From Defluviitaleaceae bacterium (GTDB taxonomy: Bacteria; Bacillota; Clostridia; Lachnospirales; WQUN01), in contig WQVV01000001.1 in NCBI GenBank assembly GCA_009785665.1, positions 1-39,661 of the forward strand: a stretch of 39,661 bases of DNA, in the 5' to 3' direction. The notes below the pieces were generated by a model that made no database searches, was not told the DNA's origin, and saw only the letters and a list, made by a program, of their open reading frames with translations. Within the stretch, counting starts at the first letter, position 1, and each line of letters opens with the position of its first letter. Made by a program: the position numbers and the translations under genes. Positions 1 to 39,661 of this stretch are shown here, piece after piece.

Positions 1-536
1 TCGTCTATTAGGTTTACTTCTATTGGGATTCTTTGGGTTGTTCTGGAGGTTGATAGGCTTGTGTCTGGTAAGGTTGCGTTGCCTATGGCTGCTACGTAGC
101 CTTGAAATCTTTGTCTTCCGAAGGTGTCTATTCTTACATAAACTTCTTGCCCTAGTTGTACGTTTAGAATATCTGTTTCTTCAATGTTCGCCTGTATGTG
201 AACTTTGCTGATGTCGGAAATTACGGCTATGGTTTCCATTGGCGATACCCGTTGGCCTTGCACTACGTTTGTTTGCATTACCAATCCATTTATGGGGGCG
301 CGCATGGATTCGCCGCCTTCAATCCAGCCTAGTCTTTCGCCAGAGGTTACTTCTTGGCCCTCTTGTACGGTTAGCCGTTCTACTACGCCTGCGGTGGTTG
401 CAGTTACTGGAATCATTGTGGTTGCTACTTGTGCGTCGTCGGTAGCTATGAAGCCTGCGTTATGCCATATGATTCCCCCTATTACACTGCCGCCTACAAG
501 TGCTACTGCCAAAATTGTTGCTATTGCCTTTTTCAT
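1..536 (-). CDS. HlyD-family membrane-fusion/adaptor protein, N-terminal part (3' end runs off the left edge)
   Basis: The minus-strand frame is open from 536 to the window edge. ATG 536-534 is preceded by AAAGGAGG (544-551) at 7 nt. The translation MKKAIATILAVALVGGSVIGGIIWHNAGFIATDDAQVATTMIPVTATTAGVVERLTVQEGQEVTSGERLGWIE shows an N-terminal TM helix followed by the lipoyl-like hairpin typical of HlyD/EmrA adaptors. It is absent from the ORF track because it has no stop inside the window. Confidence 0.7.
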   Translation of the reverse strand, partial: MKKAIATILAVALVGGSVIGGIIWHNAGFIATDDAQVATTMIPVTATTAGVVERLTVQEGQEVTSGERLGWIEGGESMRAPINGLVMQTNVVQGQRVSPMETIAVISDISKVHIQANIEETDILNVQLGQEVYVRIDTFGRQRFQGYVAAIGNATLPDTSLSTSRTTQRIPIEVNLID

Positions 537-1250
537 GATAACGCCTCCTTTATTTGATGGGTCTTGCTTTGCGTATACTACTGCGAATATTAGGGAAAGT
601 ACTACTACATTTGCAAAGATTATTCCGAAACTTTCGATTGCTTCGTTTCTGGTGACATCTGTGTCAACAATGTTCATTGTGTAGAAAATTCGGAAAATGT
701 TTTGCATGGTTTGATTACCGCTCATGTTTGCTAGAAATGGGCCGAAGCTTATTACAAGCCCTGCGACGGAGCTTAAACCAATTGCGCCCTGCTCGTTGCT
801 TGAACCCATGCCCACGATTGCGCCTAGTAAAATTGAGGCAATCGAGCCTAGTAGTAGCGAACATGTCATCACAAAAATTTGAATAGCGGAGGCATTTGGC
901 ATCATTATGGCAAGTGCGGTACAGCCTATTACTGAAAATGTGAAAAATACTCCGCCAATTCCTAATAGATACTCGTGAGACTTCACCCCCGCCATTAGCA
1001 GAAAGCGCAGCGAGTTTCGTTCTCTGTCTTCCGCAATAACGGGTGCTACCGAGCCTACAATCGCCATACCAACAAACATTCCCGCGAACATTGTTACAAA
1101 GGCTGATTCGGACATACCAGGCATGTTCATGTCTACTACGTTGGTCATTAGAAATGCCATTACGGGGTATATTATGAACTGACTTAGCACAGCTGGGTTT
1201 TTTATTACGTCCTGTAACTGCTTGATGTATATGGATTTCGCGCTATTCAA
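537..1250 (-). CDS. ABC-2 type transporter permease (no in-frame stop before the HlyD start)
   Basis: TTG at 1250 lies 9 nt after GGAG and overlaps the ATPase stop. The translation NSAKSIYIKQLQDVIKNPAVLSQFIIYPVMAF...IAEDRERNSLRFLLMAGV...VVLSLIFAVVYAKQ is multi-pass hydrophobic and ABC-2-like. I checked the frame codon by codon and found no stop between 1265 and position 3. Confidence 0.7.
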
Positions 1251-1944
1251 ATAAATCAGCTCCTGTCATTTTCATGAATACGTTGCCAAGGTCGGGGACG
1301 TTGCGCATGGAATTGTGGCGGGTACATATTTCCATTGGGTTGCCTTGTTCTACTATTGTGCCTTTGTGTAATAGCACTACGCGGTCGCAGAGTTTTACGG
1401 CTTCGTCCATGTTGTGCGTTGTTAGAAAAATTGTTGCGCCGCGATTTCTTATTTGCTGAATTAACTCGTGTATGCCTTCGGTGGTTCTGGGGTCTAGCGC
1501 GCTGGTTGGTTCGTCTAGGAACAGCACCTTTGGCGAATGCAAAATGGCTCGTGCTATGGCTAGACGCTGGCGCATTCCTTTTGATAATGTTGCGACTGAT
1601 TTTTTTGCGGCATCAGCTAGACCTACGTTTTCTAGGGCTTCCATTGATTTTTCTAGCGGCATACTGTAAATTCGGCTAAACACGTTTAGATTATCCAAAC
1701 AGCTTAGGCGAGGATATAATCCGTCTTCGTCAAGCATCAAACCCGTTTCAAATGGCGTGACATCTACTTGCGCAATGCCGCTGTCTACTTCAAGTTGATG
1801 CGTTAGTATATTGATAATTGTGGTTTTTCCCGACCCAGAAGGCCCTAGCATTCCGAAAATTTCTTTCTCGCGCACCTCGAAACTTACGCCCTGTAGTACT
1901 TTTTGCTCGCCAAAACTTTTTTCTATGCTAGTAACTTTAATCAT
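1243..1944 (-). CDS. ABC transporter ATP-binding protein
   Basis: Walker A GPSGSGKTT, ABC signature LSKGMRQR and Walker B LFLDEPTSALD. The start overlaps the end of the merR-like gene (1937-1944). Confidence 0.9.
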   Translation of the reverse strand: MIKVTSIEKSFGEQKVLQGVSFEVREKEIFGMLGPSGSGKTTIINILTHQLEVDSGIAQVDVTPFETGLMLDEDGLYPRLSCLDNLNVFSRIYSMPLEKSMEALENVGLADAAKKSVATLSKGMRQRLAIARAILHSPKVLFLDEPTSALDPRTTEGIHELIQQIRNRGATIFLTTHNMDEAVKLCDRVVLLHKGTIVEQGNPMEICTRHNSMRNVPDLGNVFMKMTGADLFE

Positions 1945-2731
1945 GTGAATCCCCCTTTAAAAGGTCTATCCCTTCGTCGTAAATGCCTTGTATCTGTTGT
2001 GCATCATGAATGAATGGCGCGACTTGTTGCCATTTTTTCGCGAACTCACTTGTATCAAACTCGATTTTGCGCTCAAAGTCTTGTAAGCTGAAAAGTAAAC
2101 TCATATCGCCGTCCAAGAACTCGTGAATCATACTTGCGAATGATTCCAAAAGCTTTCTGCCTTTTGGGCTGTTTGGCGTTATATCTTCTGACTGCGCTTG
2201 AATTATCTTGTCAAATATGTTCATCATTCGTTGGTAGAAATTTATATTGTCCGAACCAAGCACGCCGAATTTATTAATAACATGGGCGCGTAAATCTGGT
2301 TTCATATTTTTGAAAGCCCAGAGACTATCCCTATTCTCCTTTACACTCGAAAGAACTTTTGCATACGCAGTAAAATCTATACTATTGCTATGCTTAATCT
2401 CCGACTCCAAAATTTCCAGCGCGTACAATGTATCTTGCAAGTTCTGAATATTTGCCGCTATTGTTTCCTTTTGTCCCTCCAAGATTCTCAAAACCGCACT
2501 TGGTTCGTCTAGCGATACCATACGCTCTTTGATTTCAGTCAAGGATAACCCCAACTCTTTCAAGCCTTTAATCTGATGCAAAATAACCAGTTCCTTGCTA
2601 GTATAAAGCCGATTACCGCCCTCGCTATGCGACGCAGGTTTAAGCAACCCTGATTTATCATAAAACTGCACAGTACGTACAGAAACGCCCGCTTCACGCG
2701 CCAACTCACCAACAGACATATATTTTTCCAT
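1937..2731 (-). CDS. MerR-family transcriptional regulator with a C-terminal effector domain
   Basis: N-terminal HTH MSVGELAREAGVSVRTVQFYDKSGLLKP followed by a coiled-coil region. It is the first gene of the operon with the ABC exporter. Confidence 0.85.
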   Translation of the reverse strand: MEKYMSVGELAREAGVSVRTVQFYDKSGLLKPASHSEGGNRLYTSKELVILHQIKGLKELGLSLTEIKERMVSLDEPSAVLRILEGQKETIAANIQNLQDTLYALEILESEIKHSNSIDFTAYAKVLSSVKENRDSLWAFKNMKPDLRAHVINKFGVLGSDNINFYQRMMNIFDKIIQAQSEDITPNSPKGRKLLESFASMIHEFLDGDMSLLFSLQDFERKIEFDTSEFAKKWQQVAPFIHDAQQIQGIYDEGIDLLKGDSHD

Positions 2732-2763
2732 CTCGCGACCCCTAACTTTTTCTTGATGATTGT

Positions 2764-2794
2764 AATATAACGTATTACGTTACGTCATATGCAA
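2764..2794 (-). promoter_or_regulatory. MerR-type promoter: TTGCAT, 19-bp spacer, TATATT, with a dyad in the spacer
   Basis: On the minus strand the -35 TTGCAT is at 2794-2789 and the -10 TATATT at 2769-2764. The spacer is exactly 19 nt (2770-2788). The 13-nt palindrome AACGTATTACGTT (2769-2781) lies inside the spacer. Confidence 0.6.
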
Positions 2795-2870
2795 GAGTTT
2801 TTTTTGCAAAGTTGCGCTATCGTTAAAAAATAGATTATAATGAAAATCAAATACATAAGGAGGCACAAAA

Positions 2871-3530
2871 ATGATAAATTTCAAACTACCCAAGCTAGTA
2901 ATCTTCGACATGGACGGAACCATGTTGGACACAGAACCAACTTCCCTAGCGGCAATGATTCGCGCAGGAAAGGAAATGGGCTATGAAATCACGCAAGAAG
3001 TAGGCGAGTCGCTAATGGGAAAAAGTATCGTATGGTGTAAGCGGATTCTGCGCGAGCAATACGGCGAAGGATTTGACATTGAAAAAGCCCTGCGACTGCA
3101 CAAAGTCTACACGCGAGCATTTTATGAAAAAAACGGAATACCCACCAAAGCAGGACTATACCCCATGTTGGACAAGTTGGAATCGCTGGGCATAAAAAAA
3201 TGCGTAGCCACATCAACAGCAAAGGAATCGGCTATGCGAAAGCTGGAAAGCGTGAACATAGCGCATCGTTTTGAAGTAATTATCGGCGGTGACGAAGTAA
3301 AAAATGGCAAACCAGCCCCCGACATATTTCTAAAAGCGGCAGAAAGCTGCAACACAGCCCCAGAAGACTGCGTAATACTAGAAGACACCGAAGCGGGAGC
3401 ATTAGGCGCGACAGCCGCAGGAATCCGATTAATCTTAATCCCCGACATAGCCCCCTTAAATGAAGAAATCCGCGCAAAGGCGTTCGCCCTATGCACGGAT
3501 TTGAATGAAGTTGCAGAAATGTTTATCTAA
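2871..3530 (+). CDS. HAD-superfamily hydrolase (subfamily IA, phosphatase/beta-phosphoglucomutase-like)
   Basis: Motif I DMDGTMLDTE, motif II ATST and motif IV EDTEAG. The RBS is AAGGAGG upstream of ATG 2871. Confidence 0.85.
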   Translation: MINFKLPKLVIFDMDGTMLDTEPTSLAAMIRAGKEMGYEITQEVGESLMGKSIVWCKRILREQYGEGFDIEKALRLHKVYTRAFYEKNGIPTKAGLYPMLDKLESLGIKKCVATSTAKESAMRKLESVNIAHRFEVIIGGDEVKNGKPAPDIFLKAAESCNTAPEDCVILEDTEAGALGATAAGIRLILIPDIAPLNEEIRAKAFALCTDLNEVAEMFI

Positions 3531-4222
3531 TACAACGGCACAAGCGGCATAACAAAAGTAGCAATAGCCACAGAATGCAAAATAGAAGCGGCATTAACAA
3601 ACAGATGAAAAACCGAGTGCATATATTTCTTTTTCTTACCAACGGCGTAGAAAATTACGCCAACGGTATAAAGCACACCGCCAATCAGAATCAGTATAAA
3701 AAATGGAGCGGTGTATACATACACAAGTTGCTGAATGCGGAAAATAGCAATCCAACCCATGCCAAGGTAACATATTAGGGAAAAGTACCTAAACTTTTTT
3801 CGGTCAATGGCGGTTAGGGTTATGCCAATGATGGCAAGCCCCCAAAGGATTCCAAACATAATCCAAGCGTCAACGGTGTGAATCCTACGAAATTCTGATA
3901 GCAAAATCGGCGTATAAGTCCCCGCAATCAGCAGATAAATGGTACAATGGTCTAGTATGCGGAAAATTTTCTTGGGCATACCAATTCCAAGCCCGTGATA
4001 AATACTGGACGTTGTGAACAGCAAAATCACAGTAAAGCCGTAAATCATGCCGCTAACAATTCCCATCACATTATGATGATACGCCGCAATGATTACGCAA
4101 AACAACAACGCGACTAATCCAAGCCCTCCGCCAACGATATGCGTTATCATATTAAATCGTTCTTCACCTATTGTGTAGTTTGGCAAGTCCAATTTTATTC
4201 TTGATGATTTAGTTAAACTCAT
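3527..4222 (-). CDS. hemolysin III / PAQR-family channel protein
   Basis: Seven predicted TM segments. It carries the family-typical N-terminal EERFNMITH and C-terminal HSVFHLFV histidine motifs. The RBS is TAGGAGG. Confidence 0.85.
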   Translation of the reverse strand: MSLTKSSRIKLDLPNYTIGEERFNMITHIVGGGLGLVALLFCVIIAAYHHNVMGIVSGMIYGFTVILLFTTSSIYHGLGIGMPKKIFRILDHCTIYLLIAGTYTPILLSEFRRIHTVDAWIMFGILWGLAIIGITLTAIDRKKFRYFSLICYLGMGWIAIFRIQQLVYVYTAPFFILILIGGVLYTVGVIFYAVGKKKKYMHSVFHLFVNAASILHSVAIATFVMPLVPLY

Positions 4223-4391
4223 TTGTTACGCCTCCTAAGCCCAATTTCAAATGAAATCGCTTTATCTTACATACTTTACCTATTGTAACCAATCTACACC
4301 CATAGGGCAAGAAAATGTCACAAATTAAATCGCTGGATTGTTATACAGGTGTTCAAACGTTTGAAACAAAACAAAACGGGGTGAGAATTTA

Positions 4392-4895
4392 GTGCGGCAC
4401 GAACTGGAAAGTCTAATAGACCAATACAGCGAAAAACTTCTGCGGTACGCAACATCAATATTGTACAATCACCAAGACGCGGAAGACGTGGTGCAAGATG
4501 TGTTTATGGCCGCGCACCAAAAAAGCGCGGAAACAACAGACAACATCTCTGCATGGCTGTACAAGGTCACATACAACAAAAGCATAAACAAGCTTAATCG
4601 GCGGAAATTCTTATTTTTCGGGGATATTCCCGAAAACACAGTTGCGAGTTCTGCACGAACGGGTTTGAGCGAAGAAATGCATTACGCGCTAAGTTTGCTA
4701 AAACCCCACGACAGAGCCTTAATTTACTCGCGAATCGTAGAGGGCTACAACTACGACGAATTATCCCTACAAATGGGAACATCAGCCGCGGCCTTACGCA
4801 AGCGATACGAGCGAGCAAAAAAGAAGCTGTCGGACTATTTTGAAAATTCCGACAATCGCGAACAATTCGCAAAAACAGAAGGGAGCAGAACGTGA
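4392..4895 (+). CDS. ECF (sigma-70 family, group 4) RNA polymerase sigma factor
   Basis: Region 2 DAEDVVQDVFMAAH...WLYKVTYNKSIN and region 4 YDELSLQMGTSAAALRKRYERAKKKL. GTG start after GGGGTGAG. Confidence 0.85.
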   Translation: MRHELESLIDQYSEKLLRYATSILYNHQDAEDVVQDVFMAAHQKSAETTDNISAWLYKVTYNKSINKLNRRKFLFFGDIPENTVASSARTGLSEEMHYALSLLKPHDRALIYSRIVEGYNYDELSLQMGTSAAALRKRYERAKKKLSDYFENSDNREQFAKTEGSRT

Positions 4896-5938
4896 ACAAT
4901 TTTGACTCTTTCGACTCTTTCGACTCTTTTGACAAACTAGAACAGCGTATTCACGATACGCTCACCGAAATAGAAGTAGACACCCAAGGATTTAAGGAGC
5001 GATTCAGCATGAACAACATGGATAAAAAACAAAAAAAACCATATCGCAGATTTGCAATGGCGGCGGCGGCACTTTTGGTGTTTGTGGCAATATCGGCAAC
5101 AGCATACGCCGCAGGCGGTGGGCTAGAGCAATTTCTATCGCGATTCAACCCAGCGTTTGGCGACTTGGCAGTTCAGCCATTAGAAGCCGTATACGCAGAA
5201 GACCAAGGCATTCGCTTTGAGGTAATCGGCGCACAGCAAATAGGCAGTTTCATTCTTATGTACATGACCATGCAGGATATGACAGGCGAAAACCGCCTAA
5301 ACCGTGACACATGGCCAGACTTTGAAGTATTTACAGATGGCAACCCAGTAGGCGGAGCAGGAAGCACCCGCAGGTTGCACTTCGATAGCAATGAAAATCG
5401 CATATACTTTGAAAAGCTAATCACAGGAGAACTGGGCATTCCCCGCGCCGAAGTTTTGGAAATAGGGGCAACGTCGGTTTTGTACACAGGATTCGGGCTT
5501 GACGTATCTCGTCCTCATCAGCCAACAGCAACTATAACAGAGGAAATCCAAACCGCAGAACCAACACCACAAGCAGGGCAAATGATGCATCATATACGCG
5601 GCGAATGGCGAATATCGCTTAACCTAGGCGAAGACATGCACACTGTACTAACATGGACAGATTTGCAGGTAGGAGATTTTTATATTGATTACATGTCCCT
5701 AACCCCACTAGGGCTTAGATTTGCGGGACACGGATATAATTTCTTACCATACGTTGACCGTCCCACCGTAGAAATTGAATTAGAAAACCGCCGCCGCAAC
5801 CTAAGATTTAGAGGACGTTCAGGGGGATTGGGTTACGATTCATTCGAGTTCACCTTCTTCGCCGAGCGCGCCCCCATTGACGTAGATGCTGTAACAGCCG
5901 TAATCATTGACGGTGTGAGAATTACTCCACTCCCCTAA
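4892..5938 (+). CDS. putative anti-sigma factor: single-pass membrane protein translationally coupled to the ECF sigma gene
   Basis: A GTGA start/stop overlap links it to the sigma gene. It has a cytoplasmic N-terminus, one TM helix (FAMAAAALLVFVAISATAYAA) and a ~270-aa extracytoplasmic domain. This arrangement is typical of Firmicutes sigma/anti-sigma pairs. Confidence 0.6.
   Translation: MNNFDSFDSFDSFDKLEQRIHDTLTEIEVDTQGFKERFSMNNMDKKQKKPYRRFAMAAAALLVFVAISATAYAAGGGLEQFLSRFNPAFGDLAVQPLEAVYAEDQGIRFEVIGAQQIGSFILMYMTMQDMTGENRLNRDTWPDFEVFTDGNPVGGAGSTRRLHFDSNENRIYFEKLITGELGIPRAEVLEIGATSVLYTGFGLDVSRPHQPTATITEEIQTAEPTPQAGQMMHHIRGEWRISLNLGEDMHTVLTWTDLQVGDFYIDYMSLTPLGLRFAGHGYNFLPYVDRPTVEIELENRRRNLRFRGRSGGLGYDSFEFTFFAERAPIDVDAVTAVIIDGVRITPLP
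4901..4933 (+). repeat. 9-bp tandem repeat (GACTCTTTC x3 plus a partial unit) encoding FDSFDSFDSFD
   Basis: Direct reading gives units at 4904-4912, 4913-4921 and 4922-4930, then GAC. Confidence 0.9.
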
Positions 5939-8324
5939 AGAAATGCCCAAAGGTGTAATTCTTGTTTTCACCCTTGTAATTTTCCGCCGAGCCGTGTAAA
6001 TGCTTCTGGTATCGTAGTATTGTGTCCGTAATGGCTTCGTCGGTTTCATCTGTAAACAAAAGGCGCAGGTATTCTATACCTGTGTCTTTTATTTCTTTGA
6101 AACGAGCGGCAGTGTCTAGGGTTTTGCTGTTTAGAATATGTGTTATGCAGTTTTCGCAATCTGTGATTACTGGGAATTTAATATCTTTTCTATCCAGCAA
6201 AACGTAATCTGCTCGCGAAAATCTTTCACTGCAAAACTTGCCGTTCTTATCCGCGCCATACAAACCCACAGGACAATTATGCGTAGACATCAAAATTTGC
6301 CGTCCATACACAATAATTTCGCAATTTTCCGAAGGCATACGCTTTAATTGCTTCGCGGTAAGTTCTTGCGAAAGCGTAACCCCAGCATCACCAAATGCCC
6401 TAGCCGAAGAATTGTTGAAAACATTAAAATTATAGTCCAGCATAATTTTCTTTTTCGTTTTGAGAAAATCCCGTAAAATGTTCAACTGCCCATAAGTCGC
6501 CACTAAATACCCATCAAAATTTGCGTCTTCCAGTTCCCGCACGCGGGTTTTGAGGGCTTCTTCATCAGCATTGCGGCTAACTGACGGCATTGCTAAAAAA
6601 ATCTCTGCACGAGATTCTGGTAGCTTGTCTAGGATTTCTGTAGTGACTTGTTTCATATCTACATACACGCGAGATATATCATGCTCAAGAACCGCGTTTA
6701 AATGGCGTATGTCCATAATTTGCACAGTAAGCTTTTGCGCTTGTGCAGACGCGATAGACTGCTTGGGAATTATCAAGTCTTCTGGCGCAAGTCGTGTTTT
6801 TGACGTGAGAATCATTTCTTCCAAGCTTTTAACAACGTCCCGCCGAACTTCATTCAACGCAAGCTTGCTTACGAAAATATTCTCATCCACATTCACGTTT
6901 TCAAACGTAATCGCGAAGGGCGAGTTGCCCATCTTTGACAATTGCGCGATTAATTCATCTTTGCCAAGCGGAGCGTTTTTTGCTTCTTCCACTACGCTCT
7001 GGCTACACGCTTCCACAATTATCTTACTGGCTTCGAGACGCGCATGTAGCTTAGAATGCATGTCCTCGGCGAAAAGCGGCTGTGCCGCTGCCGCTAACTT
7101 TACGGGCTTGCCTAGTTTTGCCTCTACGCTTCCGATAATTGAAGTCTTTGGTGTGTCGGCGGAGAGGGCTTTTTTTGTTTCGTCGATTAGCCTTTTGTCG
7201 TAGGACTTGTAAACGTCGTTGCCTACTTCGATATTGCCTTCTATTGAAATTACGGCTGTATCATTTGGCTTCATCAACTTGGAAATGCCCGTGCCAACAT
7301 TCGCGCCTTTGTTTGTCCATATTTCTATGCCATCACCTGCTAACATTTCCTTCGCGAATCTTATTGAACATTTTCCCTTTTTGTATTTTGTAACTGTACC
7401 ACAAAATACCCCCGTGCTTTTGGGAGTTTCGGTACTCATCATGGTCGCGCCGCCATACGTTTTAAAATAACCCGTAGAAAAACTTCCGCCACGATTAAAA
7501 ACCTGCGTAACATCATTAATAACACGCTTGTCTATTTTTGCGTGGTCTAGCTGGTCGCGGTATGCCTTGGTTACTACATGCACGTACTCGGGGCTTTTCA
7601 TGCGGCCTTCTATTTTTAATGCGGTTACACCTGTTTTTGTTATTTCGTCAAGCATATCCAAAGTCATCATGTCTTTTGTGCTTAGTAGATGCCCGCTTTT
7701 GATAACTTCGCCGTCTTCCAAGAAATCGTAAACCAATCGGCAAGGCTGTGCGCACTTCCCACGATTACCACTTCGACCGCCAACCATTCCCGACAAAAGA
7801 CACTGCCCAGAATACGATACACAAAGCGCGCCGTGTACAAACACTTCCGTTTCAACATCTTTGTGCGCCTGCGTAATCTGCGAAATTTCCGCCAACGAAA
7901 GTTCGCGACTTAACACAACCCTAGAGAACCCAGCCTTAGCCATAAAGCCAACGCCCTCCGCGCTATGAACCGTCATTTGAGTACTAGCATGTAATCTAAT
8001 ATCGGGAAGATTATTTTTAATCAACTCCGCAAGCCCAATGTCTTGCAGAATAAACGCAGATACTCCCATTCTGTAAACCTCTCTTGCGAATGAAAGCACC
8101 TGCGGCAATTCCTCGTTGCTATACAAAGTGTTTAGCGTGACATATATTTTCACGCCTCGTAACGCAGCGTAATCCGTTAAATTTTCGATTTCTTCTTCCG
8201 TAAAATTTTTTGCAAAACCACGCGCACTATAGCTTTTTCCACCCAAATAAATAGCGTCTGCCCCTGCGTTTATTGCGGCTTTCGCGCTATCCATATCTCC
8301 TGCGGGTGATAATAACTCCGTCAT
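5922..8324 (-). CDS. U32-family peptidase, long (~800 aa) form
   Basis: The N-terminus [27 protein letters not shown] and the segment [29 protein letters not shown] are characteristic of the U32 family. ATGA start/stop overlap with leuB. Confidence 0.85.
7027..7092 (+). repeat. Repeat family A, copy 4, inside the U32 peptidase ORF and in frame
   Basis: Sequence is CTGGCTTCGAGACG...CGGCGAAAAGCGGCTGTGCCGCTGCC. It is 66 nt and is translated on the minus strand as [22 protein letters not shown]. Confidence 0.85.
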
Positions 8325-9400
8325 GCTTTAACAGCTTCTAAAATTAATCGTCCCATTTCCTTTGTGCCAACAAGACGCATTCCGTCAGACATAATATCGC
8401 CTGTACGAACGCCACTTTCCAGCACTTTCGCGACTGCGTTTTCAATTGCTTTAGCTTCTGCATCTAGGTTAAAGGTATACTGCAACATCATAGCGGCAGA
8501 CAAAATTGTAGCAATTGGGTTTGCCTTGTCTTGCCCCGCAATATCGGGCGCAGAACCGTGAATAGGCTCATACATACCAAAGCCGTCCTTGTTCAAACTG
8601 GCAGAAGGCAACATTCCAATCGAACCAGTAATCTGGCTTGCTTCGTCCGAAAGAATATCCCCAAACATATTTGTAGTCACCATAACATCATAAGAACTAG
8701 GGTCGCGAATAATCTGCATAGCCGCATTATCAATGTAAAGATGGTCTAGCGCGACGTCAGGGTAATCTTTTGCAACCTCCAAAATCACCTCGCGCCAAAG
8801 CCGCGAAGATTCCAAAACATTAGCCTTATCAACATTGGTTAGCTTTTTCTTACGCTTACGCGCCATCTCAAACGCGGAAATTGCAATGCGCCTAACCTCT
8901 TCTGTTGCATACATTTCCGTGTCCCAAGCGGCAAGTCCCAATTCTGTTTCCTTACGCCCACGGTCGCCAAAATACATACCGCCCGTAAGCTCCCGAACAA
9001 TCATAATATCAATACCACCAGCCGCAATATCGGCACGAAGCGGGCAAGCGTCCTTCAAAGCATCATGCAGAACCGCAGGGCGCAAATTAGCATAAAGCCC
9101 CAACGCACTACGAAGCCCCAACAACGCACGTTCTGGACGCATGTTTCCAGGCAGAACATCCCATTTCCACCCACCAACAGCCCCTAAAAGAACCGCATCA
9201 CTCTTTTTGCAAACCGCTACAGTTTCATCAGGCAACGGAACTCCCGTTTCATCAATAGCAATGCCACCCGCTAAGACTTCCGTAAACTCAAACGTATGCC
9301 CAAAAAGCTCTCCAATTTTCTCCAGAACTTTCACAGTTTCTACAACAATTTCAGGCCCAATACCATCACCCGAAATTGTTGCTATTTTATAATTTGCCAT
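8321..9400 (-). CDS. leuB: 3-isopropylmalate dehydrogenase
   Basis: The N-terminus [20 protein letters not shown] and the C-terminal [14 protein letters not shown] are typical of isopropylmalate/isocitrate dehydrogenases. The gene lies in a leuCD context. Confidence 0.92.
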
Positions 9401-9460
9401 GTCAAAACTCCTTATGGTTTTTTCAACTCGCTTTTTAAATCTGCTATCATCTGTTCGATA

Positions 9461-10465
9461 CTATCCAACAATTTTGAACATTGCACTTATAGGAAAAATT
9501 TCGCTCTCATCTCTTGATGATGAACTATCCTCAATGAACAAAATCATCACCAGCCGATACATTCCGACTGATAATGGATGCCAATACCGCAACCTAACGC
9601 TAATCTCAACCTCTTGCCCATAGTAGAGTTTTACCGTATCGGTAACACTATCGGCAAACAATCCGCCTTGCCATTGTCCTCCACTTGGGGCTATGCTATT
9701 GACTGGTATCTCATACCAATATCCGTCTATGTATTTCTCCAGCCTTTGCAACCAGCCAAGAGAAATAATAGTTTCGGATTGGTTTGTAACAACGCCCCGC
9801 AAAATATCTTCTGCGTAATCATAATCTACAAATGCCAGAAAGTTTTCTTCTGCAAAGCTAGAACTCTGATTTGTTATTTCAAAATTTTCACTTAGAAGAT
9901 ACTGACAACTGAAATCTGAATAAAGCGAAACTTTAACAAGTATTCGATACAAACCAGCTATTGGCCGCCAATAATTCAAGTCTACTGGCAGAAATGCCGT
10001 AGATTCACCCGCGCCAATCGGAAGCGTTGCAATAGATTGCGGTCGTCTTGAAGCGGGGGCAACCCAAAAATATGGAACTTCATACCAGTTATCCCCAATG
10101 CTTTTCTCTAAAATCACATTAGGCGGTCGCAAAAAGAATGGGCGATACAGTGTACTGCGTGTAGCATTGTCAATCTGTAGCGAAAGAAGATTGCTTTGTG
10201 ATAAATTCACATTGCTTAGGTATGCCCCCTCAAGTGAGTTAAGCTGTTCGTCATTAAGGGATGTTCGATTCCAATAAGATTGGTCAATTTGCCGTTGGGT
10301 CAAAATAGGGTTCATATTTTCTAGCGAAATTGCGAACACTCTATTTTCGCGTTCTGGCATATCCTCATACAAACCATTTTCAGTATGCCCACAAGAGACA
10401 AAAAGAAAGCAAGTCACCCCAAATATTACTGCTATTAGCGTTATCTTGCAATTATCCATCATCAC
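9461..10465 (-). CDS. hypothetical lipoprotein with two tandem repeated modules
   Basis: The signal peptide has a lipobox-like FVSC. Module 1 reads DNWYEVPYFWVAP...YWRPIAGLYRILVKV and module 2 reads DGYWYEIPVNSIAP...YWHPLSVGMYRLVMI. Confidence 0.6.
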   Translation of the reverse strand: MMMDNCKITLIAVIFGVTCFLFVSCGHTENGLYEDMPERENRVFAISLENMNPILTQRQIDQSYWNRTSLNDEQLNSLEGAYLSNVNLSQSNLLSLQIDNATRSTLYRPFFLRPPNVILEKSIGDNWYEVPYFWVAPASRRPQSIATLPIGAGESTAFLPVDLNYWRPIAGLYRILVKVSLYSDFSCQYLLSENFEITNQSSSFAEENFLAFVDYDYAEDILRGVVTNQSETIISLGWLQRLEKYIDGYWYEIPVNSIAPSGGQWQGGLFADSVTDTVKLYYGQEVEISVRLRYWHPLSVGMYRLVMILFIEDSSSSRDESEIFPISAMFKIVG

Positions 10466-10481
10466 CCCATTCCTTTTGCCT

Positions 10482-10976
10482 CTACGCGCTTAACTTCTTC
10501 TTAGTTCGTTCAACCAAACCGCCCGCTGACATTATTTCTTGCATGAACTCTGGGAATGGTTCGGCTTTGTATGTCTCGTTTGTGCTTAGGTTGGTTATTG
10601 TGCCTGATGTGAAGTCGATTTCTACTTGGTCGCCTGCGTTTATTGCCTTTGCGGCTTGCGGGCATTCCAGTATGGGAAGCCCAATGTTGATTGCATTGCG
10701 ATAGAAAATACGTGCGAAAGTTTCGGCAATTACGCAGGAAATCCCAGATGCTTTGATTGCAATTGGCGCATGTTCACGAGACGAACCGCAACCGAAATTT
10801 TTGTTGGCAACCATGATGTCCCCTTGCTTTACGCGTTGTGGGAAGGTTGCGTCAATGTCTTCCATGCAGTGGGACGCGAGACTTGCGGGGTTTGAATCGT
10901 TAAGATACCGCGCTGGGATAATAACATCTGTGTCCACATTGTCGCCATATTTAAAAACAGAACCTTTAGCTTTCAT
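10482..10976 (-). CDS. leuD: 3-isopropylmalate dehydratase small subunit
   Basis: [17 protein letters not shown] and [10 protein letters not shown] motifs. I preferred ATG 10976 (AGGAGG at 6 nt) over TTG 10979. Confidence 0.9.
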
Positions 10977-11010
10977 CAAAATCCTCCTAAAGTTATACTT
11001 TTTTATTACC

Positions 11011-11090
11011 TAGGAAACTGCTTATGGCTTCGAGACGTATGTGTTAGCAGCCAATGCAGGTCGTCGGCGAAATGCGGCTATGCCGCCGCC
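11011..11090 (+). repeat. Repeat family A, copy 1 (leuD/orf178 intergenic, overlapping the orf178 stop)
   Basis: Sequence is TAGGAAACTGCTTATGGCTTCGAGACGTATGTGTTAGCAGCCAATGCAGGTCGTCGGCGAAATGCGGCTATGCCGCCGCC. Confidence 0.85.
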
Positions 11091-11614
11091 ATGATTAGAA
11101 TAATAGTCGCGATAGCCAGAACCGTAATAACACTAAAGCAACCACTTTTCGCGGGTATCCACTGGGCTTTTTCCCCAGGTCTTGCGCCGCGAAGTTGATT
11201 CATTCCTAATTTTTCAACATCGCCGTCGTCGTAATTCATTATTAAGGGCTGTTGGCTTGATAACTTACCCTTGAAAAAGCCGCCTCTTAGATGCCAGTTT
11301 CCCTCAAATGCGAAGGTGTCAAACGCTTCTTGTAATGTCACAACATGCTCTTTTTTCACTACGTCAGTCTCGCCGTCCAAAAATAATGCTTGCACATGAT
11401 GTTCATGAATTTCGCCAATGTTGGCGGGGTAGTAATATCCATCATGCGGCCAACGAGCAAAAACTATATCATTTGGCATATCCTTCGCGCCCAAGGACAA
11501 ATTCACTTCTTGATGCAATTTTTTTGAAGCCCCGCAATATACACAAGTAGCAATATTAGAACCGTGAGTAACTTCAAGATTTGCGCCGCATCGTTCACAT
11601 TGTAAGATGGTCAA
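11078..11614 (-). CDS. hypothetical protein: N-terminal zinc ribbon, two Tudor-like segments, C-terminal TM anchor
   Basis: CERCG...CVYCG forms a zinc ribbon. ARWPHDGYYYPANIGEI...ALFLDGETDVV is Tudor/Agenet-like. The hydrophobic tail is FSVITVLAIATIILIMAAA. TTG start after AGGAG; the RBS overlaps the leuC stop. Confidence 0.5.
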   Translation of the reverse strand: MTILQCERCGANLEVTHGSNIATCVYCGASKKLHQEVNLSLGAKDMPNDIVFARWPHDGYYYPANIGEIHEHHVQALFLDGETDVVKKEHVVTLQEAFDTFAFEGNWHLRGGFFKGKLSSQQPLIMNYDDGDVEKLGMNQLRGARPGEKAQWIPAKSGCFSVITVLAIATIILIMAAA

Positions 11615-11625
11615 TTAAAACACTC

Positions 11626-12891
11626 CTAAATTTTATCGGGGTCTGTGATGTAGCCTGTGAGTGCCGAAGCCGCCGCAACCGCTGGACTAGACAGGTAAAC
11701 TTCGGATTCGGGATGCCCCATACGCCCTACGAAGTTTCGATTGGTGGTAGCAAGAGCGCGTTCGCCCTTAGCCAAAATTCCCATATGCCCGCCAAGACAA
11801 GGCCCGCATGTAGCAGGACTAACAACCGCCCCAGCTTTTATGAAATCTTGCATAAGCCCTTCTTCAATCATTTGAAGGGAAATATTCTGTGTGCCTGGGA
11901 AAATAAGCACACGTAAATTTTTCGCAACCCTGCGCCCACGCAGAATTGACGCGGCAATTCGCATATCTTCCATACGTCCGTTTGTGCAACTTCCTATTAC
12001 AACTTGGTCAAGTTTTACTTTGCCCACTTCTGGGTCGTCAATGGTTTTTGTGTTTTCTGGCAAATGCGGGAAAGCTACCGTTGGACGAAGAGTAGCAAGG
12101 TCGATTGTGTATACCGCTTCGTATTCTGCGTCTGCGTCTGCTGTGTATTCCACGCCCTGTCTTGATGCGTGAGCGGCAATATATTCGCGGGTTTTTTCGT
12201 CTACTGGGAAAATCCCGTTTTTCGCGCCAGCTTCGATAGCCATATTCGCAATGGAAAAACGGTCGTCCATGGAAAGATACTGCAAGCCATCACCCGAATA
12301 CTCCATAGACTTATAAAGCGCGCCGTCCACGCCTATCATACCAATGATATGCAAAATAATATCCTTGCCCGAAACCCATTTTGCAGGCTTGCCAACCAAC
12401 TCAAACTTGAGCGCAGGCGGAACTTTAAACCAAGTCCCACCAATAGCCATAGCGCAGGCCATATCGGTGCTACCAACACCCGTGGAAAACGCACCAAGCG
12501 CGCCATAAGTGCAAGTATGGCTATCCGCGCCGATAATAGCATCACCAGCCACAGCCAAACCTTTTTCGGGAATCAAACAATGCTCGATTCCCATTTCGCC
12601 TACTTCAAAGTAATTTTCAACTTCGTATTTCAGCGCGAACTCACGAACCTGCTTGCAATGCTCCGCCGAAAGAATATCCTTGTTAGGCGTAAAGTGGTCG
12701 GGAACAATAGCAATCTTCGACTTATCGAAAACTTTATCAACCCCAATTTTCTCAAACTCCTTGATTGCAACAGGTGTTGTAACATCATTTCCAAGCACCA
12801 AATCAAGTTTGGCTTCAATCAATTGCCCCGCCGTAACACTAGGCAAGCCCGCATGTGCGGCAAGAATCTTTTGGGTCATAGTCATACCCAT
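11626..12891 (-). CDS. leuC: 3-isopropylmalate dehydratase large subunit
   Basis: Aconitase-family motifs [18 protein letters not shown] and CGPCLG. I preferred ATG 12891 (AAAGGGG at 8 nt) over GTG 12900. Confidence 0.92.
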
Positions 12892-12933
12892 AAGCGACAC
12901 CCCTTTTGAAATTTTATCATCGTAACATTAATA

Positions 12934-12942
12934 ATTATATCA
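12934..12942 (-). promoter_or_regulatory. extended -10 element TGATATAAT upstream of leuC
   Basis: The minus strand reads TGATATAAT about 40 nt upstream of the leuC start. No good -35 is present. Confidence 0.45.
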
Positions 12943-12956
12943 TACTTTTTCCTATA

Positions 12957-13030
12957 AAACAGTGACATATCAGCCCCGCAACAATCCTGCAAATTTGCAC
13001 TATTTTCGTGAGGCTGATATGTCACTGTTT
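12957..13030. repeat. 19-bp perfect inverted repeat with a 36-nt loop
   Basis: The arms are AAACAGTGACATATCAGCC (12957-12975) and GGCTGATATGTCACTGTTT (13012-13030). The loop contains the 12-nt palindrome TGCAAATTTGCA (12988-12999). Confidence 0.9.
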
Positions 13031-13053
13031 AAGCGGAAAAAGTATCAAATGTT

Positions 13054-13113
13054 AAAAAAAATACCACCTTTCTCATATTTAAGCGTGTAAAATCGCTTAA
13101 TGAGAATAGGTGG
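13054..13113 (-). terminator. rho-independent terminator of the paralog/ABC-2 operon
   Basis: An imperfect ~20-bp stem (13064-13085 / 13094-13113) is followed on the minus strand by a T8 run (13054-13061). Confidence 0.7.
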
Positions 13114-13186
13114 CAGCGGCACAGCCGCATTTCGCCGTCAACCTGCATTGGTTGCTAACACATACGTCTCGAAGCCGTAAGCAGAA
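13112..13186 (-). repeat. Repeat family A, copy 2 (3' UTR of the ABC-2 permease gene)
   Basis: The reverse complement reads TTCTGCTTACGGCTTCGAGACGTATGTGTTAGCAACCAATGCAGGTTGACGGCGAAATGCGGCTGTGCCGCTGCC. Confidence 0.85.
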
Positions 13187-13206
13187 TAAAAAAGTGGCAA
13201 TACGCT

Positions 13207-13965
13207 CTAGTATTCTTTACGGTCGAAGATTAAACTTCCTGCTGTGAAAAATACAATACCATATCCGCCAACGATTGCGAGCATGTGAAGGATTCGCGAA
13301 GCATTGGGAAGTACACCAATCCAAAGACGATACCAGCCCAAGTACGACGTAAACAGCATATCGAATAGGGACGGGAATAGAAACGGCAAAACATTAAGCG
13401 TGGCGTAGATTACGATTAGCAGAAGCATAGTCAAAGTGCTGCTTTTGCCAAAAAGCGCGACCAATGCGGCGAAGGTCGCCAGTACCGCCAGCGGAAAAAG
13501 CGTAATTACATAAGCAACTAGCGCGTTAAAAATTCCACTAAATCCGATGCCGCTACCTGTTGCTAAATTAACTAATGTGCTTAGTACAAAAATGCATCCC
13601 AGATAAACTGCGGCATAGGAAACAATTGCAAGCAGTTTTGCGGTGTAAAGTTTCCAGCGTTCTACTGGACGGCAAATCATTGCTTTCATTGTGCTATCGG
13701 AAGATTCTGCTGTAATTAAATCTGCCGCGCCCATGAATACCAGCAACGGGATAATCACCTGCGAAAAAAGCGGCAAAACACCTATTGGCGAAGGTGTTAT
13801 GTTAAACGCGAATCCGCTTAAATGCCCCAAAAGCCCCGAAGCCACTGCCCCTGCACTCACAAACAAAACACAAATAATAGCCCCGATAATTAGAAAGACT
13901 ATGTACTTTTTTCGCAAAAGTAATTTGTCTGTCTCGTTGTGATACGCTGCTTTTAATGCCGTCAT
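13207..13965 (-). CDS. ABC-2 family transporter permease
   Basis: Six hydrophobic segments. ATGA overlap with the upstream ATPase gene. Confidence 0.75.
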   Translation of the reverse strand: MTALKAAYHNETDKLLLRKKYIVFLIIGAIICVLFVSAGAVASGLLGHLSGFAFNITPSPIGVLPLFSQVIIPLLVFMGAADLITAESSDSTMKAMICRPVERWKLYTAKLLAIVSYAAVYLGCIFVLSTLVNLATGSGIGFSGIFNALVAYVITLFPLAVLATFAALVALFGKSSTLTMLLLIVIYATLNVLPFLFPSLFDMLFTSYLGWYRLWIGVLPNASRILHMLAIVGGYGIVFFTAGSLIFDRKEY

Positions 13966-14693
13966 GCGGATTCACCTGCCCTCTGTCTTTGCTCGTTTAC
14001 TTTGAATAGAAAATAGTCTTCCAAGCTACCGTGTTGCTCTAAAATTTCGTTCATGCTTAGAAGACCCAGAAGCCGCCCACCGTGCATAACTGCCGCCTTT
14101 GTTGCCACTTGCTGAATTTCATTCGCCAGATGCGAGGAAATTAACACTGCCGCGCCACTTTCGGCGGCTTGGCGAACGGTATCGCGTACATACACCATGC
14201 CCTCAATATCCAGCCCATTTGATGGTTCGTCTAGGATTAGCAGACTTGGTTTCGATAGCAACGCACCCGCAAGCCCTACACGCTGGCGCATTCCTAGGCT
14301 TAGCACGCCTATTTTATCGTTCTTGTACTTGTCCATTTCTACCATGCGAAGGACTTCATCTACTCGGGATTCATCTACTTCGTCGTAGAATCTCGCCGCC
14401 ATTTGTAGATTTTTTAACACTGTTGTGTGTGCGTATAGCGCGGGGGATTCTATTAGGCAACCTACATGCCCCATTGCTTTTTCGTGTTGGTCTACTGCGT
14501 CTATGCCGCATACATGTATGCTTCCGCTGGTTATGCCTATTAGCCCTGCTATTGCCTTCATTGTTGTGGTCTTGCCAGAGCCGTTTGGCCCTAACAGCCC
14601 CAGTACCTCGCCCGACGCAAGGGCGAAAGAAATATCTTCCGCCCCACGTCCGTTCTTATATAGTTTTGTCACGTTTTTAAGTTCAAGCACCAT
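13962..14693 (-). CDS. ABC transporter ATP-binding protein (ABC-2 / bacitracin-lantibiotic-immunity-like subfamily)
   Basis: Walker A GPNGSGKTT, signature LSLGMRQR and Walker B LILDEPSNGLD. Confidence 0.9.
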   Translation of the reverse strand: MVLELKNVTKLYKNGRGAEDISFALASGEVLGLLGPNGSGKTTTMKAIAGLIGITSGSIHVCGIDAVDQHEKAMGHVGCLIESPALYAHTTVLKNLQMAARFYDEVDESRVDEVLRMVEMDKYKNDKIGVLSLGMRQRVGLAGALLSKPSLLILDEPSNGLDIEGMVYVRDTVRQAAESGAAVLISSHLANEIQQVATKAAVMHGGRLLGLLSMNEILEQHGSLEDYFLFKVNEQRQRAGESA

Positions 14694-14699
14694 GCAAAA

Positions 14700-15734
14700 T
14701 CACCGTCCAGCCCTTGTGTCGCGAATGCTATCCACGTCAATATAGCCGTTTTCGTCAAGCGAGAAGAATACTGACATATTTCTGCGTCCAAAGTTTTCAT
14801 ACATAAAATCTCGCATGAAAACGTCCGTCAAGTTGGGGATAGGGCTTTGCGGATTACTTGTGCCAACCTCCGAAATATAGATGCCCATTTCCAAATCAAC
14901 TGCGTGAGTATGTCCCAACATGTTCACAATATCGGCTTCAAACCTAAACCAAAAGTAAGTGAGATTTCCCGCAGAATCCACAACCGCTTCAATGGAAACG
15001 CGGTTAATATCCATGCTACGAAGGGGAATATCCAAAACCGTATGATGCTCCTGCACCACAAAAGTTCTTCCCCAACCTGTATAGTTGCTCTCAATCTGTA
15101 TATCAATCAATAACCGTAGAAGCTCTGGAATCTGATGCCCAGCAATCGTGCCACTTATGCGCTGTGTGCCGTCGCTTTGCGAGGTCATACTCAAGTGATT
15201 ACGCATATCGCCTACCAACATGTCAATTCCAAGTTCAAACAGACGCATGGCGTTAGAATCCCGTTGAATATTCTCCAACTCGCTAAATCCCATAGTTGTA
15301 GCTGATGCTAACGTAGGCTGGAGGAAGAAATTATTGGGCCCATACGTCTCGGCGCGATACACAATTCGCCCGTCGGTGATGTCTGTTGTTTCGTGATTAC
15401 GACTGGTGCGTACTCTTAACCCATGTGTTTCATAGTTCATGTTCATGAATGTGCTTGCTATACCTGTTGCGTCTACTTCATATATATATTGCTGATAAAA
15501 CCTAGCGTTGCTATTAACGCTTTCATGGATTGTTGCTTGTTCCATAACTTCGCCGTCGATACGTATAATACCTTCGCCGTTTATGGTGAAATCATCGTAG
15601 AACAACGCGTCAAATACCGCGCTTTTTAAAACCTCATAAGGTGAACCATTTATTGCCGATACCATCAACACGCCCGACAGCATCATTCCTGCAACTACGA
15701 GGCATATTACCCGTATTGATAACTTCTTTTTCAT
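14700..15734 (-). CDS. signal-anchored extracytoplasmic protein, paralog 1 of 4 (uncharacterised family)
   Basis: N-terminus MKKKLSIRVICLVVAGMMLSGVLMVSAINGSPYEVLK. Shared motifs are MTSQSDGTQRISG, GHQIPE and VGTSNPQSPIPNL. RBS GAGGAGGG. Confidence 0.8.
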   Translation of the reverse strand: MKKKLSIRVICLVVAGMMLSGVLMVSAINGSPYEVLKSAVFDALFYDDFTINGEGIIRIDGEVMEQATIHESVNSNARFYQQYIYEVDATGIASTFMNMNYETHGLRVRTSRNHETTDITDGRIVYRAETYGPNNFFLQPTLASATTMGFSELENIQRDSNAMRLFELGIDMLVGDMRNHLSMTSQSDGTQRISGTIAGHQIPELLRLLIDIQIESNYTGWGRTFVVQEHHTVLDIPLRSMDINRVSIEAVVDSAGNLTYFWFRFEADIVNMLGHTHAVDLEMGIYISEVGTSNPQSPIPNLTDVFMRDFMYENFGRRNMSVFFSLDENGYIDVDSIRDTRAGR

Positions 15735-15758
15735 TTTTGCCCTCCTCGGTTAGTTTAA

Positions 15759-16712
15759 TTAAGGTCTTCCAAAAAATGAATGCATTACAATGCTATCCAT
15801 GTCAACATTGCCATAGTCGTCTAGCGTGAATGTCGCGTATGACGCGCTATCCAATCTAAAAACTTCCTCCAGATTAGGAATTGGACTTTGCGGCGCACTT
15901 GTACCTATTTCGGAAAGATGCGTAACAATTTCTACATCAAAGATATTTGTTTCGCCAAAAATATTTGTTACGGCGGCATTTGCCCCAACGCGCAAGTATA
16001 TTAAATAACCAGCGGCATTTATATCCGCATAGCCATAGATGCGGTTGATTGTCACACTCTGCATTGGTACATGAACTGTCGTTTGACCCTCGCGTAATAC
16101 GAACCATTCTGCGCGTGCCGCGTCTTGCTCTACCATTATGTCTATTAGCAATTGCGCCATTTCGGGTAGTTGATTCCCTGTTATTGCTCCGCTTACGCGA
16201 CGCGTTCCGTCGCTTTGGGTTGTCATGCTCATGTGGTGTCGTAAATCGCCAACCACCATGTCCAGCCCCAATTCAATCAATCGCATTTGGTGAGAATCAC
16301 GCTCTGGTATAACATTCCTGTTATTCCCCATTGTGGTTGGGTTAAACTCATTTCGCGTATGCTTATAAATTTGAAATCTTTGTGGGTCGCCAGTATAACG
16401 AGTGTTACTATGCATACGCAGTTCTTCCGTAGAAAACATCATGTGGCTTCGCCCGTCATGATTTTCAAAGATAGACAAGATAGTTGTATCACTGGTGCTG
16501 AAATGTTGCCGCTGGTAGTGATGTATTTCGCCGTTTACACGCACAGTAATCGTTGAGTCAGTTGTAAGATTCTCGTAGAAAAATGCGTCAAACAACGCGT
16601 TTTTCAAAACTTCATACGGTGAACCATTTATTGCCGATACCATCAGCACGCCCGACAGCATCATTCCTGCTACTACAAGGCAAATCACTCGTAGTGATAA
16701 CTTCTTTTTCAT
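15759..16712 (-). CDS. signal-anchored extracytoplasmic protein, paralog 2 of 4
   Basis: N-terminus MKKKLSLRVICLVVAGMMLSGVLMVSAINGSPYEVLK. Motifs MTTQSDGTRRVSG, GNQLPE and IGTSAPQSPIPNL. The RBS TAGGAGGG overlaps the stop of the upstream paralog. Confidence 0.8.
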   Translation of the reverse strand: MKKKLSLRVICLVVAGMMLSGVLMVSAINGSPYEVLKNALFDAFFYENLTTDSTITVRVNGEIHHYQRQHFSTSDTTILSIFENHDGRSHMMFSTEELRMHSNTRYTGDPQRFQIYKHTRNEFNPTTMGNNRNVIPERDSHQMRLIELGLDMVVGDLRHHMSMTTQSDGTRRVSGAITGNQLPEMAQLLIDIMVEQDAARAEWFVLREGQTTVHVPMQSVTINRIYGYADINAAGYLIYLRVGANAAVTNIFGETNIFDVEIVTHLSEIGTSAPQSPIPNLEEVFRLDSASYATFTLDDYGNVDMDSIVMHSFFGRP

Positions 16713-16722
16713 TTACACCCTC

Positions 16723-17781
16723 CTATGATTCAAGATGCATCCCGCAAACTACTGCTAGTATGCTTCGATGTCCAAAAAATCCAATGCTATCCATGTCAAT
16801 ATTGCCGTAGTCGTCCAACATAAACTGGATTGTGCTATACCTTATGCCAAAATTACTGTCCAAAAAATCTGGCGTAAAAGTTTCCAGTAAGTTGGGGATT
16901 GGGTTTTGTGGATTACTTGTGCCAAGTTCTGTAAAATGGAAAATTTGCTCTACATTAATTTCGTGGCTACTGCCAAACATATTAACAACATCAGCATTCA
17001 TGCCCATACGAATATATGTGAGATTTCCTGTAGAATCCACAATAGCCTCTGTATACAGGCGGGTTATTTCCAAACTGCGTATCGGAATATCCACGGGAAT
17101 ATGGTAATCCTGCAACACGAAATTACTTGCCCTTGCGTAATCTGCTTCAACTCTCATATCCACAAGAACACGCCCAATTTCGGGTAGTTGATTCCCCGTG
17201 ATTGCTGCATAGAATTTTCGTGTGCCGTCGCTTTGCGTGGTCATGTTTACGTTGTTTCGCAAATCGCTAACAAGAAGGTCTAACGCGAGTTCCTTAATTC
17301 GCGTTTCGGCAGAATATCTATCGCCGCCCAAATTAAGCGTGTGCGGAATAAAAGCCCGCCCAGCCGTAACAACCCAATGCTGACTATATGGGCTTACACT
17401 TAAACGATACACCGCACGCCCGCAAGGACTAGGCACACATGTCATCAAAGACACTTCGCTTGTGCGAAACGACAGTATTCTGTCATGCCTATGCGTGTAC
17501 GCCACAGACATTCTATTAGGCGAATCCACAAATAAACTACGGTTATTGCCAACACTTTCATGCCGCAAACCATGCGCGACAACTTCGCCATCAAAGCGCA
17601 GAATGAACTCGCTGTCTAGGGTGAAGTTATCGTAAAACATAGCGTCAAACACCACGTTTTTAAAAGCCTCATATGGCGAGCCATTCACCGCCGACACCGC
17701 CAACGCCCCAAACAAGAGCATTCCAGCGATTGCAAGGCATAATACACGAACGGATAGTTTCCGTTTTTTTCCGTCTACCAT
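16723..17781 (-). CDS. signal-anchored extracytoplasmic protein, paralog 3 of 4
   Basis: N-terminus MVDGKKRKLSVRVLCLAIAGMLLFGALAVSAVNGSPYEAFK. Motifs MTTQSDGTRKF, GNQLPE and LGTSNPQNPIPNL. The start overlaps the stop of paralog 4 (ATGGTAG). Confidence 0.75.
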   Translation of the reverse strand: MVDGKKRKLSVRVLCLAIAGMLLFGALAVSAVNGSPYEAFKNVVFDAMFYDNFTLDSEFILRFDGEVVAHGLRHESVGNNRSLFVDSPNRMSVAYTHRHDRILSFRTSEVSLMTCVPSPCGRAVYRLSVSPYSQHWVVTAGRAFIPHTLNLGGDRYSAETRIKELALDLLVSDLRNNVNMTTQSDGTRKFYAAITGNQLPEIGRVLVDMRVEADYARASNFVLQDYHIPVDIPIRSLEITRLYTEAIVDSTGNLTYIRMGMNADVVNMFGSSHEINVEQIFHFTELGTSNPQNPIPNLLETFTPDFLDSNFGIRYSTIQFMLDDYGNIDMDSIGFFGHRSILAVVCGMHLES

Positions 17782-18785
17782 CTCCGTAGTTCGCTTGAAT
17801 AGCGACTTGGGCGAATGCTTTCCATATTAACATTACCATTTTCGTCCGTCACAAAAATCAACGAAGAACCGCGTGCAAGATTAGGAAACATTTCAGCTAC
17901 AAACGCTGGAGTGAATATTTCCTCTAGCCCAGCGATTGGGCTTTGCGGATTACTTGTGCCGATGTCTGTAAATTGCAAACTCATTTCAAATTCAACATTG
18001 TGGAACCTACCAAACATATCCTCAATGGTCACGGTAGCGCGACCGCTTAAATACGTTAGATTGTTGGACGAATCTACATGCGCCGTTCCTTCTAATCGGT
18101 TTATTACTAAACTGCGCATTGGAATATCAAGCACCGCGCTGTTTGGAAGGTCAGCCACATCAGACGCACTCATGTTTTGCCATGGGAAACGATGTGCGCT
18201 ACGTCCGTATTCTTCTTCTATTGCTATGTCAGTCAATAGCTGTATTATTTCGGGCAGTTGATTCCCAGAAATTGCGCCAGTTATGCGGCGTGTGCCGTCG
18301 CTTTGTGTACTCATGCTCATGTGATGCCGTAAATCGCCAATTACCATGTCCATTCCAAGTTCCATTAGGCGCATGTAATTGGAGTTGTGTAAGTCTGCGT
18401 CCATTCCGCTCCATGTGTCACGCTGGAAGCCTCTTGTATTCATGTGTAACCAATACATGTTGTACCCGCTGGAGGTAGTTCTAACATCTCTGCGAACATT
18501 AAATGTATCGTTTGAAAATCTTATGGTGTTCCCAGTAGGTGATATGGCGAAGTGACTGCTGTCGCCGTGGCTTTCATGAATGATTTCATGCTCTACGACT
18601 TCACCATTCACACGCATTATAAATTCCCCGTCTAGGGTAAAGTTGTCATAAAACAATGCGTTAAATCCCGCGTTCTTTAACACCTCATACGGCGAACCAT
18701 TAACCGCCGATACCATCAACGCTCCAGACAACATCAGGCCTGCCACTACCAAACACAACACTCGAATTGATAACTTCTTCTTCAT
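17775..18785 (-). CDS. signal-anchored extracytoplasmic protein, paralog 4 of 4 (first gene of the operon)
   Basis: I trimmed the start to ATG 18785 (GGGGAG at 8 nt), giving MKKKLSIRVLCLVVAGLMLSGALMVSAVNGSPYEVLK. Motifs MSTQSDGTRRITG, GNQLPE and IGTSNPQSPI. Confidence 0.8.
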   Translation of the reverse strand: MKKKLSIRVLCLVVAGLMLSGALMVSAVNGSPYEVLKNAGFNALFYDNFTLDGEFIMRVNGEVVEHEIIHESHGDSSHFAISPTGNTIRFSNDTFNVRRDVRTTSSGYNMYWLHMNTRGFQRDTWSGMDADLHNSNYMRLMELGMDMVIGDLRHHMSMSTQSDGTRRITGAISGNQLPEIIQLLTDIAIEEEYGRSAHRFPWQNMSASDVADLPNSAVLDIPMRSLVINRLEGTAHVDSSNNLTYLSGRATVTIEDMFGRFHNVEFEMSLQFTDIGTSNPQSPIAGLEEIFTPAFVAEMFPNLARGSSLIFVTDENGNVNMESIRPSRYSSELRRW

Positions 18786-19033
18786 AAAAATAACTCCCCT
18801 TCTTTTTGTTAGGAACTGGCAAGTTATTTCTTGACAGTTCCTTAGTTTGCGCATACATATTACACTATTCATCGCGAATATATATTACACTCTTTTAAAT
18901 ATTCCCATTTTTTACAAGCAAAAAACACAGCGCGAGTAGTTGCCCCGTTAAAATTTTTTACAAATTTTCGTAATTTTCGTAAAATCCCCACATAAGTACA
19001 CTGCTCGCAAGAATATCCGCCCCTTTCCATAGA

Positions 19034-19062
19034 ATTGTACCTTGACAAAACACTATTGTCAA
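19034..19062 (-). promoter_or_regulatory. sigma-A-type promoter TTGACA-17-TACAAT facing the paralog operon
   Basis: On the minus strand the -35 TTGACA is at 19062-19057 and the -10 TACAAT at 19039-19034, with an exact 17-nt spacer. The -35 is part of an inverted repeat, TTGACA-N9-TGTCAA (19042-19062). Confidence 0.55.
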
Positions 19063-19186
19063 TTTCGCAGAACTTTGCCTTATAGTATAAATACCTTCAA
19101 TGTAAATGTCAATAACGATTTATCGAAATGCAGTAAATTAATATCGCGCCGCACGCACTTAGATAACCACTACAAACGTGAAATTC

Positions 19187-19195
19187 TGGTATAAT
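19187..19195 (+). promoter_or_regulatory. extended -10 element TGGTATAAT upstream of the DUF1848 gene
   Basis: The plus strand reads TGGTATAAT, 18 nt before ATG 19213. The RBS is AGGTGA. Confidence 0.5.
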
Positions 19196-19212
19196 ACATC
19201 ACAGGTGATAAA

Positions 19213-20112
19213 ATGATTATAAGCGCGAGCAGAAGAACCGATATTCCCGCGTATTACGCCGATTGGTTTTGCAATCGAATAAAGGCGGGTTATGTTTTAG
19301 TGCGCAACCCTATGAATTTTCGGCAGGTTAGTCGAATTACGCTTTCGGCGGAAGAGATTGACGCGATTGTTTTTTGGACGAAAAACCCCCAGCCACTTAT
19401 AGAGCGGTTAGGGGAATTATCGCAGTATATGTATTACTTTCAATTTACGCTTACGCCTTATGGCAGGGATATTGAACCAAATCTTCCGCAAAAGCCCCAA
19501 GTATTGCAAACATTTAAGCGGCTTGCAGAGGAAATCGGCCCAGAGAGGGTATTATGGCGATACGACCCCATTTTGTTGAATGAAAAATATTCGCAAGAGT
19601 ATCACATTCACGCGTTCGGAAAAATAGCGGAAGAACTACGCAACCACACCAAAAAGGTAACAATAAGCTTCATAGATGCAAATTATCGCGGCGTAAAAAG
19701 CAACATAAAAACCCTTGCACTACAAGATTTTCCGCAAGAAAACAAACTTAAACTAAGCGCGCAACTTGCAAAAATCGCGCATGAAAACAAATTAGAAATC
19801 TCCGCCTGCGCGGAGGAAATGGATTTGCAACCCCTAGGAATAACCCGCGCAAGATGCATAGACGACAGGCTTCTATCAAAATTACTAAACCAGCAAATGC
19901 CCACCAACAAAGACAAAAACCAGCGGCAAGAATGCGGCTGCATAACCGCCGCAGACATAGGCGCATACAACACCTGTCGCACAAATTGCCGATACTGCTA
20001 CGCTAATTACAACAGCAGCGCAATTGATGGAAACATCAACAACCCCGAATCGCCACTTTTAATAGGCGATATAAACGAAGACGATAAAATCAGCGAACGC
20101 AGAAAAAGATAG
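19213..20112 (+). CDS. DUF1848-family protein (putative Fe-S cluster protein)
   Basis: The N-terminus MIISASRRTDIPAYYADWFCNRIKAGYV and the C-terminal cysteine cluster CGCITAADIGAYNTCRTNCRYCYAN match my recollection of DUF1848. Confidence 0.7.
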   Translation: MIISASRRTDIPAYYADWFCNRIKAGYVLVRNPMNFRQVSRITLSAEEIDAIVFWTKNPQPLIERLGELSQYMYYFQFTLTPYGRDIEPNLPQKPQVLQTFKRLAEEIGPERVLWRYDPILLNEKYSQEYHIHAFGKIAEELRNHTKKVTISFIDANYRGVKSNIKTLALQDFPQENKLKLSAQLAKIAHENKLEISACAEEMDLQPLGITRARCIDDRLLSKLLNQQMPTNKDKNQRQECGCITAADIGAYNTCRTNCRYCYANYNSSAIDGNINNPESPLLIGDINEDDKISERRKR

Positions 20113-20178
20113 TGGTGACACGCCATAATTATTTTATACGTAATGCTCTTGCACGATTGGGATTCAAAAATCACCCAA

Positions 20179-20213
20179 TATAGCAAACGCACCTCGAAAC
20201 CGCGTTTGCTATA
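20179..20213. repeat. 12-bp perfect hairpin with TATAGCAAAC termini (family C, short form); possible bidirectional terminator
   Basis: The arms are TATAGCAAACGC (20179-20190) and GCGTTTGCTATA (20202-20213), with an 11-nt loop. It overlaps the stop codon of the UvrA-family gene. Confidence 0.7.
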
Positions 20214-23079
20214 AGGGGATAAGTGCTAGGAATCTTCCTGTGTGGGAGTTTTGGCATTTTGCTACTTCTTCTGGAGTGCCGTGGGCTACTATTTCGCCGC
20301 CGTTGTCGCCACCGTCGGGGCCTAGGTCTATAATGTAGTCGGCAGATTTTATTACGTCTAGGTTGTGTTCGATTACTAGAACGGTGTGACCAGAGTCTAC
20401 CAGCTTGTTTATGCTTACCAGCAGTTTTTCTATGTCGGCTATGTGTAGGCCTGTTGTTGGTTCGTCTAAGATGTATAAGTTGTGACTGCCGCGTTTTATT
20501 TTGGCTAGTTCCCACGCTAGTTTTACGCGCTGGGCTTCGCCGCCCGATAGGGTTGTGGAACTTTGCCCTAGTGTCATGTAGCCCAGACCTAGGTCGTCCA
20601 TTATGCTTAGTTTGTGGCTGATGTATTTATGTTCTTTGAAGAACTCGCGAGCTTCTTCAACGGTTAGGTTTAGGATTTCGCCTATGCTTTTTTTATTCCA
20701 TTTGACCTCCAGCCCTTCTTCGGAGAATCTCGCGCCTTTACATACTGGGCAGGTCATTTCTATATCTGCCATAAATTGTAGGCTGGTGGTTATTATGCCG
20801 TCACCTGTGCAGTGTTCGCAACGTGTGCCGTTTGCGTGGGTTAGGCTGAAGTCGATTGCCTCGTAACCCTTGGCAATTGCGTCTTCTGTTGCGGCGAATA
20901 GTTTTCTTATTTGGTCGAAAATGCCTACGTAGGTTGCTGGATTGGATTTGCTGTTGCGTCCTATTGCGGATTGGTCTATGTTGATTACATGGGTGATTTC
21001 GTCGTAGCCTAATAACATATCGTGTTCGCCTGCGACTATGCGGGCTTGACGCTTTAGAATATCTATCTGCTTGGCTAAAGTTTCATAGATTAACGTGGAT
21101 TTACCCGAACCACTTACCCCCGTTATGCACAGGAAAACACCCAGCGGAATGTCCACCGTGACATTTTTTAGATTGTTTTCGCGTGCGCCCATTATTGTAA
21201 TCATTTTGTCTGTTGCATGACGGCGGCGTTTTGGTATTTCTATGCCTTTTGTTCCTGTTAGGTACGCGCCTGTTAGGGATTTTTTGTTTTTTGTTACTTG
21301 CGCTATTGTTCCCGATGCCATTATGTTTCCGCCGTGGATTCCTGGCCCTGGCCCTACTTCTACAATGTAATCGGCGTTTCGCATTGTTTCTAGGTCGTGT
21401 TCGATTACTATTACTGTGTTGCCTATGTCGCGAAGTTTTTTCATGATGTTGATTACTTTTTCTGAATCACGCGAGTGCAGACCAATGCTTGGTTCGTCCA
21501 TGATGTATAGCATTCCCATTAGTTCGCTGCTTATTTGAGTTGACATTTTGATGCGTTGCATTTCGCCGCCCGATATGGAATCACTGCGTCTGCCTAGGTT
21601 TAGATAGTATAAACCCACGTCGATTAGAAGTTGCAGGCGTTTTATTAGTTCGTGGGAAATGCTTTCGGCTATTTCTGCATTGTGTCCCGTGTGTTTCACG
21701 CTTGTAAGGAACTCGATTAGCTTTGCGAATTGCATTGATGTTAGTTCATGTATATTCTTGCCGCCCACTTTTACCGCTAGGCGTTGTTGCTTTAAGCGAC
21801 CGCCGCCGCAATCTGGGCAGGTGGTTTCTACCATTACATCTTTGATGAAATCAGGATTCCAGCCGCTTTCATTGTGGCGCAACCAGTGATTGTATTGCCA
21901 ATTTACATCACCAACTATGCCGCCCCATACTTGCCGCCGCCCTACCATGAAGTTTCGTTTTTTCATGTTGGGCGGCTCTATCATGTCTATTTTTGTGCCG
22001 CGTGTGCCATATAGCAAGAAATCGCGGTTTTCGGGGGTCATCTTGTTGTACGGGATATTTAGGTTTACGCCGTAATGCTCTGCCGCGCTGTAAATCATCA
22101 CCCAGCGATAGGATTGTATAAAATTCTTTGGCAACGCGCTTTGACGAAAACAGCCTTCCATTATGCTTTTGTCGGGGTTGTCTATTAAAAATCTTGGCTC
22201 TATCACATGGGATTTTCCTATGCCAAAACATGTAGTACATGCACTGCTTTCGTTGTTGAACGAAAAATGAAACGCTTGTAAATCGCAAAGCGCGTAGTGA
22301 TGCGTCGGGCAGGTGTACTTCTTATAAAAACTGTCGGGGATTTTGCTGGGCGCGCTTAGAATTTCCACACGCATGGTAATTGATTCACTCAAAGAGATTA
22401 ACGCCGCTTCAATTGTTTTGGAAATATGCGCGTGCATTCCCGCCTTGATGGTTAGCGTTTCTATTATGATTTCCATTTCGTAATCGGTGTCTTCGTCTAG
22501 CTCGCGTTTTTCGGATAGGTCGAAGGGTTCGCCGTCTATTAGTAATCGCTTGTAGCCCTTTTTGCGGATTATATCGAATAGGTAGGTGAAATCCGTACCA
22601 GGGATTTTTTCCGTTGGAACTCGTAATTCAACTACAGTGCCTTTCGGCAAAGAGGAAATATGCTCTGCCATGCGGGAGGCGTTGACCTGCTTTAATGCAT
22701 GTCCACAAACTGGGCATTCGCCAACGCCTACGGTTGCGAACAACAGCCGTAAATAATCTTGAATATCCGTAACCGTTCCCACCGTCGAACGTGGGTTGAA
22801 ATTCCCCTTCTTCTGCTCAATAGACACAACTGGCGAAAGCCCCCGCACATACTTAACATCGGGCTTCTTAACTTGATTAATGCGTCCCTTAGCAAAATTC
22901 GAGATTGATTCCAAAAAACGCCGTTGCCCTTCGCCATAAATAACGTCAAACACCAGCGAAGATTTACCCGACCCAGACACCCCCGTTACAACCGTAAGTT
23001 TATCACGGGGAATTTCCACATCAACATTTTGCAGATTATTTTGGTTCGCGCCAATTACTTCGATGGTTTTTCTTATCAT
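20209..23079 (-). CDS. UvrA-family (excinuclease ABC subunit A-like) double ABC ATPase, divergent
   Basis: Two Walker A motifs ([18 protein letters not shown]), two signatures ([16 protein letters not shown]) and Walker B motifs ([20 protein letters not shown]). Zn modules [15 protein letters not shown] and CEHCTGDG...CPVCKG. I chose the start at ATG 23079 ([10 protein letters not shown]); alternative upstream starts exist up to 23127. Confidence 0.85.
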
Positions 23080-23370
23080 TTTATTTGCTCCCGTAGCTTT
23101 TTCGTTATTTCTATCCAAAATATTCACCTCGTTGGGCTATGATGAAGTTGATAGCCCTAAATCAAATTTGCCAATCTTCATTGTATCACATTATACCATG
23201 AGGGGAGGATTTTTTTGATTATGTTTATAAAACTGCTCTGAGCCATGGTAAAAATAAGCCATTCTGACGGTAAGTAACGACCAAACTTTTTTGGGGATTG
23301 GTATAAGCCCGTTATATTGTGGCGAAAATTTTCATGTAAGCAAATTGCTATATTATGGGAGGCATCAGCC

Positions 23371-23730
23371 ATGACGGGACATACAGAGCGTGTAATTTTG
23401 GTAAAAGGAGATTCCACAAAATGGTACAATCAGGCGATATTTATAGTGAATCAAAACATGCCAGCAACGAAAATGCCAGTGGATTTTGTAGCGGAAGCAG
23501 AGAAGATTATCTACAATCACATAACCAAAGAACGAGGAAAAAAGGCGGTAGGGCAAGGCGTATACACATCGCAAATGCCCAAAGCAGGGCACATTGCCAA
23601 TCCTTCAGTTCCGCGCACAGGGCGTACTGGGAAGAAAAAAGCCAGTAAATTTGATTTCGCGTTAAACGTAGTGATGGTATTAGCGTGTGTAGCAATAGTA
23701 GCAGTATTTGTGTACGGCATGATGGCATAA
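23371..23730 (+). CDS. hypothetical protein with a basic linker and C-terminal TM anchor
   Basis: ATG 23371 lies 8 nt after GGGAGG. The C-terminus reads FALNVVMVLACVAIVAVFVYGMMA. I recognised no family. Confidence 0.5.
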   Translation: MTGHTERVILVKGDSTKWYNQAIFIVNQNMPATKMPVDFVAEAEKIIYNHITKERGKKAVGQGVYTSQMPKAGHIANPSVPRTGRTGKKKASKFDFALNVVMVLACVAIVAVFVYGMMA

Positions 23731-23773
23731 TTTAAACAACCCCGCATAGGTTTTAACAATGGTGTCGCTATTA

Positions 23774-23878
23774 TATAGGCGTTTCGATTTGAAATGGGCT
23801 GAGGACGAGTCAATTCTGCGAACGTTTCTGCGCAGAATTGACGACAGACGAAGCCCAATTTCAAACGAAATCGCTATA
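23774..23878. repeat. ~105-nt imperfect palindromic element (family B)
   Basis: The outer arms are TATAGGCGTTTCGATTTGAAATGGGCT and AGCCCAATTTCAAACGAAATCGCTATA. The inner perfect 12-bp stem is GTCAATTCTGCG (23809-23820) / CGCAGAATTGAC (23831-23842). Confidence 0.8.
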
Positions 23879-23905
23879 GTACTTGCTTAAACTGGAGGAA
23901 TATGT

Positions 23906-24226
23906 ATGCTTGGCACGACACTTCTAATCATAGGGCTGGCGGGTTTGGCGGGCAAGGCTTGGGCAGTGTTTAGAGATGTAAAAGACCCGCCCCTTGGCTT
24001 AAAAGCCAAGGTGGCGAAAATGCGTCTGGACACAAAAAAAGCAGACGGCAAAGAAACATACACATACGTAGTCACATTTTTAATGATAGACAAGAATGAC
24101 TACATAAGTTTTGAAGTTCCACAAAAACTATTCGACGAAATGGTAACAAAAGACGAAGGCACTCTAACCTGCAACATAAAACGCCAAAAATTCATAAGCT
24201 GGGAACTTTCAACGCCAGGTACATGA
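23906..24226 (+). CDS. DUF2500-like small membrane-anchored protein
   Basis: An N-terminal TM helix is followed by a ~75-aa beta-rich domain (VAKMRLDTKKADGKETYTYVVTFLMIDKNDYISFEV). RBS GGAGG at 7 nt. Confidence 0.55.
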   Translation: MLGTTLLIIGLAGLAGKAWAVFRDVKDPPLGLKAKVAKMRLDTKKADGKETYTYVVTFLMIDKNDYISFEVPQKLFDEMVTKDEGTLTCNIKRQKFISWELSTPGT

Positions 24227-24230
24227 TGCT

Positions 24231-25061
24231 TCAAAGCGAACCAAAAACAAACTTACTAGACGCAATGCGGATTTCTGCCTCTGCGAATTGTTCTACAAGG
24301 CTTCTGCGAACGTCACTGCACGCGGCGAAGTTTATTGATATTGTGGAAGTCCACATGCTTGCCCTTAGTTCTATCCCGTAAATGCCTAGTGCGCGCACGA
24401 ACACTGGGACTTTTTTTACGCCATCTTCGAGTTGTTCGGGGGTGCGGGTGTCTACGAAGTTTGGGTGTTCGCCTATTACTTGGGCTAGAATTTCGCTGGC
24501 TTTTGTAATATCGGAATCGTAGGTGATAATTACATCTATGAATGATGAGGCCTGCGGGTTGCAAAAATTGGAATTTTCGATTAACTCTTTGTTTATTACG
24601 GAATTGGGAATGATAATTCGGCTATTCATAAATGTGCGAATTACCGTGTGTCTAAGGGAAATATCCTCGATAAAGCCCGTGATATTCGCGTTTACTAGAT
24701 GCACACGGTCGCCAACCTCGAAGGGCTTAAAAATGGAAATGAACAGCCCGTTAAATGCATTACCAAGTGATTCCTGTGCGGCAAAACCAATCATAAGCGC
24801 GGCAATTCCCGAGCCAGCAAAAATAGCCGTAGCAAAATCGCTAAACTCTGGAAACGAACTAAGCGCGAAAAGAATCCCCGCCACCCAAATTAAAGCGGTA
24901 AACACATTTTTGATAAACTTTTGGTGAATGGAAGCCGTATCAAAAATACGCCGCCAAACCGCACGGAAAATTGTTATTCCAATAAATGTACCAAGTAGCT
25001 TAGTGGCAAAACGCAACAAAACCCACAGCATTTCTTGTGAGTTAAGGAAATTGTCAATCAT
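24231..25061 (-). CDS. mechanosensitive ion channel (MscS family)
   Basis: Three N-terminal TM helices and the pore-helix region GIAALMIGFAAQESLGNAFNGLFISIFKPFEVGDRV. Confidence 0.85.
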   Translation of the reverse strand: MIDNFLNSQEMLWVLLRFATKLLGTFIGITIFRAVWRRIFDTASIHQKFIKNVFTALIWVAGILFALSSFPEFSDFATAIFAGSGIAALMIGFAAQESLGNAFNGLFISIFKPFEVGDRVHLVNANITGFIEDISLRHTVIRTFMNSRIIIPNSVINKELIENSNFCNPQASSFIDVIITYDSDITKASEILAQVIGEHPNFVDTRTPEQLEDGVKKVPVFVRALGIYGIELRASMWTSTISINFAACSDVRRSLVEQFAEAEIRIASSKFVFGSL

Positions 25062-25076
25062 TTTGCAAAACCTCCA

Positions 25077-26081
25077 TTACAGTCCTAAAGTTCTACAGCC
25101 CCATTGTGCGATTGTTTGTATTCGCGGGTCTTCGTGACTTAGGCTGTCTTTTATATACTTAAAATATTCGGGCTTCTTCGAGTTCACCATTGCGCGAAGT
25201 GCAGAACATTTCCACCGCCACAAACCGTTTTCGCCGCAATACCAGAAGCGCGGATTTACAATTTTGTTATAAGTTTCTTCCGTCATGTTGAAAACCGCTT
25301 CGGGTTGCATGTAGGCTTCGTATTGTTCCAAAAGTGGGAAGGGTTCGTTTTCCGTGAACTTGTTTTTGTTTGCTGGGCAGACATCTTGACACATGTCGCA
25401 ACCATATAGGCATTGCCCCATTTGTTGCAAAATTTCTTCGCTGGGTAATTCCTCCGCGTTGAAGGTGTGATACGCTATGCATTTCGCATAGTCCATAGAA
25501 AACCCGTCTGTAAACGCATTTGTTGGACAAGCTTTCACGCATTTTTGACAATCATCACTGCATTCGGGTAGGTGGAAATCGGCGGGTATTTCATCATATT
25601 CCAAAACCTTGTCCACCGTCCATGTTCGCACTATCACATTTGACCCATGCTCCAGCGAATAAATAAAATTGTTACGCCCAAATTTTCCTATTCCTGCCCT
25701 TGCCGCCGCCCATCTTACTGGCGGCTCGTATTTTATTACGCTCATTCCCAGCGTGTGTAAGTATGCTTCAAACTCCGCCCCCGCCCTGTATTCCTCCGAA
25801 AAATGTACACGTCCGTCAAATAAATAATGCTTCCCTATTAACCCCCGCAAACTATTGGGGACTTTGTACTTATTAAGCCGCTGAATACACACAATAATTG
25901 ACTTAGCCGATTCTGGCGGCTGCGCAAAGTTGTACAATCCCGCATAAAGTTTTTTAGATTTGGGAAATGTTTTTACTCGCTCGTCCATAAATTTTGTATA
26001 CTCATCAAAAAATTTCGCGGGGATTATTCCACACGCCGCATAATGTTGCTCTGCCTTTTGCTTTATTTCCTTCGTTGTCAC
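25077..26081 (-). CDS. QueG-like (epoxyqueuosine reductase family) 4Fe-4S protein
   Basis: Two ferredoxin-type motifs, CQKCVKACP and GCDMCQDVCPANKN. The segment ARAGIGKFGRNNFIY and the HEAT-like C-terminus also fit. GTG start after AGGAGGG. Confidence 0.6.
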   Translation of the reverse strand: MTTKEIKQKAEQHYAACGIIPAKFFDEYTKFMDERVKTFPKSKKLYAGLYNFAQPPESAKSIIVCIQRLNKYKVPNSLRGLIGKHYLFDGRVHFSEEYRAGAEFEAYLHTLGMSVIKYEPPVRWAAARAGIGKFGRNNFIYSLEHGSNVIVRTWTVDKVLEYDEIPADFHLPECSDDCQKCVKACPTNAFTDGFSMDYAKCIAYHTFNAEELPSEEILQQMGQCLYGCDMCQDVCPANKNKFTENEPFPLLEQYEAYMQPEAVFNMTEETYNKIVNPRFWYCGENGLWRWKCSALRAMVNSKKPEYFKYIKDSLSHEDPRIQTIAQWGCRTLGL

Positions 26082-26149
26082 AGTATCCCTCCTACATTTT
26101 TTATAATCATATCAAATTTTGTTAGCGATTGCATTAAATCCTGCGCATA

Positions 26150-26178
26150 TTGCGAATGTCATCGTTTTGCAGTACAAT
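26150..26178 (+). promoter_or_regulatory. promoter TTGCGA-17-TACAAT of the toxin-antitoxin operon
   Basis: The -35 is at 26150-26155 and the -10 at 26173-26178, with a 17-nt spacer. It lies 22 nt upstream of the antitoxin ATG. Confidence 0.5.
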
Positions 26179-26200
26179 TATTTTCAAAGGAGTGATTCTT

Positions 26201-26359
26201 ATGTCAAAAGCGATAACCGTGCGAATTGATGAAAATGTAAAACAACAAGCCAACGCTGAATATTTGGCAAAACTTGATGAATCCATTGCGCAGGCTGAAC
26301 GGGGCGAGGTGGTTAAATATACAATGGATGAATTAGAAGCCTTGGTGAACGGAGAGTAG
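26201..26359 (+). CDS. type II antitoxin (short, 52 aa)
   Basis: ATG 26201 follows AAAGGAG. The sequence is MSKAITVRIDENVKQQANAEYLAKLDESIAQAERGEVVKYTMDELEALVNGE. It ends 2 nt before the toxin start. Confidence 0.7.
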   Translation: MSKAITVRIDENVKQQANAEYLAKLDESIAQAERGEVVKYTMDELEALVNGE

Positions 26360-26361
26360 CT

Positions 26362-26634
26362 ATGGATGTATATTTCACCGATATTGCAAATAAGGAACTA
26401 AAAAACTGGCTGAAATCAGACCGTTTAACTGCCAAGAAAATTTACGACCTTATCAGCGATATTAAATCACATGGAATGTTAGGCGGTCGCGGCAAACCCG
26501 AACAATTAAAGCATTACAAAAATCTGGTGCGATTTTCAAGGCATATTAATAAAGGAGATAGGCTCGTTTATTGTCTGCAAGATGAAAAGGATTTGTTAAT
26601 TATTTCATGCAAAGGGCATTATGACGATAAATAA
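26362..26634 (+). CDS. yoeB: YoeB/Txe-family toxin (mRNA interferase)
   Basis: A 90-aa protein. The segments KKIYDLISDI...GKPEQLKH...SRHINKGDRLVY...ISCKGHY follow the YoeB pattern (GKPEPLKH...RRI...HRLVY...HY). Confidence 0.85.
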   Translation: MDVYFTDIANKELKNWLKSDRLTAKKIYDLISDIKSHGMLGGRGKPEQLKHYKNLVRFSRHINKGDRLVYCLQDEKDLLIISCKGHYDDK

Positions 26635-26647
26635 GAAAGAGCGCACT

Positions 26648-26763
26648 TATAGCAAACAACTTTCAAAATCGTGATTGTGCGTCGGACAAAAACAGCCAAA
26701 AACGCTCATTTCGCGTTTTTGGCAACCCTCCTTCAATCACGTTTTTCAATGTCGTTTGCTATA
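26648..26763. repeat. ~116-nt imperfect palindromic element with TATAGCAAAC termini (family C, long form)
   Basis: The arms are TATAGCAAACAACTTTCAAAATCGTGATTG (26648-26677) and CAATCACGTTTTTCAATGTCGTTTGCTATA (26734-26763). The inner perfect hairpin is GCCAAAAACGC / GCGTTTTTGGC (26695-26723). Confidence 0.8.
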
Positions 26764-26832
26764 TGTACCACAACGAGAGTGGTACGTGCGTAAAGTTTAT
26801 ATTTGTTTCACTATAACGAGAGGGTGAATGGT

Positions 26833-27765
26833 ATGCACTTATTTAATGCGCTACTTGATTGTATAGATGATTGGCACGATAGAAAAAAATCTATTTCATC
26901 ATTCACGCCGTTGATAAAGTGTATTATGCAAAAAGAAAATTTAACTTTTACAGCAATTGAGTATGCAATGCAAGGAACAAACGCTGTTTTTAAGGTTGGC
27001 AGGTATGTTGTGAAAGTATTTGTTCCATCAGAGTTGGCTTCACACGGAGGATATGGGACAGATTTTAATGTAGAATTGTTTGGGATAAAATGGGCAAACG
27101 ATTTAGGCGTGCCGTCATCAAAATTGGTAGCCAGCGGCATAATTATGGATAAATATTCATTTAACTACATGATTATGGAATATATCAACGGCGTACCGTT
27201 GAATAAAATTGAACACAAGCTGAGTTATGATGATAAAATAGCGATTGGGAGGAACGTGCGGAACATTACCAATATGCTGAATTTACCATGTGATAATTTT
27301 ACGTCAATTGACGTAATGCAGTACGCAATCGGTAATGAGGAGTGGAAAAGAGAGGGTTTTTCCGATTCATTCCTTGCCGAATTAGCAAAGTATCTTAACG
27401 ATTTTCGCATAGGTCAAAAAGTTTATTGTCATGGAGATATTCATGAAGGTAACATAGTTGTAGATGATGATTTAAATGTATCACTTATAGATTTTGCCGA
27501 TGCTATGTACGCGCCCGCTGATTATGAGTTGGTTTACATTGTAAGCAGCTTGTTTGGTTTTGAGAAACCATATATGGAAGGGTTCTTTGGCGGTAAGTAC
27601 AATATTGATGATATATTGGAACTGTGTATGGCGTGGTTGCCGGTTCATGCGTGGAGTCATGGACTTTTAGCAGAGATGATTGGTCCGGCAGAGGAAATCA
27701 CTTCATTTACTGTTATGAGGAAGCGATTAAAGGATTGGATATTAAATGAGGGGAAAAAAGTATGA
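26833..27765 (+). CDS. aminoglycoside/choline-kinase-type phosphotransferase (APH family)
   Basis: Catalytic loop HGDIHEGNIVV and metal-binding LIDFADA. I trimmed the start to ATG 26833 (GAGAGGGTGA at 5 nt). Confidence 0.8.
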   Translation: MHLFNALLDCIDDWHDRKKSISSFTPLIKCIMQKENLTFTAIEYAMQGTNAVFKVGRYVVKVFVPSELASHGGYGTDFNVELFGIKWANDLGVPSSKLVASGIIMDKYSFNYMIMEYINGVPLNKIEHKLSYDDKIAIGRNVRNITNMLNLPCDNFTSIDVMQYAIGNEEWKREGFSDSFLAELAKYLNDFRIGQKVYCHGDIHEGNIVVDDDLNVSLIDFADAMYAPADYELVYIVSSLFGFEKPYMEGFFGGKYNIDDILELCMAWLPVHAWSHGLLAEMIGPAEEITSFTVMRKRLKDWILNEGKKV

Positions 27766-27853
27766 ACGTGGATACGGTTAATGAGCAAGCAAATAGTGGC
27801 GTTATTTCCACTCTTCATAGCACAACTCATGTATATTGATTGGAGGTTACATG

Positions 27854-29149
27854 ATGCGCAAGGTGACAAGACAACTGCTGGTAATCATTTTGGTGGCTAG
27901 TTTTATGTATTCCCCTGCAACGGCATTTGCAATAAGCCCATACGGTAGGCAGGTTGCAGAGGATTTTTTAATGCAGTTACCTATGATGTTTGGGGATTAT
28001 TTTAATGGCTGGTATCCTGACGGACTTTTAACATACACAGGTCAGCAGATGTTTCTTGCTATCCCGCGTCAACTTGGGACAGAATTGACCGATGGACAGA
28101 TTGAAATAGGCTGGGATTGGGATACCAGAGAATCAATAATAGCTGACGAACGTCAATTCCTTATCGGCTATGAGGGCGGCGAAATGTTTGAATCACACGC
28201 TGGGTATCTAGCAATGCCAATCCCAATCTTAACCACCGAAGTCCCTGATATTTTTTTCAGAGAATTTAGGGACTGGACACGGCACGGCTTCTATGATAGC
28301 AATTTCAACAGAATTGAAGACGCGCCGTGGATGAGTTATGAAACTTATGCATCAAGCTTTTCCCTATGGGATTTTGACAACAGCGGTATTCCCGATATTA
28401 TTGTAAATCATTGGGGCAATTATCGCGGCTCTGGAGATGGTGGCGGTGTTGCTTCGTTGTTCCGATATGTAAATGGTGAGTTTGTGCGAGTGTCATATTC
28501 CCCGCAACAACTATGGGAAGAGTTTGGGTTTGGTCGGGAGCACTCTTATTCATGGTTTCCATGGGTATACTATCATGATAATTTAGGCAATTTGGTAGGG
28601 TATTTTTACGGCATTGTTGAACCCATACCAACGTATGCCAGAATCACCTTCAACAATAACGCCGCAGACAAATTTGTTTTGGCGCGAGCAAGCAACGCAT
28701 ACTGGACTAATTATCTAACGGGTGAGCGCGATTTTCTAGCCCCCATATATGAAACATGGGGGGATAATCGTCCAGCGCAACGCGTACTGCCTGGTACAGA
28801 CATTACCCTAACACGAGTAAATCCTCTAACGGACTTGCACTTAGAAATTTCAGCATCTGTAAGGGAAAGACTCGACGCATACCAAGCCGAATCAGCAATT
28901 AACGAAACTGACGAAATTTCAGAAGAAATGGAAGAATACCTCCCAGAACAAGAAATAGCCGAATCTAACGAAACGCTGGAAGAAGCAGAAGAAACAGAAA
29001 AAATAGAAGAAACTTTTCCCGAATCAGAATACATTGAATCCGCCGAATACATTCCATGCCCAAAACGATTCATCTTCAAGTTTATAGAACTCCAGCAGAA
29101 GTCGCAAAAACCGCATAAACTCCCAGCAGAACTATGGAAATTAGCATAG
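27854..29149 (+). CDS. hypothetical secreted protein with an acidic Glu-rich C-terminal region
   Basis: The signal peptide is MRKVTRQLLVIILVASFMYSPATAFA. There is one FG-GAP-like segment, DFDNSGIPDIIV. The C-terminus EISEEMEEYLPEQEIAESNETLEEAEETEKIEE is acidic. RBS GGAGG. Confidence 0.6.
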   Translation: MRKVTRQLLVIILVASFMYSPATAFAISPYGRQVAEDFLMQLPMMFGDYFNGWYPDGLLTYTGQQMFLAIPRQLGTELTDGQIEIGWDWDTRESIIADERQFLIGYEGGEMFESHAGYLAMPIPILTTEVPDIFFREFRDWTRHGFYDSNFNRIEDAPWMSYETYASSFSLWDFDNSGIPDIIVNHWGNYRGSGDGGGVASLFRYVNGEFVRVSYSPQQLWEEFGFGREHSYSWFPWVYYHDNLGNLVGYFYGIVEPIPTYARITFNNNAADKFVLARASNAYWTNYLTGERDFLAPIYETWGDNRPAQRVLPGTDITLTRVNPLTDLHLEISASVRERLDAYQAESAINETDEISEEMEEYLPEQEIAESNETLEEAEETEKIEETFPESEYIESAEYIPCPKRFIFKFIELQQKSQKPHKLPAELWKLA

Positions 29150-29160
29150 GGCGTGTTCCC

Positions 29161-29919
29161 CTAAACAATATGACCATAAAAATATTTCTTTCCACGCTCC
29201 CATTCCATTTTAGAAAGTGATTCTGTGTAGTCTAGGATTTCTTTTACTACTTGGTTTGTGACTATAGTTTCATATTCCAATGGGCATTTTTTTCCCGACC
29301 AGATTGAAAGCAATGATGGAATTGTATACATTTTAAATGGTTCGTTAAGATACATTGCCGACATTGCACGCTGTTGAATTATCTTGGTCAAATCCCCAGC
29401 AAATGATGGCTTCTGTTCGTAGAAATATGAAGTAGACCGACTGTTTTCAATCCCCAAATAATAATTTCCGATGTCCTCAAATGTTACATCATCACCCAGT
29501 ACTGCGCCTAGTATTTCTGCTAAAGCATCTCGTATCATCGCTTCTACTTGATAGTTTCCAGTCCATTCTTCTAGCAAGACTAGCAAATACGGAACAATTT
29601 CGTAGGATAAAAAATCTGATGCCCTAGCTGTGAATGTTTTAAGCGTGTCTGTAGACGCGTTTAATAAAAAAATAAAATTATCCGAGTCTCGTATGTCTTC
29701 ATGTGTTGCAATTGACGAAAAAATTTCTATACATAATTGCAACACTTCGTCATCTCCCGTGCTGTTCATAAGCTGCACCAACAATGGTTTTAAAGAAAAA
29801 TCACCAAGCTTGAATAAATCCACCAAGTTGAAAATCAACTCTTCTTCGTTAATGGATTCGTCGAAAATTAATTTTTTTATCTCTGTGGGATTTACTTTTT
29901 CTACTTCTCCATACCACAT
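29161..29919 (-). CDS. hypothetical cytoplasmic protein (252 aa), immediately downstream of mutS
   Basis: An ORF with the RBS AGGGTGGA. I recognised no motif. By eye it looks predicted-helical and AT-rich. Confidence 0.5.
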   Translation of the reverse strand: MWYGEVEKVNPTEIKKLIFDESINEEELIFNLVDLFKLGDFSLKPLLVQLMNSTGDDEVLQLCIEIFSSIATHEDIRDSDNFIFLLNASTDTLKTFTARASDFLSYEIVPYLLVLLEEWTGNYQVEAMIRDALAEILGAVLGDDVTFEDIGNYYLGIENSRSTSYFYEQKPSFAGDLTKIIQQRAMSAMYLNEPFKMYTIPSLLSIWSGKKCPLEYETIVTNQVVKEILDYTESLSKMEWERGKKYFYGHIV

Positions 29920-29984
29920 ATTTATTCCACCCTTTTATTAATTGCTGCCCAAATTCGACATAGAGTTCTAGGACAGGTCTATTG

Positions 29985-32624
29985 CTACAAAAGCTCTTTC
30001 AAGCGGGATAGCGTTAGTAGTGCTTCTAGTGGGGTAATGTCGTTTACATTTATTTCGGATAGGGCTTGGGTTAGCTTTTGCTCTGTTTCGGTTTCTGTTA
30101 CCGTAGCAGAACTGGCTTCGTGATGTACATGCGGGTTTGCGTGAATGCCATCGGCGTTAAAAATATTTAGTAATTTTGTGGCGTGGGATAGTACGTTTTT
30201 TGGTAGGCCTGCTAGGCGTGCTACGTGGATTCCGTAGCTTTGACCTGCTTCGCCGTGGATTAGCTTTCTTAGGAAAACTATGTTTTCGCCTTGTTCTTGG
30301 GCTGTGAAGCAATAGTTTTTTACACCTTCTATTTGACCTTCTAGTTGGGTTAGTTCGTGGTAATGAGTGGCGAATAGCGTTTTTGATTGGGTTTTGTTGG
30401 CTATGTGTTCTAGTACTGCCCATGCTATCGCTAGGCCATCGAAAGTGCTTGTTCCGCGACCTATTTCGTCTAGTAGAACTAGGCTGTCTTTTGTGGCGTT
30501 GTTTAGAATGTTGGCTACTTCGGTCATTTCCACCATGAATGTGCTTTGCCCTGTTGCGAGGTCGTCGGACGCGCCTACTCTGGTGAAGATGCGGTCGGTT
30601 ACGCCTATATCGGCGGATTGGGCTGGCACGAACGAACCTATCTGCGCCATTAGCACAATCAGCGCGACCTGTCGCATGTACGTTGACTTACCTGCCATGT
30701 TAGGCCCTGTTATTATTGCCAAACGGTTGTCTTGACTCATATCGGTGTCGTTTGGCACGAAGGCTTGGGGAGTTAGTTTTTCTATTACTGGGTGGCGACC
30801 TTCTTTTATTGTTATGTTTGTTCCGTTGGTTACGGTTGGTTTTGTGTAGTTGTTTACCTCGGCTGTTTCGGCTAGGGACTGGAACGCGTCCAGTGTTGCC
30901 AGCACTGATGCCGCGAATTGTATGCGTGCCATTTCATCAACTATTTCGCGGCGTAGTGTGTCGAATAACTCGTATTCCAAGGTTATTATTTGCTCGTCCG
31001 CGCCTAGTAGAGTTTCTTCTAGGTTTTTTAGTTCTTCGGTTACGAAGCGTTCGCAGTTTGCCAAGGTTTGGCGACGAATATAGTTGTCTGGGACTTTGGA
31101 TAGATTGGTGGCGGTTACTTCTATATAGTAGCCAAATACGCGGTTATAGCGGATTTTTAGGCTGGTTATTCCTGTTTCTTGCTTCTCGCGGGCTTCCATT
31201 TCTTCCAGATAGCCTTGGGCGTTTTCTTTTATATCGCGCAACTTGTCTAGTTCGGAGTTGATGCCGTCGCGTATCATGCCGCCTTCACGGGCTGTTGCTG
31301 GTGGCGTTTCGGTTATGGTTTTTTCGATTTTTTCATAAATGTCAGCCAAAGTATCGTAGGTGCGGCGAATTTCGCTGTTGGCCTCGCTTTTTGTGTGGGT
31401 TAAAAGGCGTTCTATTGCGGGTAGAAGTTCTATGCTTCCTCGCAGAATTGCCAAGTCGCGGGCAGTGCCGTAACGCGTGGATAGCCGCGCCATTACGCGT
31501 TCAAGGTCGTGTATGCCGTGCAAATACTCGCGGATTTCGGCGCGTTCGATGGGCATTTGCTTCCATTCCGATACTGCATCTAGGCGGCGGTTTATTTCTT
31601 TTGTGTTCATTAACGGAAGGTCTACCCAGCTACGCAGTAGACGCGCTCCCATTGCGGTTTTTGTGCGGTCTAGCACCCATAACAACGAGCCTTTTTTCCC
31701 CCTGTCGTGGGCGGCGGCGGTTAGTTCCAAATTTCGGCGGCTGGAGATGTCTAGTATCATGTGGGTTTGCTGGCTGTATGTTTTTAGCCGCGTTATTTGC
31801 GATAACGCGTTTTTTTGCGTGTCTGATAAGTATTCCAACAACGCCCCTGCCGCTGGGATTTCTGGCGCGTTTTCTACCAGACCAAAGCCTTCTAGGTGCA
31901 TTGTACCAAAATGCTCTGTTAAGCGTTTATGCGCGTTTGATAGATGGAATGTCCATGCTGGAACAGTAGTTGCCTTCACCCCCGTGATGTTTTCAATCAC
32001 GCGGGTTAGCGGGAAATTTTCGGGTAGAACAATCTCGGCTGGGTTTATTCGAGAAAGCTCGTCCAGTAATTTTTGCTCCGACATTGGAAACTGGCTTCGA
32101 GACGTATGCGTAGTTTCAGACGCAGGTTGTCGGCGAGAAGCGGCTGTGCCGCCGCTGTTAGGAATCGCCGTTGCCATAAACAGCCCCGTGGTTATATCCG
32201 CACATGCAAGCGAAAACCCCGCCTTGTCGCTGAAAATTGCCGCGATATAATTATGCCGTCCTTCGTCAAGGAAATTCGCGTCTGTGATTGTACCTGGTGT
32301 TATTACGCGAATTACGTCGCGCTTAACTATTCCCTTCGCTTGCTTCGCGTCCTCCACTTGGTCGCATAACGCGACTCGATAGCCCTTTTCTACAAGCTTT
32401 GCAATATATCCGTCTACCGCGTGTGCTGGTACGCCGCACATTGGCGCACGTTCTGCCTGCCCGCAGTCGCGCCCTGTTAGCGCGATGTCAAGTTCCTTTG
32501 CCGCTATTTTCGCGTCATCAAAAAAAATCTCAAAAAAATCGCCAAGCCGAAACATCAATATTGAATCCTTGTGATTCGCCTTAATGCTAAAATACTGCTC
32601 CATCATTGGGGTCATTTTTGGCAT
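29985..32624 (-). CDS. mutS: DNA mismatch repair protein MutS (carrying a repeat-derived insertion)
   Basis: N-terminus TPMMEQYFSIKANHKDSILMFRLGDFFE, Walker A GPNMAGKST, and DEIGRGTSTFDG. RBS AAGGAG. Confidence 0.95.
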   Translation of the reverse strand: MPKMTPMMEQYFSIKANHKDSILMFRLGDFFEIFFDDAKIAAKELDIALTGRDCGQAERAPMCGVPAHAVDGYIAKLVEKGYRVALCDQVEDAKQAKGIVKRDVIRVITPGTITDANFLDEGRHNYIAAIFSDKAGFSLACADITTGLFMATAIPNSGGTAASRRQPASETTHTSRSQFPMSEQKLLDELSRINPAEIVLPENFPLTRVIENITGVKATTVPAWTFHLSNAHKRLTEHFGTMHLEGFGLVENAPEIPAAGALLEYLSDTQKNALSQITRLKTYSQQTHMILDISSRRNLELTAAAHDRGKKGSLLWVLDRTKTAMGARLLRSWVDLPLMNTKEINRRLDAVSEWKQMPIERAEIREYLHGIHDLERVMARLSTRYGTARDLAILRGSIELLPAIERLLTHTKSEANSEIRRTYDTLADIYEKIEKTITETPPATAREGGMIRDGINSELDKLRDIKENAQGYLEEMEAREKQETGITSLKIRYNRVFGYYIEVTATNLSKVPDNYIRRQTLANCERFVTEELKNLEETLLGADEQIITLEYELFDTLRREIVDEMARIQFAASVLATLDAFQSLAETAEVNNYTKPTVTNGTNITIKEGRHPVIEKLTPQAFVPNDTDMSQDNRLAIITGPNMAGKSTYMRQVALIVLMAQIGSFVPAQSADIGVTDRIFTRVGASDDLATGQSTFMVEMTEVANILNNATKDSLVLLDEIGRGTSTFDGLAIAWAVLEHIANKTQSKTLFATHYHELTQLEGQIEGVKNYCFTAQEQGENIVFLRKLIHGEAGQSYGIHVARLAGLPKNVLSHATKLLNIFNADGIHANPHVHHEASSATVTETETEQKLTQALSEINVNDITPLEALLTLSRLKELL
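32091..32156 (+). repeat. Repeat family A, copy 3, inside the mutS ORF and in frame
   Basis: Sequence is CTGGCTTCGAGACGTATGCGTAGTTTCAGACGCAGGTTGTCGGCGAGAAGCGGCTGTGCCGCCGCT. It is 66 nt and is translated on the minus strand as SGGTAASRRQPASETTHTSRSQ. Confidence 0.85.
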
Positions 32625-32707
32625 GGTACTACTCCTTATGTATTGGCGTTTGCCGCCAACTTACTTCAAAACACATTATACTACATGTTGCTATCGTGTG
32701 GATAGGA

Positions 32708-35700
32708 CTAAATTTCCAGCACTGTGCGTAAAACCTCCAATGTTTTAGCGGCTAGTGGAAATTCAAAGTCTTCTATTAGTTGAGCCGTTACGGCGGATTC
32801 TGGTATTGTTCTTAGCTGTGGGAGGTAATCTAGTGCAACGGAGTTTCTTTCGGCTAGTAGGGGAGCTAGGGTATCAAAGAGGGTTGCGGCTTCTTTTTTG
32901 CCATTTTGGTCTAGTGTTTTTGTTGCTGTTGGTTTTTGTGGTTCGCCTATTTCTGATAGAATGCGGGATAGTTCTTTGTTTAGGGCTGAAAGATTTTCTT
33001 GTGAGGGGAATTTTTCTTCTGCTAGAAGGTCTTCTGCTGTTTGGGCTAGTTTTGTTAGGGTGCTTTCGCGAATTAGTGCGGAAGTGCCTTTTATATTGTG
33101 GACTATTCTGCGGGCTGTGTGGAGGTCATTTTTTGCCAGTGTTTGTTCTAGTTCGTTGAATGCGTTTTTATTTGTACGCACGAAATCTTTACGTAATTTT
33201 GTTGCTACGTCAGTATTTTGCATGAAGTTTTCGATGTCTTCTTGGGTGCTGGTTTGTTTTGCGGCGGCTAAAACTTCGGGGGATTGTTTATCCTTGATAT
33301 GTTTTGTTAGGAGATTGTTTAGTTGTTTTGTTTGAATTGGCTTGGAAATAAAGCCATCAAAGCCCGATTTCATGAACTCTTCGGCTTGACCTAGCATTGC
33401 GTTTGCAGTCAATGCTACTATGGGGTTAGTGTAACCCATGTCGCGTAGTTCGCGCATGGCTTCTACGCCGTTCATGCCAGGCATCATATGATCCATGAAA
33501 ATGATGTCGTAGGTTTTGCCCGATTTCACTTGTCTTATTGCCTCGTAACCGCTGTCGCATGTTTCGATTTTTAGGGAGTAGAAATTTAGCAAACCTTTGG
33601 CTACAAATAGATTTGCTTCAACATCATCAACTACAAGAACGCTTCCGTATGGCATGGGGTCTGGGGTAAATTTGAATCGTTTTGCGGCGGCATTGGCAGA
33701 TGATTCTAGTTGTTGTAAGCGGTACGCAGTTTCTCTGCCTAGAATTTCCGCGCCAGCTATTTTTTGCGGTAGGTTTATGGTTATGCTGGTGCCTTTTCCT
33801 ACTTCGCTTTCAATGTCAATTTTGCCGCCCATAATGTCAACCAAGCTGTAAACTATTGGGATTCCCAACCCTGCGCCACCTATGAAGCGTTTTTCGCTTT
33901 CGTGAAAGCGGGAGTAATCGTTATAAATTGTATCAAGTTGTTCATTTGTCATGCCGAAGCCTGTGTCACTTATGGCTATTTGTAGGGTAATGGCGTTTTC
34001 TTCTAGTGGAATGCATTGCAAAGATAACTTGACCGTTCCAGATTCGGTGTACTTAAACGCGTTGGATAGCAAATTGTTTAGAACTTGTTCTATGCGAAGG
34101 AAGTCGCCTATTAGTATTGTGGGTAGGTCTTCGCTGATGTTCATTTCAAATTTGATATTCTTGCTACCTACATGTAATAGCGAAAGATTTGCGGCATCAT
34201 TTATCATACTGGCAACCTCGTACTGCTCGTGTATGATTGTCATTTTGCCCGCTTCAATTTTGGATAGGTCAAGAATATCGTTTACCAAGTTTAACAACAT
34301 ATCTGCCGAGTTGAAAATTTTTGCAAAGGCTTCTTCAATCGTAGGCGGAAGGTTTGGATTTTGCAAATTGATTTCGGATATGCCAAGTACCGCCGATATT
34401 GGCGTTCTTATTTCGTGGCTCATGCGCGCTAGGAATAGACTTTTTGCGCGGCTGCTTTCTTCGGCTATTTCTGTGCGGCGGCGTTCTTCTTGGGCTTGTT
34501 TTTGTTGGGTTATGTCGCTTGCGTATGTTACTACCACTATTTCGTCGTTGTGCATTATGCGAATACCTTGCACTTCCATGTACGCAGGCTCGCCGCTCCG
34601 ATACGTTACGAATGAAAACTTGCCTTCGCCTGTTGCGAAAATTTCTTCAAGGTGGGTGTTCCATAGATAACGTGACGGTGTTCCGTCTGGCTGAAACGCT
34701 GGCGAGTTGCGGAATAGGCTTTTCCTAAATGCTTCTTTATCGGCAAAACCATAATAATCTAGCGTGGTGCGGTTGCAGTCTATCACGTTGTATTCTTTGT
34801 CCCAGTATTCGATGTTTAGTGGCGTTGCATCAAACATCATGTGCATACGCTCGTTCATTTCGCGTTCGCTTTCGTTTCTTAGCGACGCTTTTATTACGCG
34901 AAGGTCGTTGCTATATGTTATGATTAATTTTTTATCGCCGTGGTTTACGCGAAACGCTGATGTTTCCAGTGGTAGAAACTCGCCGTCAAAACGCTTGCGA
35001 ATTATTTCATAGCGGTTAAAACCTTCGCTTAACACGGTAACGGTTTGTTGTACGCCAAATTCGGTTGATGTCAAACCGCAGGGCTGGAATAATGGCATTG
35101 TTTCTGTGTATCTGCTGATAAATTCTTCCTTGGTCGAAACTCCAAAAGCTTCCAGTGTTTTTTTATTACAGTCTTGAAATTCATGATTGCTGTCCCAGAT
35201 TTCTACCAGCGCGGGTGATGTGTCCAGCAAAAGTTGCGTCATTTCCAACGCTTGACGAATTTTCTCATCTGCCGTAAGCAGTGGGCGTATATCTTGAAAA
35301 TACGCCGCAACCATGTTTTCACCCATGCCTACGCGTACCAATGTTAAATCTCCTGGGATTAACTCGCCACTAGCATGTTGAAGCACCCAAGAGCAGCGAA
35401 CCATTTGCTCTTCCATTGTTTGCAAAAATAAAATTTTCACCTTATCTGCCAAGATTGTGCCGCATGGTAGGTACTTGGGTTGATAGTTGAAAAAATTATC
35501 TATATAATCGCGCTTGTTTTTTGCCCCTACGATGTCTACCGCAGATTGCGTGCAATCAATTATTATCGCGCTTTCGCTTTCCATGTCGGGCATCCACAAA
35601 CTAGACGGAATCGGGTTTGAATCATATAACATATGCTGAAAAAGTATTGCGTCCTGTTCCCGTTCCTCGGCTAGTTTTTTGTCGGATACGTCGCGCATGT

Positions 35701-36034
35701 ATTCTATTACTGCAAAGCTTTCTTTGTTGTGAACTCTTACGTATATTGTTTCTACTGTTAATTCTGTGCCGTCTTTTTTTCGGCACAAAAATTCTGGCAG
35801 GTTTGCGTAACCTTCCTCAAATGCTTGCGTTACTTTTGAATCAATTAGCCATTTTGACTCCAGCCCGCTTGGCTGTCGCGGAAAGAAATAATTGTACACC
35901 GTTGTTATATACTCGTGCTTGCTTGCCATTCCAAACATCTCTACCGCATTCTGGTTGCAGTCTATGATATTTAATCCTTCGTCCATCAGCGTTATCGCCA
36001 TTGATGTTGCTTCCGTTATTAGATTTTCGTCCAT
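32708..36034 (-). CDS. hybrid sensor histidine kinase / response regulator with multiple PAS domains and a C-terminal Hpt domain
   Basis: H-box SHEIRTPISAVLG, G-boxes DTGFGM and GGAGLGIPIV. The receiver domain reads VLVVDDVEANL...FMDHMMPGMNG...ALTANA. The Hpt motif is HNIKGTSALI. I chose the start at ATG 36034 (MDENL); the track start at 36061 lacks an RBS. Confidence 0.9.
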   Translation of the reverse strand: MDENLITEATSMAITLMDEGLNIIDCNQNAVEMFGMASKHEYITTVYNYFFPRQPSGLESKWLIDSKVTQAFEEGYANLPEFLCRKKDGTELTVETIYVRVHNKESFAVIEYMRDVSDKKLAEEREQDAILFQHMLYDSNPIPSSLWMPDMESESAIIIDCTQSAVDIVGAKNKRDYIDNFFNYQPKYLPCGTILADKVKILFLQTMEEQMVRCSWVLQHASGELIPGDLTLVRVGMGENMVAAYFQDIRPLLTADEKIRQALEMTQLLLDTSPALVEIWDSNHEFQDCNKKTLEAFGVSTKEEFISRYTETMPLFQPCGLTSTEFGVQQTVTVLSEGFNRYEIIRKRFDGEFLPLETSAFRVNHGDKKLIITYSNDLRVIKASLRNESEREMNERMHMMFDATPLNIEYWDKEYNVIDCNRTTLDYYGFADKEAFRKSLFRNSPAFQPDGTPSRYLWNTHLEEIFATGEGKFSFVTYRSGEPAYMEVQGIRIMHNDEIVVVTYASDITQQKQAQEERRRTEIAEESSRAKSLFLARMSHEIRTPISAVLGISEINLQNPNLPPTIEEAFAKIFNSADMLLNLVNDILDLSKIEAGKMTIIHEQYEVASMINDAANLSLLHVGSKNIKFEMNISEDLPTILIGDFLRIEQVLNNLLSNAFKYTESGTVKLSLQCIPLEENAITLQIAISDTGFGMTNEQLDTIYNDYSRFHESEKRFIGGAGLGIPIVYSLVDIMGGKIDIESEVGKGTSITINLPQKIAGAEILGRETAYRLQQLESSANAAAKRFKFTPDPMPYGSVLVVDDVEANLFVAKGLLNFYSLKIETCDSGYEAIRQVKSGKTYDIIFMDHMMPGMNGVEAMRELRDMGYTNPIVALTANAMLGQAEEFMKSGFDGFISKPIQTKQLNNLLTKHIKDKQSPEVLAAAKQTSTQEDIENFMQNTDVATKLRKDFVRTNKNAFNELEQTLAKNDLHTARRIVHNIKGTSALIRESTLTKLAQTAEDLLAEEKFPSQENLSALNKELSRILSEIGEPQKPTATKTLDQNGKKEAATLFDTLAPLLAERNSVALDYLPQLRTIPESAVTAQLIEDFEFPLAAKTLEVLRTVLEI

Positions 36035-36092
36035 AAGAATCACCCATAGGAAGTATAACATGTTATCGTTTTTTTAGTGTATAATATTTTTC

Positions 36093-36785
36093 ATGATAAA
36101 CTATATTTTAAAACGCTCGGCGCGTAAAAGTTTGGGGATTTACATAAAAGGTGGCGAAGTTGAAATTCGCGCCCCATTTCGTGTACCCATGCGCGAGATT
36201 GAAGCCTTTGTTAATTCAAAGACACAGTGGATAAATGAAGTAGTAACAAAACAACAAAAACACGCAGAAGCGGTGGAAGCTTTTCGCTTGAATGGCGATA
36301 GCCTAATTTTACTACGCGGGCAGGAAACACGCGTTGCAGATATTCTGCCGCTTAGGCTTTCTTGGGGGAGAAAGCCTTTGGGTGCTTCCGATTTTTCGGA
36401 TTCGTTGGCGTTGGAGGAATCAGATGCAATTAGGGCTGATTGTGTTAAATTTTATCAACGCACCGCAAAAGTTGTAATTGCAGAACGCGTAGCGTATTTC
36501 TCCGAAAAAATGGGCGTGTCCCCCGCGTCGGTAAAAATCACCAGCGCGAAAACCCGTTGGGGTAGTTGCATATCCAAAAAACGAATCAACTTCTCGTGGC
36601 GGTTGATTATGGCTCATGATGATGTTATTGATTATGTAGTAGTTCACGAACTAGCCCATTTGTTAGAAATGAATCACTCATCACGATTCTGGGCAATAGT
36701 CGCGAAAATTCTGCCCGATTACAAACAGCGACAGGCGCAATTAAAAATTTTGCACAGGCGGATTGTACACGAGGGCTGGAATTGA
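36093..36785 (+). CDS. YgjP-like M48-family metallopeptidase (DUF45)
   Basis: HELAHLLEMNHSSRFW zinc motif near the C-terminus. The N-terminus YILKRSARKSLGIYIKGGEVEIRAP is typical of YgjP. Confidence 0.85.
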   Translation: MINYILKRSARKSLGIYIKGGEVEIRAPFRVPMREIEAFVNSKTQWINEVVTKQQKHAEAVEAFRLNGDSLILLRGQETRVADILPLRLSWGRKPLGASDFSDSLALEESDAIRADCVKFYQRTAKVVIAERVAYFSEKMGVSPASVKITSAKTRWGSCISKKRINFSWRLIMAHDDVIDYVVVHELAHLLEMNHSSRFWAIVAKILPDYKQRQAQLKILHRRIVHEGWN

Positions 36786-36786
36786 G

Positions 36787-36870
36787 GCGGGCGGCACAGC
36801 CGCTTTTCGCCGAGGACATGTATTGGCAATCTAACGTGTACATCTCGAAGCCAGATACAATTTCCTAGCC
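36787..36870 (-). repeat. Repeat family A, copy 5
   Basis: It begins 1-2 nt after the M48 stop. The plus strand reads GCGGGCGGCACAGCCGCTTTTCGCCGAGGACATGTATTGGCAATCTAACGTGTACATCTCGAAGCCAGATACAATTTCCTAGCC. Confidence 0.85.
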
Positions 36871-36880
36871 TACAAAAAAG

Positions 36881-36960
36881 CGACACAGCCGCTTTTCACC
36901 GAGGACATGCATTGGCAATCTAACGTGTGCGTCTCGAAGCCAGATGCCGTTTCCTAGCCT
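36881..36960 (-). repeat. Repeat family A, copy 6 (direct tandem with copy 5, ~93-nt period)
   Basis: The plus strand reads CGACACAGCCGCTTTTCACCGAGGACATGCATTGGCAATCTAACGTGTGCGTCTCGAAGCCAGATGCCGTTTCCTAGCC. Confidence 0.85.
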
Positions 36961-36962
36961 AC

Positions 36963-37001
36963 AAAAAAATCCACATCTATGCGGTAGACGTGGATTTTTT
37001 T
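36963..37001. terminator. bidirectional rho-independent terminator between the convergent M48 peptidase and MCP genes
   Basis: A7 run, then an 11-bp stem ATCCACATCTA / TAGACGTGGAT (one A-C mismatch) with a 5-nt loop, then a T7 run. Confidence 0.75.
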
Positions 37002-37002
37002 G

Positions 37003-37083
37003 CTTAGGAAATTGTATCTGGCTTCGTGACGTATGCGTGGCTTGCAATGCATGTTATCGGCGAAAAGCGGCTGTGCCGCTAGA
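37003..37083 (+). repeat. Repeat family A, copy 7 (inverted relative to copies 5 and 6; abuts the MCP stop codon)
   Basis: Sequence is GCTTAGGAAATTGTATCTGGCTTCGTGACGTATGCGTGGCTTGCAATGCATGTTATCGGCGAAAAGCGGCTGTGCCGCTAG. Confidence 0.85.
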
Positions 37084-39346
37084 CTTTGAAATATGATACC
37101 AACTGCTGTAGTAACTCTGCTTGAGAGGTTAGTTCTTGTGATGCCGCGGCTGTTTCTTCTGATACTGCGGAGTTGTTTTGTACTACTTGGGAAATTTGTT
37201 GCAAGCCCTGACCTACTTGACCTACTGCATCTGCTTGTTCTTTAGATGCTTCGGCAATGCTGTTTATTATTTCCATTACTTCGGTTGCGTTGCTTACTAT
37301 GATGTTTAGTGCTTCTGATGTTGTTTGAGCAATTCCAGAACCTACATCTACCCTTGAAATAGAAGCTAGAATCATTGCCTCTGTTTCTTTTACGGCCTCT
37401 TGGCTTCTGGACGCTAGGGTTCTTACTTCGTCGGCTACTACGCCAAAACCCTTTCCGTGTTCGCCTGCGCGTGCGGCTTCTACCGAAGCGTTTAGAGAAA
37501 GCAAGTTTGTTTGGAACGCAATATCTTGAATTGTCTTGATGATTTTGGAAATATTGTTGGACGATTCTTTAATTTGCGCCATAGCTTCAACCATTTCATT
37601 CATGGCGTTGTTGCCCGCTTGGGCATTGGCGTTGGAGGTATTGGAAAGGGTATTTGCGTTGCTTGCGTTTTCGGCGTTTTGGGAAGTTTGCTGATTTATT
37701 ATATCCACGGAAGCGTTAAGTTCTTCTACGGAGCTTGCCTGTGTTTGCGCGCCTTGCGCTAAATCAATCGCGCTTGTGGATATTTGTTTCGCGCCAGACA
37801 ACACCTGCCCTGATGCCGACGAAATTTCTGCCATAGTTTTTCTCAAGGTGGTTGATATATGATTAACAGCTTCTTTTGTTACGATATACTCCCCTACAAA
37901 ATCCATGTCAATAGTTTTGCGTAGGTCGCCAGACGCGATTTCACCAAGCACATTGTTAATTTCAGCCATATATTTAGACGTGTCTTCGATAAAGTAGTTT
38001 AGGTCATTTTTCATGGATAAGAAATCACCAGCGTAATCACCAGTCACTCGAGCATCAAATAATCCCTTGTTTAATACGCTAAGAACGTCACGTATTTCCA
38101 CAATAGGCACGTCTGTCGCATGACAAATATCATTAAGACCATTTAGAATTTTGTTCCAGTCACCAAGATACTTTGACGCATCAATGTGATACGCCAAGTC
38201 TCCTTTTACTGCCGCCGCGTCAACCATGCCGTTTACTTCGGCAACTACATCTTTCAGATTGTTTGTGCATCTGTTCATTGCCTGCGGCAACGCAGCCCAG
38301 TCACCTACCCAGATTGCATCTTCCAATTTTACATTAAAGTCGCCATCGCTTACATGATTGAGAATATCGCTTATGCTTAATACATCCGTTGAAGTTTGCT
38401 TGAGAATGGTATTAACAAGCCTAACAACTTCTTTGTACGAATTGTTATATTTGCTCTCGTCGATTGTGAATTTCAAATCGCCAACTTCTAAAAATTGGTC
38501 GTGTGCCATGGTTAAATCGTCCATGATGCTCTTGATTACATCTACAAGTTTGATTACATCGGTAGTAAGCATACCCACTTCGTCTTTGCCAATCTTCGCT
38601 CTATTGATGTTTATGTTAAGGTTTCCAGCAGAAACATTGTTTAAAGCGTCAACAGTTCTTTTAATTGGTCTTGTGATTGCACTAGAAATTACAAACGCAA
38701 TAATCACACCAAATGCTATGCCGATAATAGCAACTGCCAGCATTATCCCAGAAGAAATACCAGCAAAAAGTGAAGCCGAAGTAAAAAGCCCGTCTACTGT
38801 TTCCTGTGCGGCATTGGTAAGTGCTATGAAAACATTGTCTATGCCCGCAAGAATTGGGGTTGCTTCTTCTAAAATTTCTGGCAACAACCTATCGGACGCA
38901 CCAGTAGCGACCGCGTAAAGCGGATACACAATAGTGTTGAAATAGTTGTTAAGGTGATTATTCTGCAAGCCGTATGCCGCGTTAATTCCTGCTTCTCGCG
39001 TTTCTTCATCAATGCGTGGGTCGTCGCGTAGGCTTTCGCGATACTTTTCTAAAAGCTCATATATTACCTCTCGGCTTGCCACCACTGATGCATATGCATC
39101 TTCAATAACTTGTGGATGGTCTGCTGATGCCGCGATTAATGCTACATTTGTGCGTAGTCTATGGACTTCAATTTCCGTCTGTAGTAGCAAGTTGTACCTT
39201 GCAGTTGGATGACTTGCGGCATAACGATAATCGCTATTTATTCTGGTGACGGTAACTACGCCATAAATTGCCATAGCAAGCATAATAATTAACAAAATTC
39301 CAAAACCAATTCCTAATTTGCCCGCGACCTTTGTGTTTCTTAACAT
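37079..39346 (-). CDS. methyl-accepting chemotaxis protein
   Basis: N-terminal TM helix, large sensor region, second TM helix/HAMP and the highly conserved signalling hairpin [35 protein letters not shown] chose the start at ATG 39346 (TGGAGGAA at 7 nt). Confidence 0.9.
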
Positions 39347-39548
39347 AATAACATTCCTCCAATATAGGTTACGCATGATAATGGTGTAATACCTTTGGAT
39401 AAAAATAAATTTATGATTTTATTTTTACCCAAAAGGCGACAAATGCGAATGGGAAAATTCCCCGTTCGCATTTGAAAAAGTATAGCCATTCTAAGATTTT
39501 TTCGTTCTCTAGTCAAGTGATAATCTACACCAAAGGTTGCATAAAAAA

Positions 39549-39614
39549 GCGGGCAAAGACCGCCCGCATAGAAAAGCAAAAGCCGATAGCTCACGTTTCG
39601 CTATCGGCTTTTTG
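39549..39614. terminator. two tandem GC-rich hairpins with flanking A/T runs (terminators, probably for a gene beyond the right edge)
   Basis: The first is GCGGGC-N7-GCCCGC (39549-39567), preceded by A6. The second is AAGCCGATAGC-N9-GCTATCGGCTT (39580-39610), followed by TTTTTG. Confidence 0.6.
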
Positions 39615-39661
39615 TTAGAGATATGATAAAATACGAACCATGAAAACAGAGAGAAAATACA

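Follow-up and report, generated by a model that had tools for sequence, protein, structure and literature searches.

In the mismatch-repair gene mutS of an uncultured termite-gut member of the Defluviitaleaceae, a copy of a short interspersed DNA repeat, here called family A, lies within the reading frame. With a probability of about 85 %, we regard it as a tolerated, non-coding interspersed repeat that was inserted in frame into mutS in this lineage and is near-neutral. Positions refer to the window, i.e., the whole stretch of 39,661 nucleotides that was analysed (Table 1).

Table 1. Host genes and copies of family A in the window
Feature	Position	Strand	Remarks
mutS ORF	29985..32624	minus	879 aa, intact, all five MutS domains
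Family A core copy, short form	32091..32156	minus	MutS residues 157-178, SGGTAASRRQPASETTHTSRSQ
Second family A copy, degenerate 3' half	30112..30156	minus	Hypervariable C-terminal linker of MutS, ADGIHANPHVHHEAS
U32 peptidase ORF	5922..8324	minus	800 aa, host of another intragenic copy
Family A core copy	7027..7091	minus	Within DUF3656 domain of the U32 peptidase; nhmmer E=1.3e-15
Intergenic long-form copy	10999..11091	minus	Hairpin-loop variant CATAG gives TAG stop of ORF 11078..11614
Intergenic copy	13111..13193	plus	Sole window copy antisense to flanking genes
Intergenic long-form copy	36787..36879	plus	2 nt past stop of YgjP-like gene; tandem unit 1 (D7)
Intergenic copy	36880..36968	plus	Tandem unit 2, 91 % identical to 36787..36879
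Intergenic long-form copy	36995..37084	minus	First G completes TAG stop of chemotaxis receptor (MCP) gene 37079..39376

The insert in the connector domain of MutS

The host mutS is an intact gene under strong purifying selection. The Pfam domains MutS_I, II, III, IV and V were each matched in the ORF with E-values from 1e-23 to 1e-88 and follow each other in order, the motifs GDFFE and GPNMAGKST are present, and comparison of the product with E. coli MutS structures yielded E=5e-59. In a 48-sequence alignment the invariant catalytic motifs of MutS were kept. The dN/dS ratio was 0.055-0.064 versus the orthologues P0002 and P0004.

The insert stands in the protein context ...AIPN-SGGTAASRRQPASETTHTSRSQ-FPMSEQKLL..., and the reading of the copy starts with GGC ACA GCC GCT. 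The plus-strand letters at 32091-32156 were re-read and agree exactly with those quoted in the earlier note, which had also described the element as lying wholly within the mutS ORF, in whole codons and free of stops in the mutS frame; this description and the translation were confirmed. A profile made from the five intergenic copies only matched the mutS copy at 32154-32082 (nhmmer, E=1.1e-14). This test of family membership is not circular, because the profile came from intergenic copies only, and the repeat similarity thus holds statistically. With a 23-copy core profile the E-value was 5.5e-16. The profile envelope reaches 32082, so the insert may extend to ~75 nt, through the residues FPM. 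The mutS copy retains all conserved and invariant blocks of family A without damage, which could reflect a recent insertion or a function retained at the DNA or RNA level.

The insert had been placed between the mismatch-binding domain and the connector domain, but Pfam, the alignment to E. coli MutS and an AlphaFold2 model all locate it in a loop inside connector domain II. The MutS_II match covers residues 125-277, i.e., 153 residues for a 132-position profile. In the alignment, query residues 153-179 face E. coli MutS residue 159 only, giving an insert site at about residues 158-160. In the AlphaFold2 model, residues 159-178 have a pLDDT below 50, whereas the strand before them (149-155) and the helix after them (181-193) are modelled with confidence. 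The structure prediction, proposed earlier as a check of surface exposure, thus renders the insert as a disordered loop compatible with the fold. Judged by this model, the insert is most likely a hydrophilic, disordered surface loop of ~22-25 residues in the connector domain.

A second copy of the family in mutS (repeat family D5) is degenerate. It gave a partial and weak nhmmer match to the profile of intergenic copies at 30156-30111 (E=0.008), has the orientation of the first mutS copy and is read in a different frame. Its 3' 16-mer CATCACGAAGCCAGTT is an exact match to family members on contig L051, with ~72 % identity to other copies over 46 nt. Residues 832-844 of the AlphaFold2 model have a pLDDT below 50.

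Origin of the insert

The closest MutS orthologues, with 78-80 % identity, have an empty site. The stretch AIPN-(25 aa)-SEQKLL corresponds to ALPN-EQ-SEQKLM in P0004 and to AIRGEDEQKLL in P0002, and this holds in protein and DNA. The expectation of a lineage-specific insert of ~22 aa was thus borne out: a homologous segment at the insert position was found in 0 of 32 aligned MutS relatives. Longer inserts at the same loop in P0008, P0020 and P0022 had no match to the family A profile and were not repeated in the DNA searched. With the nearest empty site at a dS of ~2, no target-site duplication or exact boundary is definable for the mutS insert. These alignments suggest that the copy entered mutS after this Defluviitaleaceae lineage had diverged from those of the closest orthologues at hand.

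The contig L034, obtained from another sample and assembled independently, is 99.86 % identical over 13.4 kb and has the insert at the corresponding position. Two substitutions distinguish its insert, both non-synonymous. The MutS proteins of the two strains differ at 2 of 879 residues only, both within the 22-aa insert, which fits a relaxed constraint there. Outside a cluster at the contig end, 4 of the 8 differences between the strains are located within 104 bp around the insert; the region may thus not follow simple neutral evolution. The independent assembly also bears on the possibility of a repeat-induced chimera in the mutS contig. Many family A copies are situated at contig ends in metagenome assemblies, hence the repeat breaks assemblies and a misjoin is conceivable in principle. 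However, the sister strain has the insert with its own SNPs, the reading frame is kept and the flanks are collinear with the orthologues. The insert is thus not an assembly artefact, an explanation that retains a negligible probability.

Another conserved protein of the window, the U32 peptidase, hosts a copy that was recovered by the profile of intergenic copies as well (7091-7027, E=1.3e-15). It starts with GCG GCA CAG CCG and encodes 21 residues. The codon starts bear out the claim that the element is read there in a frame other than in mutS. The peptidase has ~21 extra residues versus 18 aligned orthologues, all of them without insert, and its DUF3656 domain occupies 135 residues for a 109-position Pfam profile. 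The three intragenic copies, two in mutS and one in the U32 peptidase gene, are in different frames, and all are open and add whole codons to their hosts. Since the frame differs between host genes, family A is an element at the level of DNA rather than a peptide module. This had been the view of the earlier note, and the empty sites of the orthologues and a peptide without homologue agree with it. A search of 1.84 billion representative proteins with the 30-aa insert peptide returned no relative, which lends weak support to the insert not being a peptide family. Concatenated translations of the element in three frames matched nothing in a protein database at E<=10, in a search that also missed MutS itself.

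These observations also weigh on the reverse scenario, in which the loop was ancestral to MutS and lost in the relatives, and the intergenic repeats either descend from the loop or are similar to it by coincidence. Other indels occur at the same loop in relatives and the loop length varies across Defluviitaleaceae MutS, as this scenario would have it. It is contradicted by the 32 aligned relatives lacking a homologous segment, by the dissimilarity of the P0008, P0020 and P0022 inserts to the family profile, by the similarity to intergenic copies (E=1e-14), by the U32 peptidase, where the same element is translated in another frame, and by other contigs, in which the family occupies many intergenic sites. 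An ancestral loop is effectively refuted.

Removal of the segment before the mature protein is formed, in an intron-like or intein-like manner or by translational bypass, would leave MutS unaltered. Clostridia are known to harbour mobile elements that spare their host genes by splicing (IStrons, PMC4227781), an indirect precedent for such a process. The intragenic copies argue against it, as splicing or bypass would need neither a frame that is open in the host gene nor whole codons, and all three copies have both. With 64-75 nt the segment is also far smaller than group I or group II introns or inteins, and it lacks an Rfam match and a covariation-supported structure. We consider removal very improbable.

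Architecture and genomic placement of family A

The window contains 7 occurrences of the 22-nt pattern GCGGCAYAGCCGCNTNTCGCCG versus 0.00 expected, and 8 of CRTCWCGAAGCC versus 0.34 expected. Family A has 8 window copies, and a further 20 were found on 13 termite-gut metagenome contigs; 2-3 of the 8 window copies are intragenic and coding in conserved proteins. The positions given earlier for the five intergenic copies proved correct to within a few bases by nhmmer. A contig search by the 22-nt 5' pattern alone was too permissive and returned at least 33 loci: among the matches listed, 31 of 33 were chance matches in GC-rich genomes, and the relevant ones were L021 and L033 (Defluviitaleaceae Co191P1bin4). 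Viral contigs scanned for family A had no copies.

The core of ~64 nt reads GCGGCACAGCCGC-WTTTCGCCGA-variable-ATACGTCWCGAAGCCAG. In the long form it is followed by a tail of ~27 nt that ends in A, thus the family A unit has 64-90 nt. The long-form tail TTTCCTAGGCAATAAAAAA contains stops in two of three frames, which accounts for the finding that the copies within genes are all short forms. Neighbouring copies form head-to-tail tandems, in the window at 36787/36880 and on the contigs L053 and L051. Terminal inverted repeats were not detected; the ends GCGGCACAG... and ...GGCAATAAAAAA are not complementary. An A-run borders the element on both sides in 7 of 24 copies, three of these being tandem units, and no close empty site fixes the junctions.

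The comparison with palindromic repeats made in the earlier note found little support at the structural level. The hairpin GCGGC-ACA-GCCGC is a single invariant 5-bp stem with variable 5' flanks, and the only CGTC in family A belongs to a separate conserved block ~40 nt away from it. Folding of whole elements gave z-scores of +0.5 to -1.3, and the mutS insert RNA a value of -1.1 versus shuffled sequences. A two-hairpin RNA model was rejected: 88 % of its cells were pairable, but covariation was no better than in shuffles. RNAalifold retained the invariant 5-bp hairpin only, and the idea of a structured RNA is thus unsupported. Rfam had no match at the gathering threshold in the whole window; at permissive E-values, the three-copy intergenic region yielded generic hairpin families only, on the terminator. 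A terminator role of the element itself, composed of hairpin and T-run, was also discarded, as the consensus scan does not call a terminator and the stem is followed by ATTTCG in many copies.

The placement of the copies is more regular. In at least 10 of ~13 evaluable copies, the 5' end overlaps the stop codon of a co-oriented ORF or lies at a distance of 0-11 nt from it. At its usual sites family A behaves like REP elements, in sense orientation directly after stop codons. Neither the window nor the element-bearing contigs (~73 kb) yielded a candidate for a transposase or mobilising gene, and tblastn with an approximate IS200 TnpA query found nothing in element-bearing DNA. The sole match of this query was in L054, from another organism without family A.

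A bolder interpretation, tentative and in our view rather unlikely, sees in family A an undescribed class of Clostridia elements that is stop-targeted or termination-coupled. Such elements would have neither terminal inverted repeats nor palindromic dimers, their blocks would be conserved in sequence and not in structure, and the direct copies in mutS could yield mutators. If this were true, the position at stop codons would point to a mobilisation that targets gene ends, or to a function in translation termination as reported for REPs. The stop-codon association is a testable pattern and could inform on the targeting or selection of REP-like elements.

Effect on MutS and relation to known repeats

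In the reading favoured here, a family A copy probably inserted into mutS once this lineage had parted from those of the closest orthologues, and is since transcribed and translated together with the gene, yielding a hydrophilic disordered loop of ~22-25 residues. The insert probably survived because it has the tail-less short form, because its length is divisible by three and free of in-frame stops and because it sits in an indel-tolerant surface loop. The segment thus presumably came by element insertion and is probably translated as part of MutS. The insert is most likely a tolerated passenger, with a neutral or almost neutral effect on MutS function.

Alternatively, the insert could be functional and modulate mutS by ribosome pausing at the hairpin or by a modified MutL-interaction surface, or it could serve as recombination substrate. 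In the latter version, the direct mutS copies ~2 kb apart, or copies elsewhere, would cause deletion or conversion and thereby mutator variants. In favour of a function, the mutS copy has lost none of the invariant blocks of the element, the gene contains two directly oriented copies, half of the strain differences (4 of 8) cluster within 104 bp of the insert, and intragenic REPs are reportedly frequent in DNA repair genes (PMC3733652). Yet the peptide is modelled as disordered and has no homologues, both strain differences in the insert are non-synonymous, RNA folding prediction shows no advantage over shuffled sequence (z=-1.1), and a similar insert is found in the U32 peptidase, which is unconnected with repair. 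As the second mutS copy shares an exact stretch of 16 nt only with a family member and has ~72 % identity over 46 nt to other copies, the pair is a poor substrate for homologous recombination. A function of the insert is therefore considered improbable.

REP elements resemble family A in their distribution. Intragenic REPs are known in several phyla, often in genes of DNA replication and repair; REPs are mostly located 3' of ORFs, near the stop or supplying it, in sense orientation and between unidirectional or convergent genes, and a minority lies inside ORFs and encodes roughly 20-30 aa, with repair genes among the hosts (PMC3733652). Family A has the same habits. In the main text of this survey, mutS is not listed among the REP hosts (0 matches). 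REPs are hairpins of 20-40 nt with a GTAG or CGTC tag, mostly arranged as inverted dimers (Di Nocera et al. 2013, PMC3733652). In family A, in contrast, the unit measures 64-90 nt and contains a single invariant 5-bp hairpin and two conserved unpaired blocks, and its tandems are head-to-tail. A RAYT-type gene was not encountered in the DNA searched.

The palindromic elements (RPE) of Rickettsia, as summarised in PMC10969869, share with family A that a short repeat occurs between genes as well as in frame in conserved housekeeping genes, that the hosts are intact and their orthologues without insert, and that the insert takes a surface or loop position. RPE-1, however, has ~150 bp and encodes a conserved RPE peptide (PMC10969869), whereas family A has a core of ~64 nt and frames that differ. 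Unlike RPE, family A does not appear markedly palindromic. Rickettsia is an obligate intracellular alphaproteobacterium and the host of family A a free-living gut member of the Clostridia. A relationship in sequence between the two repeats is not expected.

Small interspersed repeats enriched at gene 3' ends are also found in another Firmicute, the pneumococcus, namely BOX, RUP and SPRITE (PMC3049150). An overlap with BOX elements is reported for 58 pneumococcal CDSs, of which 36 receive their stop codon from the repeat (Croucher et al. 2011, PMC3049150); ORF 11078..11614 and the MCP gene likewise owe theirs to family A. The internal CDS insertions of BOX and RUP are disruptions rather than tolerated in-frame additions to conserved domains, and both elements are tightly folded and bounded by terminal inverted repeats (PMC3049150); neither applies to family A. 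The suggestion that the mutS case has no equivalent in Firmicutes has to be toned down. A limited literature search found no published in-frame, mid-gene repeat in Clostridia; intragenic REPs (PMC3733652) and overlaps of BOX with CDSs (PMC3049150) were already known.

In-frame intragenic repeats, including those in DNA-repair genes, are thus already documented as Rickettsia RPEs and REPs, and it is the lineage that is new. The phenomenon of selfish repeats entering proteins, for which Rickettsia RPEs and proteobacterial REPs are the best-known examples, is extended to uncultured, free-living termite-gut Defluviitaleaceae (Bacillota, Clostridia) and to mutS. As mutS sets the rates of mutation and recombination, the genome stability of the lineage would be affected if the loop altered MutS or the repeat drove rearrangements. 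In Streptococcus pyogenes, the excisable 13-kb island SpyCIM1 resides at mutS-mutL, interrupts the operon and switches its expression. Both are cases of mobile DNA at a mismatch-repair locus of Firmicutes that could affect the mutation rate. Unlike SpyCIM1, the 66-nt repeat described here would be a permanent and, in all probability, translated part of the protein.

A repeat copy within mutS

The segment 32091-32156, whose plus-strand sequence as quoted in the earlier note was confirmed by re-reading, lies in an ORF with matches to all five Pfam MutS domains and to E. coli MutS structures (E=5e-59). Its translation context is AIPN-SGGTAASRRQPASETTHTSRSQ-FPMSEQKLL. A dN/dS of 0.055-0.064 indicates strong constraint on mutS as a whole. 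Within the window, a 22-nt degenerate pattern of the family A 5' block was present 7 times against 0.00 expected and a 12-nt pattern of the 3' block 8 times against 0.34; far above chance, these counts identify family A as a genuine repeat family. An nhmmer profile built from five intergenic copies only, to avoid circularity, retrieved three intragenic copies and bore out the claim that the mutS segment is a repeat copy (Table). The weakest match, in direct orientation with the first mutS copy and about 2 kb apart, is supported as family A by the exact 16-mer CATCACGAAGCCAGTT, common to other members. The mutS copy is read GGC ACA GCC GCT, the U32 peptidase copy GCG GCA CAG CCG..., encoding 21 residues, and the degenerate linker copy in a frame different from both. 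The U32 copy presents about 21 extra residues in a hairpin of the DUF3656 domain, absent from 18 of 18 aligned orthologues. The earlier note was thus right on the different frame in the U32 gene, and its view of the insert as a DNA element rather than a conserved peptide agrees with the frame differences and with a search of the 30-aa mutS insert peptide against 1.84 billion representative proteins, which found no relative. To judge from sequence, family A is a DNA element and not a peptide.

The closest MutS proteins belong to uncultured Defluviitaleaceae (Bacillota, Clostridia, Lachnospirales), many of termite-gut metagenome origin; for the MAG set, see PMC7024585. Alignment with these orthologues, proposed as a check in the earlier note, confirmed a lineage-specific indel: the nearest orthologues, P0002 (80 % identity) and P0004 (78 %), do not contain the segment and have empty sites at the protein and DNA level. 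Their loops read AIRGEDEQKLL and ALPN-EQ-SEQKLM, compared to AIPN-(25 residues)-SEQKLL in the window, hence a net gain of 22-25 codons; since the nearest empty site is at a dS of ~2, the junctions are approximate. An ancestral MutS loop lost in the relatives is highly improbable, given these orthologues and the same element in another frame in the U32 peptidase. An assembly artefact, named in the earlier note as a possible refutation, is excluded for practical purposes, because L034, a sister-strain contig assembled independently from another sample and 99.86 % identical over 13.4 kb, carries the same insert.

Position in the protein and strain differences

The insert does not separate domain I from the connector domain, as the earlier note had it; Pfam and the E. 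coli alignment locate it inside connector domain II. Pfam MutS_II covers residues 125-277, 153 residues for a 132-position profile. Residues 4-152 align to E. coli MutS 10-158 and residues 180-274 to 160-252, which leaves residues 153-179 opposite one single E. coli residue. An AlphaFold2 model (from 48 aligned sequences; mean pLDDT 79) predicted with confidence a strand (149-155) and a helix (181-193), connected by coil with pLDDT <50 at 159-178. This loop is an indel hot spot among Defluviitaleaceae MutS, with other inserts of up to ~30 residues in several relatives. Those of P0008, P0020 and P0022 had no family A profile match and were not repeated in the contigs examined; a palindrome is visible in that of P0022 (GGAAGAAGACCGCGGCACAGAGTCTTCCTTCCGCGG...).

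The best-supported explanation is that a REP-like interspersed element, as a short-form copy, inserted into mutS at the site of a permissive surface loop, where it would persist as a translated, disordered and nearly neutral loop. The same mode of origin is probable for the copy in the U32 gene and for the degenerate one in the MutS linker. Removal of the segment from mRNA or protein appears very unlikely. The two MutS proteins of window and L034 differ in two of 879 residues, both within the 22-aa insert. Apart from a divergent contig-end patch, there are eight nucleotide differences, of which four fall within 104 bp around the insert; two of these four are non-synonymous and inside it, and one changes an otherwise invariant hairpin base. 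By sequence comparison this cluster fits simple neutrality poorly and could reflect a locally elevated mutation rate or a short tract of recombination. A functional or recombinogenic role of the insert is considered unlikely.

Several features were observed around mutS. An Imm47 immunity-protein gene is located directly downstream, no mutL gene adjoins, and a nearby YoeB/RelB-type toxin-antitoxin pair adjoins a 33-nt inverted repeat at 26645-26766. The same window encodes a 972-aa UvrA-like paralogue with UvrA interaction, UvrA DNA-binding and ABC domains.

Structure, spread and placement of family A

The core of ~64 nt consists of GCGGCACAGCCGC, WTTTCGCCGA, a variable stretch of ~25 nt and ATACGTCWCGAAGCCAG, with nearly invariant conserved blocks. 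The long form continues with ATGAACAGTTTCCTAGGCAATAAAAAA, the short form ends with GCCAGT or, more often, GCCAGTT. Every intragenic copy is of the short form, as expected, since two of the three frames of the long-form tail contain stop codons. Neighbouring copies form head-to-tail tandems. The element has no terminal inverted repeats; neither a transposase in the window or the element-bearing contigs nor a matching Rfam family was found. Folding energies were ordinary (z +0.5 to -1.3), RNAalifold kept nothing beyond an invariant 5-bp hairpin, and covariation under a two-hairpin model was not above shuffles. A metagenome scan with the two-block pattern revealed 20 further copies on 13 termite-gut contigs, many at contig ends as expected of an assembly-breaking repeat. 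Relatives with 65-80 % identical orthologues (13-23 kb each) contained no copies or divergent ones only, which argues for an expansion restricted to this lineage.

Of ~13 intergenic copies that could be evaluated, at least 10 have a 5' hairpin that begins 0-11 nt past the stop codon of the co-oriented upstream ORF or overlaps it. Two copies in the window provide the stop themselves: the first G of one completes the TAG of an MCP gene, and the CATAG variant of the hairpin loop in the other contains the TAG of ORF 11078..11614. Such adjacency points to either a targeting of gene ends or a role linked to translation termination. REPs less than ~15 nt from a stop codon reportedly lower translation via ribosome stalling (Liang, Rudd and Deutscher, 2015).

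Other arrangements were recorded beside family A copies. Between convergent genes lies a bidirectional terminator-like hairpin (ATCCACATCTA-TGCGG-TAGACGTGGAT, with runs of A and T); a tandem pair of copies adjoins it on one side and a single copy on the other, each sense to its own gene. On contig L051, two tandem short-form copies precede an ABC-transporter ATPase gene, LivF-like by sequence resemblance, within its 5' leader; another directly follows an ATGA stop/start overlap, may supply the N-terminal ~25 residues of the membrane protein encoded downstream, and has both its reading frame and the 5' extension AACAGCGGCGGC in common with the mutS copy. A near-perfect 114-nt palindrome (57-nt arms, 81 % complementary, no spacer) upstream of an aconitase-family (leuC-like) gene adjoins the only antisense copy. 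Elsewhere in the window, four tandem paralogous genes (317-365 aa) constitute the repeat families D1, D2 and D6 at ~1-kb spacing; neither of two scanned had a Pfam match, and an ABC transporter pair adjoins.

Coordinates of family A copies, host genes and neighbouring features
Feature	Coordinates	Strand	Remarks
mutS ORF	29985..32624	minus	879 aa; host of segment 32091-32156
mutS copy	32154-32082		E=1.1e-14 (intergenic-only profile)
U32 peptidase gene copy	7091-7027		E=1.3e-15 (same profile)
Weak second mutS match	30156-30111		E=0.008 (same profile)
Degenerate mutS copy	30112-30156	minus	3' half only; hypervariable C-terminal linker
Other MutS inserts, exactly same loop	L037:650-738, L038:10454-10531, L039:2205-2318		15-30 aa; P0008, P0020, P0022
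Stop-adjacent copies, window	36785-36791, 37079-37084, 11078-11091
Stop-adjacent copies, other contigs	L042:505-509, L044:1482-1484, L050:4527-4537, L051:2972-2985, L052:942-952, L053:4832-4833
Strain differences to L034	32037, 32052, 32111, 32140		clustered
Terminator-like hairpin	36969-36994
Leader copies and copy after ATGA	L051:7711-7864, L051:2901-2988
Palindrome	12937-13050
Tandem paralogues	14700-18872	minus
Imm47/toxin-antitoxin area	29161-29919, 26362-26634, L034:13046-13593
UvrA-like paralogue	20209-23127

Comparison with known repeat systems

In-frame repeat insertion into conserved genes is already known. The Rickettsia RPEs are the classic case (PMC10969869), and PMC3733652 describes in-frame REP insertions in several phyla, many of them located in genes for DNA replication or repair, e.g., uvrA, uvrB, recBCD and dnaE. 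A limited literature search found no report of tolerated mid-gene insertions of such repeats in Clostridia. In its stop-codon placement family A follows the REP pattern of Di Nocera et al. (PMC3733652) and resembles pneumococcal BOX and SPRITE elements (PMC3049150). However, the size, tag and dimer criteria all separate it from REPs, the terminal-inverted-repeat criterion from MITEs and the fixed-frame criterion from Rickettsia RPE-1. Family A acts like RPE and REP elements, yet belongs to none of them, and presents a further example of in-frame insertion, in Clostridia.

Follow-up and report, generated by a model that had tools for sequence, protein, structure and literature searches.

A probable lineage-specific, non-autonomous repeat family of a termite-gut Defluviitaleaceae bacterium that lies in transcript sense at stop codons and in frame within genes

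The window analyzed here, which is the whole 39,661-nt stretch of DNA, carries seven full copies and one partial copy of a repeat that we call family A. More than 40 related copies were identified, mostly on termite-gut metagenome contigs and in one Defluviitaleaceae metagenome-assembled genome (MAG). We consider it probable that family A is a lineage-specific set of short, non-coding, non-autonomous interspersed DNA repeats in an uncultured termite-gut Defluviitaleaceae bacterium, of the class to which REP/BIME, SPRITE, MIRU and RPE elements belong. The family is new and uncatalogued; the class of bacterial interspersed repeats is already known.

Structure of the family A unit

The family A core measures 60-63 nt and reads GCGGC-ACA-GCCGC-(A/T)TTTCGCCGA...GTC(T/A)CGAAGCC; a tail of ~26 nt (..TTTCCTAG..AAAAAA) often follows on its 3' side. 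The layout was defined from an alignment of 26 distinct copies (alignment A3). Its 5' module consists of an invariant hairpin, GCGGC-A(C/T)A-GCCGC, always with 3-4 U directly 3', and continues as (A/T)TTTC(G/A)CCGA. A variable centre of ~25-30 nt comes next, and the conserved GTC(T/A)CGAAGCC forms the 3' module. The tail takes the form (A/G)TGAACAGTTTCCTAG(G)CAWACAAAAAA in many copies, and some copies begin with a GGC/AGC-rich 5' extension (GGCGG, GGCAGCG or GGCGAGCGG). The family ends read 5' GCGGCACAGCCGC... and 3' ...GTCTCGAAGCC, and the GC content of the repeat is above that of its genome. A short subfamily of ~55 nt (GCGGCACAGCCGCTTTTCGCCGAC...GTCTCGAGCC) keeps the two end modules around an unrelated centre. 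Conserved ends combined with an exchangeable centre are more in keeping with the recognition sequences of a mobilised repeat than with a folded RNA.

The unit is asymmetric and has no palindrome other than the 13-nt internal hairpin near one of its ends. When its first 30 nt were set against the reverse-complemented last 30 nt (89-nt unit), at best 9/30 ungapped matches were obtained; terminal inverted repeats are therefore absent. Scanning of all boundary offsets revealed no consistent target-site duplication; identical 4-6-mers occurred in at most 4-6 of 37 copies, and these were A-runs. Position -1 of GCGGC was occupied by A in 24 and by G in 12 of 37 copies, a purine in all but one. GTAG was found upstream in only about 5 of the 37, and these occurrences are due to TAG stop codons. 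The size and copy number of family A fit those of a MITE (<300 bp, non-coding, multi-copy) with no parent IS visible, but strict MITE membership was ruled out because terminal inverted repeats and target duplication are missing. A Correia/IS630-style TA target duplication was also rejected, with TA at the 5' junction in just 3 of 17 tailed copies. The initial annotation had likened the family to REP, BOX and Correia elements; this was fair as a statement of class and did not hold for Correia elements or MITEs in the strict sense.

Organization of the three-copy cluster between convergent genes

The densest group of copies lies between a peptidase gene and a methyl-accepting chemotaxis protein (MCP) gene that converge on it. 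Scores are those of the covariance model described below.

36093-36785, plus strand: M48/YgjP-like peptidase gene, stop codon TGA at 36783-85
36786-36879, plus strand: copy 1, 82.2 bits
36880-36968, plus strand: copy 2, head-to-tail with copy 1, 78.8 bits
36963-37001, both strands: bidirectional intrinsic terminator, A7, 10-bp stem TCCACATCTA...TAGACGTGGA, T7
36995-37079, minus strand: copy 3, inverted, 83 bits
37079-39376, minus strand: MCP gene, stop codon TAG at 37079-37081

Copy 1 is composed of the extension GGCGG (36786-90), a core at 36791-36852 (GCGGCACAGCCGC...CTCGAAGCC) and the tail AGATACAATTTCCTAGCCTACAAAAAA, and its GGCGG+GCGGC start lies immediately 3' of the M48 stop codon. Analysis with a repeat finder revealed 91% identity between copies 1 and 2 (36791-36879 and 36880-36968) at a period of 89 nt; two head-to-tail units had been proposed at this place and are present, and the proposed period of ~93 nt gives way to the measured value. 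Both copies terminate in CCTACAAAAAA. The hairpin of copy 2 is weakened (GCGAC), and the A-run of its tail doubles as the A-tract of the terminator, which is common to the convergent M48 and MCP genes and lies outside the repeat core. On the other side, the first G of copy 3 (37079) completes the MCP stop codon TAG, and the copy 3 tail (..TTTCCTAAGCAAAAAAA) merges into the terminator T-tract. The opposite orientation of copy 3 to copies 1 and 2 is enough to fold the ~300-nt region into a single super-hairpin (-166 kcal/mol, z = -16). The terminator hairpin, the third inverted copy and the super-palindrome of the initial annotation were all borne out.

Other copies in the window and in-frame insertion

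Searches of the window with GGCGAAAAGCGGCTGTGCCGC (at most 3 mismatches) gave 7 matches compared with 0.00 expected, and searches with TGGCTTCGAGACG (at most 2 mismatches) gave 9 compared with 0.5 expected. A covariance model built from alignment A3 recovered the same seven copies, in agreement with the initial count of seven copies with conserved ends and a variable centre, and added an eighth that is degenerate at its 5' end. The five copies outside the cluster are as follows.

7025-7092, minus strand: copy in the U32 peptidase gene (5922-8324, minus strand), sense, in frame, 73 bits
10998-11090, minus strand: copy at the end of orf178 (11078-11614, minus strand), 79.5 bits
13109-13193, plus strand: sole antisense copy in the window, 75.9 bits
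30110-30171, minus strand: partial, degenerate copy in mutS, no 5' hairpin, 21 bits, E 0.004
32089-32156, minus strand: copy in mutS (29985-32624, minus strand), sense, in frame, 70.3 bits

The U32 copy is translated as a 23-residue segment (residues ~410-433) that is absent from 13 of 13 aligned homologues. A search of the 30-aa repeat-encoded segment against 1.84 billion proteins gave 0 matches with a query too short to inform. The full mutS copy encodes GGTAASRRQPASETTHTSRSQ, located in a connector-domain loop (residues ~157-180), and the closest MutS homologues (76-80% identity) are without this segment. The partial mutS copy is also sense and in frame, but uses another frame of the element and lies in the variable C-terminal linker of MutS. 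Both MutS segments were modelled as low-confidence coil beside a confident domain II in an AlphaFold model of modest quality. Further sense-strand copies within ORFs were found at the metagenome loci L013 and L038; at L013 an SpmA-like ORF reads through two tandem units and overlaps the start of the next gene as ATGA. The in-frame intragenic insertion described earlier was thus substantiated for MutS and the U32 peptidase. In two other MutS homologues (P0008 and P0022), the same connector-domain loop is occupied by different, degenerate repeat-like inserts.

At the end of orf178, the stop codon TAG (11078-80) is supplied by an ATA-loop variant of the hairpin (GCGGCATAGCC), and the tail of the copy is followed by the ribosome-binding site and start codon of leuD, making this an operon-internal copy. 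The copy at 13109-13193 is antisense to the flanking minus-strand genes, an ABC-2 permease gene (13207-13965) and leuC (11626-12900), and is 92% complementary to the orf178 copy. A second repeat family is represented 66 nt away by a palindromic element (12937-13050).

Orientation and stop-codon contact

ORF context was scored for 44 model hits, representing ~40 distinct usable copies. At least 28 of these copies read GCGGC-first in the direction of the gene beside or around them, and one, the window copy at 13 kb, was clearly antisense; the unscorable remainder lay beside divergent promoters or contig ends. In the window alone, 7 of the 8 copies were GCGGC-first in the local gene sense. An orientation bias had been claimed from the window and extends to the larger set. 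Both in the window and independently at L046, the two genes of a convergent pair each have their own sense copy flanking the shared terminator, so orientation follows the gene and not the DNA strand.

In ~20 copies, about half of the total, the stop codon of a long sense ORF lies between -12 and +9 nt relative to GCGGC. The stop falls at -1 to +1 in 11 copies, typically as TA followed directly by GCGGC, with the first G of the element completing TAG; gaps of 5-12 nt between the stop and GCGGC usually consist of the element's own GC-rich extension. The contact first seen at the M48 (TGA), MCP (TAG) and orf178 (TAG) stop codons is therefore a recurrent feature. On the 3' side, the distance to the following ribosome-binding site or terminator varies from ~10 to >50 nt, and because these spacers are long and variable, lack of space is no explanation for stop-codon contact.

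About a third of the copies, mostly at gene ends, where this is the usual arrangement, are followed by an independent canonical terminator directly 3' of the A-run, and the copies at 10998-11090 in the window and at L007, L016 and L019 are operon-internal, just upstream of the next ribosome-binding site. Given the operon-internal copies and the separate terminators elsewhere, a hairpin with 3-4 U cannot be an efficient terminator. The 'mini terminator' of the initial annotation thus cannot be a strong one.

A host-beneficial 3'-end module would offer one account of this arrangement. The hairpin and U-run after the stop would terminate or attenuate transcription or block 3' exonucleases, like a co-opted SPRITE or a REP mRNA stabiliser and perhaps conditionally, with the terminating ribosome covering the hairpin, and selection would set both orientation and position. 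Such a role is consistent with the invariant hairpin and its ever-present 3-4 U, with a 5' end within the footprint of the terminating ribosome in about half of the copies, with the same arrangement in two subfamilies from different species, and with the precedents of SPRITE and BIME (PMC3049150). We nevertheless regard it as unlikely. The stem has 5 bp and the U-run 3-4 nt, and a terminator scan did not call the family A hairpin; a separate canonical terminator stands after about a third of the copies; operon-internal copies precede essential genes such as leuD; termination inside mutS or the U32 gene would be harmful; and close relatives manage without the element. Selection alone is also an awkward explanation for the orientation bias, because a sense hairpin with a U-run is the orientation expected to be harmful.

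Insertion itself may also target natural stop codons or 3' UTRs, in sense orientation. Gene-end homing of this kind, coupled to transcription or translation termination or to an RNA intermediate, would explain why the 5' end touches an in-frame stop in two subfamilies and several species with free 3' spacing, although we judge it improbable. A broader coupling of insertion to gene expression, by homing to natural stops and 3' UTRs or through a SINE-like RNA intermediate, likewise has little probability in our estimation. It accords with 5' junctions exactly at natural in-frame stops, variable 3' spacing, near-universal sense orientation, a 3' end formed by an A-run, and copies that lack their 5' part (window 30110-30171, the second unit of L013 and a tail-only fragment in L033). 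However, neither a reverse transcriptase nor comparable machinery was seen, A-runs are ordinary components of Firmicute terminators and are shared with them here, 3' truncation also occurs (L036, 123-165), and A-rich target duplications are present in no more than 4-6 of 37 copies.

Tests for conserved RNA structure

Folding of single copies gave structures no more stable than those of shuffled sequence (z from +0.6 to -1.7), and in RNAalifold the invariant 5-bp hairpin was all that survived, whichever strand was used. An explicit second helix (CGA.GAC/GTC.CG with ATGC/GCAT) was paired in 81% of cells. Covariation was absent in the explicit 15-pair two-helix model, with a score of 0.102 compared with a shuffle mean of 0.111; 424 of 500 shuffles scored at least as high. 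Structure is therefore supported for the invariant 5-bp hairpin only, and family A is not a proven structured RNA. The dispersed family and its orientation bias hold; a conserved structure beyond this hairpin is not supported. The G-U-compensated inner stem found no support once 26 copies were compared, and with covariation no higher than in shuffles and folds like those of shuffled sequence, the earlier hint of a structural function at the RNA level was not sustained.

A conserved structured cis-regulatory RNA or small RNA would agree with the conserved ends, the drawable stem and the transcript-sense orientation. The lack of covariation above shuffles, the reduction of the consensus fold to one hairpin and the shuffle-like stability of single copies speak against it, as do the exchange of the whole centre in the short subfamily, the copies within coding sequences and the lack of an Rfam match. 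This reading is already weakly refuted, and we consider it very unlikely.

Host and distribution

The MutS protein encoded in the window is 80% identical to MutS of Defluviitaleaceae bacterium MAGs, and Defluviitaleaceae MAGs of this kind derive from higher-termite guts (PMC7024585). A scan of one genome per GTDB species with a 22-nt pattern identified only the Defluviitaleaceae MAG Co191P1bin4 with several matches, which belong to the short subfamily. A metagenome scan identified at least 36 loci, about two thirds of them true family members among the matches listed. Among those matches, the members were almost all in the JGI series Ga0123353/55/56, Ga0209755 and Ga0131853, which also contain Defluviitaleaceae MAG contigs, and about 10 of 23 metagenome matches lay at most 250 nt from a contig end, as expected of a multi-copy sequence.

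The covariance model gave 51 hits in 210 kb of the loci above, and the density in the window is 8 copies per 40 kb. Analysis of ~100 kb of MutS and U32 loci from five relatives (76-80% MutS or 65% U32 identity) with the same model revealed no hit at E<0.1; the family has thus expanded in certain lineages only. Head-to-tail duplicates are present in the window and at L033 and L038.

A search of the whole window against Rfam 15 at the gathering threshold gave 0 hits. At E<=10, the region 36700-37150 gave sub-threshold chance matches only, nearly all centred on the terminator palindrome. No family A match was found in a plasmid collection, and a literature text search found the motif in no paper, in line with the earlier view of the family as uncatalogued. 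One true copy, at a contig end (L053), was found among viral contigs; L052 and L054, also viral, are high-GC coding matches judged to be chance.

Fourteen further loci were rejected as members (L001-L003, L005, L006, L009, L014, L018, L023-L025, L029, L034 and L040), each being a single 22-nt match in unrelated, mostly high-GC sequence. The excluded matches in the collections include high-GC Actinomycetes and Acidobacteria, and several are coding; those at L001, L003 and L040 are one chloride-channel-like motif. Two observations concern other repeats: a second multi-copy element, with a GC hairpin directly after ATAAAAAA, lies directly 3' of the family A tail at three loci, and a multi-copy element at the end of the window begins at 39539.

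Proposed mode of spread

We infer mobility itself, because no mobilising enzyme, donor element or pair of filled and empty sites was found. On the reading of family A as selfish or duplicative, non-autonomous interspersed repeats, copies would have multiplied, including by local head-to-tail duplication, through an enzyme or process encoded outside the window. Nearly all surviving copies are GCGGC-first on the mRNA and are found between a natural stop codon and a terminator or the next ribosome-binding site, or in frame within permissive protein loops. In the transcript, the 5-bp GC hairpin and U-run past the stop might act at most as a weak 3'-end block or attenuator, by analogy with REP and SPRITE. 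The observed distribution may then reflect an insertion preference for a purine or stop-like junction combined with purifying selection.

No transposase gene was found in the window. The search for a cognate enzyme was also negative for IS200-like/Y1 transposases by tblastn in 340 kb, a weak test that used an approximate IS200 TnpA query on fragmentary sequence. Family A could be a REP/PATE-like element that spreads as single-stranded DNA. A Y1 (HUH) transposase, either a RAYT or one of the IS200/IS605 type, would use the terminal hairpin as its recognition site and place the element 3' of a short purine-rich target, and the bias would follow the replication strand (lagging-strand template), the link to transcription being only apparent, through co-orientation of genes with replication. 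A hairpin at the very end of an asymmetric unit free of terminal inverted repeats and target duplication is consistent with this route, as is the purine at -1 in 36 of 37 copies, often in an A-run or T(A/G)A. Head-to-tail arrays with exact junctions would follow because the A-rich 3' end of the element recreates the target, and the second multi-copy element, with its GC hairpin right after ATAAAAAA and its place behind the family A tail at three loci, points the same way. We find single-stranded-DNA transposition doubtful on several counts: oppositely oriented copies lie <300 nt apart at convergent genes (window and L046), 28 of 29 sense copies exceed the 80-85% expected from gene-strand bias (p ~0.01-0.05), no reversal of orientation accompanies the weak GC-skew minimum near 20 kb, the approximate query recovered no Y1 transposase in the 340 kb, and a conserved GTAG is absent.

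Comparison with known repeat families

Judged by analogy, the closest Firmicute functional counterpart of family A is SPRITE, a terminator-like element with strong enrichment near coding-sequence 3' ends and in the spacers of convergent gene pairs (PMC3049150). Both are small, lineage-restricted interspersed repeats of Firmicutes with a hairpin and then a U-rich tract, and SPRITE too is known with no matching IS and no demonstrable target duplication. SPRITE differs in being AT-rich, with an 18-bp duplex and a long U tract, and has no sequence similarity to family A. In contrast to SPRITE, family A combines a 5-bp GC hairpin with a second conserved box 45 nt farther downstream and with a tail of its own; its GC content exceeds that of the genome, its start coincides exactly with stop codons, and some copies are intragenic and in frame.

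REP/BIME elements affect mRNA 3' ends, and a subset of BIMEs act as attenuators (PMC3049150). REP/BIME with RAYT, in Enterobacteria and Pseudomonas, resemble family A as short GC-rich hairpins in transcribed extragenic regions after genes, present singly, in tandem and as inverted pairs, with REPIN-like super-hairpins and without terminal inverted repeats or target duplication. The REP unit is a 20-40-nt palindrome with a conserved GTAG, present in both orientations within clusters, whereas family A has a 60-90-nt asymmetric unit in a single orientation, with some intragenic copies and no RAYT identified. The GC-rich palindromic unit with a conserved 5' GTAG that defines REP is thus not found in family A.

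Mycobacterial interspersed repetitive units (MIRU) were reportedly described by Supply et al. in 1997. They are units of 40-100 nt in operon spacers, in one orientation relative to transcription, with head-to-tail tandems and a position at gene-boundary codons, and family A shares with them the sense orientation in operon spacers and the tandem copies. MIRU are placed exactly at gene boundaries (PMC12548453). They differ from family A in taxon and sequence and in a small ORF coupled by a 4-nt overlap to the downstream start codon; in family A the exact junction is with the upstream stop, and only L013 has ATGA-coupled read-through. Family A preserves no reading frame, because core length varies over 60-63 nt, and a MIRU-like internal ORF was rejected on this out-of-frame variation.

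RPE (Rickettsia palindromic elements) are inserted in frame in unrelated housekeeping genes, where they add a peptide and do not destroy the protein, and QMITE2 is found in 3' UTRs (PMC10969869). The family A copies in mutS and the U32 peptidase gene behave as RPE do, being translated in frame inside conserved genes and missing from orthologues. RPE are palindromic, ~100-150 bp long and alpha-proteobacterial, with nearly half of the copies in 3 of 10 families inside ORFs; family A, by comparison, lacks a long palindromic unit, and 3' UTRs hold most of its copies. Integron attC sites and DNA-uptake sequences were dismissed by inspection, since copies are dispersed among and inside housekeeping genes with no cassette arrays and similarity extends over 60-90 nt.

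Significance

Small interspersed repeats break short-read assemblies, seed inversions and duplications, and alter mRNA 3' ends, and many metagenome contigs end in or near family A. The covariance model R1, or one rebuilt from the 26-copy alignment, could serve to annotate the family and to obtain better assemblies. The termite-gut Defluviitaleaceae are an abundant clade most of whose members are uncultivated. Small interspersed repeats can also lengthen essential proteins by a peptide segment, as with the mismatch-repair protein MutS here. Family A unites three properties that are usually separate: strict transcript-sense orientation, a 5' end exactly at the stop codon, and in-frame insertion. 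If stop-codon contact is a mode of insertion rather than of survival, it would point to an unknown targeting mechanism.

Repeats bracketing the leu segment and a second repeat family

The features of the leu region are as follows.

11078-11614 (-): orf178, between leuC (11626-12900) and leuD (10482-10979)
12937-13050: near-perfect palindrome of ~105-114 nt, upstream of leuC

The orf178 product has a zinc-ribbon-like N-terminus, a hydrophobic C-terminus and a weak Tudor-like match. Two family A copies in inverted orientation bracket the segment comprising orf178, leuC and the leader; these copies are 92% complementary and form the most similar non-tandem pair of the family. The palindrome, whose arms are 81% complementary and lack a spacer, is a member of a second interspersed repeat family in the window. 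Further copies with 86-92% identity were identified in five loci outside the window (L027, L030, L031, L042 and L045). Of the six palindrome-family copies, four have a family A copy less than 100 nt away, and the family A copies near such an element include the antisense exception at 13109-13193.

Repeat-like sequence inside genes, and probable chance resemblances

The comparison beyond the window revealed the following features.

L051 1758-4445: mutS of relative P0022
L050 194-2812: mutS of relative P0008
L013 5504-6256 (-): SpmA-like (Gate domain) ORF
L052 1158-1219 and L054 3132-3193: family A-like matches in viral contigs

In the two further lineages (L051 and L050), the connector-domain loop that holds a family A copy in the window MutS carries differing, degenerate repeat-like inserts. 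The insert of one relative starts with CGCGGCACAG and includes GGGAATA followed further on by GTCGCGGGAGAC, while that of the second includes CCCGAAGCCGGAAAAAAA. Either insertions of this kind favour the loop as a hotspot, or the inserts are what is left of an old insertion. In the SpmA-like ORF of L013, a locus outside the window, the reading frame continues across two repeat units in tandem and gains ~50 codons from them. The end of this ORF and the start of the Gate-domain gene that follows overlap as ATGA, much as in MIRU. Analysis of the viral contigs with the covariance model yielded matches of 38 bits in high-GC coding sequence, consisting of GCGGCACAGCCGCATCTCGCCG and, ~30 nt downstream, ACGTCTCGTAGCC; these are probably chance resemblances in a coding region.

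Other window genes and base composition

Three further features were recorded in the window.

14700-18872 (-): tandem array of four paralogous ORFs, each 317-365 aa long, after an ABC transporter pair
26362-26634: YoeB-like toxin gene
29161-29919: Imm47 immunity-protein gene, directly downstream of mutS

The repeat-finder families D1, D2 and D6 arose because of the four tandem paralogues, and no Pfam match was detected for the outer two (14700-15734 and 17775-18872), the two of the four that were scanned. No antitoxin ORF was called for the YoeB-like gene in the ORF list (80-aa cutoff). Cumulative GC skew showed a weak minimum near 20 kb (~19-21 kb), with mostly minus-strand genes on either side; family A orientation was unchanged across it, and neither dnaA nor dnaN was present in the window.

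A probable multi-copy element at the window end

The sequence concerned has the following coordinates.

39539-39661: probable end of a multi-copy element
L010 6447-6587: the same sequence

Its layout is ATAAAAAA-GCGGGCAAAGACCGCCCGC-...-AAGCCGATAGCTCACGTTTCGCTATCGGCTT-...-ATG (MKTERKYRYDATS...). Three metagenome contigs (L026, L031 and L035) terminate in sequence that matches it at 99-100% identity, and in all three a family A tail immediately precedes this sequence. Its four upstream contexts are all different, and all of the short-read contigs break off within it. This sequence probably represents one end of a multi-copy (IS-like) element that was active recently and might be connected with the way in which family A moves.
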